IMG/VR virus record: IMGVR_UViG_3300020578_000006 | Span: 165,718 to 229,717 of that record | DNA: 64,000 bases | Reading direction: 5' to 3' (one strand) | Shown: one piece after another, positions 1-64,000 of the stretch | How positions within the stretch are numbered: the first letter of the stretch is position 1 | Layout: each line of letters begins with the position of its first letter | Made by a program: the position numbers and the translations under genes | Notes under the pieces: model-generated | Databases searched by the model: none | What the model was told of the DNA's origin: nothing | What the model saw: the letters and a program-made list of their open reading frames with translations, nothing else

Positions 1-446
1 AAAGAGGCCATAATGAGTGTTTTACCGCCTGCAGTCGCTAAAACCACCACGCCTCTACCTGAATCTAAACATTTAGTAACAATAGCCTTTTGATAATTTC
101 TTAGTTGCAGAGACAGATTATCATAAGGCTGATTAGTATAATGAATACTCTTTTGATAAGTGGTTGGACCGGGAATAATACTATCTAAAAAAGTTTTTGA
201 AGCTTTTATCTGATCCTTCGTACAAAAATTATTTTGTAGTAAAAATTTAGCTATTTCAAAAAATAAACATGGATCTACCTTGCCAGCGGGAGTTATAGCA
301 TACGTTCGTGAAGGAATAAACCGCCCTCTCATTCTTGCAAACCTAGCACCTTCATTTTTAACAGAGAAATGCTCTCTTATATCGTTAAAAAAATCACCAG
401 AAAGCACCCCATACTCACCTCCCTTATTCAAGTCAAAATATACCAT
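1..446 (-). CDS. uvsW: UvsW-like SF2 DNA helicase (partial, runs off window)
   Basis: Hand translation from ATG 446: MVYFDLNK...LRNYQKAIV...GRGVVVLATAGGKTLIMAS (Q motif + Walker A); TAATG-coupled to uvsY. Confidence 0.85.
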   Translation of the reverse strand, partial: MVYFDLNKGGEYGVLSGDFFNDIREHFSVKNEGARFARMRGRFIPSRTYAITPAGKVDPCLFFEIAKFLLQNNFCTKDQIKASKTFLDSIIPGPTTYQKSIHYTNQPYDNLSLQLRNYQKAIVTKCLDSGRGVVVLATAGGKTLIMAS

Positions 447-841
447 TACATGGTCTCCATCTTTAATAACTCTATTAGATTCTTTATATCAAAACCAATA
501 CTATGAATAGTCTTCTCAACACGTTCTAGAAATTCAACAACACTCTCTCTTTCCTTAATCTCTAAGTTAAGATCTGCAACAGCTGAGTGTCGTTCCGCAG
601 CCTCTTTAAGAGAGGGGTATGTCATTTTTACAGGAGACTCTGCCTTTACCGCTTCGATTACGGAAGACACTAAAATGTTTTTTTTCTTAGTTAGCTCTAT
701 AAGCTCACTTTTCTCTAACATCAAGCGAGACACCCATTTTGCTTTTTTACCGGGTAGTGTTAATGCTGCCTCTTTGAGGTTAAGCTCATCTAGCTTTACA
801 TCTTCTTCTAGCTCTGCTACATATTTTTGCAGTAAAGTCAT
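446..841 (-). CDS. uvsY: UvsY-like recombination mediator
   Basis: Size, helical EEDVKLDELNL..KKAKW pattern and position directly upstream of uvsW, as in T4-like phages. Confidence 0.7.
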   Translation of the reverse strand: MTLLQKYVAELEEDVKLDELNLKEAALTLPGKKAKWVSRLMLEKSELIELTKKKNILVSSVIEAVKAESPVKMTYPSLKEAAERHSAVADLNLEIKERESVVEFLERVEKTIHSIGFDIKNLIELLKMETM

Positions 842-878
842 AAATATGATTGTAATACCTTATAGTGAAAAATCAATC

Positions 879-1094
879 ATGATAACATTTAAACAATTTG
901 TAATGAATGAAGAAAATGTAGCCGGGGACGGAGGTGTTTTTGGATCAGCTGCTAGTATGGGACATGGAGGTGATGTCGGCAATACTGATTTTTACGCACC
1001 CGGTGCAGCATTTTTGGCCAAACCTCTTTTTAAAGTAAAAGGCAAAAAAAATAAAATACTTGTACAAAGAAGAAATAAGTTTAAATACTTCTGA
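879..1094 (+). CDS. Small protein with capsid-targeting-like N-terminus (MITFKQFVMNE)
   Basis: Internal ATG of the 675..1094 ORF; the upstream part of that ORF is antisense to uvsY. Confidence 0.6.
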   Translation: MITFKQFVMNEENVAGDGGVFGSAASMGHGGDVGNTDFYAPGAAFLAKPLFKVKGKKNKILVQRRNKFKYF

Positions 1095-1510
1095 TGGACC
1101 TAGGTCATTGGATTTTAAAAGAGGGTATATCTTTTAATGAATCGTCATTTGGATTCATTTATGAGATATGCAATACAGTTACAGGTAGAAAATATGTAGG
1201 TAAAAAGCAATGTCAGAGTAAACTAAAGCGTAAACCCTTAAAGGGCAAGAAAAATAAAAGAATAGAAATAAAAGAGTCTGATTGGAAAAGCTATACAGGG
1301 TCGTCAAAAGAGCTTAATGAAGATATTGAAAAGTACGGTAAAGACAAATTTACTTTTACTATATTACATGCATGTGGGTCTAAATGGGAATTAGGATATA
1401 GAGAAATAAAAGAGCAGATAGAAAGAGATGTAATCTTAAGAGATGATTATTATAATGGCATTCTAAATGTCAGGATAGGGACGCCGCCTAAGAATTTTAG
1501 TATTGACTAG
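1094..1510 (+). CDS. GIY-YIG endonuclease (endonuclease II/DenA-like)
   Basis: GFIY..N..TGRKYVGKK, ESDWKSYTGSS and YYN motifs. Confidence 0.8.
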   Translation: MDLGHWILKEGISFNESSFGFIYEICNTVTGRKYVGKKQCQSKLKRKPLKGKKNKRIEIKESDWKSYTGSSKELNEDIEKYGKDKFTFTILHACGSKWELGYREIKEQIERDVILRDDYYNGILNVRIGTPPKNFSID

Positions 1511-1536
1511 TACTAAAATTCTTTTATAATTTAAAG
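1503..1536 (+). promoter_or_regulatory. Sigma70-type promoter, leaderless arrangement
   Basis: TTGACT-16 nt-TATAAT-6 nt-ATG(1537). Confidence 0.7.
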
Positions 1537-2070
1537 ATGAGAGGAGTTTATTTTGAAGATAAAAACCTTGGCATACGATTTGCAAGTTGTCAAGTTATTT
1601 TTGATAGGGAAATAGAGCCACAATTGACAGAGGATGTTATTAAGTATGGGCTTGAAAAGAATAATCGTTTAAAAAGACAGTTTATAGTATACAGGGTGGC
1701 CTCGTTTTTTACAGATTCTCTTGGTAATAGTATCAATGTTAAGACTGTTTTCTTGCTTCCAACAAAAATAATCTCTCAACATTTTAGCGGAGAAGATATT
1801 TTTATATACAACAGTTTTAGAAATATTTTTAATATTTTATCAATTAATTTTCTTAATACAGATTTATCTCAAGCAGACTTTCAGAACATACTTGGCAAGA
1901 ATACGGGAGAAAGTAAAGAACTTAAAGCAAGAATAACTAATAATTTATATAAGCGCGGTACACCTAACCTTACAAAACTCTATTCTTATCTTAAGAAATA
2001 CAAAATACATAAGCTACAAGAGGATATATCTCAAAACATTAAGATCAAATTAGGGTTGTTTGTAGCATAA
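1537..2070 (+). CDS. Hypothetical protein
   Basis: 177-aa ORF with its own promoter. Confidence 0.6.
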   Translation: MRGVYFEDKNLGIRFASCQVIFDREIEPQLTEDVIKYGLEKNNRLKRQFIVYRVASFFTDSLGNSINVKTVFLLPTKIISQHFSGEDIFIYNSFRNIFNILSINFLNTDLSQADFQNILGKNTGESKELKARITNNLYKRGTPNLTKLYSYLKKYKIHKLQEDISQNIKIKLGLFVA

Positions 2071-2080
2071 ATATAATATA

Positions 2081-2437
2081 ATGAAGTTTTTAGCTAAGCT
2101 AGCAGAAGAATATAATAAACTAGAAGTTGAAAAGCCTCAATGGGTGGAAGAATATGTTACACCCACAACACCATCTTCAACAGTTGCAACCACACCCTCT
2201 ACATCAATAACAGGTACTAAGCCAGGTAGTAATCTAGGTAAAGCCATACAAGACACTCTTGATGTTCAAATTGACCCGGAATTGGCTAAGAAAAAAGAAG
2301 AATTAGATAATGTTTATAAGCAAGTAGCGGATGCCCTTAAGAAAAAGGCAATGGACGCAACAAATAAGCTTAAACAAACATCGAGTGAATTAGCCGCTAC
2401 CCCAACGACAGCAGTGCCGTCGGTTCCAGCGGTATGA
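2081..2437 (+). CDS. Hypothetical late protein (probable internal head protein)
   Basis: TAAATA upstream; N-terminus MKFLAKLAEE; Thr/Pro-rich. Confidence 0.55.
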   Translation: MKFLAKLAEEYNKLEVEKPQWVEEYVTPTTPSSTVATTPSTSITGTKPGSNLGKAIQDTLDVQIDPELAKKKEELDNVYKQVADALKKKAMDATNKLKQTSSELAATPTTAVPSVPAV

Positions 2438-2778
2438 AATTTAATAAATTACTAGAAACAAAATATAGAGAGCTTTTCGAGCAAGTACCTCCTCAAGATT
2501 TAAACATACCTGCTCCGGAAGCTCCTGTAGCTGCACCGGCGCCGGCTGCTGCTGTTCCTCCAGCTGAACCGCCTCAGCAGAAGCCATTAACACCTGAAGG
2601 CGAAGTATTTTTAATTAATCTTATCCGTAAAGCCTTGTTTATGAACCCTGATGATCTAGGATTAAAGACAATTAAGGAGTTACCAGAAGTAAATGCAAAA
2701 AACGCGTCTGAGATTTTAGATAAGATTGTCAAGTTAATGCAAGTAGAAGCTATTGATTTGGATGTAAATACGAAATAA
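2434..2778 (+). CDS. Hypothetical late protein (probable internal head protein)
   Basis: ATGA-overlap with previous gene; MKFNKLLE..LFEQ; Pro/Ala linker. Confidence 0.55.
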   Translation: MKFNKLLETKYRELFEQVPPQDLNIPAPEAPVAAPAPAAAVPPAEPPQQKPLTPEGEVFLINLIRKALFMNPDDLGLKTIKELPEVNAKNASEILDKIVKLMQVEAIDLDVNTK

Positions 2779-2845
2779 TTAAAAAGTATTCTAATACTAT
2801 TGACGTTATTACTAATAAGGAAGTTGGTGGTCAATAAATAATATT

Positions 2846-3730
2846 ATGAATAGGGACATTAAGTTATTGTTTGAGGCTTATAATAGTATTAAAGAGGCAG
2901 AAGATACTAACATAGACACCTTTCATAAAGAATTGGCCAAACAATGGGCTAGTTTATTCTTAGATAAATTACATGAGTATCCTATTACCAGTAGATCGGC
3001 ACACTTAGAAAGATTGCTTGATGGTTCATTAGAAGTTTTTAAGAAGTATATTCTAGATGATATTAAATCTAAAAAACTATCTTATTTAAAGGCAGACGCT
3101 TTTTCAAAAAGCGAAGATGCTCAAAGCATTGTAAAAAAATTCACAGTAGTAAGTGGAGGTGTAGATAACACCAGTGATGTAGGTTTTGATTTGAGTGAAG
3201 TGGACCACGAGCAAGCCCAGAGCTTGCAAGATGTAGTAGACAGAACAATTGAAGACATGGAGAATGATGAAGATTTTGCAGATACTTTTCCTCAAGAATA
3301 CAGAGAATTTAAGAACAATATGTTTATTATGTCCACCGATAGTGGTGATTTTGTGGCTGTACTTCCAGGGCATTTAGACGAGAAGCAAGTATTTGCAAAA
3401 TTGGCATCAGCTTTCAGTGAAGATAAAAAAGGCCTATCAGATCAAGAATATCACCAAGCCCGTAAATTTGGGCTTGAAAGCGCAGGAGAAGTGGTCGGTA
3501 AAGGCCCTATAAAGATTCAGCTGACTAAAGACCAGACTTTATTATGCACAAGAGATGGACGGGAGCAAGAAGTAAAGTTCGTTAAAGGTGTTATATTTAA
3601 TTGTGATGAATGGGTAGGGGATTATTATCATTGTGAATCAAAGAAATATGGTGGTGTTGCCGTATTTCCTCCAGACATTAAGCTATTAAGCGCCCCAGAG
3701 GGCACAATTACTCATCTAACTCCAGAGTAA
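2846..3730 (+). CDS. Hypothetical late protein; contains a domain paralogous to 56580..56810
   Basis: AATAAATA-5 nt-ATG; MNRDIKLLFEAY; visible alignment to the early ORF. Confidence 0.6.
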   Translation: MNRDIKLLFEAYNSIKEAEDTNIDTFHKELAKQWASLFLDKLHEYPITSRSAHLERLLDGSLEVFKKYILDDIKSKKLSYLKADAFSKSEDAQSIVKKFTVVSGGVDNTSDVGFDLSEVDHEQAQSLQDVVDRTIEDMENDEDFADTFPQEYREFKNNMFIMSTDSGDFVAVLPGHLDEKQVFAKLASAFSEDKKGLSDQEYHQARKFGLESAGEVVGKGPIKIQLTKDQTLLCTRDGREQEVKFVKGVIFNCDEWVGDYYHCESKKYGGVAVFPPDIKLLSAPEGTITHLTPE

Positions 3731-3778
3731 ATGTAAAGGTTTACCTGTTTACTTAGTTTATTAACATATAAATAACAA

Positions 3779-4948
3779 GTGGCTTACATATCCCTAAAAG
3801 ACCTATATTTTGAAGACGTAGCCGGCATAACTGTGCCTCCGCTGCCTAGACAACAGGTAAATACACCCCCGGTCAAAGTTTTTGTGCCGGGTGATGAATA
3901 TGTACCTCAAACACCGTGGACAGAATACGATATATCTCCAGATTTATTTCAAAAAACAGCAGGTGGGGATAAGGAAGGTACTGGTAGAGGAGAATACAGT
4001 ATAGCATGTATATTGTATGGGTTCAAGACTAAGGAACAAGTGGATAAAGCATCTGGTAGAATTATACAAGGCGGGGGAGCTTCTTTTGACGTGGTAGGAC
4101 CAGATAAACGCAAGTATGAGGTAAAAGAATTAACTAAAGCTGTACGTACAGGAACGGAAGGAACCGGGGTTTTTACAGATATCCTTAATTCGACAATAGA
4201 ATTGTTAGATGCTATACTAAAGGAATTTAATACGCTAGACGCCCAGGGTAAGCAGACCATAAACAATATGATTCTAAATAGCAATACAGTAAAAAGCACT
4301 ATTCTTAACAGAAAAAGTCAAAAGGGACATTTTGACGCTATTAAAGACAGGTGGAGCTTAGATGAATATTTAAATGACATAAAGCGTAAAGCCCCAAGAG
4401 AGCTCTCTAAAGGTATTCTTATTTCTCCTATTTTAAATTTAGGTCAATATAAAGAAGAGCGCCCTTACGTAATTTTTTCCTTAAAACAATTAGTTGATGT
4501 ATTAAACGAGATTGCCTCTACACAAGTCGCAACAGGCAATGAAGAAGGTACACCTAATCCAGCTGTAAGGGATATCGCCGATACTATCAATAAACATTAC
4601 AGCGTACAAGGTGATGAGAAAGAAAAAGAATTTTTCAAAAAAGAGGCAGAGAAAATTGATAGGGCATTAATTCAAAAGAGATGTAAGGAATTTAAAAAAT
4701 GTACTGATGAATTATCTTTTAGAAAGCAAATAATAGCACTTAATTTGTCAGGAATGCTTAAGCTAATTCAAGATAAAACTCAAGATATTGTTGAGAATTT
4801 ATTTCCAAATGATGGGTTATTTGCAGTAAACAGCCAAGGCTTTCAATACATTCCGCATAGTAAGTTAAATACCTATCTTGCTTTTGATACAATAAGTTCA
4901 GGAAGTGTAAAGATCAAGCAAAAAATAGCTAGTAATGAAACCATTTAA
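3779..4948 (+). CDS. Hypothetical late protein, possible PD-(D/E)xK nuclease-like fold
   Basis: TATAAATA-4 nt-GTG; GRGE...FDV...YEVK pattern. Confidence 0.4.
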   Translation: MAYISLKDLYFEDVAGITVPPLPRQQVNTPPVKVFVPGDEYVPQTPWTEYDISPDLFQKTAGGDKEGTGRGEYSIACILYGFKTKEQVDKASGRIIQGGGASFDVVGPDKRKYEVKELTKAVRTGTEGTGVFTDILNSTIELLDAILKEFNTLDAQGKQTINNMILNSNTVKSTILNRKSQKGHFDAIKDRWSLDEYLNDIKRKAPRELSKGILISPILNLGQYKEERPYVIFSLKQLVDVLNEIASTQVATGNEEGTPNPAVRDIADTINKHYSVQGDEKEKEFFKKEAEKIDRALIQKRCKEFKKCTDELSFRKQIIALNLSGMLKLIQDKTQDIVENLFPNDGLFAVNSQGFQYIPHSKLNTYLAFDTISSGSVKIKQKIASNETI

Positions 4949-5561
4949 ACAATTTCTTACAGAACAAAATGGTAGTAGTATAGGTTTTTTTCCTGGAGCA
5001 TTTAAACCGCCTCACAAAGGCCATTTTGATACTGCAAAACAAGCTGCAACAATTAATGATGCAGCAGTAATTTTAGTTTCAAAAATAGATAGAGATAACA
5101 TATCAGCCGACGACTCAATGTTTGTCTGGGAGACTTATAAACAGTATCTACCAAAAAACTTGTATGTGTTTTCAGTTCAAGGGTCCCCTGTTTTAACTAT
5201 ATATCAAATTACAGACATCCTTAACAATGGTGTTTTTACCCCCACACCTAGAGCCCCTACCCCTCTACCTGCGGCAACAGAAATAGCAGATTTGTTAAGA
5301 AAGTTTAACCCACCTTACAGTGTTAACCTTTATGCAAGTCAAGAAGATACAGAAAGATTTAAATCATTCTATGGACCAAGTAAAGAGATTTTCCAAGGAA
5401 AAAACGTACAAAGTATTGCTATGAAAGATATTTCTCGACTAGCGTCTGCGACAGATGCACGTGCAGCATTGTTAAAAAATAATGCAAAGGGGTTTCATTC
5501 TTTATTACCAAATATTGCAGATCAAAGTAAAGAGGCTATCTTTAATCGATTAAAAAAATGA
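4935..5561 (+). CDS. HxGH nucleotidyltransferase (cytidyltransferase-like) with capsid-targeting-like N-terminus
   Basis: FFPGAFKPPHKGHF; C-terminal SATDAR; starts MKPFKQFLTE. Confidence 0.8.
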   Translation: MKPFKQFLTEQNGSSIGFFPGAFKPPHKGHFDTAKQAATINDAAVILVSKIDRDNISADDSMFVWETYKQYLPKNLYVFSVQGSPVLTIYQITDILNNGVFTPTPRAPTPLPAATEIADLLRKFNPPYSVNLYASQEDTERFKSFYGPSKEIFQGKNVQSIAMKDISRLASATDARAALLKNNAKGFHSLLPNIADQSKEAIFNRLKK

Positions 5562-6919
5562 AATCTTTTAAACAATTCTTGCTCAAAGAGCAAATTATAA
5601 AAGAAGAGCGTACTTCTTATTTTTCACCACATCTCTCACATTTAGAAGACTTAGCTGTAGAGAACGGTAAAGCAGGATTTAAAGATTTTCTGACACATGT
5701 AAATTTAATTTCTAAAAAGATTCAAGGCTACGAATCAGAGCAAGAAATTAATGCAAAAATAGATGGAAGCCCTGCTATTTTGTTTGGTATTGATCCAAAA
5801 ACTAAGACTTTTTTTATATCATTAAAATATGTAGTGGATGAATCTACCGATACAATAAAAGAAAATGCAAAACTCTTTCATACATCAGAAGAGATAGATC
5901 AAGCTATGTCGGATAGACCAGATTTTGCATCTAGGCTTAAAAATTTATTAGAGCAGTTAACACCAGCTTATGATAATTCTGGGTTAATATATCAAGGTGA
6001 TGTTTTATACGCTAGTCAAGAAGATAAAAAAAGAGTGAAAATAGGTACAGAAGAGTTTATTACTTTTGAACCAAACACTATAATGTATGCTATTCCTATG
6101 GATGATAAATCAGAACTATTTCATAAAGTATTAAACTCTTCAGTGGGGGTAGTTGTTCATGATAGTTTTAAAGGGGTAGTAGATAAAGAATCGGGGATAA
6201 TAAAACTTGTACCGGCGTCTAAAAACATTGACAGTTTGATTGCTAGTAGTACAAATTCAAAAGCATTCATAAAAGGTAGCAATTATCGTACTTTTGCTTT
6301 TGATATACCCGATAAATTTTTTGATAATCTTAATACACTTATAGTGGACGCTAGTAAGCATATAAACTCTATTTCTGATGAATTTAATAATGAATATGTG
6401 TCGCCTGGTAGGGGGGCGCCTTCTAGCCAAATCCTAGATATGTTAAAGCGCTATTTAAATAAGCAACTTGACCTAGAGGACTCAGGACTGTTTGGGGCAG
6501 CAAAGACTAGCGGTAGATTAAACTTTAATGCATTTTACAAGGGGTTTCAACAATATGTTGAGTCGCAGATAACAAAAGGTATAGAAGGACTTGGACCTAA
6601 GGGTCAAGCCCAACGCCAGCAAAGACTTAGTATTGTTCAAAGCTTTTTACAGAACAACGCAGCTAATTTTGAGCATCTATTAACAGCTACCTTTGAGATG
6701 GTAAAAATTAAGTACCTTATTTTTAATATACTGTCTCAACTAGATACTAAGCTAACACAGCATGCTTTTTACAGACTTCCCGATGGCTCGTATGTTAAAA
6801 CAAAAGATGAAGGCTATGTTTTGTTTGCTGGTAATAATCAAGTAAAGATTGTAGATAGAGTAGATTTTTCTAAGATGAACCGCTTAGTTGGCGGTAGGCG
6901 CAGAACCCTTATTACCTGA
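5558..6919 (+). CDS. Conserved T4-like phage protein with ligase-type nucleotidyltransferase motifs
   Basis: KIDG, YQGD, DEGYV and VKIV motifs; starts MKSFKQFLLKE. Confidence 0.55.
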   Translation: MKSFKQFLLKEQIIKEERTSYFSPHLSHLEDLAVENGKAGFKDFLTHVNLISKKIQGYESEQEINAKIDGSPAILFGIDPKTKTFFISLKYVVDESTDTIKENAKLFHTSEEIDQAMSDRPDFASRLKNLLEQLTPAYDNSGLIYQGDVLYASQEDKKRVKIGTEEFITFEPNTIMYAIPMDDKSELFHKVLNSSVGVVVHDSFKGVVDKESGIIKLVPASKNIDSLIASSTNSKAFIKGSNYRTFAFDIPDKFFDNLNTLIVDASKHINSISDEFNNEYVSPGRGAPSSQILDMLKRYLNKQLDLEDSGLFGAAKTSGRLNFNAFYKGFQQYVESQITKGIEGLGPKGQAQRQQRLSIVQSFLQNNAANFEHLLTATFEMVKIKYLIFNILSQLDTKLTQHAFYRLPDGSYVKTKDEGYVLFAGNNQVKIVDRVDFSKMNRLVGGRRRTLIT

Positions 6920-7498
6920 TTCGTTAATAGCATTTAATGCTTCAAGATTAAAAATTGTTTGGCGTAATACAGATTCTAGAACTTCTTTACCCTCACCGTA
7001 CAGCATATCTCTTATTTTAGATACTATTTTTAATTCATGTGAATTTTCATCTGCATCAAACTCACCGTCTTTTCTAAATTTGTTATATTCAAGATAGTTT
7101 TTAACACTCTCAATATAGCTTGCAGCTAATGTAATTTTACTGAATACCCAAGGTTCTAAATCTTGATTGTCTTTTAGTAGATTGTAAAGAGCTTTTGACC
7201 CGTTATGAATTTTATATAGTTCGTTCTTTGCCATATCAGCTTCAGATTCACCAGAACCGGTAGAGGGTTCAACAGGGGTAATTTTTGAAGAATCTTCACA
7301 ATTTTCACTATTTTTACACTGTAAACAATCTTCACCATCTTCACACCCACAAGATTTTTTATTAAGCTTTATTACTGTTGATGTGTTATTGGAAGGTACC
7401 ATATTCGTGGTTTCGGCCGCGGGGCCCAGGTTTAATTCATTAACTACAATCTGGGTATAAGCTTCGGAAATTTTTTCTAATTCACCTTTTCTGCTCAT
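6884..7498 (-). CDS. Hypothetical late protein
   Basis: AATAAATA-6 nt-ATG; DMAKNELY..LEPWVFSKITLAASY segment resembles a repeat domain common in T4-like phages. Confidence 0.6.
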   Translation of the reverse strand: MSRKGELEKISEAYTQIVVNELNLGPAAETTNMVPSNNTSTVIKLNKKSCGCEDGEDCLQCKNSENCEDSSKITPVEPSTGSGESEADMAKNELYKIHNGSKALYNLLKDNQDLEPWVFSKITLAASYIESVKNYLEYNKFRKDGEFDADENSHELKIVSKIRDMLYGEGKEVLESVLRQTIFNLEALNAINESGNKGSAPTAN

Positions 7499-7530
7499 TT
7501 TATATATTTATTCAAATAAATACATAATAT

Positions 7531-7947
7531 ATGCGTAGTTACAAAGAATTTTTCTATGAACAAATACTAGGGGCTACGGAAGGTATTACTATTCAACATG
7601 TTGGAAACGTTAGAGCCACTGTAGACACTGGTAACAGCGGTTATAATGTACTTCATGCAGAAATAATTGATGGTGCAAAAGAGGGACATGTAAAATTTAA
7701 AACAGTAAACGACAAAGTGTTAGAATTGCCTGTAAAAGAGTTTATAACGGTATCCGGAAATAATAATACCAACGATAGACCAGTAGTAGAGTTAGACTGT
7801 AGCTTGGGCCAAGAACAATTTAATAAAGTTCCTTTCAGCCTTGCGGACAGAAGTCAGCAAGATACCCCTGTTCTCTTAAGTAAAGATTTTATAAAATTAA
7901 ATGGCGGTGTTGTTAATGTTAATATTAACAGCGAAATTAAAAAATAA
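7531..7947 (+). CDS. Retropepsin-like aspartic protease (RimK-associated family) with capsid-targeting-like N-terminus
   Basis: ATVDTGNSG, R.VVEL, FSLADRS and PVLL motifs; starts MRSYKEFFYE. Confidence 0.75.
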   Translation: MRSYKEFFYEQILGATEGITIQHVGNVRATVDTGNSGYNVLHAEIIDGAKEGHVKFKTVNDKVLELPVKEFITVSGNNNTNDRPVVELDCSLGQEQFNKVPFSLADRSQQDTPVLLSKDFIKLNGGVVNVNINSEIKK

Positions 7948-8233
7948 CATTGCTTACCCCTATACAACTTAAGACATATCTTAAATTGTATGCGTTAATT
8001 TTATCTACCACACACACGGTAGGTGAGTAAACAAATTCACTATCAACCCTCATTCCGATCTCTTCCCCAGGTAACAAAATATCATCCACATAGTCCATAG
8101 CCCCTCTTCTTTTTAAAAAAGAATAATATGGGTCTTTCGGCTCACCTTCTACAATTACATTATAATGACAAAACTCGTGTGCATAAAAGGTAAGATCTCT
8201 AAAACAAGAAATACTGGAAGGAGGATTAACCAA
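7937..8233 (-). CDS. Hypothetical protein
   Basis: 98-aa ORF downstream of folE. Confidence 0.5.
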   Translation of the reverse strand: MVNPPSSISCFRDLTFYAHEFCHYNVIVEGEPKDPYYSFLKRRGAMDYVDDILLPGEEIGMRVDSEFVYSPTVCVVDKINAYNLRYVLSCIGVSNVIF

Positions 8234-8274
8234 CTCCCCGCGTATAATTAAATTACACTAATTATTTAGTCAAA

Positions 8275-8931
8275 TTAGATTAATTTTCGGTTTTGTGCGA
8301 ACTCAATAAACTTGTAAAATTCGTTTCTAGAATTATCTTTATCATCTAGAAAAGCACCAGACATTCTTGCGGTACGCATAGTTGAATCATGTCTAATGCC
8401 ACGGTTAGAGCAGCATGTGTGAGCGGCCTCAATCATAACAGCTACTCCTTTATTCTTAATACAAACTTCATCAATATACTTGTGAATTTGCATTGTAAGG
8501 TTTTCTTGTACTTGAGGGCGACGAGAAAACCAATCCACAATACGATTTAATTTACTCAATCCAATCACCTTACCGTCCTTTGCAGGAATATAAGCAACGT
8601 GGGCAAACCCCATAAAAGGTGCGTGGTGGTGTGAGCAGAGCGATGTAACTTTAATATTGGTTTGAGATACAATACCATCATACTTATCTACATTATCAAA
8701 CGCGGTAATCTTAGGCGGCTCACTATAACATCCCCAGGCAAAGTCTTCTACAAATGCCTTAGCAACCCTAAAGGGGGTGTTGGCACTATTTGGATCGTTT
8801 CTCCAATCATAACCCAAAGCGTCCATGTATGCTTCATACGCGGCCGCGGCCTTTAGTATAATTTGATTTCTCTCTTCCTCGGAATGTGGATGGTTATGAT
8901 TGGCAAAAGCTAGCTTTTTCTTATTAAACAT
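8275..8931 (-). CDS. folE: GTP cyclohydrolase I
   Basis: CSHH, IGLSKLNRIV, RRPQVQENLT, HTCCSNRG. Confidence 0.95.
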   Translation of the reverse strand: MFNKKKLAFANHNHPHSEEERNQIILKAAAAYEAYMDALGYDWRNDPNSANTPFRVAKAFVEDFAWGCYSEPPKITAFDNVDKYDGIVSQTNIKVTSLCSHHHAPFMGFAHVAYIPAKDGKVIGLSKLNRIVDWFSRRPQVQENLTMQIHKYIDEVCIKNKGVAVMIEAAHTCCSNRGIRHDSTMRTARMSGAFLDDKDNSRNEFYKFIEFAQNRKLI

Positions 8932-8984
8932 ATTATTATTATATCAATAATGTTAGATAATCAAGATAAATAATCAAACATTCT

Positions 8985-10310
8985 ATGTTAAACAAATTAA
9001 TAGAAAATACCTTTAAGAACACACGTTTAAAGCGAGTTAGGGTAAAGTCTGATCCGTCAATACCGCCTGTGTTTGGATATGAAAATGTAAGCTGTTTTGA
9101 AGGTTATGTACTTGAGGAATGTGGTGAAGGTATGGTGAACGTTTATATTATAAATGCTCCACCAGCAGCAGATCCTATCCAGCAAGTAAGTGTAGCGCAA
9201 TTAGAGCCGGTTGAAACAATATCTGCTACTCCTCAAATTTCAGATATAAAAACAGCACTTTTAAGAGCCTTAATCAAAGCAGGTCATGGAGAAGAGACCC
9301 CTGTCTATAATCAGATTAGAAATACTAGTAGTATAGATTTTATAAAAGCTTTTTTAGCCCAAGCCAATATTAGTATAGAGGATTTAATGGCAATTAATAA
9401 TGAAAGCACTCTTCTGCCTTCTCCTTCAGCTGATGAAGATGTAAAAATTAAAAATAAAGCAGAAGATATATTTGGAACCCGCGAAGGTAAATTTGATAGG
9501 TTATTAAAGGCTACGGGTAAAGGTTTAAATCTTTTAACTAAAACAGTAGGTGCAGGTGCAGAGCTGGTCCTAGGAAAGGATAATATAGTTGCAAGAGTTA
9601 ACAGGTTTTTAAAATCTTTTGAAATAGGTGATCTTGTTGATATTAAAAAAGTAACCGATAGGGCTAGAACAAAGGACTATTCACATTTACCTTACAATAA
9701 TGAACCTGTTGTAATAACAGGCTTACCAAAGTTATCTTATCAGAAATATAATGAGGTTAAATACCAATTAATGGGTAGAATAAAAAATGTAAAGCTTTCC
9801 ACCGACGGTATAATGTATGTTGTTGGGGATATACAACCAGAGTTAAATAAGATAAAAAAAATATTGTTAGATTTTACCTATCTTGATAACCCTTCTAAGG
9901 TAGGCAAAATTATTTTTGAAGATGTTGAGGGGGCAAGATTTTACAATAGGGGTACTATTGTATATTCTAATAGTGTGTGGTTGGTCAAGTTAGGTTCTCT
10001 AAACATTAACGATAAAACATCGGAGAATAAGAAAGATAATGCTTTCATAGCGGCCTCAATAAATCTTCTTAAAGAATCTTTAGGCACTAATTATGACGAT
10101 TTGGCTAGAAGACCAGATTACAGTCTTATAGTAATTGAGGTTGCTATAGAGCTTAAGAAGCATAACCCGGAGACTATGGCGCAAATTGGAAAGTTTTTTA
10201 AGGAATATCTCCCCAAACAAGAAGAATATTTTAAATTATCAACAGATGAAAAGATAAATAGTATTAGAGGTTATTTAAAAAAGTTTAAGGAAACAACAAA
10301 TGCCATCTAA
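8985..10310 (+). CDS. Hypothetical late protein
   Basis: 441-aa ORF; TAAATA upstream; starts MLNKLIE. Confidence 0.55.
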   Translation: MLNKLIENTFKNTRLKRVRVKSDPSIPPVFGYENVSCFEGYVLEECGEGMVNVYIINAPPAADPIQQVSVAQLEPVETISATPQISDIKTALLRALIKAGHGEETPVYNQIRNTSSIDFIKAFLAQANISIEDLMAINNESTLLPSPSADEDVKIKNKAEDIFGTREGKFDRLLKATGKGLNLLTKTVGAGAELVLGKDNIVARVNRFLKSFEIGDLVDIKKVTDRARTKDYSHLPYNNEPVVITGLPKLSYQKYNEVKYQLMGRIKNVKLSTDGIMYVVGDIQPELNKIKKILLDFTYLDNPSKVGKIIFEDVEGARFYNRGTIVYSNSVWLVKLGSLNINDKTSENKKDNAFIAASINLLKESLGTNYDDLARRPDYSLIVIEVAIELKKHNPETMAQIGKFFKEYLPKQEEYFKLSTDEKINSIRGYLKKFKETTNAI

Positions 10311-10527
10311 AACAGAAAAACAGAAGAGATTTTTTGGTGCCGTTATGGGGGCGAAGAAGGGTCAGTCTAAAGTTTCCGGTAAAGCAAGAGAAGTTGCCAA
10401 AGAAATGCCTAAAAAAGAAATTAAAAAGTACTTAAAAAAAGAAAATTTTGATAATGTGGTTAATCATTTACTAGAGAAATTCTTTAAAGAAGGTATGACA
10501 TTAGAAAAGAATTACACCTGTAAATAG
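10300..10527 (+). CDS. Small basic hypothetical protein
   Basis: QKRFFGAV..AKKG motif, recalled as recurrent in T4-like phages. Confidence 0.55.
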   Translation: MPSKTEKQKRFFGAVMGAKKGQSKVSGKAREVAKEMPKKEIKKYLKKENFDNVVNHLLEKFFKEGMTLEKNYTCK

Positions 10528-10589
10528 GCTAAAGAAAAGAATTGTGATTGTGATGGTTGTTCAGATTGTATCGAAAATCAGTCTAGCGC

Positions 10590-10623
10590 TTGATTTATCA
10601 CTATAAGTTAATATACTATATAG
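10590..10623 (+). promoter_or_regulatory. Sigma70-type promoter of queD, leaderless arrangement
   Basis: TTGATT-16-TATACT-6-ATG. Confidence 0.7.
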
Positions 10624-11277
10624 ATGTCATTTCAATTTGAAAGTACAAAAATTATTGATTTAGGTAGTTGTGCGTTTAGACAATGGAGAGCTGATAGTCA
10701 TTGTAAGTTTATTCATGGCTACAGGCTGCAAGCTAAATTCTGGTTTGGTTGTAACAATTTAGACGAAAAGAATTGGGTTGTAGATTTTGGAGGTTTAAAG
10801 CAATTAAAATTAACTTTAGAGAAACAGTTTGATCACACATTATGCATTGCTGGTGATGATCCTTTATTAGAAGATTTTAAAAACCTACATAACAAAGGTG
10901 CTGTTGATTTAAGAATTATGCCAACAGGTGTAGGTATAGAGCGTACAGCACAATGGTGTTTTATAAATGCTGACATTATTATAAGATCCCAGACAAATAA
11001 TAGATGTTGGGTTGAAAGAGTAGAGGTATGGGAGCATGATAAAAATTCTGCTATTGTAACGCGAGACTATGTTACAGTACCACAACATGATCCTTATGTT
11101 TCAGAGAAACATAATGCAGAACAATTTGAACTACCTTTTCAACCACAGGCTACCACGGTTGCTGCTCCTGCTCCAGAGATACAAAACGCAGTTACAAGGA
11201 GTAATGCAGCTGCGGTCGGTAATGAAATGTCTACCGGTTGGGGCAATCCATTTGGTGGTACTAGCTGGGGTTCTTAA
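10624..11277 (+). CDS. queD: 6-carboxytetrahydropterin synthase (QueD/PTPS) with C-terminal extension
   Basis: CAFRQWRADSHCKFIHGY, VVDFG, FDHT, GIE motifs. Confidence 0.9.
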   Translation: MSFQFESTKIIDLGSCAFRQWRADSHCKFIHGYRLQAKFWFGCNNLDEKNWVVDFGGLKQLKLTLEKQFDHTLCIAGDDPLLEDFKNLHNKGAVDLRIMPTGVGIERTAQWCFINADIIIRSQTNNRCWVERVEVWEHDKNSAIVTRDYVTVPQHDPYVSEKHNAEQFELPFQPQATTVAAPAPEIQNAVTRSNAAAVGNEMSTGWGNPFGGTSWGS

Positions 11278-11998
11278 TAGTCTTAACTATAGAAACTATA
11301 AACTTTAGTAGCTTGCTCCTGGTAATATCGTCTTCGGTAAAGTGAAACGTTTCAATACCATGTTCCTTGCTGTTTTCACAACTGAAAGCTTTCATAAAAC
11401 TCTGAAAGCCAGATTTAGGAATATCAGATTGCAAGGAATCACCAATAACAAATAACTTACAACCCTTACCAAATCTAGTTAGAATTGTTGTTAATTCATT
11501 ATGCTCTAGATTTTGTGCCTCATCAACAATTACCACATTGTTGGAAAACGTTGCTCCTCGTAAAAAATTAACAGGTATACATTTTAAATATTCATTCTCA
11601 AAGAGTATATTAGCTATTTGCTTACCCACAAGCTCATCACATTTTTCTACTAATGGTATGCTCCATGGCTTAAACTTATCGTCTACCTCCCCCGGTAAAC
11701 TACCTAGTTTTCTAGAAGCTGATTCAACAATACTCCGTATATACACAATTTCATCTGCCTTTCGCTCTTTAAGTAATGTTAAGGCAACATACACAGCAAG
11801 ATATGTTTTTGAGCTTCCTGCTGGTCCATCTGCAAAAATGATGTTTGTTTTATCATCAAAAGCCTTCTCTGCAAAAGCTTTGTGATGTTCATTTAAATGA
11901 AACTTTTGATCAATTTTAAAATTTAGAAGAATATCAGACTTAATGAGTTTTTCTTCAAATTTAGCAGCCTTTCTGGCTGCTCTAGCCATCTTAGACAT
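11261..11998 (-). CDS. phoH: PhoH-family ATPase
   Basis: GPAGSSKT, FLRGATF, VDEAQN, LTRFG, GDSLQSD. Confidence 0.95.
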   Translation of the reverse strand: MSKMARAARKAAKFEEKLIKSDILLNFKIDQKFHLNEHHKAFAEKAFDDKTNIIFADGPAGSSKTYLAVYVALTLLKERKADEIVYIRSIVESASRKLGSLPGEVDDKFKPWSIPLVEKCDELVGKQIANILFENEYLKCIPVNFLRGATFSNNVVIVDEAQNLEHNELTTILTRFGKGCKLFVIGDSLQSDIPKSGFQSFMKAFSCENSKEHGIETFHFTEDDITRSKLLKFIVSIVKTIKNPS

Positions 11999-12023
11999 CT
12001 GTATTATTTATTCAAAATCTACA

Positions 12024-12057
12024 TTGATTAATGCAAAGTTAACCTTATAATAATACT
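12024..12057 (+). promoter_or_regulatory. Sigma70-type promoter of queE, leaderless arrangement
   Basis: TTGATT-16-TATAAT-6-ATG. Confidence 0.7.
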
Positions 12058-12804
12058 ATGTCTTTAGATACAACAATATTTTTAAGTGATGATAAGGTTT
12101 TTTATACAATAGAAGGGGAAGGCGAATATGTAGGTCACCCATCGGTGTTTATGAGATTATCGATGTGTAATTTAACGTGTAAAGGGTTTGCTTCTGCTGA
12201 TTCACCTCACGGGTGCGATAGCTTTATAAGTTGGTCAGTAAAAAATCATTTTAAAATTAAAGACATTTTAGATTTACTGGATAATGAGGGGTATACAAAG
12301 CATTTACGTGAAGGGGCCATCTGGAAGATTACAGGGGGTGAGCCTCTAATTCAACAGAAAAACCTATTAGAACTGGTTAGAGAGTTTGCTAAGCGTAATG
12401 GGTTTATACCAAAAATAGATTTTGAGACTAATGCAACTATTCAACCTTTAGATGACTGGACAGCATACCGGGTAACATATACAACCTCTCCAAAGCTATC
12501 TAATAACGGTGACCCAGAAGAAAAGCGCTATAAACCTGCCGTACTTAAATGGCACGTTAGTGCCGGTTCCGGATTCAAATTTGTAATTAACGAGCAAAAA
12601 GACTTAGACGAAGTATATGAGAAGTATATCAACCACCCAGATATATTGTTGCCAAGACATAGAGTATGGTTAATGCCGTGTTGTGGTAGTAGGCAAGAGC
12701 ATACAGAAAAAGCTTCTATGGTAGCAGAATTATGTAAAACACATGATATGAAATTTAGTCCAAGGTTGCAGCTAGTAATTTGGGATAAAGCATTAAAAGT
12801 ATAG
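12058..12804 (+). CDS. queE: 7-carboxy-7-deazaguanine synthase (radical SAM)
   Basis: FYTIEGEG, Cx3Cx11C cluster motif, ITGGEPL, ETNAT, SPKL, SPRLQ. Confidence 0.9.
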   Translation: MSLDTTIFLSDDKVFYTIEGEGEYVGHPSVFMRLSMCNLTCKGFASADSPHGCDSFISWSVKNHFKIKDILDLLDNEGYTKHLREGAIWKITGGEPLIQQKNLLELVREFAKRNGFIPKIDFETNATIQPLDDWTAYRVTYTTSPKLSNNGDPEEKRYKPAVLKWHVSAGSGFKFVINEQKDLDEVYEKYINHPDILLPRHRVWLMPCCGSRQEHTEKASMVAELCKTHDMKFSPRLQLVIWDKALKV

Positions 12805-12837
12805 TTGATTTTTTATACTCTTTATTTAAATTAACTT

Positions 12838-13035
12838 ATGAACGTAAACATCGATGTAACTATTTCTGGTGAAAATGGTGGTGATGAATCATTTAGAGTA
12901 CTATTAAATCAGGATGAACTTACCAATATTATTAAAACTGAAGGTCTAGAAGCTGGTAATAAGGCATTAGATACTTTTGTAGATAAGTTTGTATTGCAGT
13001 TTAAGTCTAAGCTTGCTTCTGTTATCAATCGCTAA
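12838..13035 (+). CDS. Hypothetical protein
   Basis: 65-aa ORF. Confidence 0.5.
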   Translation: MNVNIDVTISGENGGDESFRVLLNQDELTNIIKTEGLEAGNKALDTFVDKFVLQFKSKLASVINR

Positions 13036-13048
13036 TTATAATAAATAA

Positions 13049-13921
13049 TTGGTGATTCTTAATAAGTTTGATAAGAAAGCAAACGAAATTTTACAAATTT
13101 TACAAGAGAACCCTGCGGCCGCAGCGGTTGCTATACCCGCATTAACTAAAGTGGCCCCGTGGGTAGCAGGTCTTTTTTCTGTATTAGTAGGAACCCTGGT
13201 CGGTGTGGGGGGTGGTGCTTGGGCGCCTCCATTACCGACTCCAACAGAAACAGATGTAAAACCTGAAATAGATAAAAATAAGCCTAAAACATATCCACCC
13301 TTAGTTCCTCCAATACCTTCAACTAATGCACCAGATGTAGTTGGTGGTAGTACCCCTGGGGTTTCTCCAGCACCAGATGTAGTCGGGGGTACGCCTGAAA
13401 TTTCTGCACCGGCGCCAGCAGGTGTAAAAACACCTGATGCAGCACAACCAGTACCAGTAGATCAAGCAGTGCCAGTAGATCAAGCAGTTCCTGTTGATCG
13501 ATCAATTACTAATACTGCACAAAATGTTGGTGCTAAAGAAAAAGAAATTGCTGTAGCCAAAGATGCTGTACAAGATAAAACGGCTGGTCAAGCACCTATC
13601 GTAGCCCCACCACCACAATTAAAATTTTCTAAAACAGGCAATTTTAAATTAGAACGTCCAGAAGAAGGGTTTCCTAACTACCAATCACTAACACCTTATG
13701 CTATGGGACAATCCTATACTGACAACTCTAATCTATCACCTAATAGTGTGTGGAAGCAAGTTATGAAAGGTAAGCAGCCCATAGAAGAGCTTCCCGCTGA
13801 TATGCAGTCCCCTGAAGAAGTGGCCCAAAGATTTAAGAAGTGGAAAGCAGATCAAAAGAAAAGAAAATACGAGGCCCCTGGTGCTTTTGGTGGTTTAGTC
13901 GGGGAACCCAATCTAGATTAA
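13049..13921 (+). CDS. Pro/Ala-rich late protein with short repeats
   Basis: AATAAATA-GTG; hydrophobic segment; PVDQAV-type and APDVVGG repeats. Confidence 0.55.
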   Translation: MVILNKFDKKANEILQILQENPAAAAVAIPALTKVAPWVAGLFSVLVGTLVGVGGGAWAPPLPTPTETDVKPEIDKNKPKTYPPLVPPIPSTNAPDVVGGSTPGVSPAPDVVGGTPEISAPAPAGVKTPDAAQPVPVDQAVPVDQAVPVDRSITNTAQNVGAKEKEIAVAKDAVQDKTAGQAPIVAPPPQLKFSKTGNFKLERPEEGFPNYQSLTPYAMGQSYTDNSNLSPNSVWKQVMKGKQPIEELPADMQSPEEVAQRFKKWKADQKKRKYEAPGAFGGLVGEPNLD

Positions 13922-13946
13922 TTACAATTATATTATAAAATAAGAT

Positions 13947-14642
13947 ATGCGTATAGCTTTTAGCGGAGCCGCTTGTACAGGTAAAACAACAACAATTAGC
14001 GCCTTTTTAGCCAAATGGCCAAATTACAAGTCTCCAGAAACTTCATACAGAACATTAATATCAAATAATAAGCATAGTAAGAGAACAGATAAAAAGATTC
14101 AACGTAGTATTTTGCAGTTTATGGTAGATCAACAAAAAGGATATACCTTACATGATAATATTGTTTATGATAGGTGTGGGCTTGATAACGTAGTATATTC
14201 GCTATGGTGCCATGATAAGGGTATAAAAGGGTTTAACAAGCAATATATAGATGAATCAATAGAACTTGTAAAAGAGAGTATGAGAACCTTGGATATTATA
14301 TTTCTATCAACCAGAGATTTAATGGGACCTATAGTCAATAATAATATAAGAGAAGTTGACCCAGAGTTTGTTATGGAAACTGATAATATTTTTAGGGCTA
14401 TTTACAGTCAGCTTCTATCAACAGGTGCTTCACCCTTCTTTCCTCCTCACGATAGCCCGGGGCTAATTGAACTTAAAGGGACAACAGAAGAAAGAATAGA
14501 TCTTATTAGTATGTATATTACCCCAGAAGGTAGTATGTATGGTGAAGAACAAAGCCTAGTAAATATGGATGAAATCGCCAAAATGGAAAGCCTTCTAAGA
14601 GAACAAAAAGGGTTAGCTGCTAAAGAAAAAGGTATTTTGTAA
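13947..14642 (+). CDS. P-loop NTPase, nucleotide-kinase-like
   Basis: RIAFSGAACTGKTT; VYDRCGLD. Confidence 0.75.
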   Translation: MRIAFSGAACTGKTTTISAFLAKWPNYKSPETSYRTLISNNKHSKRTDKKIQRSILQFMVDQQKGYTLHDNIVYDRCGLDNVVYSLWCHDKGIKGFNKQYIDESIELVKESMRTLDIIFLSTRDLMGPIVNNNIREVDPEFVMETDNIFRAIYSQLLSTGASPFFPPHDSPGLIELKGTTEERIDLISMYITPEGSMYGEEQSLVNMDEIAKMESLLREQKGLAAKEKGIL

Positions 14643-14653
14643 TAAATATCTTA

Positions 14654-14884
14654 ATGTTATTTGATAAAAATTACAATTTTATAATGGAAAGTTTTAAGTC
14701 AATTAAAACCATTCATAGACTGTTTTATCCAAGAAACTTTAATCTATCTGAAGAATTTATAAATTCTTTTCGAAAAGAATATGCAAGGTTAAAGTCAATG
14801 AATATTGATGATAGAAGAATTTTACAGAAAATGATTAAGGCGCTACCCTTTCATAAGGATAACGTAAATATTAATACTCTATAA
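14654..14884 (+). CDS. Hypothetical late protein
   Basis: AATAAATA-5-ATG. Confidence 0.5.
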   Translation: MLFDKNYNFIMESFKSIKTIHRLFYPRNFNLSEEFINSFRKEYARLKSMNIDDRRILQKMIKALPFHKDNVNINTL

Positions 14885-15698
14885 TAACAACCCCGGCTGC
14901 TCCACTACCACCAGCACCGCTTGCAGAACCTCCACCACCGCCGGCTCCCGTATTATCTGAACCGTTTTGACCGCTCACGTTACTACCATTACCACCGCGA
15001 CCGGCTCCTGAGCCCATAAACCCTGGTCCGCCTCGTCCGCCTGCAGCAAACGCCGCAGTACTCCCCGCAATACCATTTTCACCAGAAGAGCCTGCTAAAG
15101 GTATATCACCACCAGACCCTGCTAATCCCCCTGCCCCACCGGCGACCGCACCTCCAGCAGACCCAACAGTGCCACCAGAACCTCCCGGTGCTATAACCTG
15201 TGTTTCTCCTGTAACCGTAAAGGTGGACTGACCGCCTGCTGCAGCTGCAGCACCACCGGCGCCAACCACATAAGAATATGTTTTACCTCTTACATTTGTA
15301 AAATATTTTATGTTTGTACTGCCCCCGCCACCACCACCTCCAGCTCCTGAGCTGCTGGAGCCGCCTCCACCTCCCCCGCCACCTACTATAGTCACCTTAA
15401 TATTGTTAACACCGGCGGGAAATGTTACACCGGATGCTGACCCCCCACCAGTAGGTGCGTATCTAATAACAGTGGTAAACCCTGGTTGGCGAGACTCTAC
15501 CGTAGCACTCAAGGTATTAACCCGACTACTAATAGTGGCTACAGATGTATAAAAACTAGTATTGTTTGGCCCTATTACAAAATCTTTAAAATCTATAATG
15601 TTTGTGCCTGTACTATTTTCAACAATAAGATAATTGCCGTTGACAATTTCCTCTATTTGGTTTAACTCTTTAATATTAACCTTGTTAAACGTCGACAT
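14871..15698 (-). CDS. Glycine-rich virion fibre-like protein
   Basis: N-terminal I.EL...LIV..GT..I anchor-like segment; TFPAGV..VTIVGGGGGGG...GAAGVVIIEY domain; late promoter. Confidence 0.7.
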   Translation of the reverse strand: MSTFNKVNIKELNQIEEIVNGNYLIVENSTGTNIIDFKDFVIGPNNTSFYTSVATISSRVNTLSATVESRQPGFTTVIRYAPTGGGSASGVTFPAGVNNIKVTIVGGGGGGGGSSSSGAGGGGGGGSTNIKYFTNVRGKTYSYVVGAGGAAAAAGGQSTFTVTGETQVIAPGGSGGTVGSAGGAVAGGAGGLAGSGGDIPLAGSSGENGIAGSTAAFAAGGRGGPGFMGSGAGRGGNGSNVSGQNGSDNTGAGGGGGSASGAGGSGAAGVVIIEY

Positions 15699-15758
15699 AT
15701 CAGTTATTTATTACTTTAGATATAGTTGCAATACAATTATTTTTAATATAATAAACGT

Positions 15759-16568
15759 ATGACGGGTGTAGGAATTGTAACATGTAATCGACCGAAATTT
15801 TTTCTTAAATGCTTTAGAACTATTCCCAAAGATGTTGAGCTTGTTGTAGTTAATGACGGTTCGAAATTTGAAGATTGGGAGAGACTATTAAACGAAAGAC
15901 CTTTTAAATTTATACAAAACGAACAAAATCTAGGCGTAGGCAAATCAAAAAATAAGCTGCTTAAAGCGTTGCTTGAAAAGGGTTGCACAGATCTTTTTTT
16001 AATTGAGGATGATATTATAGTTAAAGATCCAGAGGTATTCAATGAATATATTAGAGCCAAAGACATAACAGGTATACAGCACTTTAATTTTGGATATCAT
16101 GGCCCGGCTAATAAGGGAAATATATCCGGTGGTGCACCAACACCTCGATATATTATAGATTACGGTGATATAAAGATAGCATTTAATGCACACAGTGTTG
16201 GTGCTTTTTGTTATTATTCGAAAGCATGTTTAGATAAAGCAGGCTTAATAGATGAAGACTATACAAATGCTTTTGAACATGTTGATCATGATTATAGAAT
16301 TTTTAAAGTTGGTATGGGGGCACCCTACTGGCATTTTCCGGATATAGCAAATAGTATGGATTATTTAGATGAAATAGAATGTTCAGAAAAAAGTAGTGCA
16401 ATAAGACCGAGAACAGATTGGCGGTCAAATATAGAGCACGGGGTAAAGCTTTTCAAAGAGAAGCATGGTTATTTACCCGCTTGGCAAGGTGCAGTTCCAG
16501 ATATGGATGAAAAGAAAGTTAGAAGAATTTTAAAAGACCTGCAACGCTTTTACGCAAAGAGAGATTAA
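15759..16568 (+). CDS. GT2-like glycosyltransferase
   Basis: VVVNDGS, FLIEDD, FEHVDH. Confidence 0.85.
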   Translation: MTGVGIVTCNRPKFFLKCFRTIPKDVELVVVNDGSKFEDWERLLNERPFKFIQNEQNLGVGKSKNKLLKALLEKGCTDLFLIEDDIIVKDPEVFNEYIRAKDITGIQHFNFGYHGPANKGNISGGAPTPRYIIDYGDIKIAFNAHSVGAFCYYSKACLDKAGLIDEDYTNAFEHVDHDYRIFKVGMGAPYWHFPDIANSMDYLDEIECSEKSSAIRPRTDWRSNIEHGVKLFKEKHGYLPAWQGAVPDMDEKKVRRILKDLQRFYAKRD

Positions 16569-17453
16569 ATGCCAGCTAATAAAAAGATTGCTTTCGGGGT
16601 AAATTTGTTCGGTAAATCAGTTCGAACTGATTTATGTATAGAATCACTTCTTGTAGTAAAAAGCAAATATCCAGATATTATAGACTTATACAATATTCAA
16701 TTTGAAGACAAAGCTATCAAAGGTAGAGAGCATCCGGGTATAAAAACCCTATTTGTATTAAAAGAATCTAATAAAGACTATGTAAAAGAATCAACACGGA
16801 CTATACCTATGTTGAGAGAAGTTTTTGATAAATTAGCTGATTTAAATTATGAATATTTTGCATTTACTAATGATGATATTATAATTTCGGACAGACTAAT
16901 AAAAGTTTTCTTAGAGACAGACTACGATTCATGGCCAGCGAGTAGGCTGGCCATTGAGCCTATTTTTACTTTATCTGAACCAATTTCAGGCGATCATTAT
17001 CAGGTTGCAGGTTTTGATACATTTATTTTTAAGACTTCTTGGTGGAAAAAGAAACGATTAGAGTTTCCGAATTATATCCTAGGCCATCCTTGTTGGGATG
17101 TACATTACGCTACATTATGCTTAAGGCATGGAAAATCTAAATTCTGTAACGACTGGCCACCACCCACCTTTCATATAAAACACGGCGGGGGAGATCAATA
17201 CTCCACACTGGAAGTAGATTATAATAATAGTTTATACTGGGTACCCTGTAGATTTGATGTTGATATGTGGCATCACTACCTCTTTAATGTCTTACTAGTG
17301 AGACCAGGTATAAATTATTGGACGCCGCATAAAAATGAAGCTGAATTAGAGAAGGTCTGTTTCAATGATACTTGGTTTAAAACGAATTATTGGTCTTATT
17401 CGGGTGCGCAAGCAGCTGCACAAGCACAACTTTTAAAAAGTTTCTACCAATAA
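16569..17453 (+). CDS. Putative GT-A glycosyltransferase
   Basis: FAFTNDDII acidic motif; cluster context. Confidence 0.55.
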   Translation: MPANKKIAFGVNLFGKSVRTDLCIESLLVVKSKYPDIIDLYNIQFEDKAIKGREHPGIKTLFVLKESNKDYVKESTRTIPMLREVFDKLADLNYEYFAFTNDDIIISDRLIKVFLETDYDSWPASRLAIEPIFTLSEPISGDHYQVAGFDTFIFKTSWWKKKRLEFPNYILGHPCWDVHYATLCLRHGKSKFCNDWPPPTFHIKHGGGDQYSTLEVDYNNSLYWVPCRFDVDMWHHYLFNVLLVRPGINYWTPHKNEAELEKVCFNDTWFKTNYWSYSGAQAAAQAQLLKSFYQ

Positions 17454-18310
17454 GTTCCACCCTCAATCTTCATATAACCCTCCGGCGTCTCTTCAGCAGA
17501 AGGCCTTACCCAGGCATTATTATAAAAATGATTAAAAATTCTCATTTGTTCCCATCTTTTACCTTTTATACCAAATAACATTTGAAGTGCCCCGCCTAAA
17601 TGTACTGCTTGTTTATTCATATTTTTGGCAAAAGCTGCTAGCGGTAATGATGATGCGCCTGTACCTATCAATGCTACATCGTAATCAGCTTGAAACATTT
17701 GATATTTGATATCATCGATCATTTCTTTCCATGTTAGATATTTGTTCTTATCACCAGTAATAGCCTTACTTGTCGGGTGAAAAATTGTTTTTAAATCAAA
17801 TTGCGGGAGTACTTCCGGATTTCGCCAGATACTCAATCTATTTGAATATTGTTTTTTTATCGTTTCGGTAAAAGGGCTTATAACCAAAACTCGCTTATCC
17901 TTTAGAAGACTAGTCCAAGGCAATCCATGATAAAAAGATTCTAATGATTGAAGATCAACCAATACACTGGAAGGATTTCTGCTTTTTATAAATCTTAGTT
18001 CAAAATCCCCTAATCCATTATTCCAAGGTGAAATAATATCTGTAGCTGTTACCGCGTCGGATAGTTGTTCACAAAAATATATTCTAGCCTCTTCTGTCTG
18101 AGGAAAGACCCCAGCATTAACAAAAATTTCATTTACAACTGTCGGGTTCCAGGAAATTGGGCTTTGATTGTGATGTTTGGCAAAAAAATAATTGTACGCA
18201 CACATTAATTCGGCATTACCTATCTTACCTATACACAACGGTTTACCAGTTTTTAAAGCCTCATATATTTCCACACCGCCTTCCAAAAAGTTTAACACTT
18301 TAAAATCCAT
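17444..18310 (-). CDS. Glycan-biosynthesis-associated protein (GT-D-like)
   Basis: GKIGNAE, KRVLVISPF, DVALIG.GA..LPLA, HLGG..Q.LFGIKGKRW. Confidence 0.55.
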   Translation of the reverse strand: MDFKVLNFLEGGVEIYEALKTGKPLCIGKIGNAELMCAYNYFFAKHHNQSPISWNPTVVNEIFVNAGVFPQTEEARIYFCEQLSDAVTATDIISPWNNGLGDFELRFIKSRNPSSVLVDLQSLESFYHGLPWTSLLKDKRVLVISPFTETIKKQYSNRLSIWRNPEVLPQFDLKTIFHPTSKAITGDKNKYLTWKEMIDDIKYQMFQADYDVALIGTGASSLPLAAFAKNMNKQAVHLGGALQMLFGIKGKRWEQMRIFNHFYNNAWVRPSAEETPEGYMKIEGGTYW

Positions 18311-18367
18311 ACTTTATTTTAATGTATATATCATTGAAATCCATTGATTATGATATAAAATTAATAA

Positions 18368-19099
18368 GTGAAGACTGTACTGGTAAGCTTTGCAAACGAG
18401 CGTTTTTTTCGCAGTCAAGGCATGTTAGTTGAATCTGGTAAAAAGTATTTTTCCGGACATGCCTCTTATACAATAGACTTGCTCAATAATGAATTTAAGG
18501 ACAAAAATAAGCATATCTTACAGCAACCTAGAGGGTGTGGTTATTGGCTATGGAAACCATATATTATACTCAATACATTAAACCTTCTCAAAGACGGTGA
18601 TTTGGTGTTTTATGTAGATAGTGGTAATTTAATAATAAATGATCCAAAGCCTGTAATAGATCTTTGTTTAAAAGAAGAAACCGGTATTTTATTATTTGAG
18701 AATAGAGATGGTGCACCCCCAGGGACAATATGGAAAAATTACATGTGGACAAAATATGATTGTTTTGAACGTATGGGCTGTACAGGTGAAAAATATACAG
18801 AGGGCAATCAAATAGATGGTTCATACATCATAGTGCAGAAGAATAAGTTTTCTGTTAAGTTTTTTAACGAATATTTAAAATGGTGTGAAACTGATGAAAT
18901 TATTACCGATTTGCCAAGCAAAAAGCCAAACCACAAAGATTACAAAGACCACAGGCACGATCAATCCATTCTTTCGCTTTTGGCTATTAAGTATAATATT
19001 ACTTTAGCAAGAGAACCATCTGAGTGGGGTAATTCTTATATAACTGAAAAATATGATTACCCTCAATTATTTCAACATCATAGAGGTTTAATATGTTAG
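18368..19099 (+). CDS. Putative glycosyltransferase
   Basis: GYWLWKP, YVDSG, HRHDQSILS. Confidence 0.65.
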   Translation: MKTVLVSFANERFFRSQGMLVESGKKYFSGHASYTIDLLNNEFKDKNKHILQQPRGCGYWLWKPYIILNTLNLLKDGDLVFYVDSGNLIINDPKPVIDLCLKEETGILLFENRDGAPPGTIWKNYMWTKYDCFERMGCTGEKYTEGNQIDGSYIIVQKNKFSVKFFNEYLKWCETDEIITDLPSKKPNHKDYKDHRHDQSILSLLAIKYNITLAREPSEWGNSYITEKYDYPQLFQHHRGLIC

Positions 19100-19782
19100 A
19101 AGAAAAATTTTATGTAAGGTCACATATGGGTCTAGGTGACATGATATTATGTAACGCTATCGTACGTAATATATGTAAAAAATATAAAAACGTTGTCACT
19201 TTCGTAAAGCCTGAATATGAAAAAAGTATTAAGTTTATGTATAGGGACATACCTAACCTAGAATTGATTGTGATTAATGAGTGTGATATTGATAAACTTT
19301 TAGATACAGTAGATGTAAAAAATAAAATATGGCTTGGTTTTGGTAATATAGAGCATCTATTAGAAAAATATAGGTTTGATGAATGTTTTTATAGGCAGGT
19401 TGGCTTAAAATACGAGCGCAGATGGACAGATTTTTATGTAGAGAGAGATAAAATATCAGAAGAAAATCTTTTTAGTAAAAGCGGCCTAGTGAAAGGAGAA
19501 TATATTTTTATTCATGATGACAAGGAGAGGGGGCTCTTGATACCTGACAAGATGCTACCTCAAGGGATTACACATTACAGGCCAGATAGAGCGGTTGAAA
19601 ATATATTTGATTACTGTACTATAATTGAAAATGCCAAGCAAATCCATGTTATGGATAGTTGTTTTAAGCATATTGCAGATTCTCTTGACTTAACTAATGA
19701 GTTGTACTATCATGTTTATTTACGAAGTAATCGTAATCACAACGTTACCAATAGTAGATTGAGCTGGAATTATATTATATGA
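19093..19782 (+). CDS. Putative GT-B (GT9-like) glycosyltransferase
   Basis: HMGLGD..L, later I..AK..H.MDS pattern. Confidence 0.55.
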   Translation: MLEEKFYVRSHMGLGDMILCNAIVRNICKKYKNVVTFVKPEYEKSIKFMYRDIPNLELIVINECDIDKLLDTVDVKNKIWLGFGNIEHLLEKYRFDECFYRQVGLKYERRWTDFYVERDKISEENLFSKSGLVKGEYIFIHDDKERGLLIPDKMLPQGITHYRPDRAVENIFDYCTIIENAKQIHVMDSCFKHIADSLDLTNELYYHVYLRSNRNHNVTNSRLSWNYII

Positions 19783-20606
19783 AAATTACAGCTGGTATGA
19801 TTGTTTTTAATGCAGAAAAATTTGCTCCAGTTGGTATGCTTCAGGCTCAGTTGGAACAGTTATATTTTCTTGCAGATCAAATAGTTATCGTAGAAGGTGC
19901 AACAAAATCAGATAATAAAACCCATTATTTTGATGGTGATGCAACCTGGTGTACTGAGGATGGTAAGTCTAATGATAGTACTGTTAGTATTATCAAGAAT
20001 TTTCCAGATCCTCAAAATAAGATTATTTTAGTAGAAGCAAAAGGATTCTGGAATGGTAAAACACAAATGTGTAATGAGTGGAGCAAAGTAGCCAATGGTG
20101 ATTACATCTGGCAAATCGATGTAGATGAATTTTATCACAAAAAAGATATATTGAAAATAAAAAATATATTGCAAAAGTATGAGCCTAATGCAGTACATTT
20201 TTTTGCAAATCATTTTTGGGGAGATTATTTTAATTGTATAGATGAATCCTGCCCCTACACATGGGGAAACAATTTACCTTGGAGACGTATTTTTAGACAC
20301 AAACCAGGAAGCAAGTGGCAGAGCCACGAACCACCTGTATATTTGTTACCAGATGGAACAGATTGCAATACCTTGCAATTGATACCAAGAGAGGAAACAC
20401 TAAAGGTTGGATTGAAAATGTTTCACTATTCTTATGTAACACCAGAGCAAATTAGTTTTAAAGCCCGTTTCTATAAGCAATCTTGGACGGAGCAAACATA
20501 TAAAGATTGGTTAGTAGATAAAGCTACACCTGTTAATGGTTCTTCTACAAAACCTTTTACAGGTCAGCACCCTGAGTGGCTTACCAAAATTATACCTATA
20601 AAATAA
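19779..20606 (+). CDS. GT2-like glycosyltransferase
   Basis: IVIVEG, S.DST, WQIDVDE. Confidence 0.75.
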   Translation: MKITAGMIVFNAEKFAPVGMLQAQLEQLYFLADQIVIVEGATKSDNKTHYFDGDATWCTEDGKSNDSTVSIIKNFPDPQNKIILVEAKGFWNGKTQMCNEWSKVANGDYIWQIDVDEFYHKKDILKIKNILQKYEPNAVHFFANHFWGDYFNCIDESCPYTWGNNLPWRRIFRHKPGSKWQSHEPPVYLLPDGTDCNTLQLIPREETLKVGLKMFHYSYVTPEQISFKARFYKQSWTEQTYKDWLVDKATPVNGSSTKPFTGQHPEWLTKIIPIK

Positions 20607-20609
20607 TTT

Positions 20610-21218
20610 ATGACCGATTTAACAACTTTTGTAATGCATCATTCTCCTTTAGGTTATAGAAAAGAAGCTCTTCTAAATGATCTAAAAGCTGTTTCTTTTC
20701 CATACAAAACTGTATGGGTAGAAAGCTTTCCACCATCTCTTTTTCAAGGTACTAATAAAATTACGGCTGGGGAAATGTCTCTTTCGTTTAAACATTATCA
20801 TTCATTTTGTACCCAATTAGAAAATAATATAGATGTCGCGCTTTATATTGAAGATGATGTTGCGTTACTAAGTGTGCCTAACGCTATAGAATTTATAGAG
20901 ACATGTATTAAGGAAATGAAAGAAACTGATGGAGATATTTGTTGGGTAGGTGGTGTGCATTACCTAGGCATTAGAGAGCCTGAGATAAGCGGTAAACACC
21001 TATATTATAGAGAGGATTATACTACAAGATGTACTCATGCGTTTCTAGTAAATAAAAAATGTATCCCAACTATACTTTCAAATTATCATTTTCAAAACCA
21101 GGTTGATATAATGTTAAATACAATAATATCTACACAAAAACTAAAAAATAGTTGGACTAGTCCGTTTTTTGATCAAAAAAGTCATTATGATTCGAATTGG
21201 AAATGCTCAGTTAAATGA
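20610..21218 (+). CDS. GT25-like glycosyltransferase
   Basis: SLSFKHY, IEDDV, CTHAFLV. Confidence 0.7.
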   Translation: MTDLTTFVMHHSPLGYRKEALLNDLKAVSFPYKTVWVESFPPSLFQGTNKITAGEMSLSFKHYHSFCTQLENNIDVALYIEDDVALLSVPNAIEFIETCIKEMKETDGDICWVGGVHYLGIREPEISGKHLYYREDYTTRCTHAFLVNKKCIPTILSNYHFQNQVDIMLNTIISTQKLKNSWTSPFFDQKSHYDSNWKCSVK

Positions 21219-21832
21219 CCCCATCCTTTCGAGCTGTCTCTTATACATACGGTAATATTCCTTCAGAAGTTGTTGAATATCAAAAAAAAGTTTTTGATTT
21301 TCTAAATTTGCCTATCGATCAATATATAGGTGGGTACGATCATGGTCAGTTTTTAGAAAAAATCTTAACAGAGGCGAAAACAGATTATACTATATTTTTT
21401 GACATAGACTGTATTCCATTAGTACCTAATTTTGATTCTATTATACAAGAGGAATTATTAAAAGAAGAATGTTTAATTGGTATTGAGCAGACGGGCCATC
21501 CGAGATATCATATATATGCCGGGCCAGGGTGTATGGGATTATCTTCTAATTTGTATAAAAAATTAGAATCCCCTCAGTTAAATCAAAACTTTAGAAGTGA
21601 TGTTGCTGAAGAGTTGACTTGGCGATGTGAAGAGAGGGCAATTAAAGTAAAGTTTTTTAAGGTGTCAAGTATTGAGCAACCTAAATGGCGATTAGGTTAT
21701 GATAGAGAGTTTGGAATAGGGACTACTTACAAATATAGTAATATAGACGTATTATATCATCAGTTTGAAATTAGATACAATTACGGCAATTTTATAGAAA
21801 AATGTAAGTCAATACTAGGGACAAGTACTTAA
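21215..21832 (+). CDS. Putative GT-A glycosyltransferase
   Basis: IFFDIDCIPL DxD motif. Confidence 0.6.
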   Translation: MTPSFRAVSYTYGNIPSEVVEYQKKVFDFLNLPIDQYIGGYDHGQFLEKILTEAKTDYTIFFDIDCIPLVPNFDSIIQEELLKEECLIGIEQTGHPRYHIYAGPGCMGLSSNLYKKLESPQLNQNFRSDVAEELTWRCEERAIKVKFFKVSSIEQPKWRLGYDREFGIGTTYKYSNIDVLYHQFEIRYNYGNFIEKCKSILGTST

Positions 21833-21836
21833 TATT

Positions 21837-24278
21837 TTAAATTACTTGAAATTCTATTGTGTAATTTGTATTTGCCCCTAATTGCTGCACTCGCATAGTA
21901 TAAGAGCCTTGATTATAGGGAGCAGAAGCGGTAAGAATTTCTTGATTTATGTTACCGGGTCCAAAGTGTTGTTGTGCTAGCATTTGATCTGGATTATCTC
22001 CTGCTGTCCATTGAGACCCTGATTGAATTCCCAACCATGCTACATTATCTACTGAATTGTAATTCCTAAGTATAATTTTATTTAATATCTTATTATTCCC
22101 TACATTAAAGGTAAAATAATCACTATTTCCAGCTACAGAAGCAACAACTAAGCCATTACCAGTGTTTAAAGTTACAGGTGTAGGAACAAGTGCTATGTTT
22201 GAAAAAGGACCATTAATATTTTCTGCCCATATTGTATAACTAGGAGGCTCGGGGGAAGGTGATGGAGGGCAAGCACTTAAGAATCTTAAGTCTGTTGAGC
22301 TATTTAAATAAAATTGTGTTGAATCTCTATATGGCACCCTACTGAAAAATATATTATTTGTACTTAGTGGTATTGTTGATGTATTTACATAGCAATGTGA
22401 TAGATACTGTGCAAATAATTCAGTTGCTGTTGTTGTTGCTATAGATGTAGCTGGAAATTTGCTAACAGTTAGATTTGTTGTAGGTGGTCGAGAAGGGTTA
22501 TTAATACTAGGGTCTCCAAGACCATAATTGCCTGCTAGACCGGAGCTGGAGAGAGTGTTGACACTAGCACACTGCATTAGAAAATTTTTAGCTTGTTGCG
22601 GTGTAAAATGAGGAAATCTTTCTAATATTGTGCATAAAATACCTGCAATATTGGGTCCTGACATTGAGGTCCCGCTTAGCTTGCTCAAGAAATAACCTGA
22701 ATAACCTGGGTATGTTACACCGCTTATGAAAGCACTTTGAATATATGAGCCTGGAGCATATATACTTACACCACTACCATACTGAGAGTATTCAGCTCTT
22801 GCAGCTACAGCGTCTATTAAAGAAGAAATAGTTCTACCTCCGATAGCCCCTACTGTTATAACTGGATTATCTTCATGTGATGTCCAATTAGAGATAGGAT
22901 AAGCGGGGGAATCTTCTCTACTGTTACACGTACCCGAATTCATTCTATCGTCAATCGGGGTTACAATTAATATGTTTCCATTGCCCGCAGAATGAACAAA
23001 ATGAATGCCATTATCGGTTAATTGTTTTACTTTTTGATCTATAACATCAACAGTACCACATGAATATCCGTAACTATTATTCATTACAGAAGGTCGTGAA
23101 GATAACCCTGGAACAGTCCTTTTATATTTGTGATACCGTTCAATTAAATCAAGCATTAAGTATAAACCTTCAGTAGAATTACCATACCCGTTAGATGTTG
23201 AAAAATTTATTCTCATTGAAAAAATTTGTGCATCTATTGCCCAGCCGCAACTAGAGCCTGCAACGGTTCCTGTGCAGTGTGTCCCGTGGCCGTTGGTATC
23301 TTGATAAAATAAGCTTCTATCTGATTGACAATTATAATCTGTTCTTGCAATTACCCCACCCCCGACCCCGGATCCGGGGAGGCCACCCCAATAATACATA
23401 GTATCTTGCTGTCCAGAAGATGCTAGTGGGTTGTTGTTTGGCCAAACCGTTAATGAAACTGTACCAGTAGAAGCACCATTATTAGAAACATAATCACTAT
23501 TAAAAGGAACATAACTAGTAGATCCTATAAAAAATGGATGCGCGCTAGTTGTATTTACTAAATTAAAATCATAAACACCGGTTCTAAAACTAACAGGAAA
23601 CCCACCGGCTGGGTGTCTAGCTGTAGGAACACCTACTCTATCTTTCACAACATAAACTGTATCTTTTTCAACACCATTAATAAAATATGAATTTTGTCCA
23701 GGATTACCTGGTGAAGCGCTAACAGTCACAGTAATATTTCTATCTGCTGTAACAGGGGCAAATAGTGACCAATTAAGAAACTGTAGTCTTGTTTGACCGT
23801 TTTGATCTAACCATTCAGGATGACCTGGTACTATTCCGGAATCAAGAATTATCGCATCAACACCACTACCTGTATAATGATAGGTAAACTCCATATCAAA
23901 TGGGGGTAGCGCAGATAGAGAATTACACCTTCCAAACCCCCATTGTTCAGGGGTAGTATTACTACTAGAATTAAACGCCTGCCCAACAGTAGTTAATTGT
24001 CTTTTTTTACCAGCTTGACTATTAGGTTCAAATTGAACGTCTAACCTCTCTTCAACAATTACTACCCCAGGGCATTTTTTTAAAGCATTTGCTTCTTCCT
24101 CTGTTAAAAAGGCTTTAATAGTTGTAGATGAAGAAGACATGTAATCACTCACTTCAACACACCGAGAAAGGGAAGGGGTTTCAGTTCCTTCAGGAATAAC
24201 TCCAGGTGTATATAATTGTTCAACAATACTGTCTATTTGGTCTTCTGTTGAAGCGGTTATAAAAAATTCTTTTTTCAT
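21837..24278 (-). CDS. S8 subtilisin-like serine peptidase with inserted domain
   Basis: Triad motifs IILDSG, GHGTHCTG, SGTSMSGP; N-terminal propeptide-like region. Confidence 0.9.
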   Translation of the reverse strand: MKKEFFITASTEDQIDSIVEQLYTPGVIPEGTETPSLSRCVEVSDYMSSSSTTIKAFLTEEEANALKKCPGVVIVEERLDVQFEPNSQAGKKRQLTTVGQAFNSSSNTTPEQWGFGRCNSLSALPPFDMEFTYHYTGSGVDAIILDSGIVPGHPEWLDQNGQTRLQFLNWSLFAPVTADRNITVTVSASPGNPGQNSYFINGVEKDTVYVVKDRVGVPTARHPAGGFPVSFRTGVYDFNLVNTTSAHPFFIGSTSYVPFNSDYVSNNGASTGTVSLTVWPNNNPLASSGQQDTMYYWGGLPGSGVGGGVIARTDYNCQSDRSLFYQDTNGHGTHCTGTVAGSSCGWAIDAQIFSMRINFSTSNGYGNSTEGLYLMLDLIERYHKYKRTVPGLSSRPSVMNNSYGYSCGTVDVIDQKVKQLTDNGIHFVHSAGNGNILIVTPIDDRMNSGTCNSREDSPAYPISNWTSHEDNPVITVGAIGGRTISSLIDAVAARAEYSQYGSGVSIYAPGSYIQSAFISGVTYPGYSGYFLSKLSGTSMSGPNIAGILCTILERFPHFTPQQAKNFLMQCASVNTLSSSGLAGNYGLGDPSINNPSRPPTTNLTVSKFPATSIATTTATELFAQYLSHCYVNTSTIPLSTNNIFFSRVPYRDSTQFYLNSSTDLRFLSACPPSPSPEPPSYTIWAENINGPFSNIALVPTPVTLNTGNGLVVASVAGNSDYFTFNVGNNKILNKIILRNYNSVDNVAWLGIQSGSQWTAGDNPDQMLAQQHFGPGNINQEILTASAPYNQGSYTMRVQQLGANTNYTIEFQVI

Positions 24279-25528
24279 ATGTTTAGTCTAAATATTGTTA
24301 CTACCGCGTTACCGCTTAATGGCGCAAGCGGTGGTGGCGGAGGTGTTGGTGGTAGGTTGCCTAAAATATTTAGTTCAGCACCCCACAGAGCAACGTGCGA
24401 ACCAAAAGTTATATTGTCTAGTAAAAATACTGTAGGGTAATTATAAGAACCGGCAGCAGGTGATACAGTCCATCTAACTTCAAAACGCTTCCATTCATTA
24501 GTCAAATTACCATTTACCGGTATGGACACTCTATCAGAAAGACCGTCTTTTGTAACGCTTATTATTTCACCGCTATTAACATTAGTACCACTCAATAATC
24601 TAGCCCAAACAGACATCCTAAATTGTCTTCCTGGGTTATATTCATCTCTAAATTGCCATGATACATATCTAGGGGTAAAATTAGAAAATTCTGTATATAT
24701 TGATCTGGCATCTTGTGAACCGTCAGGAGCTGTTCCGTAGCCAAGAGGAGAATTTTTTGTATTCCAACCATAATCCCATCCACCGCCCCCTGGTTCAAAG
24801 AAGCCATCTGGAGGGCATTCTACTCTATCAATACGAGCTGAACATGAAATATAATTTGTAGATAAGTTTGGAACATACGCACATAACATAGCCACATTAG
24901 AATAAACCGGGTTAGAGCCTCTTGCAGATATTTTTGCTCTTAGTCTTTTAACACTATTTCTAGAAATGCTTAAGGTGGAAAGTATAGGAGAGTCTGTGGC
25001 AACTGTAATATAGTTTCCTGAATATGGGAAATCTAAAGTTTCCCAATCAATAGTAACAGGGGTACTATTACTAGCAGAAGCTGTACAAGACACAGTAAAG
25101 GGCCTATCTGCAATAACTTCCACTAATTGTTGTATATTTTTTATTACAGATATATTAACATCGAGTGGCTTTACACTTAATGATGCAGAACTTGTAAAGT
25201 TTGGATGCCTTATATTGGAAGCGCTAAGCCTACACCTTATTAAAGAATTGTTTAAACTAGTTGTTGTTGACAGAAAAATAACTCTAGTTGTGGCAAAGTT
25301 AATATCATTGAAGGTAGAAGATTGATTTAGAGCTATTTGCCATTGATAGGTTATATTAAAGGTAGGTACTGTGACTCCTGATACTCCAAACGCTATAGTA
25401 TCCCCATCATATACCGTGACGCTACTTGGTTGTTGGGTGATTGTTAAATTAGTAAATGGTATTATTGTTAAGGGTGTACCTAATTTTATTATAGGTATTT
25501 TAGTGCCTTTTAATAAGCTGAATCTCAC
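24275..25528 (-). CDS. Ig-like plus carbohydrate-binding-like virion protein
   Basis: ITQQPSSVTV, TYQWQ, IRCRLS Ig pattern; SVWAR...NEWKRFEV jelly-roll-like segment. Confidence 0.65.
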   Translation of the reverse strand: MRFSLLKGTKIPIIKLGTPLTIIPFTNLTITQQPSSVTVYDGDTIAFGVSGVTVPTFNITYQWQIALNQSSTFNDINFATTRVIFLSTTTSLNNSLIRCRLSASNIRHPNFTSSASLSVKPLDVNISVIKNIQQLVEVIADRPFTVSCTASASNSTPVTIDWETLDFPYSGNYITVATDSPILSTLSISRNSVKRLRAKISARGSNPVYSNVAMLCAYVPNLSTNYISCSARIDRVECPPDGFFEPGGGGWDYGWNTKNSPLGYGTAPDGSQDARSIYTEFSNFTPRYVSWQFRDEYNPGRQFRMSVWARLLSGTNVNSGEIISVTKDGLSDRVSIPVNGNLTNEWKRFEVRWTVSPAAGSYNYPTVFLLDNITFGSHVALWGAELNILGNLPPTPPPPPLAPLSGNAVVTIFRLNI

Positions 25529-25532
25529 TACC

Positions 25533-28500
25533 TTATTCTACTCTTATAAACCCACCGCTTAATGCGATGTAAGACAGTAGAACCTCCGTGCTTAATGCAT
25601 CTAATCCGATTCTTAAATGAATTGGATTTGCGGGATTATAATCCATAGAAACTAAAGGCAGATTTGAAGTACCGTCGTTTTCCAAAGCATCAGACGCTTG
25701 GAATATAACTTTAGTACTTCCACCAACATCTATTGCTGCCCCGACAAACTGCTTTACCAAAGAGCGAACATTTTTGAGAGTATTTGTTCCGCTCAATTTA
25801 ATAATATCTGTTGAGGTTTCATCAGACCAATTAGGTGGGGTAGTCTGGGTGGCTTGAACTCTGAGATGTTTAGCTACATTACTGTTTGTCATATCAAGAT
25901 ACAGCATACCTCTTAATGATCCGCCTTCTAACAATCTATTTCCTAGATCATTTGCACTTAGTGTAATATAATTACTATATTCCATTTGCACCGCGGGGGT
26001 CATAGAAGCCATGTAAGGTGTGAGTGTATATCTTAAATTACTTAAACTATTAACAGTTGTGTGAGTGCTGTCCCAATCAGCTGAAGTCTCATTTACAGAA
26101 GTATAAGTACTATCCCAATCAGCTGAAGTCTCATTTACAGAAGTATAAGTACTATCCCAGTCGGCTGAAGTCTCTGAAACCGATGTATAAGTTGAATTCC
26201 AGTCGGCTGAAGTCTCTGAAACCGATGTATAAGTTGAATTCCAGTCGGCTGAAGTCTCATTTACAGAAGTATAAGTACTATCCCAGTCGGCTGAAGTCTC
26301 ATTTACAGAAGTATAGGTACTATCCCAATCAGCTGAAGTCTCATTTACAGAAGTATAAGTACTATCCCAATCAGCTGACGTCTCTGAAACCGATGTATAA
26401 GTACTAACCCAATCAGCTGAAGTCTCACTTACAGATGTGTATGTAGCATCCCAATTAGCTGATGTTTCACTAACGGAAGTGTATGTGGCATCCCAGTTAG
26501 CAGAGGTTTCACTGACGTCTGTATATGTAGCATCCCAATTAGCTGATGTATTGCTAACGTCTGTATAGACATTGTTCCAATCAGCTGATGTTTCACTAAC
26601 GTCGGTGTATGTGGCATCCCAGTTAGCAGATACCGTGGCTATATCATTGGTTACAGAACTATATGCTTGATCCCAATCAGCTGATGTTTCACTAACGTCG
26701 GTGTATGTGGCGTCCCAGGTAGCAGAAGTGTTACTAACGTCGGTATAGACGTTGTTCCAATCTCCGCTTAACACATTTACCGTATCTCTAGAAGATTGAA
26801 GAGGTATTAATATTTCATCCACATCAGTTTTTGTGTAATATAATGAAGATACAAAATTACCGCTAACGGAGGCAAACTCTAAAACCAGTGAATCGACATA
26901 TCGTTTAGATACAAACTCATCTGCATTTGTAAAATTAGTAGACAAGGTTTGAGAAGTTGTTAACTTCCCGATCATATTGTCACCTATATCTCTTATGTAG
27001 CTATTGCTAAGCGTGTTGTAGGTTGTATAGGTACCGTTCCATTTTAAGGAGTTGTTATTAACATAATCATATGTGGCATCCCAGTTAGCAGTTACCGGGG
27101 CTATATCATTGGTTACAGAACTATAAGCTTGATCCCAGTTAGCAGTTACCGGGGCTATATCATTGGTTACAGAGCTATAAGCTTGATCCCAGTTAGCAGT
27201 TACCGGGGCTATATCATTGGTTACAGAGCTATAAGCTTGATCCCAGTTAGCACTGGTTTCGCTTACCGAGGTGTAAGTGCTGTCCCAGTCAGCCGAAGTT
27301 TCGCTTACCGATGTATAAGCTTGATCCCAGTTAGCACTGGTTTCGCTTACCGAGGTGTAAGTGCTGTCCCAGTCAGCCGAAGTTTCGCTTACCGATGTAT
27401 AAGTTGAATCCCAATTGGCGCTAGCTTCACTTACAGAAGTATAAGTACTATCCCAGTCGGCTGAAGTCTCTGAAACCGATGTATAAGTTGAATTCCAGTC
27501 GGCTGAAGTCTCACTTACAGAAGTATAAGTACTATCCCAATCAGCTGACGTCTCTGAAACCGATGTATAAGTACTATCCCAATCAGCTGAAGTCTCATTT
27601 ACAGAAGTATAAGTACTATCCCAATCAGCTGACGTCTCTGAAACCGATGTATAAGTTGAATTCCAGTCGGCTGAAGTCTCATTTACAGAAGTATAAGTAC
27701 TATCCCAATCAGCTGACGTCTCACTTACAGAAGTATAGGTACTATCCCAATCAGCTGACGTCTCACTTACAGAAGTATAGGTACTATCCCAATCAGCTGA
27801 CGTCTCACTTACAGCTGTATATGTAGCATCCCAATTAGCTGACGTCTCACTTACAGCTGTATATGTAGCATCCCAATTAGCTGACGTCTCACTTACAGCT
27901 GTATATGTAGCATCCCAATTAGCTGACGTCTCACTGACGTCTGTATATGTAGCATCCCAATTAGCTGAAGTCTCACTGACGTCTGTATATGTAGCATCCC
28001 AATTAGCTGAAGTCTCACTTACAGAAGTATAAGTACTATCCCAATCAGCTGACGTCTCACTTACAGAAGTATAGGTACTATCCCAATCAGCTGATGTTTC
28101 ACTTACCGAGGTGTAAGTACTATCCCAATTGGCGCTAGCTTCACTTACTGATGTGTAAGTGCTATCCCAACTAGCAGACGCAGTTTGTAACGGTGTTATA
28201 AAAGCTGATTCTTCCCAACTATCCGACAATGATCTTACTAGAGTTTCGACACTCCCCCAACCAGCTGAATTAGTTCTGGTTGTACTGTAAACCGAATCCC
28301 AACTAGCAGACGCGGTTTGTAACGGTGTTATAAAAGCTGATTCTTCCCAACTATCCGACAATGATCTTACTAGAGTTTCAACACTCTCCCAACCAGCTGA
28401 ATTAGTTCTGGTTGTACTGTAAACCGAATTCCAATCATTACTATTTCCGTTAAAAGCATAAACTATATTCCTGGCGCTTAAATTAGAACTAACATTTACG

Positions 28501-31500
28501 CCATTTAAAAATGATATATGTAAAGTGTTTGCCCCGGTACCAGGTGTATCGTCACTATCAGAAATTACAGCTGAATTCCCTGCAGTAGCACTATAAAGAT
28601 CTGTTACTGATAAACTTGCTAGATGGGTAAGGGCTCCTATGGTAACTTCATTGCTAGAGAGGTATTGCAAAACGGTACTTAATGCAAAATCTGGTTGCCA
28701 GTATCCGGAATTGGTTGTTGTTGTATTATAATTACTTACCCAGTTATTACTGTTTCTGCCATTTCCTGTTCCTGCTAAATCTATGCTGTTAGAAATATTT
28801 AAACCTGCACTAATAGTTACCGTTGTCGAATTAATCTCAAATAAATTTCTTCTAACTGTATCCGAAGTGCCGTTACCAACAATAAAGAGACTTGATGACG
28901 GTTGATTGTATAAACCTATAACAACCTGATTAGATCCGTTGCTAATTAATGATTCACCACCTACGGTGACAGAATTATTACCATAAACATAATTGTTTCT
29001 TCCTGCAAAATTACCAGAAAAATTACCTACTACTACACCTTGATATCCTAAGCCGTAAGAAAAATTACCGTAAGACTCTGATACACTACCTAGTACACTG
29101 TTTTTAATTGTACCTCCGCTAAGATAAGAAAAATTATCTGCACTGGTAAACCTATAGTTCTCTCTCTCAAAATAAAACCCTGCTGTACCGAATGTTGGTC
29201 TATGTACTGTGTCTTGTGAACCACCGTACAATACCCAGCCAGCATTTCCAGCTGCAGAACAAGATATTGTTATGTTTTCAAATGCATATGAATCCATTAA
29301 ATTACCTATAGTAATTTCTAGATCGTTTCCATTTTTTGCTCTTACATAAGCATCAAAATAGCCGTATCTGTAAGTATTACTGTTGGTTAAGGTGTTGTTG
29401 GGTCTATCTGGTAAAATAAATCCTGTTCCCGCAGGGGATGTGGAGGGCATTTCCCTTGGTACCCATAATGTAAGAGGGGAGCCACTCTTAAGTCCAGTTA
29501 AAACACTAGAATTAGTAAATCTAACTAAAACATGTTTAGGAATATTTTTATAATTACCTGTAAGACCTACGTAATCAGTACCTGGTGTTCCAATTTGACT
29601 TGTAATAATAGAGACACCAGGGTTCCCTCCATTTGCTCTAGACTGTAAATTGACATTTTGTCTTGTTTTTTGTGCTGGTACCCAGTTGGATTGATTACCT
29701 ATAAATAAATCAAATCTAAACGTGGAGAGCGTTGGGTTAGCAGAAACCTGAGTACACTGTGCATTATATGATGCTGCTACTATACCGGCGACCCCTGGGT
29801 TAACAGCCAGAGTGACAACCTCACCAACATTGATTAGAGAATAGTTTGTATTGGTGGTTGAGTTAACTCCAATTAATACCCCTGTCAATCTATCAGTATT
29901 TGTTAAAAGTAAAGCGTTGTTAGTGTCAACAAATCCACCCTGATTGGCAGTAATAGTTGTAGAAATTTGAAATTGAGGTAGGGTGTGTACAAAAAATCTA
30001 TTTGTATACCCGCTAGGTAGGTTATAACCATAAACATCGCTAACATTACCACCCATGGTCATTTGCCATTCTCGGGTAGCGTTAAATGGCGCGCCTACCC
30101 ACATTACGTGGGTGTGATCTGAACCCCCGGTAAAGTTATTAATACCTGCTCTAAAAGTCATTCCGTGTGTAATGGCGGCTCTTCCATCACTTACAAATGT
30201 TGTGCCTGGGTCCATGTTATCTACGTTTTGAATATGAAGTCCGTAGACACCTAGGTTAGGTAAATTCCTTACGGAAGTATCGTAAGTAGGTGATTGGCCT
30301 TTAAGTATCAAGCCGCCAGGTAATGCAAAAGTTGATTCGGAATTAAAGAAATCGTAATTTTGCCGAAGCGTTGCACTTAAGGCAGGGTAATCTGAGTTTT
30401 TAACTAGCGTTCCAATCTTAGGTGAAATTACTATTCCACCGGCGCTAATTCTATCTGTTACAGTATTGCTTAGTGTTCTTACGTCGTTTGTAGAAAGATA
30501 GTTTGTTACTGTAGGTAGTATTTCAGCACTTTCTTCCCAAGTCGTGGATAGTGCTTGTACAGTGTTCTTAACACTATCCCAACCAGCTGATATTTCTGAA
30601 ACCGATGTATATGTCGAATTCCAGTTAGCAGTTACCGGGGCTATATCATTGGTTACAGAGCTATAAGCTTGATCCCAGTTAGCAGTTACCGGGGCTATAT
30701 CATTGGTTACAGAGCTATAAGCTTGATCCCAATTAGCAGATGTATCCCTTACAGATGTGTAATTATTATCCCACTTAGCACTATTCTGACTTACTGAGGT
30801 GTATGTTCCTCCACCATCGTTCCAGCTTGCACTAACAGCAGCTACACTACCATAAACACTATCCCAGTTAGCAGAGTTGTTTCTACTAGATGTATAATTG
30901 CTGTTCCAATTAGCTGATACAGCAGCAACATCTGATATAAAACTAGATTCTTCCCAAGCATCTGAGAGTGACCTTACTGTTGTTTCGACTGATTCCCAGC
31001 CAGCTGAATTACCTTGGGTAGTACTATAAACTGAATTCCAGTTAGCAGAAGTATCTCTTACAGATGTTTCAACTGATTCCCAACCCCCACTATTACTTTG
31101 TGTGGTGCTATATACACTATTCCAGTTAGCAGATGTATCCCTTACAGATGTGTAATTATTATCCCACTTAGCACTATTCTGACTTACTGAGGTGTATGTT
31201 CCTCCACCATCGTTCCAGCTTGCACTAACAGCAGCTACACTACCATAAACACTATCCCAGTTAGCAGAGTTGTTTCTACTAGATGTATAAACTGAATCCC
31301 AATTAGCAGAATTATTTCTACTAGATGTATAATTGCTGTTCCAATTAGCTGATACAGCAGCAACATCTGATATAAAACTAGATTCTTCCCAAGCATCTGA
31401 GAGTGACCTTACTGTTGTTTCGACTGATTCCCACCCTCCACTATTATTTTGGGTAGTACTATATACACTATTCCAGTTAGCGGATGTATCCCTTACAGAT

Positions 31501-32072
31501 GTTTCTACACTCTCCCACCCTGCAGAATTACTTTGTGTAGTACTGTAGGCGGAATTCCAATTAGCAGAATTATTTCTACTAGATGTATAGGTACTATCCC
31601 AGTTAGCAGAAGTGGTTCTTGAAGATGTATAATTGCTATTCCAATTAGCTGATGCATCTCTTACAGATGTTTCAACTGATTCCCAGCCCCCACTATTGCT
31701 TTGTGTAGTGCTATATACACTATCCCATTCAGCTGAATTTGCTGAAGTTGCTGTATATGCCTGATCCCATTTTCCACTATTTTGTAAGACACTTGTATGT
31801 ACTGATTCACCTAACGTTTTTAAGAAAAATATTTCTGCTAAATCTCTGTTACCTGATAATATTTTATATAAGCTAGTAAAGGTGTCGACCGCACTTAAAC
31901 TACCAGAGACTATTAAGTCACCAGGCAAAACTATTTCAGAATTTACCGGGTAAGCTGAAGCAGGTAAAAAATAGTTGTAGCTAGAATCAATTAGATTCTT
32001 AAAATCTGCTTCTGACGGAAATTTGCCAGTCTTAAATGCAGTGTATAATTCAGCTATATTGACAATTGCCAC
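25533..32072 (-). CDS. Giant 2179-aa fibre/adhesin with Trp-containing 14-aa repeats and a YadA-head-like segment
   Basis: N-terminal FKTGKFPSEADFKNLIDS; A(N/D)WDSTYTSVSETS repeats; GN.S..G repeats ending LFIVGNGTS; AATAAATA-4-GTG. Confidence 0.8.
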   Translation of the reverse strand: MAIVNIAELYTAFKTGKFPSEADFKNLIDSSYNYFLPASAYPVNSEIVLPGDLIVSGSLSAVDTFTSLYKILSGNRDLAEIFFLKTLGESVHTSVLQNSGKWDQAYTATSANSAEWDSVYSTTQSNSGGWESVETSVRDASANWNSNYTSSRTTSANWDSTYTSSRNNSANWNSAYSTTQSNSAGWESVETSVRDTSANWNSVYSTTQNNSGGWESVETTVRSLSDAWEESSFISDVAAVSANWNSNYTSSRNNSANWDSVYTSSRNNSANWDSVYGSVAAVSASWNDGGGTYTSVSQNSAKWDNNYTSVRDTSANWNSVYSTTQSNSGGWESVETSVRDTSANWNSVYSTTQGNSAGWESVETTVRSLSDAWEESSFISDVAAVSANWNSNYTSSRNNSANWDSVYGSVAAVSASWNDGGGTYTSVSQNSAKWDNNYTSVRDTSANWDQAYSSVTNDIAPVTANWDQAYSSVTNDIAPVTANWNSTYTSVSEISAGWDSVKNTVQALSTTWEESAEILPTVTNYLSTNDVRTLSNTVTDRISAGGIVISPKIGTLVKNSDYPALSATLRQNYDFFNSESTFALPGGLILKGQSPTYDTSVRNLPNLGVYGLHIQNVDNMDPGTTFVSDGRAAITHGMTFRAGINNFTGGSDHTHVMWVGAPFNATREWQMTMGGNVSDVYGYNLPSGYTNRFFVHTLPQFQISTTITANQGGFVDTNNALLLTNTDRLTGVLIGVNSTTNTNYSLINVGEVVTLAVNPGVAGIVAASYNAQCTQVSANPTLSTFRFDLFIGNQSNWVPAQKTRQNVNLQSRANGGNPGVSIITSQIGTPGTDYVGLTGNYKNIPKHVLVRFTNSSVLTGLKSGSPLTLWVPREMPSTSPAGTGFILPDRPNNTLTNSNTYRYGYFDAYVRAKNGNDLEITIGNLMDSYAFENITISCSAAGNAGWVLYGGSQDTVHRPTFGTAGFYFERENYRFTSADNFSYLSGGTIKNSVLGSVSESYGNFSYGLGYQGVVVGNFSGNFAGRNNYVYGNNSVTVGGESLISNGSNQVVIGLYNQPSSSLFIVGNGTSDTVRRNLFEINSTTVTISAGLNISNSIDLAGTGNGRNSNNWVSNYNTTTTNSGYWQPDFALSTVLQYLSSNEVTIGALTHLASLSVTDLYSATAGNSAVISDSDDTPGTGANTLHISFLNGVNVSSNLSARNIVYAFNGNSNDWNSVYSTTRTNSAGWESVETLVRSLSDSWEESAFITPLQTASASWDSVYSTTRTNSAGWGSVETLVRSLSDSWEESAFITPLQTASASWDSTYTSVSEASANWDSTYTSVSETSADWDSTYTSVSETSADWDSTYTSVSETSANWDATYTDVSETSANWDATYTDVSETSANWDATYTAVSETSANWDATYTAVSETSANWDATYTAVSETSADWDSTYTSVSETSADWDSTYTSVSETSADWDSTYTSVNETSADWNSTYTSVSETSADWDSTYTSVNETSADWDSTYTSVSETSADWDSTYTSVSETSADWNSTYTSVSETSADWDSTYTSVSEASANWDSTYTSVSETSADWDSTYTSVSETSANWDQAYTSVSETSADWDSTYTSVSETSANWDQAYSSVTNDIAPVTANWDQAYSSVTNDIAPVTANWDQAYSSVTNDIAPVTANWDATYDYVNNNSLKWNGTYTTYNTLSNSYIRDIGDNMIGKLTTSQTLSTNFTNADEFVSKRYVDSLVLEFASVSGNFVSSLYYTKTDVDEILIPLQSSRDTVNVLSGDWNNVYTDVSNTSATWDATYTDVSETSADWDQAYSSVTNDIATVSANWDATYTDVSETSADWNNVYTDVSNTSANWDATYTDVSETSANWDATYTSVSETSANWDATYTSVSETSADWVSTYTSVSETSADWDSTYTSVNETSADWDSTYTSVNETSADWDSTYTSVNETSADWNSTYTSVSETSADWNSTYTSVSETSADWDSTYTSVNETSADWDSTYTSVNETSADWDSTHTTVNSLSNLRYTLTPYMASMTPAVQMEYSNYITLSANDLGNRLLEGGSLRGMLYLDMTNSNVAKHLRVQATQTTPPNWSDETSTDIIKLSGTNTLKNVRSLVKQFVGAAIDVGGSTKVIFQASDALENDGTSNLPLVSMDYNPANPIHLRIGLDALSTEVLLSYIALSGGFIRVE
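26060..26760 (-). repeat. 42-bp coding tandem repeats, distal block of the fibre gene
   Basis: Repeated TCCCA(A/G)TC(A/G)GCTGAAGTCTC units. Confidence 0.85.
27075..28170 (-). repeat. About 22 x 42-bp plus 3 x 54-bp coding tandem repeats
   Basis: Counted from the translation (14-mers, then ANWDQAYSSVTNDIAPVT x3). Confidence 0.9.
30600..31760 (-). repeat. Proximal repeat block of the fibre gene (14/18-aa units, nested duplications)
   Basis: SANWNSVYSTTQ and DAWEESSFISDVAAVS units repeated. Confidence 0.85.
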
Positions 32073-32086
32073 GAATTATTTATTCC

Positions 32087-32487
32087 TGGAGCTGCTGGGA
32101 TTTGAACCCAGGTCTTGAAAAGATTCACTATAAGCCACTACAAGTGTATTCTGGTTGAGATTCATAATATATTAAACCAGACAAAACATATTAAATATAA
32201 TGATTTTATACGCTTGATAGATAACCATTAAAACACATCAAGTCGAAAGCTAGTAACACGCCTTGCTCTACAAGCTTTTATCTACAGCAAGACGATCGAA
32301 CTAAACTAGTTCGAGTTCGGCTTCTGCGTCTTCGAAGCCATACTGTGCAAGAACTGCATCAGCTTCTTCTAGACTCATGGCCATGTCGAAGTTATCTTCG
32401 GCAATTGATTTGTTTGCTATTTTTAATTGGAATGCCCCAATACTTGCAACCTATACCTACACCATTCAATCGATTCCATTCAGCCCC
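32087..32487 (-). ncRNA. ssrA: tmRNA (one-piece, about 401 nt, CCA not encoded)
   Basis: 5' GGGGCTG pairs with 3' CAGCTCC-A with G3.U70; T-arm CTGGG-TTCAAAT-CCCAG; internal tag frame 32402..32301 ending in hairpin CGAACTA/TAGTTCG. Confidence 0.95.
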
Positions 32488-32518
32488 AGTTATCAAAGAA
32501 CGATTTATTATAATCTAT

Positions 32519-32743
32519 TTATTCTAAAATTCCAATACTTCTGAAAGGAAGCGGTTTTCCATTTTTATCATTAACAGTTATACCGTCAATATGGCCAGCC
32601 ATATACGAGCCATGGCCTTCCCATTTACCACAATACCAAATAGGCTTTACTTCTTTACCTTCTAGAAGTCTTCTTCTGTTAAAGGAAGTCTTATGACCAG
32701 GTGTTCTGCTTCCTGCTTGGGGATTTGTTTTTGAGGCTGCCAT
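32519..32743 (-). CDS. Hypothetical protein
   Basis: 74-aa ORF. Confidence 0.5.
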   Translation of the reverse strand: MAASKTNPQAGSRTPGHKTSFNRRRLLEGKEVKPIWYCGKWEGHGSYMAGHIDGITVNDKNGKPLPFRSIGILE

Positions 32744-32776
32744 ATATTATATATGACTATATTTCTTAAATACTAC

Positions 32777-32806
32777 AAAAAAAATACCGAGATTACTCTC
32801 GGTATT
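32777..32806 (-). terminator. Rho-independent terminator
   Basis: 10-bp stem AATACCGAGA/TCTCGGTATT, GTAA loop, T8 tract on minus strand. Confidence 0.85.
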
Positions 32807-32837
32807 AATTTTCTACGAAACTCTCGTAGAGGAGGAA

Positions 32838-33053
32838 TTAAGCAACCTGAAGACCGCTCCTACGAATGGCGCGGGTCAGATCACGAGCATCAACGCGACG
32901 AATGCGCGTAGTATACTGATTCTTCGGCTCAAGAACACGAGCGCGCTTAACGGTAAATTGACCGCCACGGGAACGCTCGATCTTAACGTAAAACGTCTTC
33001 GGCCGAAGATCCTTATTTGTATAATCGATTGACATATTCATTCCTCCTTTCAT
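32838..33053 (-). CDS. Small Arg-rich protein
   Basis: TTGATT-16-TATTAT-6-ATG; internal AGGAGG before a third ATG; CGT/CGC-rich codons. Confidence 0.6.
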   Translation of the reverse strand: MKGGMNMSIDYTNKDLRPKTFYVKIERSRGGQFTVKRARVLEPKNQYTTRIRRVDARDLTRAIRRSGLQVA

Positions 33054-33093
33054 ACATTGATAATAACATATGTGTAGAATAAATCAACATACT

Positions 33094-33354
33094 ATGAGCG
33101 AAAAGATAAATAATTTTATGAGAGATTGCGTTTGGATAAGAGCTGCTTTATATTTTTTTATTGCCGCAATCCCGGCATTAATGGTTGATCTCGGTCAGTA
33201 TAAATCTTTTAGCGAAATAAGTGATATTACTGTGGCTATTATCGTTGCTAATTTTCTTCTTCAAGGGTTAATTGCAGTCCGGGCATTTATTGATCAATCT
33301 ATTAGTCGTACTAAAGAAAGAAAAGAAAAAAAGGTTGAACTGATAAATGGCTAA
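33094..33354 (+). CDS. Putative holin (2 TM)
   Basis: Two hydrophobic helices, charged C-terminus, first gene of lysis cluster; start taken as MSEK. Confidence 0.55.
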   Translation: MSEKINNFMRDCVWIRAALYFFIAAIPALMVDLGQYKSFSEISDITVAIIVANFLLQGLIAVRAFIDQSISRTKERKEKKVELING

Positions 33355-33826
33355 CCTAAGTACTTACATGAATATATTTCTACCTTTAGCTCTAATAACA
33401 ATTTTAGCCGGTTGCTCTACCACAAATAACGGTGGTGGTTCCGATGTTGGCGGTACTACACCCAGTCAGGCTGTAGAGAATGCTTTACCTTATATTGCCC
33501 CGGCTGTAACTCTTGCCTGTACGGTTGTCTTGGAGCAAGCCGTTTCCCCAGAAGATAGAGTAGAGAAGGCAAAGATGATTAATCATGTTGCAACTATTGT
33601 TGAAAGTCTAACCCGTGGTGCAACCCCAACACCGGATCAACTTCAAAAAGCTTTAGTTGATTATCTACCTCAAGACAAGACACACTGGGTAAAATATATA
33701 ACAGTGGTTAAGGACATTTATGCAGCACAATTTGCAAAGCTTGATGGTGATGCAAAGCTTGGTATAGATTTACTCAATGCTATTGCCAAGGGCTGTAAGA
33801 CAGCAACCGACGAATACGTAGAGTAA
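33347..33826 (+). CDS. Lipoprotein
   Basis: Lipobox LAGC after a hydrophobic signal. Confidence 0.7.
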   Translation: MANLSTYMNIFLPLALITILAGCSTTNNGGGSDVGGTTPSQAVENALPYIAPAVTLACTVVLEQAVSPEDRVEKAKMINHVATIVESLTRGATPTPDQLQKALVDYLPQDKTHWVKYITVVKDIYAAQFAKLDGDAKLGIDLLNAIAKGCKTATDEYVE

Positions 33827-33827
33827 A

Positions 33828-34019
33828 ATGGACTTTACCGCCATCTTTAAAGCAATTGGCGAGGTATTCGGATTAATAAACAACTGGATGGGTCATAAGA
33901 ATACCCCGGAAATGAAAAAAGCTGAACAACAGCAAAAAGAAGTTGACCGTCAAAATGAAATTGAAAAAGCTTTAAAGGAGAAAGATATTGAAAAGCTTCG
34001 CCGTTTGCTATCTCAGTAG
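33828..34019 (+). CDS. Small membrane/coiled-coil protein (i-spanin-like)
   Basis: Amphipathic N-terminus plus charged coiled coil; overlaps next lipoprotein gene. Confidence 0.4.
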   Translation: MDFTAIFKAIGEVFGLINNWMGHKNTPEMKKAEQQQKEVDRQNEIEKALKEKDIEKLRRLLSQ

Positions 34020-34404
34020 CTTAATTCTTGTAGGGTGTGCAACAGTAACACCTGATAAAGTTAAAGATAATACTGCTTCGTTTGATTCAACTACCCCACA
34101 GCAATATGACTCACACAACTCAGGTGTAATCGGGTTTAGTCCCGAAGGCAAAGGTATACTAACAAGTAACGGGGTAGAGCGCTACAATAATCTCATAAAG
34201 GATTACAAACTACAATTTAGAGCGTCAAAAGGTGTAGAATTAAAAGAAAATGATGGTATTACAGAGTTTCTGGACAAACACGGTAATGTTCTGTTTTATA
34301 TCGACCATCAACACTTAGTTTATTTTGGCATTTTGAATAGCTGGAGACGAGATGGTAAAGATGTGGATGGGCTTTGGGATAAAGCAAAGGCATGGGTAAA
34401 GTGA
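33988..34404 (+). CDS. Lipoprotein (o-spanin candidate)
   Basis: Lipobox LVGC. Confidence 0.6.
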   Translation: MKSFAVCYLSSLILVGCATVTPDKVKDNTASFDSTTPQQYDSHNSGVIGFSPEGKGILTSNGVERYNNLIKDYKLQFRASKGVELKENDGITEFLDKHGNVLFYIDHQHLVYFGILNSWRRDGKDVDGLWDKAKAWVK

Positions 34405-34547
34405 AGCTACTTCTTATTGCAGTTGCAGTGATGTTGTCTTCTTGTGCGCCGGTTTCAGTAGAGGAAGAATATAAGACAAAATACCCGGAAGTCCCAACTA
34501 TGCAATCTGCAGAAGACGCTAATACTGGTCAGTTATTCAAGGAGTAG
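34401..34547 (+). CDS. Small lipoprotein (48 aa, not in ORF track)
   Basis: GTG start; MKLLLIAVAVMLSSC lipobox. Confidence 0.6.
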   Translation: MKLLLIAVAVMLSSCAPVSVEEEYKTKYPEVPTMQSAEDANTGQLFKE

Positions 34548-34549
34548 TT

Positions 34550-35152
34550 ATGGGCTGGTCATCTAGAGATAATAACTTACGTAGAAGATCTAATCAACCT
34601 TCTTCTAGTAAGCCTATAGAACCAAAGAAAAAGGATAAACCGATTGTAATACAACCTCTTGTATCTGAAAAAACAGATTTAAGTGTTTTGGATGAAAGAA
34701 GTGCAAAGAATGTTGCAACTCTACACACAAAAGTTCAACAGCTATTTAAAAATTGGATTGCTGAATGTCAAATATTGGCCAAAGCACACGGCTATGAGTA
34801 CAAGGCAATTTCAGGAAATAGAACATGGGAAGAACAAGCAAAAATTTATGCACAAGGAAGAACGGCACCAGGTAAGATTGTTACTAACGCAAAACCTGGA
34901 TTCAGTAATCACAATTACGGAATTGCCGTAGATATGGGAGTTTTTAAGGATGGAAAATATCTAGATAGTTCTAAGCCTTCAGAAGCAGAAGCATTTCATA
35001 GAAAAGCTGCTACTGTTGCAGAAAAATATGGTATTGAATGGGGCGGTAGTTGGAAATCGTTCAAAGACTATCCCCATTTTGAATATAAAACCGGTAAAAC
35101 AATTTCACAATTAAGACAGATAGTTCTAGAAGGTAAAGATATTTTGGCCTAA
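34550..35152 (+). CDS. Endolysin, M15 peptidase (L-Ala-D-Glu peptidase-like)
   Basis: RTWEEQ..YAQGRT, SNHNYGIAVD, WGGSW..D.PHFE. Confidence 0.9.
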   Translation: MGWSSRDNNLRRRSNQPSSSKPIEPKKKDKPIVIQPLVSEKTDLSVLDERSAKNVATLHTKVQQLFKNWIAECQILAKAHGYEYKAISGNRTWEEQAKIYAQGRTAPGKIVTNAKPGFSNHNYGIAVDMGVFKDGKYLDSSKPSEAEAFHRKAATVAEKYGIEWGGSWKSFKDYPHFEYKTGKTISQLRQIVLEGKDILA

Positions 35153-35160
35153 ATAATTAT

Positions 35161-35661
35161 ACGAAATTTAAGCGTACTCTTAAGTGGTTTATTATAATAG
35201 GCCTGTTTTTAGGATCAGCCTACATAAGCTTGGAATCTGGCTATTATCTAGGTAAAAACAGTACTTTTAAAACTTATAATTATACTAAACTACCAAATTC
35301 TTGTTTCTTAGAAGCATTAATTCACGCTTCAAGAGCAAACCTAGTTTTAAAATCTGAAACCAGTCCTGACATTTATTCTTCTATTTTTGGATATACCTAT
35401 AAACACGAAGATGACATTATTTTAAATGGTAAAAAGGCTGCACTTGTTTTTGGCCATGCCGTTTGTATATTCGAATATAAAAATAAATTGTGGGTGTATG
35501 ATACCAATCACGGAACTATGTATGTGGGTATTACAAGAGATAAATTAGAATATAACAACATAATGAAAAAATGGACGGAAGATACTTACAAAATTAAAAT
35601 AGAGAAAAGTTTTGTACTTGATGACTGGGCACTTCCAGCTAATATTACTGATCACCAATAG
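35161..35661 (+). CDS. Secreted or anchored protein with putative Cys-His-Asp triad; predicted ACG start
   Basis: NSCF, GHAV, VYD; frame open upstream of the TTG call through a signal-like segment. Confidence 0.5.
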   Translation, partial: TKFKRTLKWFIIIGLFLGSAYISLESGYYLGKNSTFKTYNYTKLPNSCFLEALIHASRANLVLKSETSPDIYSSIFGYTYKHEDDIILNGKKAALVFGHAVCIFEYKNKLWVYDTNHGTMYVGITRDKLEYNNIMKKWTEDTYKIKIEKSFVLDDWALPANITDHQ

Positions 35662-36388
35662 TAGCAAGCTGTTGTAAATAACAATCACGCTCCTCTGGAT
35701 GCTCAATTAAACCTTGATTTAAATTCATTAATCGCATATTATTGAGTTGTTGGTGCTGTAGGTCTACAGAGAGTTTATTAAAATCTACTTCATAATTCTC
35801 TGACAATCTTTTTGCTTTAACTTTACCATACCCAGCCAGTCCTTCAATGTTATCAGATGCATCACCCATGATGCTCTTATATAATAAATATTTGTCTATT
35901 GATACAGGAAAGTGTTGATCAAAATTTTGTAAATTAATCACAATTTTTTTAATGGGTGAATATAGCTCCACACATGAGTTAATTAGTTGAGCCATATCAT
36001 TATCAGTAGAAACAACTGTCTTTGTACCTTCTAAATGATTGCAAAGGAATGCTATCACATCATCTGCTTCCAAAATACCTGGAAACATGAGATGAATGCC
36101 TTGTTGTTGCATAGTTTCATGAATTTTATCTTCTGCTGCATGCACAGTTTGCCACATGGAACTATCCCTGTTTTGTTTGTAATTATGTTCTTGGCGGCGA
36201 TAATTTTTCTTACCATGTATTAATCGTTTGTCTGATACAGCATAAATTGATGTAGGTTCAAACATGCGTATGTACTTGTTAATGCTACGCATGTATGCAC
36301 TAATCATGTCATTAGTGTTTGGGCCTTTTAAAACATGATAAACACGATACAACAAATTTGTTGCATCAACGATTAAAATACGTTTCAT
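35645..36388 (-). CDS. 5'-3' exonuclease / T4 RNase H-like flap nuclease
   Basis: IVDATN, EADDVIA, STDND, GDASDNIEG. Confidence 0.9.
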   Translation of the reverse strand: MKRILIVDATNLLYRVYHVLKGPNTNDMISAYMRSINKYIRMFEPTSIYAVSDKRLIHGKKNYRRQEHNYKQNRDSSMWQTVHAAEDKIHETMQQQGIHLMFPGILEADDVIAFLCNHLEGTKTVVSTDNDMAQLINSCVELYSPIKKIVINLQNFDQHFPVSIDKYLLYKSIMGDASDNIEGLAGYGKVKAKRLSENYEVDFNKLSVDLQHQQLNNMRLMNLNQGLIEHPEERDCYLQQLATIGDQ

Positions 36389-37299
36389 TGCTTGCTTTCA
36401 AGCAACAGCTGCTTTTGCATGCGTTTAATAGCTCTGTCCTTAGCCTTGAGTTCCACTTCCCAAACTACTGGCAAGTCATAATCCGAAGGCAAGCTAGTAG
36501 CATAATCTGCATGCTTGCGACTACCATTAATGCCTTCTGAATAATGAAAGATGGGTATATAGCCCGGCCACGTGGCATATGCAGCCTCAAATGCTTGACG
36601 GTGACTCAAACCATCTGGTAACATTTCATGATGCAAATTGTCATATGTAATAGGAATACCCTGTCTAGCATGAAAATAAGTAACAAGATTCTTAATACTC
36701 CACACGCCTTTTTTGTTGTCGTTGTTCTCAAATACTAATCGCTTGGTAACACAAGCAGGGCACTGCTTCAAACTTTGTATCACATTGTTATAAATTACTT
36801 CTGCATTACCATCTTTGCGAATATGAATGTTCAGAGGTGCTTCATATGATTCAGGTAGATCAAGCAATTCAAATACAAGTGCATGAGCAATCAAATCACG
36901 AATACTGTTGGCAATTACTTTGGGGTTTTCAGAAGTTAAACTTATGAATTCAGAAGGATGAGCTGAAAAACGCAGACCTGAATTTTTCATAGTTATTTTT
37001 GCTTCATTAATTGCATGTAACATCTCATCTTGCATGGGTAAAGAATGGAAATCCAAATTCAAGTCTGGGTGATTAATTACTGGAATGAGATCGCTGCCAA
37101 TACGCAGTCCTGCTAGTTTCATGCTTTGACACAACTCTACAGTAGTTTTGAGAGTTTGAAAATTGGTAACTATGCGTTCACACAGTGTTTTTAGTGCTTC
37201 GGCTCTAGGCTTCTTCATGAACTGTGTCACAGTCATCATTCTAAACTTGATGCCTTTGTCATTGAGCACATTGCTCTGACAGCATAATGACAAGTTCAT
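36385..37299 (-). CDS. uvsE: UV-damage endonuclease
   Basis: R..SD..P, SAHP.EF, FEND-like motif, DNLHH, HYSE, HADY, ELKAKD. Confidence 0.9.
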   Translation of the reverse strand: MNLSLCCQSNVLNDKGIKFRMMTVTQFMKKPRAEALKTLCERIVTNFQTLKTTVELCQSMKLAGLRIGSDLIPVINHPDLNLDFHSLPMQDEMLHAINEAKITMKNSGLRFSAHPSEFISLTSENPKVIANSIRDLIAHALVFELLDLPESYEAPLNIHIRKDGNAEVIYNNVIQSLKQCPACVTKRLVFENNDNKKGVWSIKNLVTYFHARQGIPITYDNLHHEMLPDGLSHRQAFEAAYATWPGYIPIFHYSEGINGSRKHADYATSLPSDYDLPVVWEVELKAKDRAIKRMQKQLLLESKQ

Positions 37300-37333
37300 T
37301 AGTAAAATATAGAGGAAATTCTAAAACAATCAA

Positions 37334-37693
37334 CTAAAACGGTGTTGTAAGAGAGGGATTTGGACTAATGAGAGGATTAACAGGGGGTATAGGGGCTGCT
37401 GTGGCTTGTGTGTCAACAGAAGCTTCTGTTCCAGCTGCCGTATCAACTTCTTCCACAGAAATGTCAGTCAATTCATTAATACCCAGAGCGGCAAGATTTA
37501 CTTTATTTTCTTCAACATAAAGGGTGACTGAATTATCTCCAATTCTAACAATAACAGGTGCAGTATGGCCTTCTACAGTTAAAATTAGTTCTCCAAACGA
37601 ATTTTTTGAGAAAGTTAGCTTAATACCATCTTCACTAAAAACATAAACTGAAGAAACTATTAACAAAATTAACGCTAAGATAGTAGTTTTCAT
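37334..37693 (-). CDS. Secreted protein
   Basis: Signal peptide MKTTILALILLIVSS; Pro-rich C-terminus. Confidence 0.6.
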   Translation of the reverse strand: MKTTILALILLIVSSVYVFSEDGIKLTFSKNSFGELILTVEGHTAPVIVRIGDNSVTLYVEENKVNLAALGINELTDISVEEVDTAAGTEASVDTQATAAPIPPVNPLISPNPSLTTPF

Positions 37694-37738
37694 ATGTTAT
37701 ATTAGACAGTTAAAACTGAAAATCATTAGAAATATTTC

Positions 37739-37960
37739 TCATTCATTTACAACAAATACTGTATAATGTCCGTTGCCAACACATTCATAATAGTATCTAA
37801 ACTTCTCATCTCCTTCCAAATAGACCCCGTAAACATCTTGTCCATTAAAATATTCTTTCAAACAAAGAACCTCATGTTTGCCAATTTTATCCTTGATCCA
37901 TCTTACAGCTTCATACACATCTCCTTCGTGAACTATTACTTTAAGATCATTTAGATTCAC
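37739..37960 (-). CDS. Hypothetical protein
   Basis: 73-aa ORF, coupled overlap. Confidence 0.5.
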   Translation of the reverse strand: MNLNDLKVIVHEGDVYEAVRWIKDKIGKHEVLCLKEYFNGQDVYGVYLEGDEKFRYYYECVGNGHYTVFVVNE

Positions 37961-38222
37961 TATCTTCTCCTGCTGCTGTCTGTATATCTAATTTGTTACT
38001 GTAAACCTTTTCTAAGACGGCTATAGACATAATACCTATAATTATAAACGCTGCAATAATTGAAACAGCTTTGCAAATTGTTCTTCTGACATTTTGCCTC
38101 TTATGGTATGCTTTATAAGAAGAAAGAAAATTATTAAAATAGTCAGAGGAAGGCGAATTAAGATCAGAAGCCCTCTTAATAAGTCTCGAAAGCTCATTCA
38201 TTGGGGCCCTCTTGTTGCACAA
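37947..38222 (-). CDS. Single-TM membrane protein
   Basis: Hydrophobic AVSIIAAFIIIGIMSIAVL segment. Confidence 0.5.
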   Translation of the reverse strand: MCNKRAPMNELSRLIKRASDLNSPSSDYFNNFLSSYKAYHKRQNVRRTICKAVSIIAAFIIIGIMSIAVLEKVYSNKLDIQTAAGEDSESK

Positions 38223-41200
38223 CTAAAATTAATAGTCGCAGTATTTTTAACTGCTGCAGCGTTTAATGAGGCTACATCTGACTCCATAGAATCTTCTACC
38301 ATAATTATTTTTATTGCAGCAGTTCCAAATGCTGGTATGTTCTTATACATAAATCTCCATTCTTTTTCATATCTAGAATTTACATCTACTTTAGGAACTT
38401 GTGCCCATGCTAAATTACCTTTAGACCCATCAGGGTTAACAAGAACACCATTTCCATTGTCCTCTCCGGTTGCCGCATCATCGTTAAGAGCGTTAGCATC
38501 TCTTATATTATAGAATACTTCCTTTACAGTGCTATCTGTTTTTATAACAAATTCGTAGTTTTGACTAGTTAATGTTTCTCCCGGTCTAGGATAAAGAATT
38601 TGACCTGAAGGGGGTTTAGAATCATAATAAAAAACTTGAGTAAAAGTATTATAGTAAGGTGTAAAGCCTGGCGCCTTAAGGAATGCTCGAGCTCTTAATA
38701 CATGATAGCCTTCTTCCAAGCCCACTCTTTTACTTGCAAAATCATTATGTACATAGTTTTCAACTGTTGTTGCATTAAAATTAGTTACAGAAAATTGTGA
38801 TGCCATTTTGCTTTTTATACTGACCATATTACCGTTAGAAGGAAAAACACTTAATGTATCTAAATAAGTGCCGCCAATTTTATAACGCAATTGACCCGTT
38901 GGCCAAGGTATTTGTACAGACCACCAATACGTAGGTCTTCCATTACCATCATTCGGACCAGTTCCGTCTCTTATAGCTTCTAGTACTCTTGTTGAAGCTA
39001 TTGCAGCTACGCCTCCATAGCCCTCAGGAAAAGAAATACCATCAGTTGTGTAATATACAAAAAGTTTAGCATTATTATAATACTCACCAGTTTTGATTCT
39101 AATAGTGGCACTTGAAGCATTAGCTACAAACTGACGTCTACCATCTGCAATTACGTTTGGATCATGATAGATGTAATCGGAAGGTGTAAAGAATGCGTTA
39201 GGACCATTTCCTAAATTAAAATTAACTCTTCTAAGCCCCTTTATAGCTATATAGGTTTCAGCTCCTTGCGAACCTACTATATTACGATTAACGTTAGCTG
39301 CAGCAAACTTATCTCTTACTCGGTAATCAAATTTCATTTGTTCATAACCTAAAAACATATCATCAGTGCCTGGGGGATAGTCCCTCTTGATGTCCGTCAT
39401 CGAACCCAGGCCCATTTGAGAGTTAACGTCAACCCCTCCATCTAGTTTTAATAATACATTTTCCGCTGAGCCATCGAGTTGTACAATAAAGCTTAAATTT
39501 TGACCAGATCTTACAATAGGAATAAATGTTTCATATGTATAATCAGAAGTGTTTGTATCATATAAGCCATAAGGGTTAAACGCTGCATCTCCATTCGTTC
39601 CATCTTTTCTTTTAACTTTTATGTAAGGAACATTAGTACCGTTTTCTCTTATGTTTATAGCATTTAAACCTGTGTTTAAAGTAGGTCTTTCAGGAGTACG
39701 ATAAGAGAACATATAATAACTACTAGGCGGGACTATGACATTTCTTAATTCGTTTGCATACTTATAAAACCCTACTTGACCAGATCCGTTGGGCCCGGTA
39801 GCATATTGAAACAGATAAGCATCAGAAGGAAATGAAGAAGTAATAGGTGCAGACTTTCCATTCCATCTATTTCCGTTTATCATTGCGATCATAGTAACTC
39901 CGGTTGCATCAGAAGATGCACCATATCTTCTATCTATTCTTTCATAAGCAACATAATCGTTATTGGACCATATTCCCTTTTGACTGCCTCTTGCAAAATT
40001 ATTATGTATTTTAACTAAATTAGGAATCCTAGGGTCACTCCATTGTCCAAGAAAAGCTGAATTTGCTATACGGGGAAATTCACCTCCTGAATTTGTTAGT
40101 ACCCCTGCATGGTAATTGCCATCTGTATATATAAGAGGAAGGCCTGCTCTAGTAAAATAGAATGCGTGTTGAATATGGCGGTCGGTAGACCAACCATTAT
40201 CGTGAGATTGTGAATGCATAACAGCTACATCTGAACCAAAGCCTCCTGAGCCTTGACCATCAAAGCCAGATAAATTATTCCCTATTCTGTTATCTAGATT
40301 ACTTTTAAGAATATTATCTACTAGTCTCATTCCTGCATTAATATAATCACCATAAGGAGGTGGTTCACCGAGGTGCTCACCAAACATCATAGCATCATCT
40401 CTACCTAGATCAGTATTAAAAACACTATCTCGGTGATTGATATCTGCAAAGCCTCTAGATATATTAAACTGTCTTTGTGCTTGACCTACATAACCATAAT
40501 CAGAAAAATCTTTATCAGTTCCATAAGAAGCACCAAAGAAATCATATGGCACGTGCTTTACAGCGTCTAATCTTAATCCATCACATTTAGTTCTATCCAT
40601 AAACCAACGTACCGCTCTATTAAGATATTCTTCTACGTACTCTGAATAATATGCTTCATTAGCAGCAAGATACTCAACTGTTAATCCATTCTCATAACCA
40701 AACCCTACATAATTACCGTTTGCGTCATAACAATAAAATTCTGGGTTATTAGGATGTCTTAAGAACTTTACCTTTTGTGTCCACCATCCCTCGTTTGGTC
40801 CATGATTCTTATTCCAGATACCCGTCTCTGTAGCAATATCTATTAAATCAGATAATCCTCTGTTTTGTACTTCCCATACATTACCCCAATCACTTGTGTT
40901 ATACCATTTGCGGTAAGTACCATCAGGCATTAACTTAAGATGAAAGTCTTCAGGTCTCATTCCTGGATACAAATCAAGAGGTGTATCAGCTGTATACCCA
41001 GGTGTATCAAACCCGCGGTGATTCATTATATTATCAAAATAAACTCTGATACCAAAACGGTGTGCGGTTTCAATTAACATCATGAGTTCAGCTTCAGTAC
41101 CATACCTTGTATAAGTAGAACCTCTTTGGTCTTTAGAACCTAAATCAAATGGATCAAATAAATCATATCCTACTGAAAATGAACTACCAGCTTTTGCAGG

Positions 41201-41356
41201 GGGAGGAAGCCATAGAGAATCATAACCTACTTCTGCAAGTTCAGGAAGCTTGGCAGTAATTTCTGCCCAACTAGTATTAAAATACTGAAGCATAGCCTCA
41301 GCTTGAACGTTAACTGAAATGAAAAGAGAAGCGAAAAATGCAATTGCCCTTTTCAT
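38198..41356 (-). CDS. Secreted multidomain GH13 alpha-amylase-family enzyme
   Basis: Signal peptide; LWLPP, GYDLFD, DNIMNH, GLRLDAVKH (nucleophile), FGEH (acid/base), SHDN. Confidence 0.9.
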   Translation of the reverse strand: MKRAIAFFASLFISVNVQAEAMLQYFNTSWAEITAKLPELAEVGYDSLWLPPPAKAGSSFSVGYDLFDPFDLGSKDQRGSTYTRYGTEAELMMLIETAHRFGIRVYFDNIMNHRGFDTPGYTADTPLDLYPGMRPEDFHLKLMPDGTYRKWYNTSDWGNVWEVQNRGLSDLIDIATETGIWNKNHGPNEGWWTQKVKFLRHPNNPEFYCYDANGNYVGFGYENGLTVEYLAANEAYYSEYVEEYLNRAVRWFMDRTKCDGLRLDAVKHVPYDFFGASYGTDKDFSDYGYVGQAQRQFNISRGFADINHRDSVFNTDLGRDDAMMFGEHLGEPPPYGDYINAGMRLVDNILKSNLDNRIGNNLSGFDGQGSGGFGSDVAVMHSQSHDNGWSTDRHIQHAFYFTRAGLPLIYTDGNYHAGVLTNSGGEFPRIANSAFLGQWSDPRIPNLVKIHNNFARGSQKGIWSNNDYVAYERIDRRYGASSDATGVTMIAMINGNRWNGKSAPITSSFPSDAYLFQYATGPNGSGQVGFYKYANELRNVIVPPSSYYMFSYRTPERPTLNTGLNAINIRENGTNVPYIKVKRKDGTNGDAAFNPYGLYDTNTSDYTYETFIPIVRSGQNLSFIVQLDGSAENVLLKLDGGVDVNSQMGLGSMTDIKRDYPPGTDDMFLGYEQMKFDYRVRDKFAAANVNRNIVGSQGAETYIAIKGLRRVNFNLGNGPNAFFTPSDYIYHDPNVIADGRRQFVANASSATIRIKTGEYYNNAKLFVYYTTDGISFPEGYGGVAAIASTRVLEAIRDGTGPNDGNGRPTYWWSVQIPWPTGQLRYKIGGTYLDTLSVFPSNGNMVSIKSKMASQFSVTNFNATTVENYVHNDFASKRVGLEEGYHVLRARAFLKAPGFTPYYNTFTQVFYYDSKPPSGQILYPRPGETLTSQNYEFVIKTDSTVKEVFYNIRDANALNDDAATGEDNGNGVLVNPDGSKGNLAWAQVPKVDVNSRYEKEWRFMYKNIPAFGTAAIKIIMVEDSMESDVASLNAAAVKNTATINFSCATRGPQ

Positions 41357-41364
41357 ATTAATAT

Positions 41365-41925
41365 TTATTTGGCAAACAATTTCTTATCTTTATATGGACA
41401 AAAACTATATACATCATCAAAAGGTGTCTTGTTAGGATCGTCCTGCTTTTGATTTTTACCTAAGCTTACTACTATGAAATCTTTAGGTACATTTTCTTGA
41501 AAGTTTTTACCATAATATTCTACTTTACCAGAACCGTCTATATCCCATTTTAATGCATATTGATTCTTCCACGGGTCAAGTAAGGTACCATCTTCTTTTA
41601 TACCTTCACCATAATAAGGTCTTAAGATTTTACATACATCTTTACTATCATCTATTCTAGTAGGAGGACCATACCATGCGTAATATTCATGGTCAAAAGG
41701 ATACCCCTTTCTAGGCGCAGGCCATGCAATCAAGCCATTTTCAGATTTATAAAGCTGTACAGCATGATACAACCCTCTCATTTCTACATTCTGTACTTTA
41801 GATATTTTTGTTTTTTCTTGTATATGCTGGTAAGCAGGAAATGACAAGCTAACTAGTAAAAGAATGATGCTGACGGCTACAAGCATCTCTATAATAGTAA
41901 ATGCTGTAGCCGTCAGCTTCTTCAT
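41365..41925 (-). CDS. Type IV pilin/pseudopilin-like protein
   Basis: AFTIIEMLVAVSIILLLVSLSFPAY N-methylation segment; LDPWKNQY and S.GKN. Confidence 0.85.
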   Translation of the reverse strand: MKKLTATAFTIIEMLVAVSIILLLVSLSFPAYQHIQEKTKISKVQNVEMRGLYHAVQLYKSENGLIAWPAPRKGYPFDHEYYAWYGPPTRIDDSKDVCKILRPYYGEGIKEDGTLLDPWKNQYALKWDIDGSGKVEYYGKNFQENVPKDFIVVSLGKNQKQDDPNKTPFDDVYSFCPYKDKKLFAK

Positions 41926-41927
41926 TC

Positions 41928-42581
41928 TTACTTTCTCTTTTTAAGAAGTAGTAGTGCGCTAACACCTAACAATGATAGGATTGAAGGTTCGGGTACAGCA
42001 GTAAATTGTGTTAAGTAATTTACTCCCCCGTTGCTTGCATAGTTTTCAAAACTACCACTGCTTCCACCGTTAGACCATGTAAAGTCAGCCTTTGCATACA
42101 TTTCTATTGTGTATGTTTTAGGTGCTTGAATGGTACCAGCGGTTACGTTCTGTAATAAGTTAACAGAAGAATTGGCTGCCCAATATTTGTTAACGTTACC
42201 ATCAGTCCATGAGTTACTAAACGGAACGTTATATGAACTGAATGCACCTTTATCAGCTGCACCAGTTTCATACACCCTCCAGTATAAAGTAACTGCATTA
42301 GCAGAATCTGTAGAACTTTGCCAGGTTTTAGCAGTTGCACTAGCTAATTGTAGTAACCCACCTTGATTCATGTTAATAGTACCAAGGCTAGCAGGTAAAG
42401 AATTAGCAGGGTTTGGACCATGGGTATCACCAAGCAAATTATAGAACGTAGTTGCTTGATTAATCACATCCAAACTAGAAGCATCTACACTAAACCCAAC
42501 ACCTACTGCATACATAGTATTGGCATAAGATGCTGATGCTAACCCTAAACTTATTACAATAGCTAGAATTAATTTATTCAT
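41928..42581 (-). CDS. PEP-CTERM sorting-domain protein
   Basis: Signal peptide plus VPEPS-ILSLLGVSALLLL-KKRK. Confidence 0.9.
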   Translation of the reverse strand: MNKLILAIVISLGLASASYANTMYAVGVGFSVDASSLDVINQATTFYNLLGDTHGPNPANSLPASLGTINMNQGGLLQLASATAKTWQSSTDSANAVTLYWRVYETGAADKGAFSSYNVPFSNSWTDGNVNKYWAANSSVNLLQNVTAGTIQAPKTYTIEMYAKADFTWSNGGSSGSFENYASNGGVNYLTQFTAVPEPSILSLLGVSALLLLKKRK

Positions 42582-44146
42582 ACATTACCCTCCTTTCTTT
42601 TGAGCGTTCTTATTGCAAGTACCCCTAGTCCTCCAAGCAGCATTAAGCTACCAGCAGAGGGTTCAGGAATACCTGAAACTTCAATGTTATTAACAAACAG
42701 ACCATAGTTTGGTTGATCTGCTGTAGTGGTCTGTATGTCACCTGCATAGAAGTGAATAGTAGTAATATAATCCGGCACATTTACATTAGTCACAAATAAC
42801 ACCTCTGGATTTCCGTATAAATAAGCACTTACTTCAACAAGTGTAGGGGTTAATTGCTCTACCATGTAAGTTAATGCTTGTTGATAGCCATTGGCTAACA
42901 CCTGAGTATTAGTTAATCCAGTACCTGCAAAGGTAATAGGATCTGACCATACATTCTGGAATCTAAACACTGCAGTGTTTCCAGACATGAATTCAACACC
43001 TCGGTTACCTCCATTCCAAAGATAGTTTGCATCTACTGATAGAGTTTGACCTGCTATAAGGCCACCACCATTGAGTACAAACCAACCGTTTGAGTATTGA
43101 TTATAAGCCGTATTACCAGGTACAAAATTAAATGCACTTGCTCCAATACTAGTTCTTCCTCCTTGAGAGGAATTACTAATCTGGGTTATAGCAGATGTGT
43201 CATTTTGGAAGTACCAAGTACCTACACTTGTACCAGCACCTTCTATCCATGTTGCAGTGGTATAGCTGCTGGCATCCTCTATACCTAATACAGCTGCATG
43301 TGTTGTATTTAGACTAAAGATAGCGAGCAATGCAGCAAGCAAGCTAACTTTAGTTTTGTTTTTTGTTCTCATAAAACCTAATAATGTTGCGCCTATTACA
43401 AGCAATAACCAAGTATCTGGTTCAGGAATAATACCTACATCAGAGAGCGAATCACCCACAGATAGATAATCAATATGCACAACAGGTGCTGCAGTTGCAG
43501 AACCTTGTCTTAAGTTAATAGCAGATATAAAAGAAGCTGGCTCTGAACCTGTAGTAGATAGCCAATTAACTGTTCCTAGTTCTGCTACAAGTAATGATCT
43601 GTTTGTATCATTAGGGTTTATGTACAAGCTAAATGTATCATTAAGAGTGCCAGCTACAAAATCCCATGCCATAACTATAGTGTATTCAGTGTTAAAATCT
43701 AATAATGTAGTTCCCCAGGTCATTGCAGATCCTGTGCCTGATGCAGATTGTAATCCCAGTTGAAATCCAGCACCTGAGCTTCTAGCAGCCAATCTTTGAT
43801 AAAAATTGGAAGAAGTACCTGCAGGGTCAGATAGGTTTAAGAAGTAATCACCATTAACAAAGGCAGATGCAATTTTAAGATCTACTCTTGTATATAAAGT
43901 ATTACCAGACGTCTTTACTACTTGTGAAGTTAGTGCTTTCCAAACATCTTGACCTGTTGTATTAATAATTGCTTTACCATCTTGGTACTGAATAGGATTA
44001 TTAGAAGCAGTGGATGTTTGAGTCCATCCATTCTGCCCTACTAGATTTCCATTTACATATCCTGTTGAAAAGTCATCAATTAGATATGTTGCTGCATTGA
44101 GATTTATAGCTACCAATGCAAGTAGTGTTGTTATTAGTTTTTTCAT
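42578..44146 (-). CDS. Tandem double PEP-CTERM protein
   Basis: Signal; internal IPEPDTWLLLVIGATLLGFMRTK; second signal; terminal IPEPSAGSLMLLGGLGVLAIRTLKRK. Confidence 0.85.
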   Translation of the reverse strand: MKKLITTLLALVAINLNAATYLIDDFSTGYVNGNLVGQNGWTQTSTASNNPIQYQDGKAIINTTGQDVWKALTSQVVKTSGNTLYTRVDLKIASAFVNGDYFLNLSDPAGTSSNFYQRLAARSSGAGFQLGLQSASGTGSAMTWGTTLLDFNTEYTIVMAWDFVAGTLNDTFSLYINPNDTNRSLLVAELGTVNWLSTTGSEPASFISAINLRQGSATAAPVVHIDYLSVGDSLSDVGIIPEPDTWLLLVIGATLLGFMRTKNKTKVSLLAALLAIFSLNTTHAAVLGIEDASSYTTATWIEGAGTSVGTWYFQNDTSAITQISNSSQGGRTSIGASAFNFVPGNTAYNQYSNGWFVLNGGGLIAGQTLSVDANYLWNGGNRGVEFMSGNTAVFRFQNVWSDPITFAGTGLTNTQVLANGYQQALTYMVEQLTPTLVEVSAYLYGNPEVLFVTNVNVPDYITTIHFYAGDIQTTTADQPNYGLFVNNIEVSGIPEPSAGSLMLLGGLGVLAIRTLKRKEGNV

Positions 44147-44793
44147 AATCTTTTTCTTAATGCTAGTAATCCTAGTAATGTTAAATGTAAGGTTGAAGGT
44201 TCAGGAACTACTTCAATTATTTCATTACCTCCGTTATAAGAAAATGTACCTACCAATGCTGTAGTATTAGAAGAGAAGACAAACGATTCCATATTAGGTG
44301 TGCTATCAAACAGAGGGGCGCGCCATAAAGTATCAGTTAAAATAGCTTTATCGTAAGAACTGTTATAAGGTGCAGCTGTAAAATTAACTAGGTCTGCATC
44401 ATATATAGCTAATGCAAGTTGTGTATTTACCGCAACATCAGTATTATCTATTTTGCTATAATTGATTTGCATCTCAAGAAAATCTACTCCCGTATCAACA
44501 AAACCTGTACCGTTAGGAAGAGGGGAGAAAATACCATTACTATAAGTACCCCATAACGCTGACATGTAACGGGTATTAACTGTATTATTATCTACAAGAA
44601 CAGAAAATAAATCGTCATACAAAACTATAGAAGAAACAGCTTTGGATTCGGACACCATAAACCAACCAATAAAAAAGCCGCACATTGTGCGGCTTAGCAT
44701 CTTTAAAGCGTTATAAGCGCTCTTGTATCCTAGCATGTGAGGTTCTCCCTCATATAATGTACTTATACCTGCTGTTGTATTGTTTGCAAGCAT
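44143..44793 (-). CDS. PEP-CTERM sorting-domain protein
   Basis: VVPEPSTLHLTLLGLLALRKRL; true start may be a later Met. Confidence 0.85.
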   Translation of the reverse strand: MLANNTTAGISTLYEGEPHMLGYKSAYNALKMLSRTMCGFFIGWFMVSESKAVSSIVLYDDLFSVLVDNNTVNTRYMSALWGTYSNGIFSPLPNGTGFVDTGVDFLEMQINYSKIDNTDVAVNTQLALAIYDADLVNFTAAPYNSSYDKAILTDTLWRAPLFDSTPNMESFVFSSNTTALVGTFSYNGGNEIIEVVPEPSTLHLTLLGLLALRKRL

Positions 44794-44882
44794 ATTAAGT
44801 TAGACAGATCAACTTTAAAAACATTAAATTTATTTTTGTGACAAAAAAAATTATTAGGGTTTCTTATTGACTAAATATTATT

Positions 44883-45044
44883 ATGGCAGAGCTTGATGAG
44901 CTCATCGCCTTTACCATAGAAAAATACGTGGCAAAAGGCGGCAAAAAAAAGAGCGTTTTGAAGAAAATAGCAGAGTGTAAGACTATGAAAGGGCTTTTAA
45001 AGCTAAGAAGTAAGTTGGGTATGATTAAGTGGGAGAATAAATAA
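44883..45044 (+). CDS. Small basic late protein (53 aa, not in ORF track)
   Basis: TAAATA-5-ATG; MAELDELIAF...KWENK. Confidence 0.45.
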   Translation: MAELDELIAFTIEKYVAKGGKKKSVLKKIAECKTMKGLLKLRSKLGMIKWENK

Positions 45045-45048
45045 CTAT

Positions 45049-45270
45049 ATGAAGCTATTCGACAAAATACTTGATGTGTATTATGATGTTGTCTTTAAAG
45101 TAGAAGACCTTGCAACAACTGTTAAGTATAAAGTTGTTGATTTGATCGACGGTATTAAGGGCCACAAAAGTAGTCTTGATGCCTATGTAGGTCAAGAAAT
45201 TGATCTAGTTCAGAAAGAACCGGTCAAAAAGACAAAGAAAAAGAAAACGTCTAAAAAGAAAAAGAAGTAA
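45049..45270 (+). CDS. Small late protein with Lys-rich tail
   Basis: AATAAATA-5-ATG. Confidence 0.5.
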   Translation: MKLFDKILDVYYDVVFKVEDLATTVKYKVVDLIDGIKGHKSSLDAYVGQEIDLVQKEPVKKTKKKKTSKKKKK

Positions 45271-45364
45271 TTGATTTAAAATAATTACCGTCTACAATAA
45301 TACTGTGGACATACTGCACCTTTTAAATGATAGAAACGGCTATGGGTGGTGGGGTTTATAAAAT

Positions 45365-46042
45365 ATGGGCAACATATGGAATACACTCATTGATGTGCAG
45401 CATATGCTGCAAAAGCAGTTTGAGATCAGTGGCAAGGAAATACAAGAACCAGGCATGGATCGGTTCAATCAACCGGGGTGGATAAACCGGGTATGGACAT
45501 CTGATAATTATCGCAGAGCTCATATTGATGTAGTTGACACCCGTGACATCAAGGGACTATGGATGATGCATTGCTGCATCTTTCCGCATGTACACAATGA
45601 TGCACCCATATTTGGGTTTGATGTGATTGCCGGTAAGAATATTATTACAGGTTGTTTTCATGATTACAGTGTGACTGTGAACAAGGACCATGACATGTGC
45701 ACTTGGTTTGCTCAATATGTGAAACAATTTTCATGGCGCAAAATCAGAGAATTACCCGCATGGGCCAATCGTATATTTTCTCCAAGCATGGTGGCTGCCA
45801 GCCAAGTCACATGTGAAACAGAATTGCAGCAAATCTCTCAAATGGTAACAGACACTTCTGCATATTATTTGCAACATATAGGAGCATCCAATCACAAGGA
45901 TGTAAACACTACTGCAGCTCAAAATTATTATGCTGCCAATCAGAAGGAAAATCCTCACACTCCCCGGGTTATGGCTAAACTGGGTCTTAAGGAAGATGAC
46001 ATTAAAGTCTTTATTCAAAATTGCTTGTTTCCTGAGATATGA
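45365..46042 (+). CDS. pcyX: Ferredoxin-dependent bilin reductase, PcyX/PcyA type
   Basis: YRRAHID55, WMMH69CCIFP, PIFGFD86, QNYY..NQKENPHT. Confidence 0.85.
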   Translation: MGNIWNTLIDVQHMLQKQFEISGKEIQEPGMDRFNQPGWINRVWTSDNYRRAHIDVVDTRDIKGLWMMHCCIFPHVHNDAPIFGFDVIAGKNIITGCFHDYSVTVNKDHDMCTWFAQYVKQFSWRKIRELPAWANRIFSPSMVAASQVTCETELQQISQMVTDTSAYYLQHIGASNHKDVNTTAAQNYYAANQKENPHTPRVMAKLGLKEDDIKVFIQNCLFPEI

Positions 46043-46088
46043 AAAGAAGATACGTTGATTTTTGTATAAACATAGTTAAATTACGTAT

Positions 46089-46277
46089 ATGGCAACACAA
46101 ACACACGAATCAATTAAAAATTTAGTCGAAACTCTTTCTACAGAAGAAACAAAATTCTGGGAAGGTAATAATGCAGCTGGTACTCGCGCCCGTAAAGCGT
46201 TGCAGGAAATTATTAAGGCTGCACGCGAAGGCCGTAAGGCAATTCAAGAAGAAAAAAATTCCCGTAAGGGTAAATAA
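46089..46277 (+). CDS. Histone H1-like Hc1-family protein
   Basis: KF..GNNAAGTRARKALQE motif. Confidence 0.75.
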   Translation: MATQTHESIKNLVETLSTEETKFWEGNNAAGTRARKALQEIIKAAREGRKAIQEEKNSRKGK

Positions 46278-46646
46278 TTAGCCATTCAGATTCCAAAGAC
46301 GGCGGGTCTCTGGGCTGGAATAATCTCTTCCATGTACTGTTAATGTACGTGAAGCTGTTGCACTCGAAGCCGTAAACGTACTAACTGTATTATCCTCTAG
46401 TACAACGGCAAATGTTGTGCCATGGTAAACATTATCGATGTTAACTCTAGTCCCGTTTACAGCCAAAATGTTTGTTGTATATGCAGCTTGTAAGCCTGTC
46501 CCTGCAACCGGGTCATTAAAAAGTATGCCCTTAGAGCCGGCAGTTAGATTTGTAATACCTACACCTTGTGCTGTAAGAGAATAAGCTAAATTAGAAGGTG
46601 TTGTTAAACCGGGATCTGTAACGTAGTATTTAAACTCGAGTGCCAT
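46278..46646 (-). CDS. Hypothetical late (structural-like) protein
   Basis: TATAAATA-6-ATG; Thr/Ala-rich beta composition. Confidence 0.5.
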   Translation of the reverse strand: MALEFKYYVTDPGLTTPSNLAYSLTAQGVGITNLTAGSKGILFNDPVAGTGLQAAYTTNILAVNGTRVNIDNVYHGTTFAVVLEDNTVSTFTASSATASRTLTVHGRDYSSPETRRLWNLNG

Positions 46647-46676
46647 ATAATATATTTATATGGCTCAGGCAACAAA

Positions 46677-47810
46677 TTATTTAAATCCGATAATTTTTTT
46701 AGGCTGGTCTTTTTCGGCTAAGTCTTCCTTATCATAATTGTAAATCTCTGTAAGAGTTAAAGGTTTATCTACTTTTTTGTCGACACCTAAGAATTTAAAT
46801 ACTTTAGTAGCCTCTTCTTCTGTTAACTCTTTAAACTCGTGTTCGGCAATTAATCTTCCCTTACGTAGTAGTGCTGAGTCAAGCTTTTCTCTTGATGTGT
46901 TTAAGGTAGCAATTATTTGTATATTCAAACAATCTCCTAATACTCCATCGGTCATATTAAGAATATTTGATACCCCATTGTTTGTGTCGTTTGATTCTCT
47001 CGACCCAATCACCTTTTCTGCGTCTTCAATAACCAATATTGAGTTTTTATTTTCCATTAAAAATGGTAAAAAGTTGGGCGCAGTAATACCTTCTGTCATA
47101 TTTGGAGGAACAAAAATGACTTTCTTCTTTAAGAGGGTTGTTAGATATTTAATATAAGTTGTTTTACCGGTGCCTGGCTTTCCGTTTAAAATAACCAACC
47201 CAGTATCACCGAGTGTATTAAGTCTTTTAACTATTGTTTTGTGTTTTTTAATAAATCCCTCACCATAATTTAACTCAAGATCCATTTCTTTACATGGAAG
47301 CTTTGTTGTAAACTCTTTTAATGTGTAGCCTTCCCCCGGGGTCCCAATAATCAAATATATATTATTTGTTGCTATTTCTTCGTGAACAGTAAAATATTTT
47401 AACAAAGAGTCTAGTTTTTCTTTTTTATCAACTAAGGCAATTAGGGTGAGAGAGTGAGCATTAATGTCTTTGGTTGTGGCACTATCATAATCATACTCCA
47501 AATCAATTTCGTTTCCAGCAAGTGTGTCCAGTTTTGCTCTTTCTAGTAAGACTAATACTCCATCACCTTCAAAAGCATATGACGTAGAAACAGTCTCTAC
47601 CTTCTTACCTTTTTTGTAGGGTACAACTACTTCGTAGGCTAGAGTAAAATCTTTTTTAAGTTTTTCTATACAGTCCTCCTTGTATAGTAATCTTACCGGT
47701 CGATATACAAAAGGCTGGCTATTAAATTTATGACAAAAATAATAGCCTAAATTAAAAAGGTTATAGGTGCCTGATGTTTGACTATAAGGCTGAAACATGG
47801 TATCACCCAT
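46677..47810 (-). CDS. AAA+ ATPase
   Basis: GKPGTGKTT, LVIEDAE, LNMTDG, ATLN, ALLRKGRL. Confidence 0.9.
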   Translation of the reverse strand: MGDTMFQPYSQTSGTYNLFNLGYYFCHKFNSQPFVYRPVRLLYKEDCIEKLKKDFTLAYEVVVPYKKGKKVETVSTSYAFEGDGVLVLLERAKLDTLAGNEIDLEYDYDSATTKDINAHSLTLIALVDKKEKLDSLLKYFTVHEEIATNNIYLIIGTPGEGYTLKEFTTKLPCKEMDLELNYGEGFIKKHKTIVKRLNTLGDTGLVILNGKPGTGKTTYIKYLTTLLKKKVIFVPPNMTEGITAPNFLPFLMENKNSILVIEDAEKVIGSRESNDTNNGVSNILNMTDGVLGDCLNIQIIATLNTSREKLDSALLRKGRLIAEHEFKELTEEEATKVFKFLGVDKKVDKPLTLTEIYNYDKEDLAEKDQPKKIIGFK

Positions 47811-47838
47811 ATCTTATTATAGCCAAATATATTATTAA

Positions 47839-48003
47839 TCAACCTCTTTTTGAACCAAAATCAGAACGCCTGGCCCTGTAAGCCGGTTTTTGTCGAGTAC
47901 CTTTGGGTATAATAGGTTTAATCGTTCTATCGCGAAATTGCTTCGCAAGAGCTTTGTTTGACGAGTTACTGTTGTTTCTGTTATAACCAATTATTTTTGC
48001 CAT
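47839..48003 (-). CDS. Small basic protein (54 aa, not in ORF track)
   Basis: MAKIIGYNRNNS...RARRSDFGSKRG, open ATG to TGA. Confidence 0.5.
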   Translation of the reverse strand: MAKIIGYNRNNSNSSNKALAKQFRDRTIKPIIPKGTRQKPAYRARRSDFGSKRG

Positions 48004-48031
48004 ACATTTATTATGAAGGAAAATATTTTAT

Positions 48032-48772
48032 ATGCAACTTGTTATTGTTTTTTTTATAAATCTATGTAATTATAATATGTTCAAACCCCAAGTAACATTT
48101 ACTACGCAGTGTTACCAGAAAGATTATTTAAATGTTCTAGCCAAAGACAGACTATTGCACATTAACAACATTTTAAACTCTAGAATGGATATTATTATTA
48201 ATAAGTGTGAAGAATACGAAATTATAAAATTATTTTGCTCTAATCTTCAAAAAGAAAATTTAATAAATAATTACTTCTGTGTTAATGAAGAAGAAAAAAA
48301 TATTTTAAGCACTTTTAATTTAACACAAAAAAACTTTTCAAATAATCTACATTATAATATTTGTTTGTACGGGATGGCAGCGCTTTATTTTTGTAAGACA
48401 GATTATATTTGCTTCTTTACTGGGGATAGTACACCGTTGTATGTGGGAAATTTTGTAAAAGATAGTATAGAGCATGACAAAAATTCCAGTATTCCTCATA
48501 CATACATGTTAAGATGGTGCAATACAGATGGGGTAAAGCGTGAGTCATTTAAAGAAGATGAAAAGTTTTTTTACACAAAGCTATTCTCTGATCAAAATTT
48601 TTTAATTAACACAAAGCATTTTAACTATAAAGAACTTTTACAAAATTATAAACAACCATCACTATTTCCTCACATAGATGCATTTGAAGCAAGATTTTTT
48701 GATTACATGAGATTACACAATATTGATAGATGTGTTTATAAAAACGGGAAATACTTACACAGAAACTATTAA
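48032..48772 (+). CDS. Hypothetical, possibly degenerate GT-A protein
   Basis: CKTDYICFFTGD; probable start MFKPQ. Confidence 0.4.
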   Translation: MQLVIVFFINLCNYNMFKPQVTFTTQCYQKDYLNVLAKDRLLHINNILNSRMDIIINKCEEYEIIKLFCSNLQKENLINNYFCVNEEEKNILSTFNLTQKNFSNNLHYNICLYGMAALYFCKTDYICFFTGDSTPLYVGNFVKDSIEHDKNSSIPHTYMLRWCNTDGVKRESFKEDEKFFYTKLFSDQNFLINTKHFNYKELLQNYKQPSLFPHIDAFEARFFDYMRLHNIDRCVYKNGKYLHRNY

Positions 48773-48954
48773 CAGTGATAGTTTAAATAGCGTTGTGCGG
48801 CTTTTGCAGTATGACTACCCTTATTCTTTTGTCTGGATTTGATTCCTCTGGCCTTAGAACATGTAAGCTTGCCTTTGGTTTGACGCTTTAATATACCAGG
48901 TCTAACGGGATCGTGTATACTCTTTTCCAAGATAAACTCTTTAAATGATTTCAC
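48769..48954 (-). CDS. Small basic protein with capsid-targeting-like N-terminus
   Basis: TATAAATA-5-GTG; MKSFKEFILE. Confidence 0.65.
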   Translation of the reverse strand: MKSFKEFILEKSIHDPVRPGILKRQTKGKLTCSKARGIKSRQKNKGSHTAKAAQRYLNYHC

Positions 48955-49164
48955 ATAAATATTTATATGTTGAGCAGTAAACCAGGCATAATAGCTTATT
49001 ATATTATAATAACTACATTGGCTGGTTTAATATATCTGACTACAAAGAGTTGGTTGTGATTGATTATATAATTGGGTTTACGCTGGGAATGATCATAAAT
49101 GGCATTATTATACTATTGTGTATTAAGATGTTCAGAGATATAGATAAACATTCATAAATACATT

Positions 49165-49380
49165 GTGGCCAAGAAAAAGAAAAAATTAAAGAAAGTAAAT
49201 AGACTCACAATTAAAGAATGTGAGGCAATACTTTCTCGGTTAGATAGAGATAAAGAATCTCAGTATTATAACCATGTTTTAAACCATTATAGAGGGTTAT
49301 TGCCAGATATGAGAAGTGCAGTTGCATTAGGCAAAATAAGTGTTGAGCAAGGCAAAACAGCTCCACACATAACTAAATAA
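49165..49380 (+). CDS. Small late protein
   Basis: TAAATA-4-GTG. Confidence 0.5.
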   Translation: MAKKKKKLKKVNRLTIKECEAILSRLDRDKESQYYNHVLNHYRGLLPDMRSAVALGKISVEQGKTAPHITK

Positions 49381-49384
49381 TATA

Positions 49385-49765
49385 GTGAACAACGATTCTC
49401 GTCTATTATCAGAGGCCTATAAGACAATAGTTGAGCAAAACCCTCAATTGGGTCAGTTTAGACAGGATGTACCGACTTATAATATACAACAAATGTCACA
49501 GGCTTTTGGTTTAAATCCGGATCAAGAAAAAGCTGTTAAAAATTTGTTACAAGCTTTTAATATTAATCCTGACAACCCTCAGGCTAGTCAGCGTGCTATT
49601 ATTGGAATGATAATAAATGGTTTAGCTAGACTCGCACAAACCGCTGTAAATCAGCCTGTGCAGCAAGCCCAGCCACAACAGACTTCTGCACAAATAGCCC
49701 CGGTGGGTGGTCAACCACAAAGCGCCCCAGTTAGCGCAGGGTTTAGGACCATCACCCCGGAATAA
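49385..49765 (+). CDS. Late protein, MNxDxxL family, Gln-rich
   Basis: TAAATA-5-GTG; MNNDSRLLSEAY. Confidence 0.6.
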   Translation: MNNDSRLLSEAYKTIVEQNPQLGQFRQDVPTYNIQQMSQAFGLNPDQEKAVKNLLQAFNINPDNPQASQRAIIGMIINGLARLAQTAVNQPVQQAQPQQTSAQIAPVGGQPQSAPVSAGFRTITPE

Positions 49766-49965
49766 TAGATCTTAATAACCAGCAGCTAATAAACCCCGTT
49801 ATATAACCAATTATAACAAGAGCAGTTCCTACTGCACAATCATTCATAAACCACTTGGTTAACCAGTATAACCGTGACTTCATTTAGTATATAGTCGGGC
49901 CCCCATACCCTTTAAACCGAAGGTTTCGGTTCCGTAAAAAAATTTTTAATTATATAAATAATACA

Positions 49966-50724
49966 GTGAATGCGGATAGTCATTTGATATTTGAAGCCTT
50001 TAAGAACAGGGTTGTTAAGAAGAATGATGATGAAGAGGGTGATCTAATGACCCATATGAAAGAAAAGGGTATGATACCAAAGGATGCACGTGTAACTCTA
50101 CCAGCACACAAGACTGAGGAAGAAGAAAAAGATTCATTTGATATGCACGTTGATCAATTAAAGAATACTTCCACAGAAGAATTAATTGAAGATTTGAAGG
50201 ATTTGTACCGCATTGTTGCTGATGAAAAAAATGTGGGTGATTATTCTTATGATAGTGCAAATTTGGATATTGAAATAATTCATGATATCTTGAAAAGCAG
50301 AGGAATGGATTATCAAAAAGACTTGGCTCCTATTTGGAATAAGATTGATAGTGAAGTGAATGGAAGTGAAGAAAATGCAGAACAAAGACTTGACCCCAAG
50401 TGTTGGAAAGGCTATCATAAACAAGGCACCAAAATGAAAGGTGGTGTAAGAGTAAACAATTGTGTTAAGAGTGAGAATGCAGAAGACATGTCCAAAAGTC
50501 CTTTTCATTATGATCCCAGTCATGGTTTAATGCAGGCGGCCAATCAAATCAATGATATATTGAAGAGCTCCTATAATGATGAAGCTACGCCTGAACACAT
50601 TGAAAAAATGGCATTAAGAATAGTGGGGCCTCAGTCTGAATATGGAGATTATCATGAATTTAATTTAGCATTGCGCGGGGTAAAGGCGTTGTTGTATAGG
50701 TATGTTGCAGTACAGATGAATTAA
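49966..50724 (+). CDS. Late protein, MNxDxxL family
   Basis: TATAAATA-5-GTG; MNADSHLIFEAF; CWKGY...GG..VNNCVK motif. Confidence 0.65.
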   Translation: MNADSHLIFEAFKNRVVKKNDDEEGDLMTHMKEKGMIPKDARVTLPAHKTEEEEKDSFDMHVDQLKNTSTEELIEDLKDLYRIVADEKNVGDYSYDSANLDIEIIHDILKSRGMDYQKDLAPIWNKIDSEVNGSEENAEQRLDPKCWKGYHKQGTKMKGGVRVNNCVKSENAEDMSKSPFHYDPSHGLMQAANQINDILKSSYNDEATPEHIEKMALRIVGPQSEYGDYHEFNLALRGVKALLYRYVAVQMN

Positions 50725-50732
50725 ATAACAGT

Positions 50733-51116
50733 ATGAATAGAGACAGTCATCTTATTATGGAGGCCTATTTAACTGTAAGAGAACAAGCAACCACACCTCC
50801 AACTACAACAGTTCAAACACCGGCTGCGGCCCCTCAAAGCACAAATTTACAGGCCGAAACATTGTTGCAAAAGATTACCGAATTAGCTAGAATTCCTTAT
50901 AAAAATAGCATGAAGCTTGTTCAGATATTAAATGGTATGAGAAATCAGCCGGCTCAACCGGGGGCTTCCACCACACCAGTTCGAGTAACTAATAATGTAG
51001 AATTGGATAAAGCAATTGACGATATAATGAAAGTGCTCGGTATTAATTATGGCAATAAAGAGGCTGTGTATAGTGCCATAAGGTCGTTGGTTGATACCTA
51101 CGTTACTACCCCTTAA
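50733..51116 (+). CDS. Late protein, MNxDxxL family
   Basis: TAAATA-5-ATG; MNRDSHLIMEAY. Confidence 0.6.
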   Translation: MNRDSHLIMEAYLTVREQATTPPTTTVQTPAAAPQSTNLQAETLLQKITELARIPYKNSMKLVQILNGMRNQPAQPGASTTPVRVTNNVELDKAIDDIMKVLGINYGNKEAVYSAIRSLVDTYVTTP

Positions 51117-51259
51117 AAAGCCGTTGGCTAAATTCTACAAAAAAATTGCGCAAAAATTTTTGGAGCATGGGGTGTTAGAACACACTTTTGTTTCCATGGT
51201 ATATAGGATTTTCGTACTGTGTTTCTATAGGGGGGTGGCTCTATTAGACTGTTGTGTCT

Positions 51260-51490
51260 CTAGAACTGGCCCTGTTTTAGCTTACCCACCAAGCTCTCTC
51301 TAAGGGGGTGGTATTCTTCTTTGAGGTTGGTTATATTATTGAGCAAGTGTATGAGCATATCCACTCGCAACATCTTTAACCACTCCACCTTGAGTGACAA
51401 GCCCATGCGGGCAAAGATAGTACCACCCACCGCACACAGCAAGGTGTACTCTTCTTCAGTTAACTCTTGGAGTGTCTGGTAGTGTATCAT
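51260..51490 (-). CDS. Early hypothetical protein
   Basis: ORF in minus-strand early array. Confidence 0.45.
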   Translation of the reverse strand: MIHYQTLQELTEEEYTLLCAVGGTIFARMGLSLKVEWLKMLRVDMLIHLLNNITNLKEEYHPLRESLVGKLKQGQF

Positions 51491-51671
51491 TTAGGTACCA
51501 AGGCAGCTTACCCTCATACATACTTACCGAGGGCGTGGTGGTACTCAAGTCACCATACCACTTGTGCTCACCTTGCACATACCTGTCTATCTGCTTGCGC
51601 CTGCCTTCCATGTACTCAGCCAGACTGAGCACTACTACTGAGCAAGTGTCTGCCTCTGCAACCATTACCAA
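51456..51671 (-). CDS. Early hypothetical protein
   Basis: ORF in minus-strand early array. Confidence 0.4.
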   Translation of the reverse strand: MVMVAEADTCSVVVLSLAEYMEGRRKQIDRYVQGEHKWYGDLSTTTPSVSMYEGKLPWYLNDTLPDTPRVN

Positions 51672-51754
51672 TATTGTATGGGGTCAGGCTTTGTAGGTCA
51701 AGCAGATGAACATCAATGCCATGATACCAAGCACAGCCAATACCACACTGGTAC

Positions 51755-52435
51755 TCACTCACTCACTCCTGCAGGCAATATGCCACGTGTCATGACATCA
51801 TACTTGCCCTCAGACACATAAGACTGCAACAAATGCTCCACAATGTTCTTGATGGTATCACCACCTTGGGCTTCGGCCTCACTTGCCAATGACCTGTCAA
51901 TGGCCACAAAGCGTTTGCCACTCTTGTGAATGATGGTGCGTTCACTGGACACTCGGTAGGCATGGAACGGATTCTTGTCATCTTTGAGATGTGTATTCTT
52001 GTACTTCTTAACCAAGTTTTTGCCCTTCTCATCCAGAGAAGTAAGAGCATACCCTTTGTTCTTCAAACGTTCTACCTTGAGTCCAAATGCCTCGGCCCGC
52101 TTCTTGAAGTGCTTGTTGTGGTATTGGTTACTGTTACAGTCTTCAATGCCTTCCACATTATTCTTGTAATGGGCCATCTCATGAATCAGAGTCTCACACA
52201 CATCATCCACATCACGCTTCAAAGTATCAGCAGTGATGTTGATCTCTGGCAATGTCTTCTTGCCATCCTTCCACCGCCCTTGCCAATACCAACCATAGTA
52301 GGACTGCCTACCACGATTGGGGATGAGCGTGAATACAGGAGTGTCTAACTCAGTACCCAACTCTTTATTGAAGAAGTTAAAAGCTTCTACGAGGCGATCG
52401 GTCACCTCACCTGTGATGTTATTACTAGTACTCAT
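51755..52435 (-). CDS. SprT-like zinc metalloprotease
   Basis: TLIHEMAHY, YHNKHFK..AE.FGL. Confidence 0.8.
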   Translation of the reverse strand: MSTSNNITGEVTDRLVEAFNFFNKELGTELDTPVFTLIPNRGRQSYYGWYWQGRWKDGKKTLPEINITADTLKRDVDDVCETLIHEMAHYKNNVEGIEDCNSNQYHNKHFKKRAEAFGLKVERLKNKGYALTSLDEKGKNLVKKYKNTHLKDDKNPFHAYRVSSERTIIHKSGKRFVAIDRSLASEAEAQGGDTIKNIVEHLLQSYVSEGKYDVMTRGILPAGVSE

Positions 52436-52607
52436 TTCTTATTCTCCTTATTATCGGGGACGCTATTACGTTCGTCAAGCATGGCGTCGGCATACTTGTA
52501 CGCTTGGTGCACCACCCACTTGTTAGTGACTCCACTACCATAGGCCTCTTTGATGAGAGCCTGCATGGCTAGGGCGGCGAAGATGTCTCGAAGTTCTGAA
52601 TCATTAC

Positions 52608-52838
52608 TCATGAGACAGGCTCCTTCTTTTTAAAGACCGGGACAGGTCCCAGGCTGAGGTGATTGTAGCCTTCCACCTCTTCGTCCGAGGGGTAGTCAGG
52701 TACTTGTTCCAAGTACTGTTCCAGGCTAACGTTCTCTGTATCCCAGTCTGGGCTGTTCTTAACCATCCAAGCCACCTTTTTACAATCCATCTCACTGGGG
52801 CTAAGTCCTGCATTTGTTCCATCATACGGGTGCTTCAT
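52608..52838 (-). CDS. Early hypothetical protein
   Basis: ORF coupled to 52839..53066. Confidence 0.45.
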   Translation of the reverse strand: MKHPYDGTNAGLSPSEMDCKKVAWMVKNSPDWDTENVSLEQYLEQVPDYPSDEEVEGYNHLSLGPVPVFKKKEPVS

Positions 52839-53066
52839 TTAGATTTTGTAAGGGTAGGTAATCGTATTGAGCTTTTCAACAGTCGAATCAATCACATCAA
52901 TCATCTCATCTTTAGTAAAGATCGGACTGTGAGTTTGATCTTGGTGCAAGTCCACCAACTCAATCATTCGTTTCAGGTTAAGCAAACGGCCAATACAAGT
53001 ACCCACGCTATAAGCGGTGGTCTCTTCATTGGCAGCTGCCACGCTATGTAATGTTGCATTCATCAT
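52839..53066 (-). CDS. Early hypothetical protein
   Basis: Promoter module followed by ATGATG. Confidence 0.55.
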   Translation of the reverse strand: MMNATLHSVAAANEETTAYSVGTCIGRLLNLKRMIELVDLHQDQTHSPIFTKDEMIDVIDSTVEKLNTITYPYKI

Positions 53067-53347
53067 ACTCGTATTATACTGGAAGTTGGGTTAACTGCAA
53101 CTACCAAATGGCCCGCCATATGACATAAGTGACACTGACATATATGGCCAGTGCCACCAAGTTGGCTAACACCATGATGCAGAACTGAATAAGCTTATCC
53201 ATCATGAACCTCCTGTGAAGTATTCATCTTCATATTCTTCCCAGAACTTCTTTAACTCATTCTCTCTCTCTTTGTTATCCAAATACTCTTGTATAACTTG
53301 TTGTTGATCTTCGTTATCCAGACGAGCTATTTTACGAGCAATCCAAC

Positions 53348-53566
53348 TCATATGACTCCCATGCCTTCATACTTGAGCAAAGCATTGTAGAATAACCTCT
53401 GCAAGTCGTTGATAGTATTACACTGATTGATGTGCATGTGCAACCGACGTTTATCTTCGACTCGTATATCAGTCTGATTGATAGCATCCCTAAGCGATCC
53501 CTTAAGCTCGCTTGTTTCTGGTATGTTTAATATGATGTGTTCGAATGCTCGTAGCTTACTAGTCAT
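53348..53566 (-). CDS. Early hypothetical protein
   Basis: ORF in array. Confidence 0.5.
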   Translation of the reverse strand: MTSKLRAFEHIILNIPETSELKGSLRDAINQTDIRVEDKRRLHMHINQCNTINDLQRLFYNALLKYEGMGVI

Positions 53567-53567
53567 G

Positions 53568-53888
53568 TTAGTCTCCTATGTGGTAGCACAATTCTACCTT
53601 AATGTGTTGATCATCAAGCTTTTCCACACCACTCACAGTGGTATAACCACCAAACTTGTTGAAGCGAGCAGGATATAACCTGTTGAGGGCGTTCCACATA
53701 CGGCCCTGATCATATGGCCCATAGAAGGGCACTTTGTAAGCAGAGTGATCATAGTAAGCAGACTGCTGCTCACCACCCAGAGACTCACGCTTGCCCCACT
53801 TGATGCCACCAATGGCAGGCTTGGTCTCAGTACGCCACTCACCAATCATCTGATCGTAAAACTCGTTGGTTACTTCTTTATTCATCAT
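53568..53888 (-). CDS. Early hypothetical protein
   Basis: Promoter module followed by ATGATG. Confidence 0.55.
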   Translation of the reverse strand: MMNKEVTNEFYDQMIGEWRTETKPAIGGIKWGKRESLGGEQQSAYYDHSAYKVPFYGPYDQGRMWNALNRLYPARFNKFGGYTTVSGVEKLDDQHIKVELCYHIGD

Positions 53889-53923
53889 ACCCATAGTATA
53901 TGTGACAGTTGGTTAAACGTCAA

Positions 53924-54127
53924 CTAAAAAGGTCGTTGGTTCAAGTAAGGATGCCACCCATCCAACCGATCTTCAGTCCTCACATCAGCAAAGTCAATGT
54001 ACAATCCCCCATAATACTCATCATCATGTTTGTAGGCCACGTTACAGTCTTTCTGGTAATCGTTTAACTGATTGATACGCTCTGCTAGCTCTCTGTATGT
54101 CATTTGACAGCTCCTTGTGCCAAGCAC
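53924..54127 (-). CDS. Early hypothetical protein
   Basis: MTYRELAERI..L segment; probable later start. Confidence 0.5.
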   Translation of the reverse strand: MLGTRSCQMTYRELAERINQLNDYQKDCNVAYKHDDEYYGGLYIDFADVRTEDRLDGWHPYLNQRPF

Positions 54128-54387
54128 TCTTCAATAGTGGGCTCTTGCCAGTACAAGGTGTTGAAGCCCATGATCCAGACATTCACACCTGGCTTCTTGA
54201 TGCCTCTCATCACCACATCCCCTGCAGGGTGTTGTGCACATGCATCAGTCACAACTTCGATGAATCCTTCTCTGACAGATCCCTGCACATCATATCCCAC
54301 CTTCTTGGCTTCTGTCAAGTAGGGCTTGAGCACTTGGGTGGTCATCAGTTTGGGGAAGAATTTGTGTTTCTGTTGTGTATTCATCAT
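54100..54387 (-). CDS. Early hypothetical protein
   Basis: Promoter module followed by ATGATG. Confidence 0.55.
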   Translation of the reverse strand: MMNTQQKHKFFPKLMTTQVLKPYLTEAKKVGYDVQGSVREGFIEVVTDACAQHPAGDVVMRGIKKPGVNVWIMGFNTLYWQEPTIEECLAQGAVK

Positions 54388-54428
54388 GTCTATATTATGG
54401 CTGAACTGGGGTTTGAGTCAACTACAAT

Positions 54429-54689
54429 TTACTCCGCCCTCACCCACCTAATACCCTTAACTTCATCATCATATCGGGTTTGCACCTCATCCATCATGTT
54501 CTCGGTTTTCACCAACACCACCAACCGCTCCAACTTTGCATCAATATCTTCAATCGTTTTCTTAATAAACTTCCATTTACGGGAATCGATTTTAGCTTCA
54601 TTGCTCACATATTTGAGACCATTCTCCAAGTTCTCAATCATGTAATGGAGATACATACTACGATTATCGCGCTCGGTTTCATTTATCAT
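54429..54689 (-). CDS. Early hypothetical protein
   Basis: Promoter module. Confidence 0.55.
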   Translation of the reverse strand: MINETERDNRSMYLHYMIENLENGLKYVSNEAKIDSRKWKFIKKTIEDIDAKLERLVVLVKTENMMDEVQTRYDDEVKGIRWVRAE

Positions 54690-54724
54690 ACCCATATTAT
54701 GAATGAAATTGAGTTTAGTTCAAC

Positions 54725-55033
54725 TCAAAAATCATCACTATCAACATCATTATTCAACAAATCGTTGATCTTGATAGACTTGATATCGAAGGGTTTAGCG
54801 TTTTTCAGGGCTTCTTTCATTTCCTTTAACCCCTTCTCACTCAATATAACGGTAGAGCTAAAATCTCCCTCTCCATCATTATACAATGTAACTCCTTGAC
54901 TATCAGTATTATAGGAATTGTAATAACCAATCTCCTCTAATACCTTTTCCTCGGTCAAGGAATCCAGCCAGGCCTCTCCACCACACTCCACATCAATCTT
55001 CAACACCGCATATTTTTGTTCTTTTTTCATCAT
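54725..55033 (-). CDS. Early hypothetical protein
   Basis: Promoter module followed by ATGATG. Confidence 0.55.
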   Translation of the reverse strand: MMKKEQKYAVLKIDVECGGEAWLDSLTEEKVLEEIGYYNSYNTDSQGVTLYNDGEGDFSSTVILSEKGLKEMKEALKNAKPFDIKSIKINDLLNNDVDSDDF

Positions 55034-55052
55034 ACTCCTATTATACGGGAAT

Positions 55053-55373
55053 TTACTTTTTCTTCAACTCCAAATTTCTATACTCTTTACTCATTCCCCA
55101 CACATTACCATCTCCATACCAACTCGCACTATCCACCAACTCCCATCCACTATCAATCTTATTAACTTCTTTCAATATATTCCTCCACACCTTCTCAAAC
55201 TTATAACTCCCAAAACTCTTCCACACAATCTTATATCCATTACACAACTCATTATTATATCTATTACAATTATACCGCACCATCTCCTTACCCCTATTAT
55301 CACTAATCTTATTAACCTCTTCAATAAACAACTCTCTAACTTTTTTATTAAACTCTCTATTACTAATTTTCAT
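55053..55373 (-). CDS. Early hypothetical protein, almost C-free coding strand
   Basis: Promoter module; only 2 G on plus strand in 321 nt. Confidence 0.6.
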   Translation of the reverse strand: MKISNREFNKKVRELFIEEVNKISDNRGKEMVRYNCNRYNNELCNGYKIVWKSFGSYKFEKVWRNILKEVNKIDSGWELVDSASWYGDGNVWGMSKEYRNLELKKK

Positions 55374-55408
55374 TTTATTATTATACGGGAAATTTGGATT
55401 TGGTCAAG

Positions 55409-55609
55409 TTAGATTTGGATTGATCCATCCTTTTCAATTTTGTAACAATTACCTGCATCTTCTAGAACTCTTGTATACACCTCTCCTTCAAATATTGAGC
55501 AGATAATTTCTTGACCATCCACTCCTTCAATTATATTACCAACTACTAGTTCGTCTTGTTCTATTTTATTCATACAAATCCACCCAATATATCCATTTAA
55601 CAATTTCAA
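55409..55609 (-). CDS. Early hypothetical protein
   Basis: ORF in array; start uncertain. Confidence 0.4.
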   Translation of the reverse strand: MKLLNGYIGWICMNKIEQDELVVGNIIEGVDGQEIICSIFEGEVYTRVLEDAGNCYKIEKDGSIQI

Positions 55610-55645
55610 TTACTTTATTTAACATACAACTATTCTATTTGAAAT

Positions 55646-55834
55646 TTACTTCTTCTTCAATACAATTACATCATTCTCACAAATACAAATTGTAGGACCA
55701 TTTTTAATTTCTACATTATACAAACTACCATCAAAAACAGCATTAAAAATTGTATCTTTTTTATACAATTCTGTTTTGATATATCCTTTATAGTAACAAT
55801 CCAATTTTGTATCTTTCTTTAATTTAATTAACAT
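55646..55834 (-). CDS. Early hypothetical protein
   Basis: Promoter module. Confidence 0.5.
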   Translation of the reverse strand: MLIKLKKDTKLDCYYKGYIKTELYKKDTIFNAVFDGSLYNVEIKNGPTICICENDVIVLKKK

Positions 55835-55891
55835 ACAACTATTATATCTGAATTTGCATTTTGTTCAATTCAAAAACAATCTATTTTGTTA

Positions 55892-55952
55892 TTGACAGAA
55901 TCTGCATTTCACATATACTATATGTACCACCTTGAATTACGGCAGGAGGGGG
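55892..55952 (+). promoter_or_regulatory. Antisense-oriented promoter element, copy 1
   Basis: TTGACA-16-TATACT then ATATGTACCACCTT..ATTACGGCAGGAGGGGG. Confidence 0.7.
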
Positions 55953-56039
55953 GAGAACTGTACTGCATGTTTTTCTATAAAAACAAGCACTATACATTAC
56001 TTTACTGCTTGTTATTCTGATAATTATTCAAATATACTC

Positions 56040-56276
56040 TTATAATATCCCACTATCAAAAAGGTATTGTCCTCTATTATAATAGGTAGTTAAGTACTCA
56101 CTTCCACTTTTCAGATAGATTTTAGTAGTGATGGAATCATCATCTGTACACCATCCATAATTCATATGGAAGTTCTTGTCCAGAAAGATGCCCTTACCAT
56201 ACACCTTTTTAAGATGTGATGAATGTTTGTCAGCCAATTTGGAGTAGTTCAATTTTATTTGTTCTCCTTCAACCAA
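56040..56276 (-). CDS. Early hypothetical protein
   Basis: ORF in array. Confidence 0.45.
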   Translation of the reverse strand: MVEGEQIKLNYSKLADKHSSHLKKVYGKGIFLDKNFHMNYGWCTDDDSITTKIYLKSGSEYLTTYYNRGQYLFDSGIL

Positions 56277-56548
56277 CTAACTTTATCCAACTTCTTGTTA
56301 GTAAAGTCAATCAACATACTCTCTTCACCCTTATAGATGGTGTGAGTGGGAGTTCTCTGAATGCTATCAAAATTGTCTTTCCAATTGTAGTATTCTCTCT
56401 CTCCATTTGTATATTCATAATAATAACCCTTACTATCTTTACCATCATATTCATCTCCAACTGTAAAGAGAAGAAATTCCTTCTCACTAATCCATTTGGA
56501 TTTTCCATTATACAAGTCAATTGTTAGATACTGTTTGTTTTTCATCAT
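56255..56548 (-). CDS. Early hypothetical protein
   Basis: Promoter module followed by ATGATG. Confidence 0.55.
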   Translation of the reverse strand: MMKNKQYLTIDLYNGKSKWISEKEFLLFTVGDEYDGKDSKGYYYEYTNGEREYYNWKDNFDSIQRTPTHTIYKGEESMLIDFTNKKLDKVSWLKENK

Positions 56549-56579
56549 ACAACTATAATAGCTGAATTTGGATATTGAG

Positions 56580-56810
56580 TCAACTCAAATAAGAGATGTT
56601 TCTAGATTTGATATCATCTAGAATGTCTTGTTTAAAAACTTCTAGAGAAGAATCAATAAGCTCTCTTAATGCTTGCTTCCTTCTGGTAATGGGGTAGTCA
56701 TGCAATAGATCCAACTGATCATCTGCCCACCTCTTTACAAGTTCAGTATAGAAGGAGAGTACATCAGTTTGGTTGTATGGTTTGAATTTATTAATCAGGT
56801 GTGGCATCAT
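56580..56810 (-). CDS. Early protein paralogous to the N-terminal domain of 2846..3730
   Basis: Visible alignment; promoter module. Confidence 0.6.
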   Translation of the reverse strand: MMPHLINKFKPYNQTDVLSFYTELVKRWADDQLDLLHDYPITRRKQALRELIDSSLEVFKQDILDDIKSRNISYLS

Positions 56811-56852
56811 ACTCTTATTGTAGGGGAATGTTGGGTTGAAGTCAACTATAAT

Positions 56853-56904
56853 GTATCAGATATATCAGATGTTTGCATGCAGAGTATCAGATATATCAGA
56901 TGTT
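56853..56904. repeat. Two 21-bp direct repeats GTATCAGATATATCAGATGTT, 31-bp period
   Basis: Exact copies at 56853 and 56884. Confidence 0.85.
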
Positions 56905-57055
56905 AGGTATTAAGAATCTTAACAATCTTATTGAGGGTAATTGTGGGTGAGGGGTCATCTTCCTCTTTTTCTACACCATCCAATTGACCAAACTGTAACA
57001 GATCCTCTAACTCCTCAATAATCTTCTTTCTCTTTTTAGGTGTAAGCTTAATCAT
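56903..57055 (-). CDS. Early hypothetical protein (50 aa, not in ORF track)
   Basis: MIKLTPKKRKKIIEELEDLL...KILNT; overlaps previous stop. Confidence 0.45.
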   Translation of the reverse strand: MIKLTPKKRKKIIEELEDLLQFGQLDGVEKEEDDPSPTITLNKIVKILNT

Positions 57056-57251
57056 CTTCTGCCTCTTCAGTTCCAGTCACTTCAATCTCTACATCACCAT
57101 CATCATAAGCCTTTTGAACAGTATCAAAATCGATACTGTCTTCAGCTTTCTTGTTGGCCTCTTCTTCATTTTTTGCAGTTACAGTTTTTCTGATGAAGAG
57201 GGCTACCAACACATCCACATCAAACTTCTTCTTTTTAGTAGTCTTACTCAT
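57048..57251 (-). CDS. Early hypothetical protein
   Basis: TVTAKNEEEA..KA motif. Confidence 0.5.
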   Translation of the reverse strand: MSKTTKKKKFDVDVLVALFIRKTVTAKNEEEANKKAEDSIDFDTVQKAYDDGDVEIEVTGTEEAEDD

Positions 57252-57499
57252 TAGTCATTGCCCTCATTACTGAACATCTTGCCTGTATCAATAAGGTTCT
57301 CTGCAAATCCTGTAATGCCATAAGCAGTCTCTTCTAGATCCCCATTATCTTCACAATTCTCACTATCTAGATACCTTTCTGCCCATTTAATATCTGACTT
57401 CTTGAGGGTCTCTTGAAATTCCTCAATTGCATCAAACACATTTGCCATCAGTTTGTCAAGCTTTTCAGCTCTTTCAGTTGTCATTTTGTTTTTCATCAT
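57251..57499 (-). CDS. Early hypothetical protein
   Basis: Promoter module followed by ATGATG. Confidence 0.55.
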   Translation of the reverse strand: MMKNKMTTERAEKLDKLMANVFDAIEEFQETLKKSDIKWAERYLDSENCEDNGDLEETAYGITGFAENLIDTGKMFSNEGND

Positions 57500-57529
57500 C
57501 CTCCTATTATATTAGAAATTTGGATTTAG

Positions 57530-57781
57530 TCAATTTTTAATTTTAACAAAACTCAAATCATACCCTCTCCCCCATTCCCCATACCACTCTCTAAAATACT
57601 TTTCATCCTTATCAATACTGCTCTTTATCCATCTGTTAGCAATCTTCTTGTTCTGCTTGTCAACCTCTTTTTTAACCTTCTTCATTTCATATCTGCTAAC
57701 AATATCTACAAGCCCACCATCCCAATCAATCTTAAGGTAAAGGGGTCCCTTCTTTCTTTTTGTTTTTGTATTATTCATCAT
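57530..57781 (-). CDS. Early hypothetical protein
   Basis: Promoter module followed by ATGATG. Confidence 0.55.
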   Translation of the reverse strand: MMNNTKTKRKKGPLYLKIDWDGGLVDIVSRYEMKKVKKEVDKQNKKIANRWIKSSIDKDEKYFREWYGEWGRGYDLSFVKIKN

Positions 57782-57807
57782 GCCTATATTATATGGGAAG
57801 TTAGAAT

Positions 57808-57990
57808 TTAGACAATATAAATCTGTTTTTCAACCACATACTTGCTAAACTCTTCTAATATTTGATCCACCCCCCACTCACTAACTCCATAACTCTCTTT
57901 CAAGTTATCATAATATAACTCCAAATCACCACACCCCACCTCTTCAATGAAGCTTTCAATTTGTTCTAAACTATCAAACTCATGTTTCAT
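57808..57990 (-). CDS. Early hypothetical protein (start MKHEF)
   Basis: Start reassigned from the promoter module. Confidence 0.5.
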   Translation of the reverse strand: MKHEFDSLEQIESFIEEVGCGDLELYYDNLKESYGVSEWGVDQILEEFSKYVVEKQIYIV

Positions 57991-57997
57991 TTTTATA

Positions 57998-58243
57998 TTA
58001 TACAGGCAAATTGGATTTAGACAATTTATTTTCTTTATTATATTTGCTCCAATCCACATACTTCAACAAATCAATACATCCTTCCACCTCTACACCCCAC
58101 CTATCTATACTCTCTATTAAATGTACACTACCCTCTATCCCTTCTATATCATATATATTATGTTCTGCAAAATTAGCCATTTTATAAAATGCCTTTTCAA
58201 ATTGCTTATATAGTTGTTTGTACTGTTTTTGTTTATTTACCAT
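57998..58243 (-). CDS. Early hypothetical protein (start MVNKQ)
   Basis: Start reassigned from the promoter module. Confidence 0.5.
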   Translation of the reverse strand: MVNKQKQYKQLYKQFEKAFYKMANFAEHNIYDIEGIEGSVHLIESIDRWGVEVEGCIDLLKYVDWSKYNKENKLSKSNLPV

Positions 58244-58291
58244 ACCATTATTATATGGGAAGTTAGGGTTGAAACAAGCCAAATTTTATTA

Positions 58292-58353
58292 TTGACAGAA
58301 ATGTAGATTCCCATATACTATATGTACCACCTTAAGATTACGGCAGGAGGGGG
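58292..58353 (+). promoter_or_regulatory. Antisense-oriented promoter element, copy 2
   Basis: TTGACA-16-TATACT then ATATGTACCACCTT...ATTACGGCAGGAGGGGG. Confidence 0.7.
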
Positions 58354-58624
58354 CAGGACTGGACTTTTTCCTTTACGGTAAAGTTACAGAAAAACTATTA
58401 AAGAAAAACTCCTTCATTCAATTATCAAGGAGTTACAATATGGTTGATGGAGTTGATGTATCTACTTCTTAATTTGTTGGTAGATACAATAACAAATTGC
58501 TATACTAAAAATAGAAAAAGTAATAATTCCCCACCAACAAATAGGGAGTGGGTTATGGTTGTCCTTTATACTATAAAAAACATGTTCACAGAAGGTGGGA
58601 TCGTTTACAGTGGATAGGAATGTC

Positions 58625-58936
58625 TTAAGCATAACGTTTAGCCGATTCCAGTTCGGCTTGTTGTATTAACCAGCTATTCACCTTGGAGATAAGGTTCTTA
58701 CCCTCCATGTTCTCTATGCTAGCATGATAGGCCTCGTACATATCAAGTACTTGACCCACTTGAATGGAGCGCAATACCTTGGGCGTGATGGCCCGTATCC
58801 AATTCAACACCTCTTTATGGCCATAAAACTTGCCAGAGACATCCAATTCTTTACCATATTCTTCCACCTGATTACAAATGATACGTATAGTGTCTTGGGC
58901 GATGGCCATACCAGGTAACTTTCTACGTATATGCAT
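58625..58936 (-). CDS. Early hypothetical protein
   Basis: 103-aa ORF. Confidence 0.5.
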   Translation of the reverse strand: MHIRRKLPGMAIAQDTIRIICNQVEEYGKELDVSGKFYGHKEVLNWIRAITPKVLRSIQVGQVLDMYEAYHASIENMEGKNLISKVNSWLIQQAELESAKRYA

Positions 58937-58998
58937 GTGTGTGTATTATATATCAGAGGGGCTATTATTTCCACGCACCTATTATCCCCACGAAACAA

Positions 58999-59262
58999 TT
59001 AATAAGGTTTTGAGTAGTATTCCCAAGGTGGCGCCGGCATACCATTCCATGTAATTGCTGGGTCACTATTGAAGTATTCAATTAAGATATCACGATCACC
59101 ACCTTTGAGTTTGTCAATCTTGTTACGGAATTTGTGCAGTGTTTGGTATTGGGGATCTGAGCTATACATGCAATAGTCAAACAACATGTTATACAGTGTC
59201 TTGCCGTCCAAGGTAAGAGAGTCATACTTATCATAGGAAAGGCCAATGGTAGGATTGTTCAT
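58999..59262 (-). CDS. Early hypothetical protein
   Basis: 87-aa ORF. Confidence 0.5.
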   Translation of the reverse strand: MNNPTIGLSYDKYDSLTLDGKTLYNMLFDYCMYSSDPQYQTLHKFRNKIDKLKGGDRDILIEYFNSDPAITWNGMPAPPWEYYSKPY

Positions 59263-59264
59263 GT

Positions 59265-59588
59265 TTAAACCTCTAGTGTATTGTACCGGACATGGGCACT
59301 ATCTAAATCGGTACATGTCCACCCCATAATACCCCACAGAGAGGAGCCTGGATAGGTTTCAGAAGGTTCAATGTAAGAGCCGCCCATGGTATAACCATTG
59401 TGTTTGCCAATCTTCACCACTTCATAGGCAGTAAACTCACCCTTGGTTTGCTCATAGATGGCTCTATTGCCTTCTCGTTTAATCTGACGGTAGGTATAGC
59501 CCTTCTTATTGAAGAGTTGGGGGATGGGTTTGTGGGTAATAGCGGTTTTTGAGACTGTGTTCTCTGCAGTAGTTTCTGTATTCATCAT
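59265..59588 (-). CDS. Conserved-looking phage early protein
   Basis: Y.QI.R....AIY...YEV......E.YP.SS.WG..GWT pattern; promoter module. Confidence 0.6.
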   Translation of the reverse strand: MMNTETTAENTVSKTAITHKPIPQLFNKKGYTYRQIKREGNRAIYEQTKGEFTAYEVVKIGKHNGYTMGGSYIEPSETYPGSSLWGIMGWTCTDLDSAHVRYNTLEV

Positions 59589-59747
59589 GCCCTTATTATA
59601 CTGGAACTATTGGCCAAGTCAACTGTAAAAGTAATACCGGTTTCTTTAACGTAGACACCGGCAAACTACGATGATGAAGTGGTTGTTTTCAATAGGTAAA
59701 CCACCTTAACCTCTTAGTTTCTACTAAGACTGTCGGCCTCCGAATAT

Positions 59748-60017
59748 TCAGAACAAGTCACTATAATCCTTGAAGTCTTCAACTGCCTGATTAAGCTCAT
59801 ACTTTGCTATAGCCAATTCAAATTCATTGATCTTATTCTCCACCATGGTACGAAGCTCATTATGGGTAAGCTGAAATCCGCAAGCCACTGGATACTTGTG
59901 GATTGGAACCCCTGGAAACAACAGATTATAGACCTCTTTAGTACTCCTATTATAGAGCAACTCAACTTTCTCTCCTGCTATGTTCAATAATACTCTGTCT
60001 AAAACGCCATTCATCAT
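59748..60017 (-). CDS. Early hypothetical protein
   Basis: Promoter followed by ATGATG. Confidence 0.5.
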   Translation of the reverse strand: MMNGVLDRVLLNIAGEKVELLYNRSTKEVYNLLFPGVPIHKYPVACGFQLTHNELRTMVENKINEFELAIAKYELNQAVEDFKDYSDLF

Positions 60018-60180
60018 TTCAATATTCTATAAGCCTTTAAAAAAAATAACAAGCTTATTCCCAGTATTCCTCAGTATTTCCATATTCCTTTTGTAACCTA
60101 CTTATATATGAACACCACTATTATATCTACGTACTGATTATCCGTGCGTTTTTATTAAAAATTCGTGCGTTTTTGGTGTT

Positions 60181-60483
60181 TTATGCTGCATAATCACCAT
60201 CTTCTTCATATTCTTCCAAAGCCTCTTCATCCAGATCAGAAACAATAATACGATAAACCCCTTGATCTGATTCATATTCTGTGTTATCCAGGTCGGCTAA
60301 TTCTTCTGCAGTGATTGCATTTTCTACAGCAATACAAGGCAGATCCTCCACTTCCAAATCTTCTAAAGATTGTACTTCTTTGCCATTAACCTCAATGTTA
60401 TTAATAAAATAGTCATCATCCTCCACAATCTCTTGATGTTGTCTGTTAACGGTAACCTCAATTAAAATCTTCTTATTTTTCAT
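60181..60483 (-). CDS. Acidic hypothetical protein
   Basis: 100-aa ORF. Confidence 0.5.
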   Translation of the reverse strand: MKNKKILIEVTVNRQHQEIVEDDDYFINNIEVNGKEVQSLEDLEVEDLPCIAVENAITAEELADLDNTEYESDQGVYRIIVSDLDEEALEEYEEDGDYAA

Positions 60484-60790
60484 TCTTTTTCCTTTGATGG
60501 TTGTGGGCTTGTTCTATTTCTGGGTATTCTTTTACTGGTGTTTTCCATAACAAATCATCGGTGTCCAAATCTGAACTCCACAACATTAACCTACTATACA
60601 CTTTATATCCTACACCAAATCTCATTGTTGTTCGACTTATTAGATCACCCAGAAAATAGGTAACATAAACCAACCCTCTCCTTCCAATCTCTCTTACTAT
60701 GAAGTAACAAGCCGACAGTATAATAAACCCAATACCAAATAAAAAAGTAACAATCTCAGAAAACCTATTCAATCTTGCATTAGTTTCCAT
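60473..60790 (-). CDS. Membrane hypothetical protein
   Basis: N-terminal hydrophobic helix. Confidence 0.5.
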   Translation of the reverse strand: METNARLNRFSEIVTFLFGIGFIILSACYFIVREIGRRGLVYVTYFLGDLISRTTMRFGVGYKVYSRLMLWSSDLDTDDLLWKTPVKEYPEIEQAHNHQRKKNEK

Positions 60791-61050
60791 TCTTCACCTA
60801 CTAGTTTGTATAGTTTACCATGGCCTTGAAACTCTACCTTTTCTATCTCCTGCAATAGATTATATACTGAGTGTTGGGATTTTCTATTATCTTCTGCAGT
60901 CTCAGAAGGTTGTTTCAATTCCTCATTATAATACTTCTGAAGAGCTTTCACAATGAATTCATACTGCTCTTCAGTAACTCTTAGGTCTTTGTATCTCACT
61001 ATGTTATTTAGTGGTAAGAAGGAGTGCAAATGCATCAAACCCATCTTCAT
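60769..61050 (-). CDS. Hypothetical protein
   Basis: ORF in array; start uncertain. Confidence 0.4.
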   Translation of the reverse strand: MKMGLMHLHSFLPLNNIVRYKDLRVTEEQYEFIVKALQKYYNEELKQPSETAEDNRKSQHSVYNLLQEIEKVEFQGHGKLYKLVGEEWKLMQD

Positions 61051-61222
61051 TGTCTTGGGTAATATTATGCTTACCGCAATACCATTCCTTGTTCTGGTCT
61101 AACTTAATCTTAACAATCTTAAGCTTATCTATATCGTCAACCCCATCTTCATATCCCCTTATTACTACTCTCACATCACCTTCAAATTTATTAAGCTCAT
61201 GTATTAAATCAGATACAGTCAT
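61004..61222 (-). CDS. Hypothetical protein
   Basis: MTVSDLIHEL...VVIRGYEDG pattern. Confidence 0.55.
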   Translation of the reverse strand: MTVSDLIHELNKFEGDVRVVIRGYEDGVDDIDKLKIVKIKLDQNKEWYCGKHNITQDNEDGFDAFALLLTTK

Positions 61223-61256
61223 AAAAACCTTCGGAACCGGACCGACCTTCGGTCGA

Positions 61257-61565
61257 TTAAGATAATGGGCCCTCCTCGTAGTCGTCTAAAATTTCCTTAA
61301 CTTGCTTTCCTTTTGTTTTTGTAAAGATCTCTTTGATCTTCTTCTTTAACATCTTGGTTGGTTTATGTTGGTAATAGGGCAATACACTTGCTTTATACTC
61401 TTTATCAATTTCTTGAATACGAAGTACATGGATTTGTTCAGCTTCTTTGACAATCTGTTCTAATTTTAAACGATTAACCACTTCTGGCATACTGTAAGAA
61501 TCCTGGTACCAGGCAAGGAATTTAGCAATGAAACGAAGGGCTTGGTCTTTGGCAGTATTCTTCAT
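61257..61565 (-). CDS. Hypothetical protein
   Basis: 102-aa ORF. Confidence 0.5.
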   Translation of the reverse strand: MKNTAKDQALRFIAKFLAWYQDSYSMPEVVNRLKLEQIVKEAEQIHVLRIQEIDKEYKASVLPYYQHKPTKMLKKKIKEIFTKTKGKQVKEILDDYEEGPLS

Positions 61566-61698
61566 TTCTTTTTCTTTGTCTTGCTCTTCTCTACAAGCAA
61601 ATACTCATCTAAAGACTTCTCCAGCTTATTGGTAATATCATCCAGATAACTGATAATCTTATTAAGATGTCTCTTAAACTCTTTAATATCGACAGTAT

Positions 61699-62058
61699 TC
61701 ATGGCTTTCTCTTCAGTAATTTGTTGATTTCTTTTGTTTCGTAAACAGGTATTTTAGAAGGATCTTTTGAATACTTCAAGTGAAAATGAATATTTTGATC
61801 GGCCTTTTTTCTTAATAAATCAATTTTAATATCTTTTCTATCTTCTAGGATAAAGTCAATCACCTCATACCAGACCTTTTTCTTTACATTCTCTACTGTT
61901 TTAATGTAGAACATAGCTTCCAGAAAATCGGTATTAGCATTACAATAATCAATTACAATATCATCAACTGTATATTTAAAATCCATCATCTCAAATACAT
62001 CATATGTATGAGAAAAAATTGCATGCCGAACACCTTCGGCGATAGAATAGTTACTCAT
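61699..62058 (-). CDS. Hypothetical protein
   Basis: 119-aa ORF. Confidence 0.5.
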   Translation of the reverse strand: MSNYSIAEGVRHAIFSHTYDVFEMMDFKYTVDDIVIDYCNANTDFLEAMFYIKTVENVKKKVWYEVIDFILEDRKDIKIDLLRKKADQNIHFHLKYSKDPSKIPVYETKEINKLLKRKP

Positions 62059-62281
62059 CTTCTCTATCTAAAGCAATAAATTCTAACTCTTCAATCTCTT
62101 CTTCTGTATATTGATCAGCAATTGCCGGGTCTTCTAGAATTCGGTTTAATATCTTCTTGGCTTGCTCTCTATGTTTTTTACTAATCATTTTACCCATATT
62201 AAATGATGACTAATAGCTCCAACTGCAATTATAATACCCCAGCTCAAAAGTCCAAGGATAATAGTAAAAATAAAAGGTACT

Positions 62282-62656
62282 TTATTCACTCTCAGCCAAT
62301 TCTAATCTCTTTTCAAGCTCTGCTTGAACACTAATATCTAGCTCATCATTTATCCAGCCATAATCTTTCTTATAACTTTTATGGAGCTTTTTATAGTCTT
62401 CTCCAACCTCTTTGCCTGCTTTGAAAGCCACTTTTTCCAGCTTATCTTCCAGAGTACTATCCAATTCATAACGATACGCCTTGGAAGTATAAACATTGAA
62501 AGCTTGATCCATGGATAAGCCGGACTTAACCAAGCCATTTAAGAATGCATTGGAGACAATGGATGCTGTTCTGTCATAAGAAATAGATTGTTTAAGCAGA
62601 TGCATATCATTAATCTCAACTCCTGAGCCGGTGAAATCGATATATTTACTGTTCAT
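62282..62656 (-). CDS. Early hypothetical protein
   Basis: Promoter module. Confidence 0.55.
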   Translation of the reverse strand: MNSKYIDFTGSGVEINDMHLLKQSISYDRTASIVSNAFLNGLVKSGLSMDQAFNVYTSKAYRYELDSTLEDKLEKVAFKAGKEVGEDYKKLHKSYKKDYGWINDELDISVQAELEKRLELAESE

Positions 62657-62672
62657 TCTATTATTATATGGG

Positions 62673-63032
62673 TTATTTGGACTTAGTCAATACTAATTTT
62701 TCAGGCACCAACTTAACATCTACCACTTTAATACCTGTAATTTTAAAGTATTTACTGTAATCCTTTAACAGCTCAACAATATCCCTTAATTCATTACCTT
62801 CAGTAGCCCACCATTTTGGTTTAAAACTAACTCTTTCCTCTTTACCATATCCATAAAACCACTCTCTACTCTCATAAAAAAACCTACCACTTTTAGGAAT
62901 CTTTTCTAACCTATCTGTAATCCTAAAACCATTAATCCAACATCCACATTTTGTCTTTACCTGGCTGGTAGATTGCAAGCCTGTATAGTAACCTTTCCTA
63001 CCATTCACAGTCATTTCAATTACTTTCATCAT
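62673..63032 (-). CDS. Early protein, paralog A1
   Basis: NGRKGYYTG...SGRFFYESREW, shared with 63203..63508. Confidence 0.65.
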   Translation of the reverse strand: MMKVIEMTVNGRKGYYTGLQSTSQVKTKCGCWINGFRITDRLEKIPKSGRFFYESREWFYGYGKEERVSFKPKWWATEGNELRDIVELLKDYSKYFKITGIKVVDVKLVPEKLVLTKSK

Positions 63033-63057
63033 ACTAATATTATGGCTGAATTTAAGA

Positions 63058-63210
63058 TTAGGTCAAGCTCTTTAAATACTCTTCTGCTTGTTCAATTTCA
63101 TCAAATGATTTGAGAACTATTTCGTGGGTTTGATCAAATGAATCAACTTCAACAACATTGTAGATAGGAAGCCTACCATCATACTCTTCTTTAATGAGAT
63201 ACTCAATCAT
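63058..63210 (-). CDS. Small early protein, paralog B1 (50 aa)
   Basis: MIEYLIKEEYDGRLPIYNVVEV...EEYL. Confidence 0.55.
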   Translation of the reverse strand: MIEYLIKEEYDGRLPIYNVVEVDSFDQTHEIVLKSFDEIEQAEEYLKSLT

Positions 63211-63508
63211 GGCTAAGGCTTGATCTCTTCAAATGATAATGAGAAGGCACAAAATTAACATCTACCACTTTAACACCTGTAATTGTAACTTTATACTCTT
63301 TTCCATACTCTTTTATCCATTTAATAGTAGCTTTCAGTTCGGGTCCTTCGTTTTTAATACACCACTCTCTACTTTCATAAAAAAACCTGCCACTATTAGG
63401 AATGTTTTCTAGCTTATTTGTAGTCCTGAAACCATTATTATATCTAGACCAACGACCTGTATAGTATCCTTTCCTACCATTTTGAACCATTTCAACTACT
63501 TTCATCAT
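63203..63508 (-). CDS. Early protein, paralog A2
   Basis: NGRKGYYTG...SGRFFYESREW. Confidence 0.65.
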   Translation of the reverse strand: MMKVVEMVQNGRKGYYTGRWSRYNNGFRTTNKLENIPNSGRFFYESREWCIKNEGPELKATIKWIKEYGKEYKVTITGVKVVDVNFVPSHYHLKRSSLSHD

Positions 63509-63510
63509 AC

Positions 63511-63669
63511 TCATATTATGTCTGAATTTAAGATTGTGTCAAGATACTTTTCTGCATCTGTTTTATTATCAAACGTTTTTATTACTTTTGTTATTTTTGT
63601 CTCAACTTCTACTACTTCATACATAGGCAGCCTGCCATCATAAACTTCTGCTACGTAATAATCTTTCAT
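63511..63669 (-). CDS. Small early protein, paralog B2 (52 aa)
   Basis: MKDYYVAEVYDGRLPMYEVVEV...EKYL. Confidence 0.55.
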   Translation of the reverse strand: MKDYYVAEVYDGRLPMYEVVEVETKITKVIKTFDNKTDAEKYLDTILNSDII

Positions 63670-64000
63670 GGCTGGGGTTTAATTTCTTCAAACGATAATG
63701 AGAAGGCATTGTTCTTAACATGAACACCTTTCATCTTGAATCCTGGAGAACATTTGCACATACTACATCCTGCATACACATTGAACTTACGATTATCAAG
63801 ACCGGCGTCTAGAATATAATAGTATAGATCTTGATAAGGATACCCCATACCCCTTAGGTAATCCATGAACCGATTGATATACATATTGAAAATCTTAACC
63901 TCTAATCGGTTATACTTCTTCCATTTCTTGTCTTGTTCGAGATCTAATCCCTTGGGACCGGCATCCAGCTCTTCATGATAAAGTTTATGAAAAGAAGAAA
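63666..64000 (-). CDS. Hypothetical protein with GCSMCKCSPGF motif (5' end outside window)
   Basis: Frame stays open upstream of the 63884 ATG to the window edge. Confidence 0.55.
   Translation of the reverse strand, partial: SSFHKLYHEELDAGPKGLDLEQDKKWKKYNRLEVKIFNMYINRFMDYLRGMGYPYQDLYYYILDAGLDNRKFNVYAGCSMCKCSPGFKMKGVHVKNNAFSLSFEEIKPQP

Follow-up and report, generated by a model that had tools for sequence, protein, structure and literature searches.

Results

The early-type genes of an uncultured T4-like lake phage lie in an array of small genes without known relatives, on the minus strand of a 64,000-nucleotide stretch (the window) that forms the last 64 kb of the 229,717-bp IMG/VR record IMGVR_UViG_3300020578_000006. 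The record is CheckV-complete and encodes a T4 gp20 portal (PF07230, E 5e-94) and a homologue of the late sigma factor gp55 (genome positions 164141-164509), identifying it as a deep-branching T4-like jumbo phage that is about 30% identical to any isolate. It was detected in 20 lake-water metagenomes but in no RNA run. An earlier note, made from the sequence alone, had described about 19 modules of the form TTGANN-16/17-(T/C)ATAAT-N6-ATG in positions 53061-63545, about 12 of them starting with ATGATG. To verify this, the window was scanned with a pattern comprising TTGNNN, a spacer of 16-18 nt, a TATAAT-like hexamer, 5-7 nt and an ATG. The results showed exactly 19 modules within 53061-63545, all on the minus strand and none on the plus strand, and thus the observation made in the note was fully confirmed. 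All 19 have exactly 6 nt (N6) between the -10 box and the ATG, 14 have a 16-nt spacer, and 12 begin with ATGATG. In contrast, 1000 first-order Markov simulations of the region gave a mean of 0.25 hits (maximum 3), and for the strict form of the module the mean was 0.016 against 14 observed. The modules and the other features of the window are listed in Table 1.

Table 1. Promoter modules, antisense elements and other features of the window (positions are those of the window; for modules, the A of the ATG is given).
Positions	Strand	Feature	A of ATG	ORF driven	Remarks
63506..63542	-	Module TTGACA-N16-CATAAT-ATGAGT-ATGATG	63508	63203..63508 (101 aa)	
63030..63066	-	Module TTGACC-N16-CATAAT-ATTAGT-ATGATG	63032	62673..63032 (119 aa)	Gene is a paralogue of the 63508 gene
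62654..62690	-	Module TTGACT-N16-TATAAT-AATAGA-ATG	62656	62282..62656 (124 aa)	Then drives about 9 overlapping ORFs down to 60181 that have no modules of their own (an operon)
60015..60052	-	Module TTGTTA-N17-TAGAAT-ATTGAA-ATGATG	60017	59748..60017 (89 aa)	
59586..59622	-	Module TTGACT-N16-TATAAT-AAGGGC-ATGATG	59588	59265..59588 (107 aa)	In relatives this gene lies on the other side of the SprT-like gene
58241..58277	-	Module TTGTTT-N16-TATAAT-AATGGT-ATG	58243	57998..58243 (81 aa)	Protein family F10; back-to-back with antisense element B
57988..58024	-	Module TTGTCT-N16-TATAAT-ATAAAA-ATG	57990	57808..57990 (60 aa)	A population variant joins its -10 box to that of the 58243 module, deleting the gene between them
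57779..57815	-	Module TTGTCT-N16-TATAAT-ATAGGC-ATGATG	57781	57530..57781 (83 aa)	
57497..57533	-	Module TTGACT-N16-TATAAT-AGGAGG-ATGATG	57499	57251..57499 (82 aa)	
56808..56845	-	Module TTGACT-N17-TACAAT-AAGAGT-ATGATG	56810	56580..56810 (76 aa)	
56546..56583	-	Module TTGACT-N17-TATTAT-AGTTGT-ATGATG	56548	56255..56548 (97 aa)	
55832..55868	-	Module TTGAAC-N16-TATAAT-AGTTGT-ATG	55834	55646..55834 (62 aa)	Back-to-back with antisense element A
55623..55660	-	Module TTGAAG-N17-TAGAAT-AGTTGT-ATG	55625		Opens only a 19-codon frame, which overlaps the ATG at 55573 (54 aa); may be a frameshifted paralogue
55371..55407	-	Module TTGACC-N16-TATAAT-AATAAA-ATG	55373	55053..55373 (106 aa)	
55031..55067	-	Module TTGAAG-N16-TATAAT-AGGAGT-ATGATG	55033	54725..55033 (102 aa)	A population variant joins it to the body of the 55373 gene
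54687..54723	-	Module TTGAAC-N16-CATAAT-ATGGGT-ATG	54689	54429..54689 (86 aa)	
54385..54421	-	Module TTGACT-N16-CATAAT-ATAGAC-ATGATG	54387	54100..54387 (95 aa)	In three lake runs, contigs leave the reference sequence here
53886..53923	-	Module TTGACG-N17-TATACT-ATGGGT-ATGATG	53888	53568..53888 (106 aa)	Followed by three SD-led genes with starts at 53566, 53351 and 53205
53064..53100	-	Module TTGCAG-N16-TATAAT-ACGAGT-ATGATG	53066	52839..53066 (75 aa)	Last module before the conserved SprT-like gene
51755..52435		SprT-like gene			Conserved
55892..56025	+	Antisense element A			TTGACA-N16-TATACT
58292..58445	+	Antisense element B			Second copy of element A; 3' part different, with its own two-way hairpin
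8275-8931	-	folE			-10/N6/ATG geometry
10624-11277		queD/PTPS			-10/N6/ATG geometry
12058-12804		queE-like radical-SAM gene			-10/N6/ATG geometry
36385-37299	-	UvdE			-10/N6/ATG geometry
1537		ORF			-10/N6/ATG geometry

We next wanted to ascertain how tightly the promoters are tied to the start codons. A promoter-only pattern with no ATG requirement gave 25 sites in the phage's own genome, 17 of which have the ATG exactly 6 nt after the -10 box, and 50 sites in relatives that were fetched independently of the motif, 38 of which have the ATG at exactly this distance. A logo of 73 distinct modules with 16-nt spacers reads G-TTGAC(T/C)-AAAnCCnAAnTTCC-nn-(T/C)ATAAT, with C at -16 in 68 of 73, in agreement with the 'AANCCAANTTC'-like spacer given in the note. 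The logo also showed G at -2 in 48 of 73, T at -1 in 49 of 73, A at +1 and A at +4 in 63 of 73, with the -10 box at -12 to -7 relative to the A of the ATG. There is no SD and no room for a 5' UTR, and the A-rich 5' ends are predicted to be unstructured, since the first 30 nt fold at a mean of -0.45 kcal/mol as compared to -2.67 for windows at internal ATGs (p = 4e-47). In addition, as the note had claimed for some modules, the -35 boxes are embedded in or lie next to the end of the preceding gene, whose stop codon often lies inside the box: the stop codon of the upstream ORF ends between -12 and +32 relative to the first base of the -35 hexamer, as exemplified by a TGA inside the hexamer (T-TGA-CT) at 57499 and 56548 and by TTGAC-TAA or TTGTC-TAA at 63032 and 57781. 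Terminators were not enriched in the region (5 found against 4.7 expected). The antisense elements A and B carry the same promoter type but point against the early genes. In element A the promoter is followed by a conserved non-coding stretch of about 45 nt containing CCACC and GGAGGGGGG, and then by a hairpin that looks like a terminator on both strands, making the element a candidate small RNA and a boundary between transcription units.

The note had also listed queD, queE, folE, uvsE and the ORF at 1537 as sharing the -10/N6/ATG geometry, which held for the genes given in Table 1. Given this, we set out to determine whether the layout is genome-wide, a point which the note had missed together with the inclusion of the late promoters. 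Among 315 genes, a -10 box lies exactly 6 nt before the first ATG in 41 (control 2.1), as compared to 9 genes at N5 and 10 at N7, and the T4 late-promoter core TAAATA lies 4-6 nt before the ATG in 50 (control 0.6), including large structural genes, whereas only 16% of genes have an SD-like motif. Divergent gene pairs have start codons only 28-60 nt apart, each with its own -10-type box. When the same script was applied to other phages, T4 showed 60% SD-like starts and no -10 box within 4-10 nt of the ATG, and in Syn9 TAAATA lies 20-24 nt before the ATG; these two phages thus lack the layout. Pelagiphage HTVC008M, in contrast, has TAAATA at N5 for 11 late genes.

To assess whether the modules are associated with gene exchange, as the note had inferred, cassettes were compared across related phage contigs. 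The family contains 271 cassettes, 268 of them on the majority strand of their locus, making 197 distinct cassettes in 71 protein families (numbered with the prefix F). Relatives keep the modules but reorder the cassettes, and the same gene family abuts different neighbours across a module: F10 abuts F27, F29, F7 or F13, and F11, F13 and F6 likewise have several different neighbours. Homology runs through the stop codon and the module and ends at the ATG. BLAST block ends fall inside modules 19.5% of the time against 6.5% for random positions, although this enrichment is partly expected because modules coincide with gene boundaries. Lake-metagenome contigs also break at modules, and minor population variants join one module to another, with recorded joints at 57995->58249 (7 shared letters in the -10 box) and 55370->55022. 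These joints rest on low-depth contigs (depth 3.7-6.9) with short flanks (24-34 nt), a class that calls for caution. The stringent 42-nt module pattern was present in only 38 stretches from about 30 contigs among the 2.9 million contigs of IMG/VR, and is thus clade-specific.

Discussion

Together, these data indicate that the region is the hyperplastic early region of the phage, 'early' being assigned by analogy with T4, and that it is an array of small autonomous cassettes, each consisting of a host sigma-70-type promoter (TTGAC(T/C), a 16-17 nt spacer, (T/C)ATAAT) fused at a fixed 6-nt distance to the start codon of a short gene. The interpretation offered in the note was only partly supported. 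Its proposal that each module is a leaderless expression unit is strongly supported by geometry. A TANNNT box starting about 12 nt before the start codon is the published in silico mark of leaderless genes (PMC3160421), and A(+4) has been proposed as a recognition signal for leaderless mRNA (PMC10491246). With the -10 hexamer at -12 to -7, T at -1 and A at +1, RNA polymerase should start at the A of the ATG, and the primary transcript, carrying no 5' UTR and no SD, would be translated as a leaderless mRNA through 5'-terminal AUG recognition by 70S or 30S-IF2-fMet-tRNA, provided that the host ribosomes accept such mRNAs well. In this view each gene would also be carried on read-through transcripts from upstream modules, since the cassettes abut without terminators, and much of the mRNA for each gene may be polycistronic RNA in which the AUG is internal. 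The proposal that the modules are recombination handles is also supported. In contrast, the suggestion that the doubled ATG may buffer TSS wobble is not supported: ATGATG was found in 9 of 18 hyperplastic-region early modules, against 1 of 23 other -10/N6 genes, 0 of 50 late-type and 0 of 49 SD-led genes, and the late-type genes have looser spacing (N4-6) yet no doubled ATG. Rather, ATGATGAA(A/T) behaves as the conserved 3' end of the cassette, and it co-occurs with SD-like N6 sequences (14 of 14 against 41 of 77, p = 6e-4, though the modules are not independent). What the comparisons establish is the modules with their fixed geometry, the genome-wide layout and the reshuffling of cassettes at modules; the start sites, which rest on sigma-70 rules established in E. 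coli in the absence of RNA data for this phage, the leaderless translation, the mechanism of recombination and any binding of a regulator to the spacer, as the note had suggested, are inferred or hypothetical. With these limits, we consider this reading likely.

We also considered whether the modules are real promoters but proteins are made mainly from polycistronic read-through transcripts, on which the AU-rich promoter sequence would act as an unstructured, SD-independent (S1/standby) ribosome landing site, helped in some cassettes by an SD-like N6 and the second ATG, so that the tight spacing would reflect genome compaction and not leaderless translation. The lack of terminators between cassettes and the stop codons inside -35 boxes are in line with this view. 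About a quarter of N6 sequences look SD-like (AGGAGG, AGGAGT), all 14 modules with GGAG, GAGG or AGGA in N6 have ATGATG, and some genes of the phage do use canonical SDs, so the host ribosome reads SDs. However, compaction alone does not explain an exact distance, such as the peak at N6 or the ATG position in the promoter-only sites of relatives. An SD embedded in N6 lies only 4 nt from the second ATG, whereas the phage's real SDs lie 7-8 nt away. Furthermore, the first-in-unit modules (62656, 58243, 55834) have no upstream transcript to ride on, and divergent pairs 28-32 nt apart leave no upstream RNA at all. We therefore regard this alternative as unlikely.

It is likewise unlikely that the repeats are mainly a selfish or mobile PeSL-type (promoter-early stem-loop) cassette family whose conservation, including the spacer and ATGATGAA, reflects recent copying and gene conversion and not selection for a regulator site or for leaderless translation. 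This would fit with the clade-specific pattern, the module-to-module joints in populations and the fact that conservation extends past the ATG into codons 2-3 only in the hyperplastic-region modules. On the other hand, conserved and free positions alternate within the spacer (AA, CC, AA, TTCC), which looks like constraint rather than recent identity, and the -10/N6/ATG geometry also holds for non-repeated promoters with a different -35 box (TTGATT: folE, queD, queE, uvdE) and for late promoters. Lastly, the region is 34-36% GC and a generic promoter scan found 66 promoter-like sites against 45.7 in shuffles, but a chance product of AT-rich, low-complexity intergenic sequence is refuted by the number of full modules over expectation, the strict strand bias and the conservation in relatives found independently of the motif.

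The closest known systems are the PeSL cassettes of T4-type phages (Arbiol et al. 2010, PMC2839356; Comeau et al. 2014, PMC4122927). These too are repeated near-consensus sigma-70 early promoters between small genes without known relatives in hyperplastic regions of T4-like genomes, are associated with insertions, deletions, replacements and displacement of single genes between relatives, and can delete the DNA between tandem copies. PeSLs as defined carry a stem-loop upstream of the promoter and a Shine-Dalgarno sequence before the start codon. In the present cassettes, as the note had not recognized, there is no stem-loop, the upstream stop codon lying in or next to the -35 box, and no 5' UTR or SD, and the conserved block includes the first three codons and a TTCC spacer motif. 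The leaderless ('TA-led') genes of Actinobacteria and Deinococcus-Thermus (PMC3160421, PMC4007540, PMC4633059) similarly have a -10 box starting about 12 nt before an AUG start codon and no SD, but those are cellular genes, usually without a conserved -35 box, whereas here full -35/-10 promoters of a T4-like phage are arranged as repeated cassettes and the feature also applies to a phage-specific late promoter class. Among phages, lambda cI from PRM is a single leaderless gene (PMC10491246). In the Thermus phages phiYS40 and P23-45 mRNAs reportedly begin at the AUG as well (Sevostyanova et al. 2007; Berdygulova et al. 2011), and in phiYS40 leaderless middle and late mRNAs are thought to be favoured after infection; these phages are not T4-like and infect a host rich in leaderless genes. 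Neither lambda nor the Thermus phages are known to have an array of recombining early cassettes. The Pelagibacter myophage HTVC008M, also aquatic and T4-like, is slightly the closest isolate by shared ORFs and encodes bS21 (PMC9723584), but it has 52% SD-like starts and no peak of -10 boxes at N6, and so has no leaderless early cassettes.

Given that the gp55-type late promoters (NTAAATA) share the no-leader layout with the early cassettes and that SD-like motifs are scarce, the phage as a whole is, on the inferred start sites, built for 5'-UTR-free expression. In addition, the roughly 50-bp conserved module, from -43 to +9 and including ATGATGAA(A/T), would act as a portable homology patch: crossing-over between modules would delete, duplicate and reorder cassettes while every product keeps a complete promoter-start codon unit, so that in function these are PeSL-like cassettes without the stem-loop and the SD, marking the points where small genes are swapped between related phages.

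Genomic Setting of the Early Region

To place the early region in its genomic context, we first examined the whole record, which at 229,717 bp is rated as complete by CheckV and has a GC content of 35-36%. The genome encodes a T4-type portal (gp20; Pfam Portal_T4, E 5e-94) and a homolog of the T4 late sigma factor gp55, which was detected by tblastn with both T4 gene 55 (E 8e-8) and the Syn9 homolog (E 3e-16) at the same position. The portal is only about 30% identical to that of any isolate, and DNA searches of the phage isolate collection gave no match, indicating that no close cultured relative exists. By shared ORFs the phage is slightly closer to pelagiphage HTVC008M and cyanophage Syn9 than to T4. 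A search of sequencing runs showed that twenty lake-water metagenome runs hold the region, all hits being DNA metagenomes and none an RNA run; these runs were therefore used to examine population structure, and every transcription start site (TSS) discussed below is inferred from sequence. Together, these data indicated that this is an uncultured, deep-branching T4-like jumbo phage from lakes. With regard to the host, the genome carries a ferredoxin-dependent bilin reductase (PF05996), two proteins with PEP-CTERM sorting signals, PhoH and the ribosomal protein bS21, lacks psbA, and has a tmRNA for which the standard tmRNA family gave the best match. These are hints about the host (a Gram-negative with an exosortase) and do not amount to an identification.

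The two ends of the record lie inside the early region, and since the same minus-strand modules continue beyond the window at the other end of the record, the early region wraps around the record ends. This record and several contigs of relatives end inside the early region, as expected for assembly breaks in a heterogeneous, repeat-rich stretch and not for true genome ends. None of 20 early-region proteins scanned passed the curated cut-off of Pfam. Sixteen related IMG/VR contigs were found through the flanking SprT-like gene (64-82% amino acid identity for most), and those that reach into the region carry 7-15 modules each, nearly all on the same strand as that gene. A stringent 42-nt module pattern occurred in only 38 stretches from about 30 contigs of IMG/VR (2.9 million contigs), many of them contigs already found through the SprT-like gene; the module is thus a clade-specific device. 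Over this genome and its relatives there are 271 cassettes, 268 of them on the majority strand of their locus. These make 197 distinct cassettes, 111 with ATGATG, with a median protein length of 88 aa, in 71 protein families of which 36 are singletons. The positions of these and other features are collected in the table below.

Positions of the features described in the text ("window", position in the analyzed stretch; "genome", position in the full record)
Feature	Position	Strand	Remarks
Analyzed stretch	genome 165718-229717		Last 64 kb of the record
Nineteen promoter modules	window 53066-63542	-	
Further modules of the same type	genome 2363, 5724, 6398, 9977	-	
gp55 homolog	genome 164141-164509		
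Antisense copies of the promoter type	window 55892-56025; 58292-58445	+	
Two more antisense copies, in relative contig L021	L021 near 5564 and 3317	-	
Module opening a short frame (ATG at 55625)	window 55566-55660	-	19-codon frame overlapping the ATG at 55573 (54 aa)
Operon behind the single 62656 module	window 60181-62656	-	About ten overlapping small ORFs
-10/N6/ATG promoters with -35 box TTGAT(T/A)	window 8931, 10624, 12058, 37299; genome 57649, 70000, 157096 and others		folE, queD, queE-like, UvdE and other non-hyperplastic genes
Examples of TAAATA 4-6 nt before the ATG	genome 29566, 110638, 207073 (window 41356), 140306/140336		
Divergent start-codon pairs	genome 140306/140336; 30907/30940; phoH/queE pair		Start codons 28-60 nt apart
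Promoter (TTGCCT-N16-TATACT) of tRNA-Leu/Met/Glu cluster	genome 7195-7432	-	Ends 6 nt before the cluster
bS21	genome 39344-39463, ORF start 39520	-	PF01165, 28.2 bits; preceded by TAAATA-N4-ATG
tmRNA	window 32084-32487	-	Rfam RF00023, 87 bits, full length
Bilin reductase and two PEP-CTERM proteins	window 45365-46042; window 44143-44793; genome 13611-14327	+; -; -	
Record ends	window 64000 = genome 229717, and genome 1		Relatives' contigs L018, L020, L022, L025 and L026 also end inside the early region

The Modules Lie at a Fixed Distance from the Start Codon

In order to test whether the repeated promoter modules are real, we scanned the region for TTGNNN, a 16-18 nt spacer, a TATAAT-like hexamer, 5-7 nt and ATG. 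The scan found exactly 19 modules, all on the minus strand and none on the plus strand. All 19 have N6 between the -10 box and the ATG, 14 have a 16-nt spacer, and 12 begin ATGATG, whereas Markov simulations of the region gave 0.25 hits on average. Given that ATG was part of this pattern, the start codon is AUG by construction, and we therefore repeated the search with a promoter-only pattern. This gave 25 sites in this genome, 17 of them with ATG exactly 6 nt after the -10 box, and in relatives that were fetched through a neighboring gene rather than through the motif it gave 50 sites, 38 of them with ATG at exactly +6. A logo of 73 distinct N16 modules reads G-TTGAC(T/C)-AAAnCCnAAnTTCC-nn-(T/C)ATAAT-A(G/T)(G)AGT-ATG-ATG-AA(A/T), with C at -16 in 68 of 73, G at -2 in 48, T at -1 in 49 and A at +4 in 63. 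The stop codon of the previous gene lies inside or within a few bases of the -35 hexamer, for example T-TGA-CT or TTGAC-TAA. The earlier note had also remarked that folE, queD, a queE-like gene, UvdE and the ORF at 1537 share the -10/N6/ATG geometry, and this holds as well; what that note had observed was thus confirmed in every detail. The promoters of folE, queD, the queE-like gene, UvdE and other non-hyperplastic genes form a second subclass, which has the -35 box TTGAT(T/A), lacks the TTCC spacer motif and may represent a different timing class.

The module at 55625 opens only a short frame that may be a frameshifted paralog of the neighboring 55834 gene, and the small ORFs behind the 62656 module have no modules of their own but form an operon with overlapping stop and start codons, in contrast to the one-gene cassettes on either side.

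Sequence Evidence for Leaderless Expression

We next asked whether the geometry is that expected of leaderless genes. With the A of the ATG as +1, the -10 hexamer occupies -12 to -7 in all 19 modules, which is the canonical position, while position -1 is mostly T and +1 is A, the preferred pyrimidine-purine start context of sigma-70 promoters. A TANNNT box starting about 12 nt before the start codon is the published in silico signature of leaderless genes (PMC3160421). There is no Shine-Dalgarno (SD) sequence at a usable distance. A(+4), proposed as a recognition contact for leaderless mRNA on the 70S ribosome (PMC10491246), is present in 86% of modules. The first 30 nt are almost free of structure, with a mean MFE of -0.45 kcal/mol against -2.67 for windows at internal ATGs (p = 4e-47), and this fits the accessibility determinant of Bharmal et al. 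A test of codon-position variability at the N-termini was uninformative, since indels follow the MMK/MMN start.

The strongest argument comes from the rest of the genome. Among 315 ORFs of at least 50 aa, a -10-like box ends exactly 6 nt before the first ATG in 41, the counts at 5 and 7 nt being 9 and 10, and the internal-ATG control giving 2.1. The genome has a TATAAATA-type late promoter, and the T4 late-promoter core TAAATA (NTAAATA) ends 4-6 nt before the ATG in 50 genes, against 0.6 in the control. These 50 include large structural genes, and also the 1170-, 1132-, 1052-, 653-, 581- and 495-aa genes; the late genes therefore also look leaderless. Only 16% of genes have an SD-like motif, against 9% in the control. 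In divergent gene pairs each gene has its own -10-type box 5-6 nt from its ATG, and such short spacers cannot hold two promoters plus two leaders. A promoter of the same type also ends 6 nt before a tRNA cluster; the absence of a leader therefore seems to apply to RNA genes too. The same script was then applied to three other T4-like phages, and the results showed that the early-cassette layout was not found in any of these three isolates, while the late layout has a partial precedent in the pelagiphage. What our analysis shows is this geometry, whereas the TSS at the A of the ATG and the leaderless translation that would follow are inferred from it.

Start-codon context in this phage and in three T4-like isolates examined with the same script
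Phage	SD-like starts	-10 box near ATG	TAAATA position
This phage	16%	peak of 41 at N6	4-6 nt before ATG, 50 genes
T4	60%	none within 4-10 nt	not near the ATG
Syn9	29%	no peak	20-24 nt before ATG
HTVC008M	52%	no peak at N6	5 nt before ATG, 11 genes

Probable Read-Through Transcription and the Doubled ATG

Terminator-like hairpins are not enriched in the region (5 against 4.7 expected) and the cassettes abut, so each gene is probably also carried on longer transcripts. About a quarter of the N6 sequences are SD-like (AGGAGG or AGGAGT), at a non-functional distance from the first ATG, and all 14 such modules have ATGATG, against 41 of 77 others (p = 6e-4; the modules are not independent). This association hints that the second ATG might serve internal initiation on read-through RNA, with the SD in N6 providing a second mode of translation. 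However, the SD would lie only 4 nt from the second ATG, while the real SDs of the phage lie 7-8 nt away, which weakens the idea, and we keep it as a rival or complement rather than as the main reading. The earlier note had suggested instead that the doubled ATG buffers TSS wobble. ATGATG is confined to the hyperplastic-region modules, occurring in 9 of 18 there, against 1 of 23 other N6 promoters, 0 of 50 late-type and 0 of 49 SD-led genes, and the late class has looser spacing yet no doubled ATG, which speaks against a general buffer of this kind. ATGATGAA(A/T) behaves as the conserved 3' end of the cassette.

Rearrangements Between Relatives Fall at the Modules

To assess whether the modules act as recombination handles, cassette order was compared between relatives. 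A conserved backbone of cassette families flanks a variable stretch in which order differs, and the same family directly abuts different neighbors across a module; protein family F10 is followed by F27, F29, F7 or F13, and F11, F13 and F6 also have several different neighbors. In an alignment of F10 3' ends, homology runs through the stop codon (inside TTGAC-TAA) and the module, and ends at the ATG. BLAST block ends fall inside modules 19.5% of the time, against 6.5% for random points, although this is partly expected, since modules are gene boundaries. In lake-metagenome contigs, assemblies break at modules. Minor variants join 57995 to 58249, which is -10 box to -10 box with 7 shared letters and removes one gene, and another joins 55370 to 55022, placing the module of one gene on the body of another. 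Three runs leave the reference at the 54387 module. These joints are, however, low-depth with short flanks. On these grounds the interpretation offered in the earlier note was partly supported: its core reading of a leaderless unit that is also a recombination handle is well supported by sequence evidence, with the TSS inferred, whereas buffering of TSS wobble is not supported and binding of a regulator to the conserved spacer remains a conjecture.

Comparison with PeSL Cassettes and Known Leaderless Genes

PeSLs of T4-type phages are defined as an AT-rich stretch, a stem-loop, a sigma-70-like early promoter with -35 and -10 boxes about 17 nt apart, an SD and a start codon; they lie in hyperplastic regions next to indels, and they can delete the DNA between tandem copies (PMC4122927). 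The present modules share the promoter (TTGNNN-N16/17-(T/C)ATAAT-like boxes in all 19, consensus TTGAC(T/C)/TATAAT), the location between small variable ORFs of a T4-like genome, and the association with rearrangements. They lack two defining features. The stem-loop is absent, as the upstream stop codon lies -12 to +32 nt from the start of the -35 box, none of the terminator-like sites adjoins a module, and the only two hairpins in the region lie beside the antisense elements described below. The SD and 5' UTR are absent as well, since the start codon, although present, lies 6 nt after the -10 box and, with the inferred TSS, leaves no room for a 5' UTR. The modules thus work like PeSLs but are a distinct variant, inferred to be leaderless. 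Leaderless genes are known in cells and in some phages, such as lambda cI. The Thermus phages phiYS40 and P23-45 are further examples. Our literature searches found no description of leaderless early cassettes or of a genome-wide leaderless design in a T4-like phage, which is not proof that none exists.

Antisense Elements and Translation-Related Genes

Two plus-strand copies of the same promoter type point against the early genes, and two more copies occur in a relative. Each is followed by a conserved non-coding segment of about 45 nt (ACCACCTT..TTACGGCAGGAGGGGG), which holds CCACC and GGAGGGGGG, and then by a hairpin that is terminator-like on both strands. The element always lies back-to-back with a module whose gene starts ATG(T/G)TAA, and it is a candidate small RNA or a boundary between transcription units. 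Folding gave weak, inconsistent predicted structures, and 4 copies are too few for covariation. The phage also encodes bS21, with a score above the cut-off, and a tmRNA whose predicted tag of 38 residues begins ANKSIAEDNF and ends ELELV, and is thus much longer than usual and does not end in LAA. No IF1 homolog was found in our search.

These genes, together with the SD-poor design, allow a speculative reading that we consider unlikely but that the evidence does not rule out. In this view, the lineage has largely abandoned 5' UTRs and SD-dependent initiation for both early and late genes, and it may actively bias the host ribosome toward its own leaderless mRNAs, using its own bS21 and perhaps the two conserved candidate antisense small RNAs, which carry SD-like (GGAGGGGGG) and anti-SD-like (CCACCUU) stretches. 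SD-dependent host translation would then be shut off while phage translation continues, and leaderless design would be a host-takeover strategy, not just compaction.

Implications

The feature described here is real, statistically overwhelming and evolutionarily conserved. T4 is the textbook case of phage gene expression, with leadered, SD-driven mRNAs, and PeSLs are its proposed engine of early-gene shuffling. This lineage suggests that both can be stripped to a minimum, in that a unit of roughly 50 bp appears to serve at once as promoter, transcription start, translation start and recombination site, and the late promoters of the phage appear to be used in the same way. If the TSSs are confirmed, the layout warns that SD-based gene callers will misplace starts in such phages, and the modules, being compact and portable, could be tested as minimal expression cassettes. 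It would also be the first T4-like phage with genome-wide leaderless expression, and, given the phage-encoded bS21 and tmRNA, would offer a natural system for asking how leaderless mRNAs compete for ribosomes during infection.
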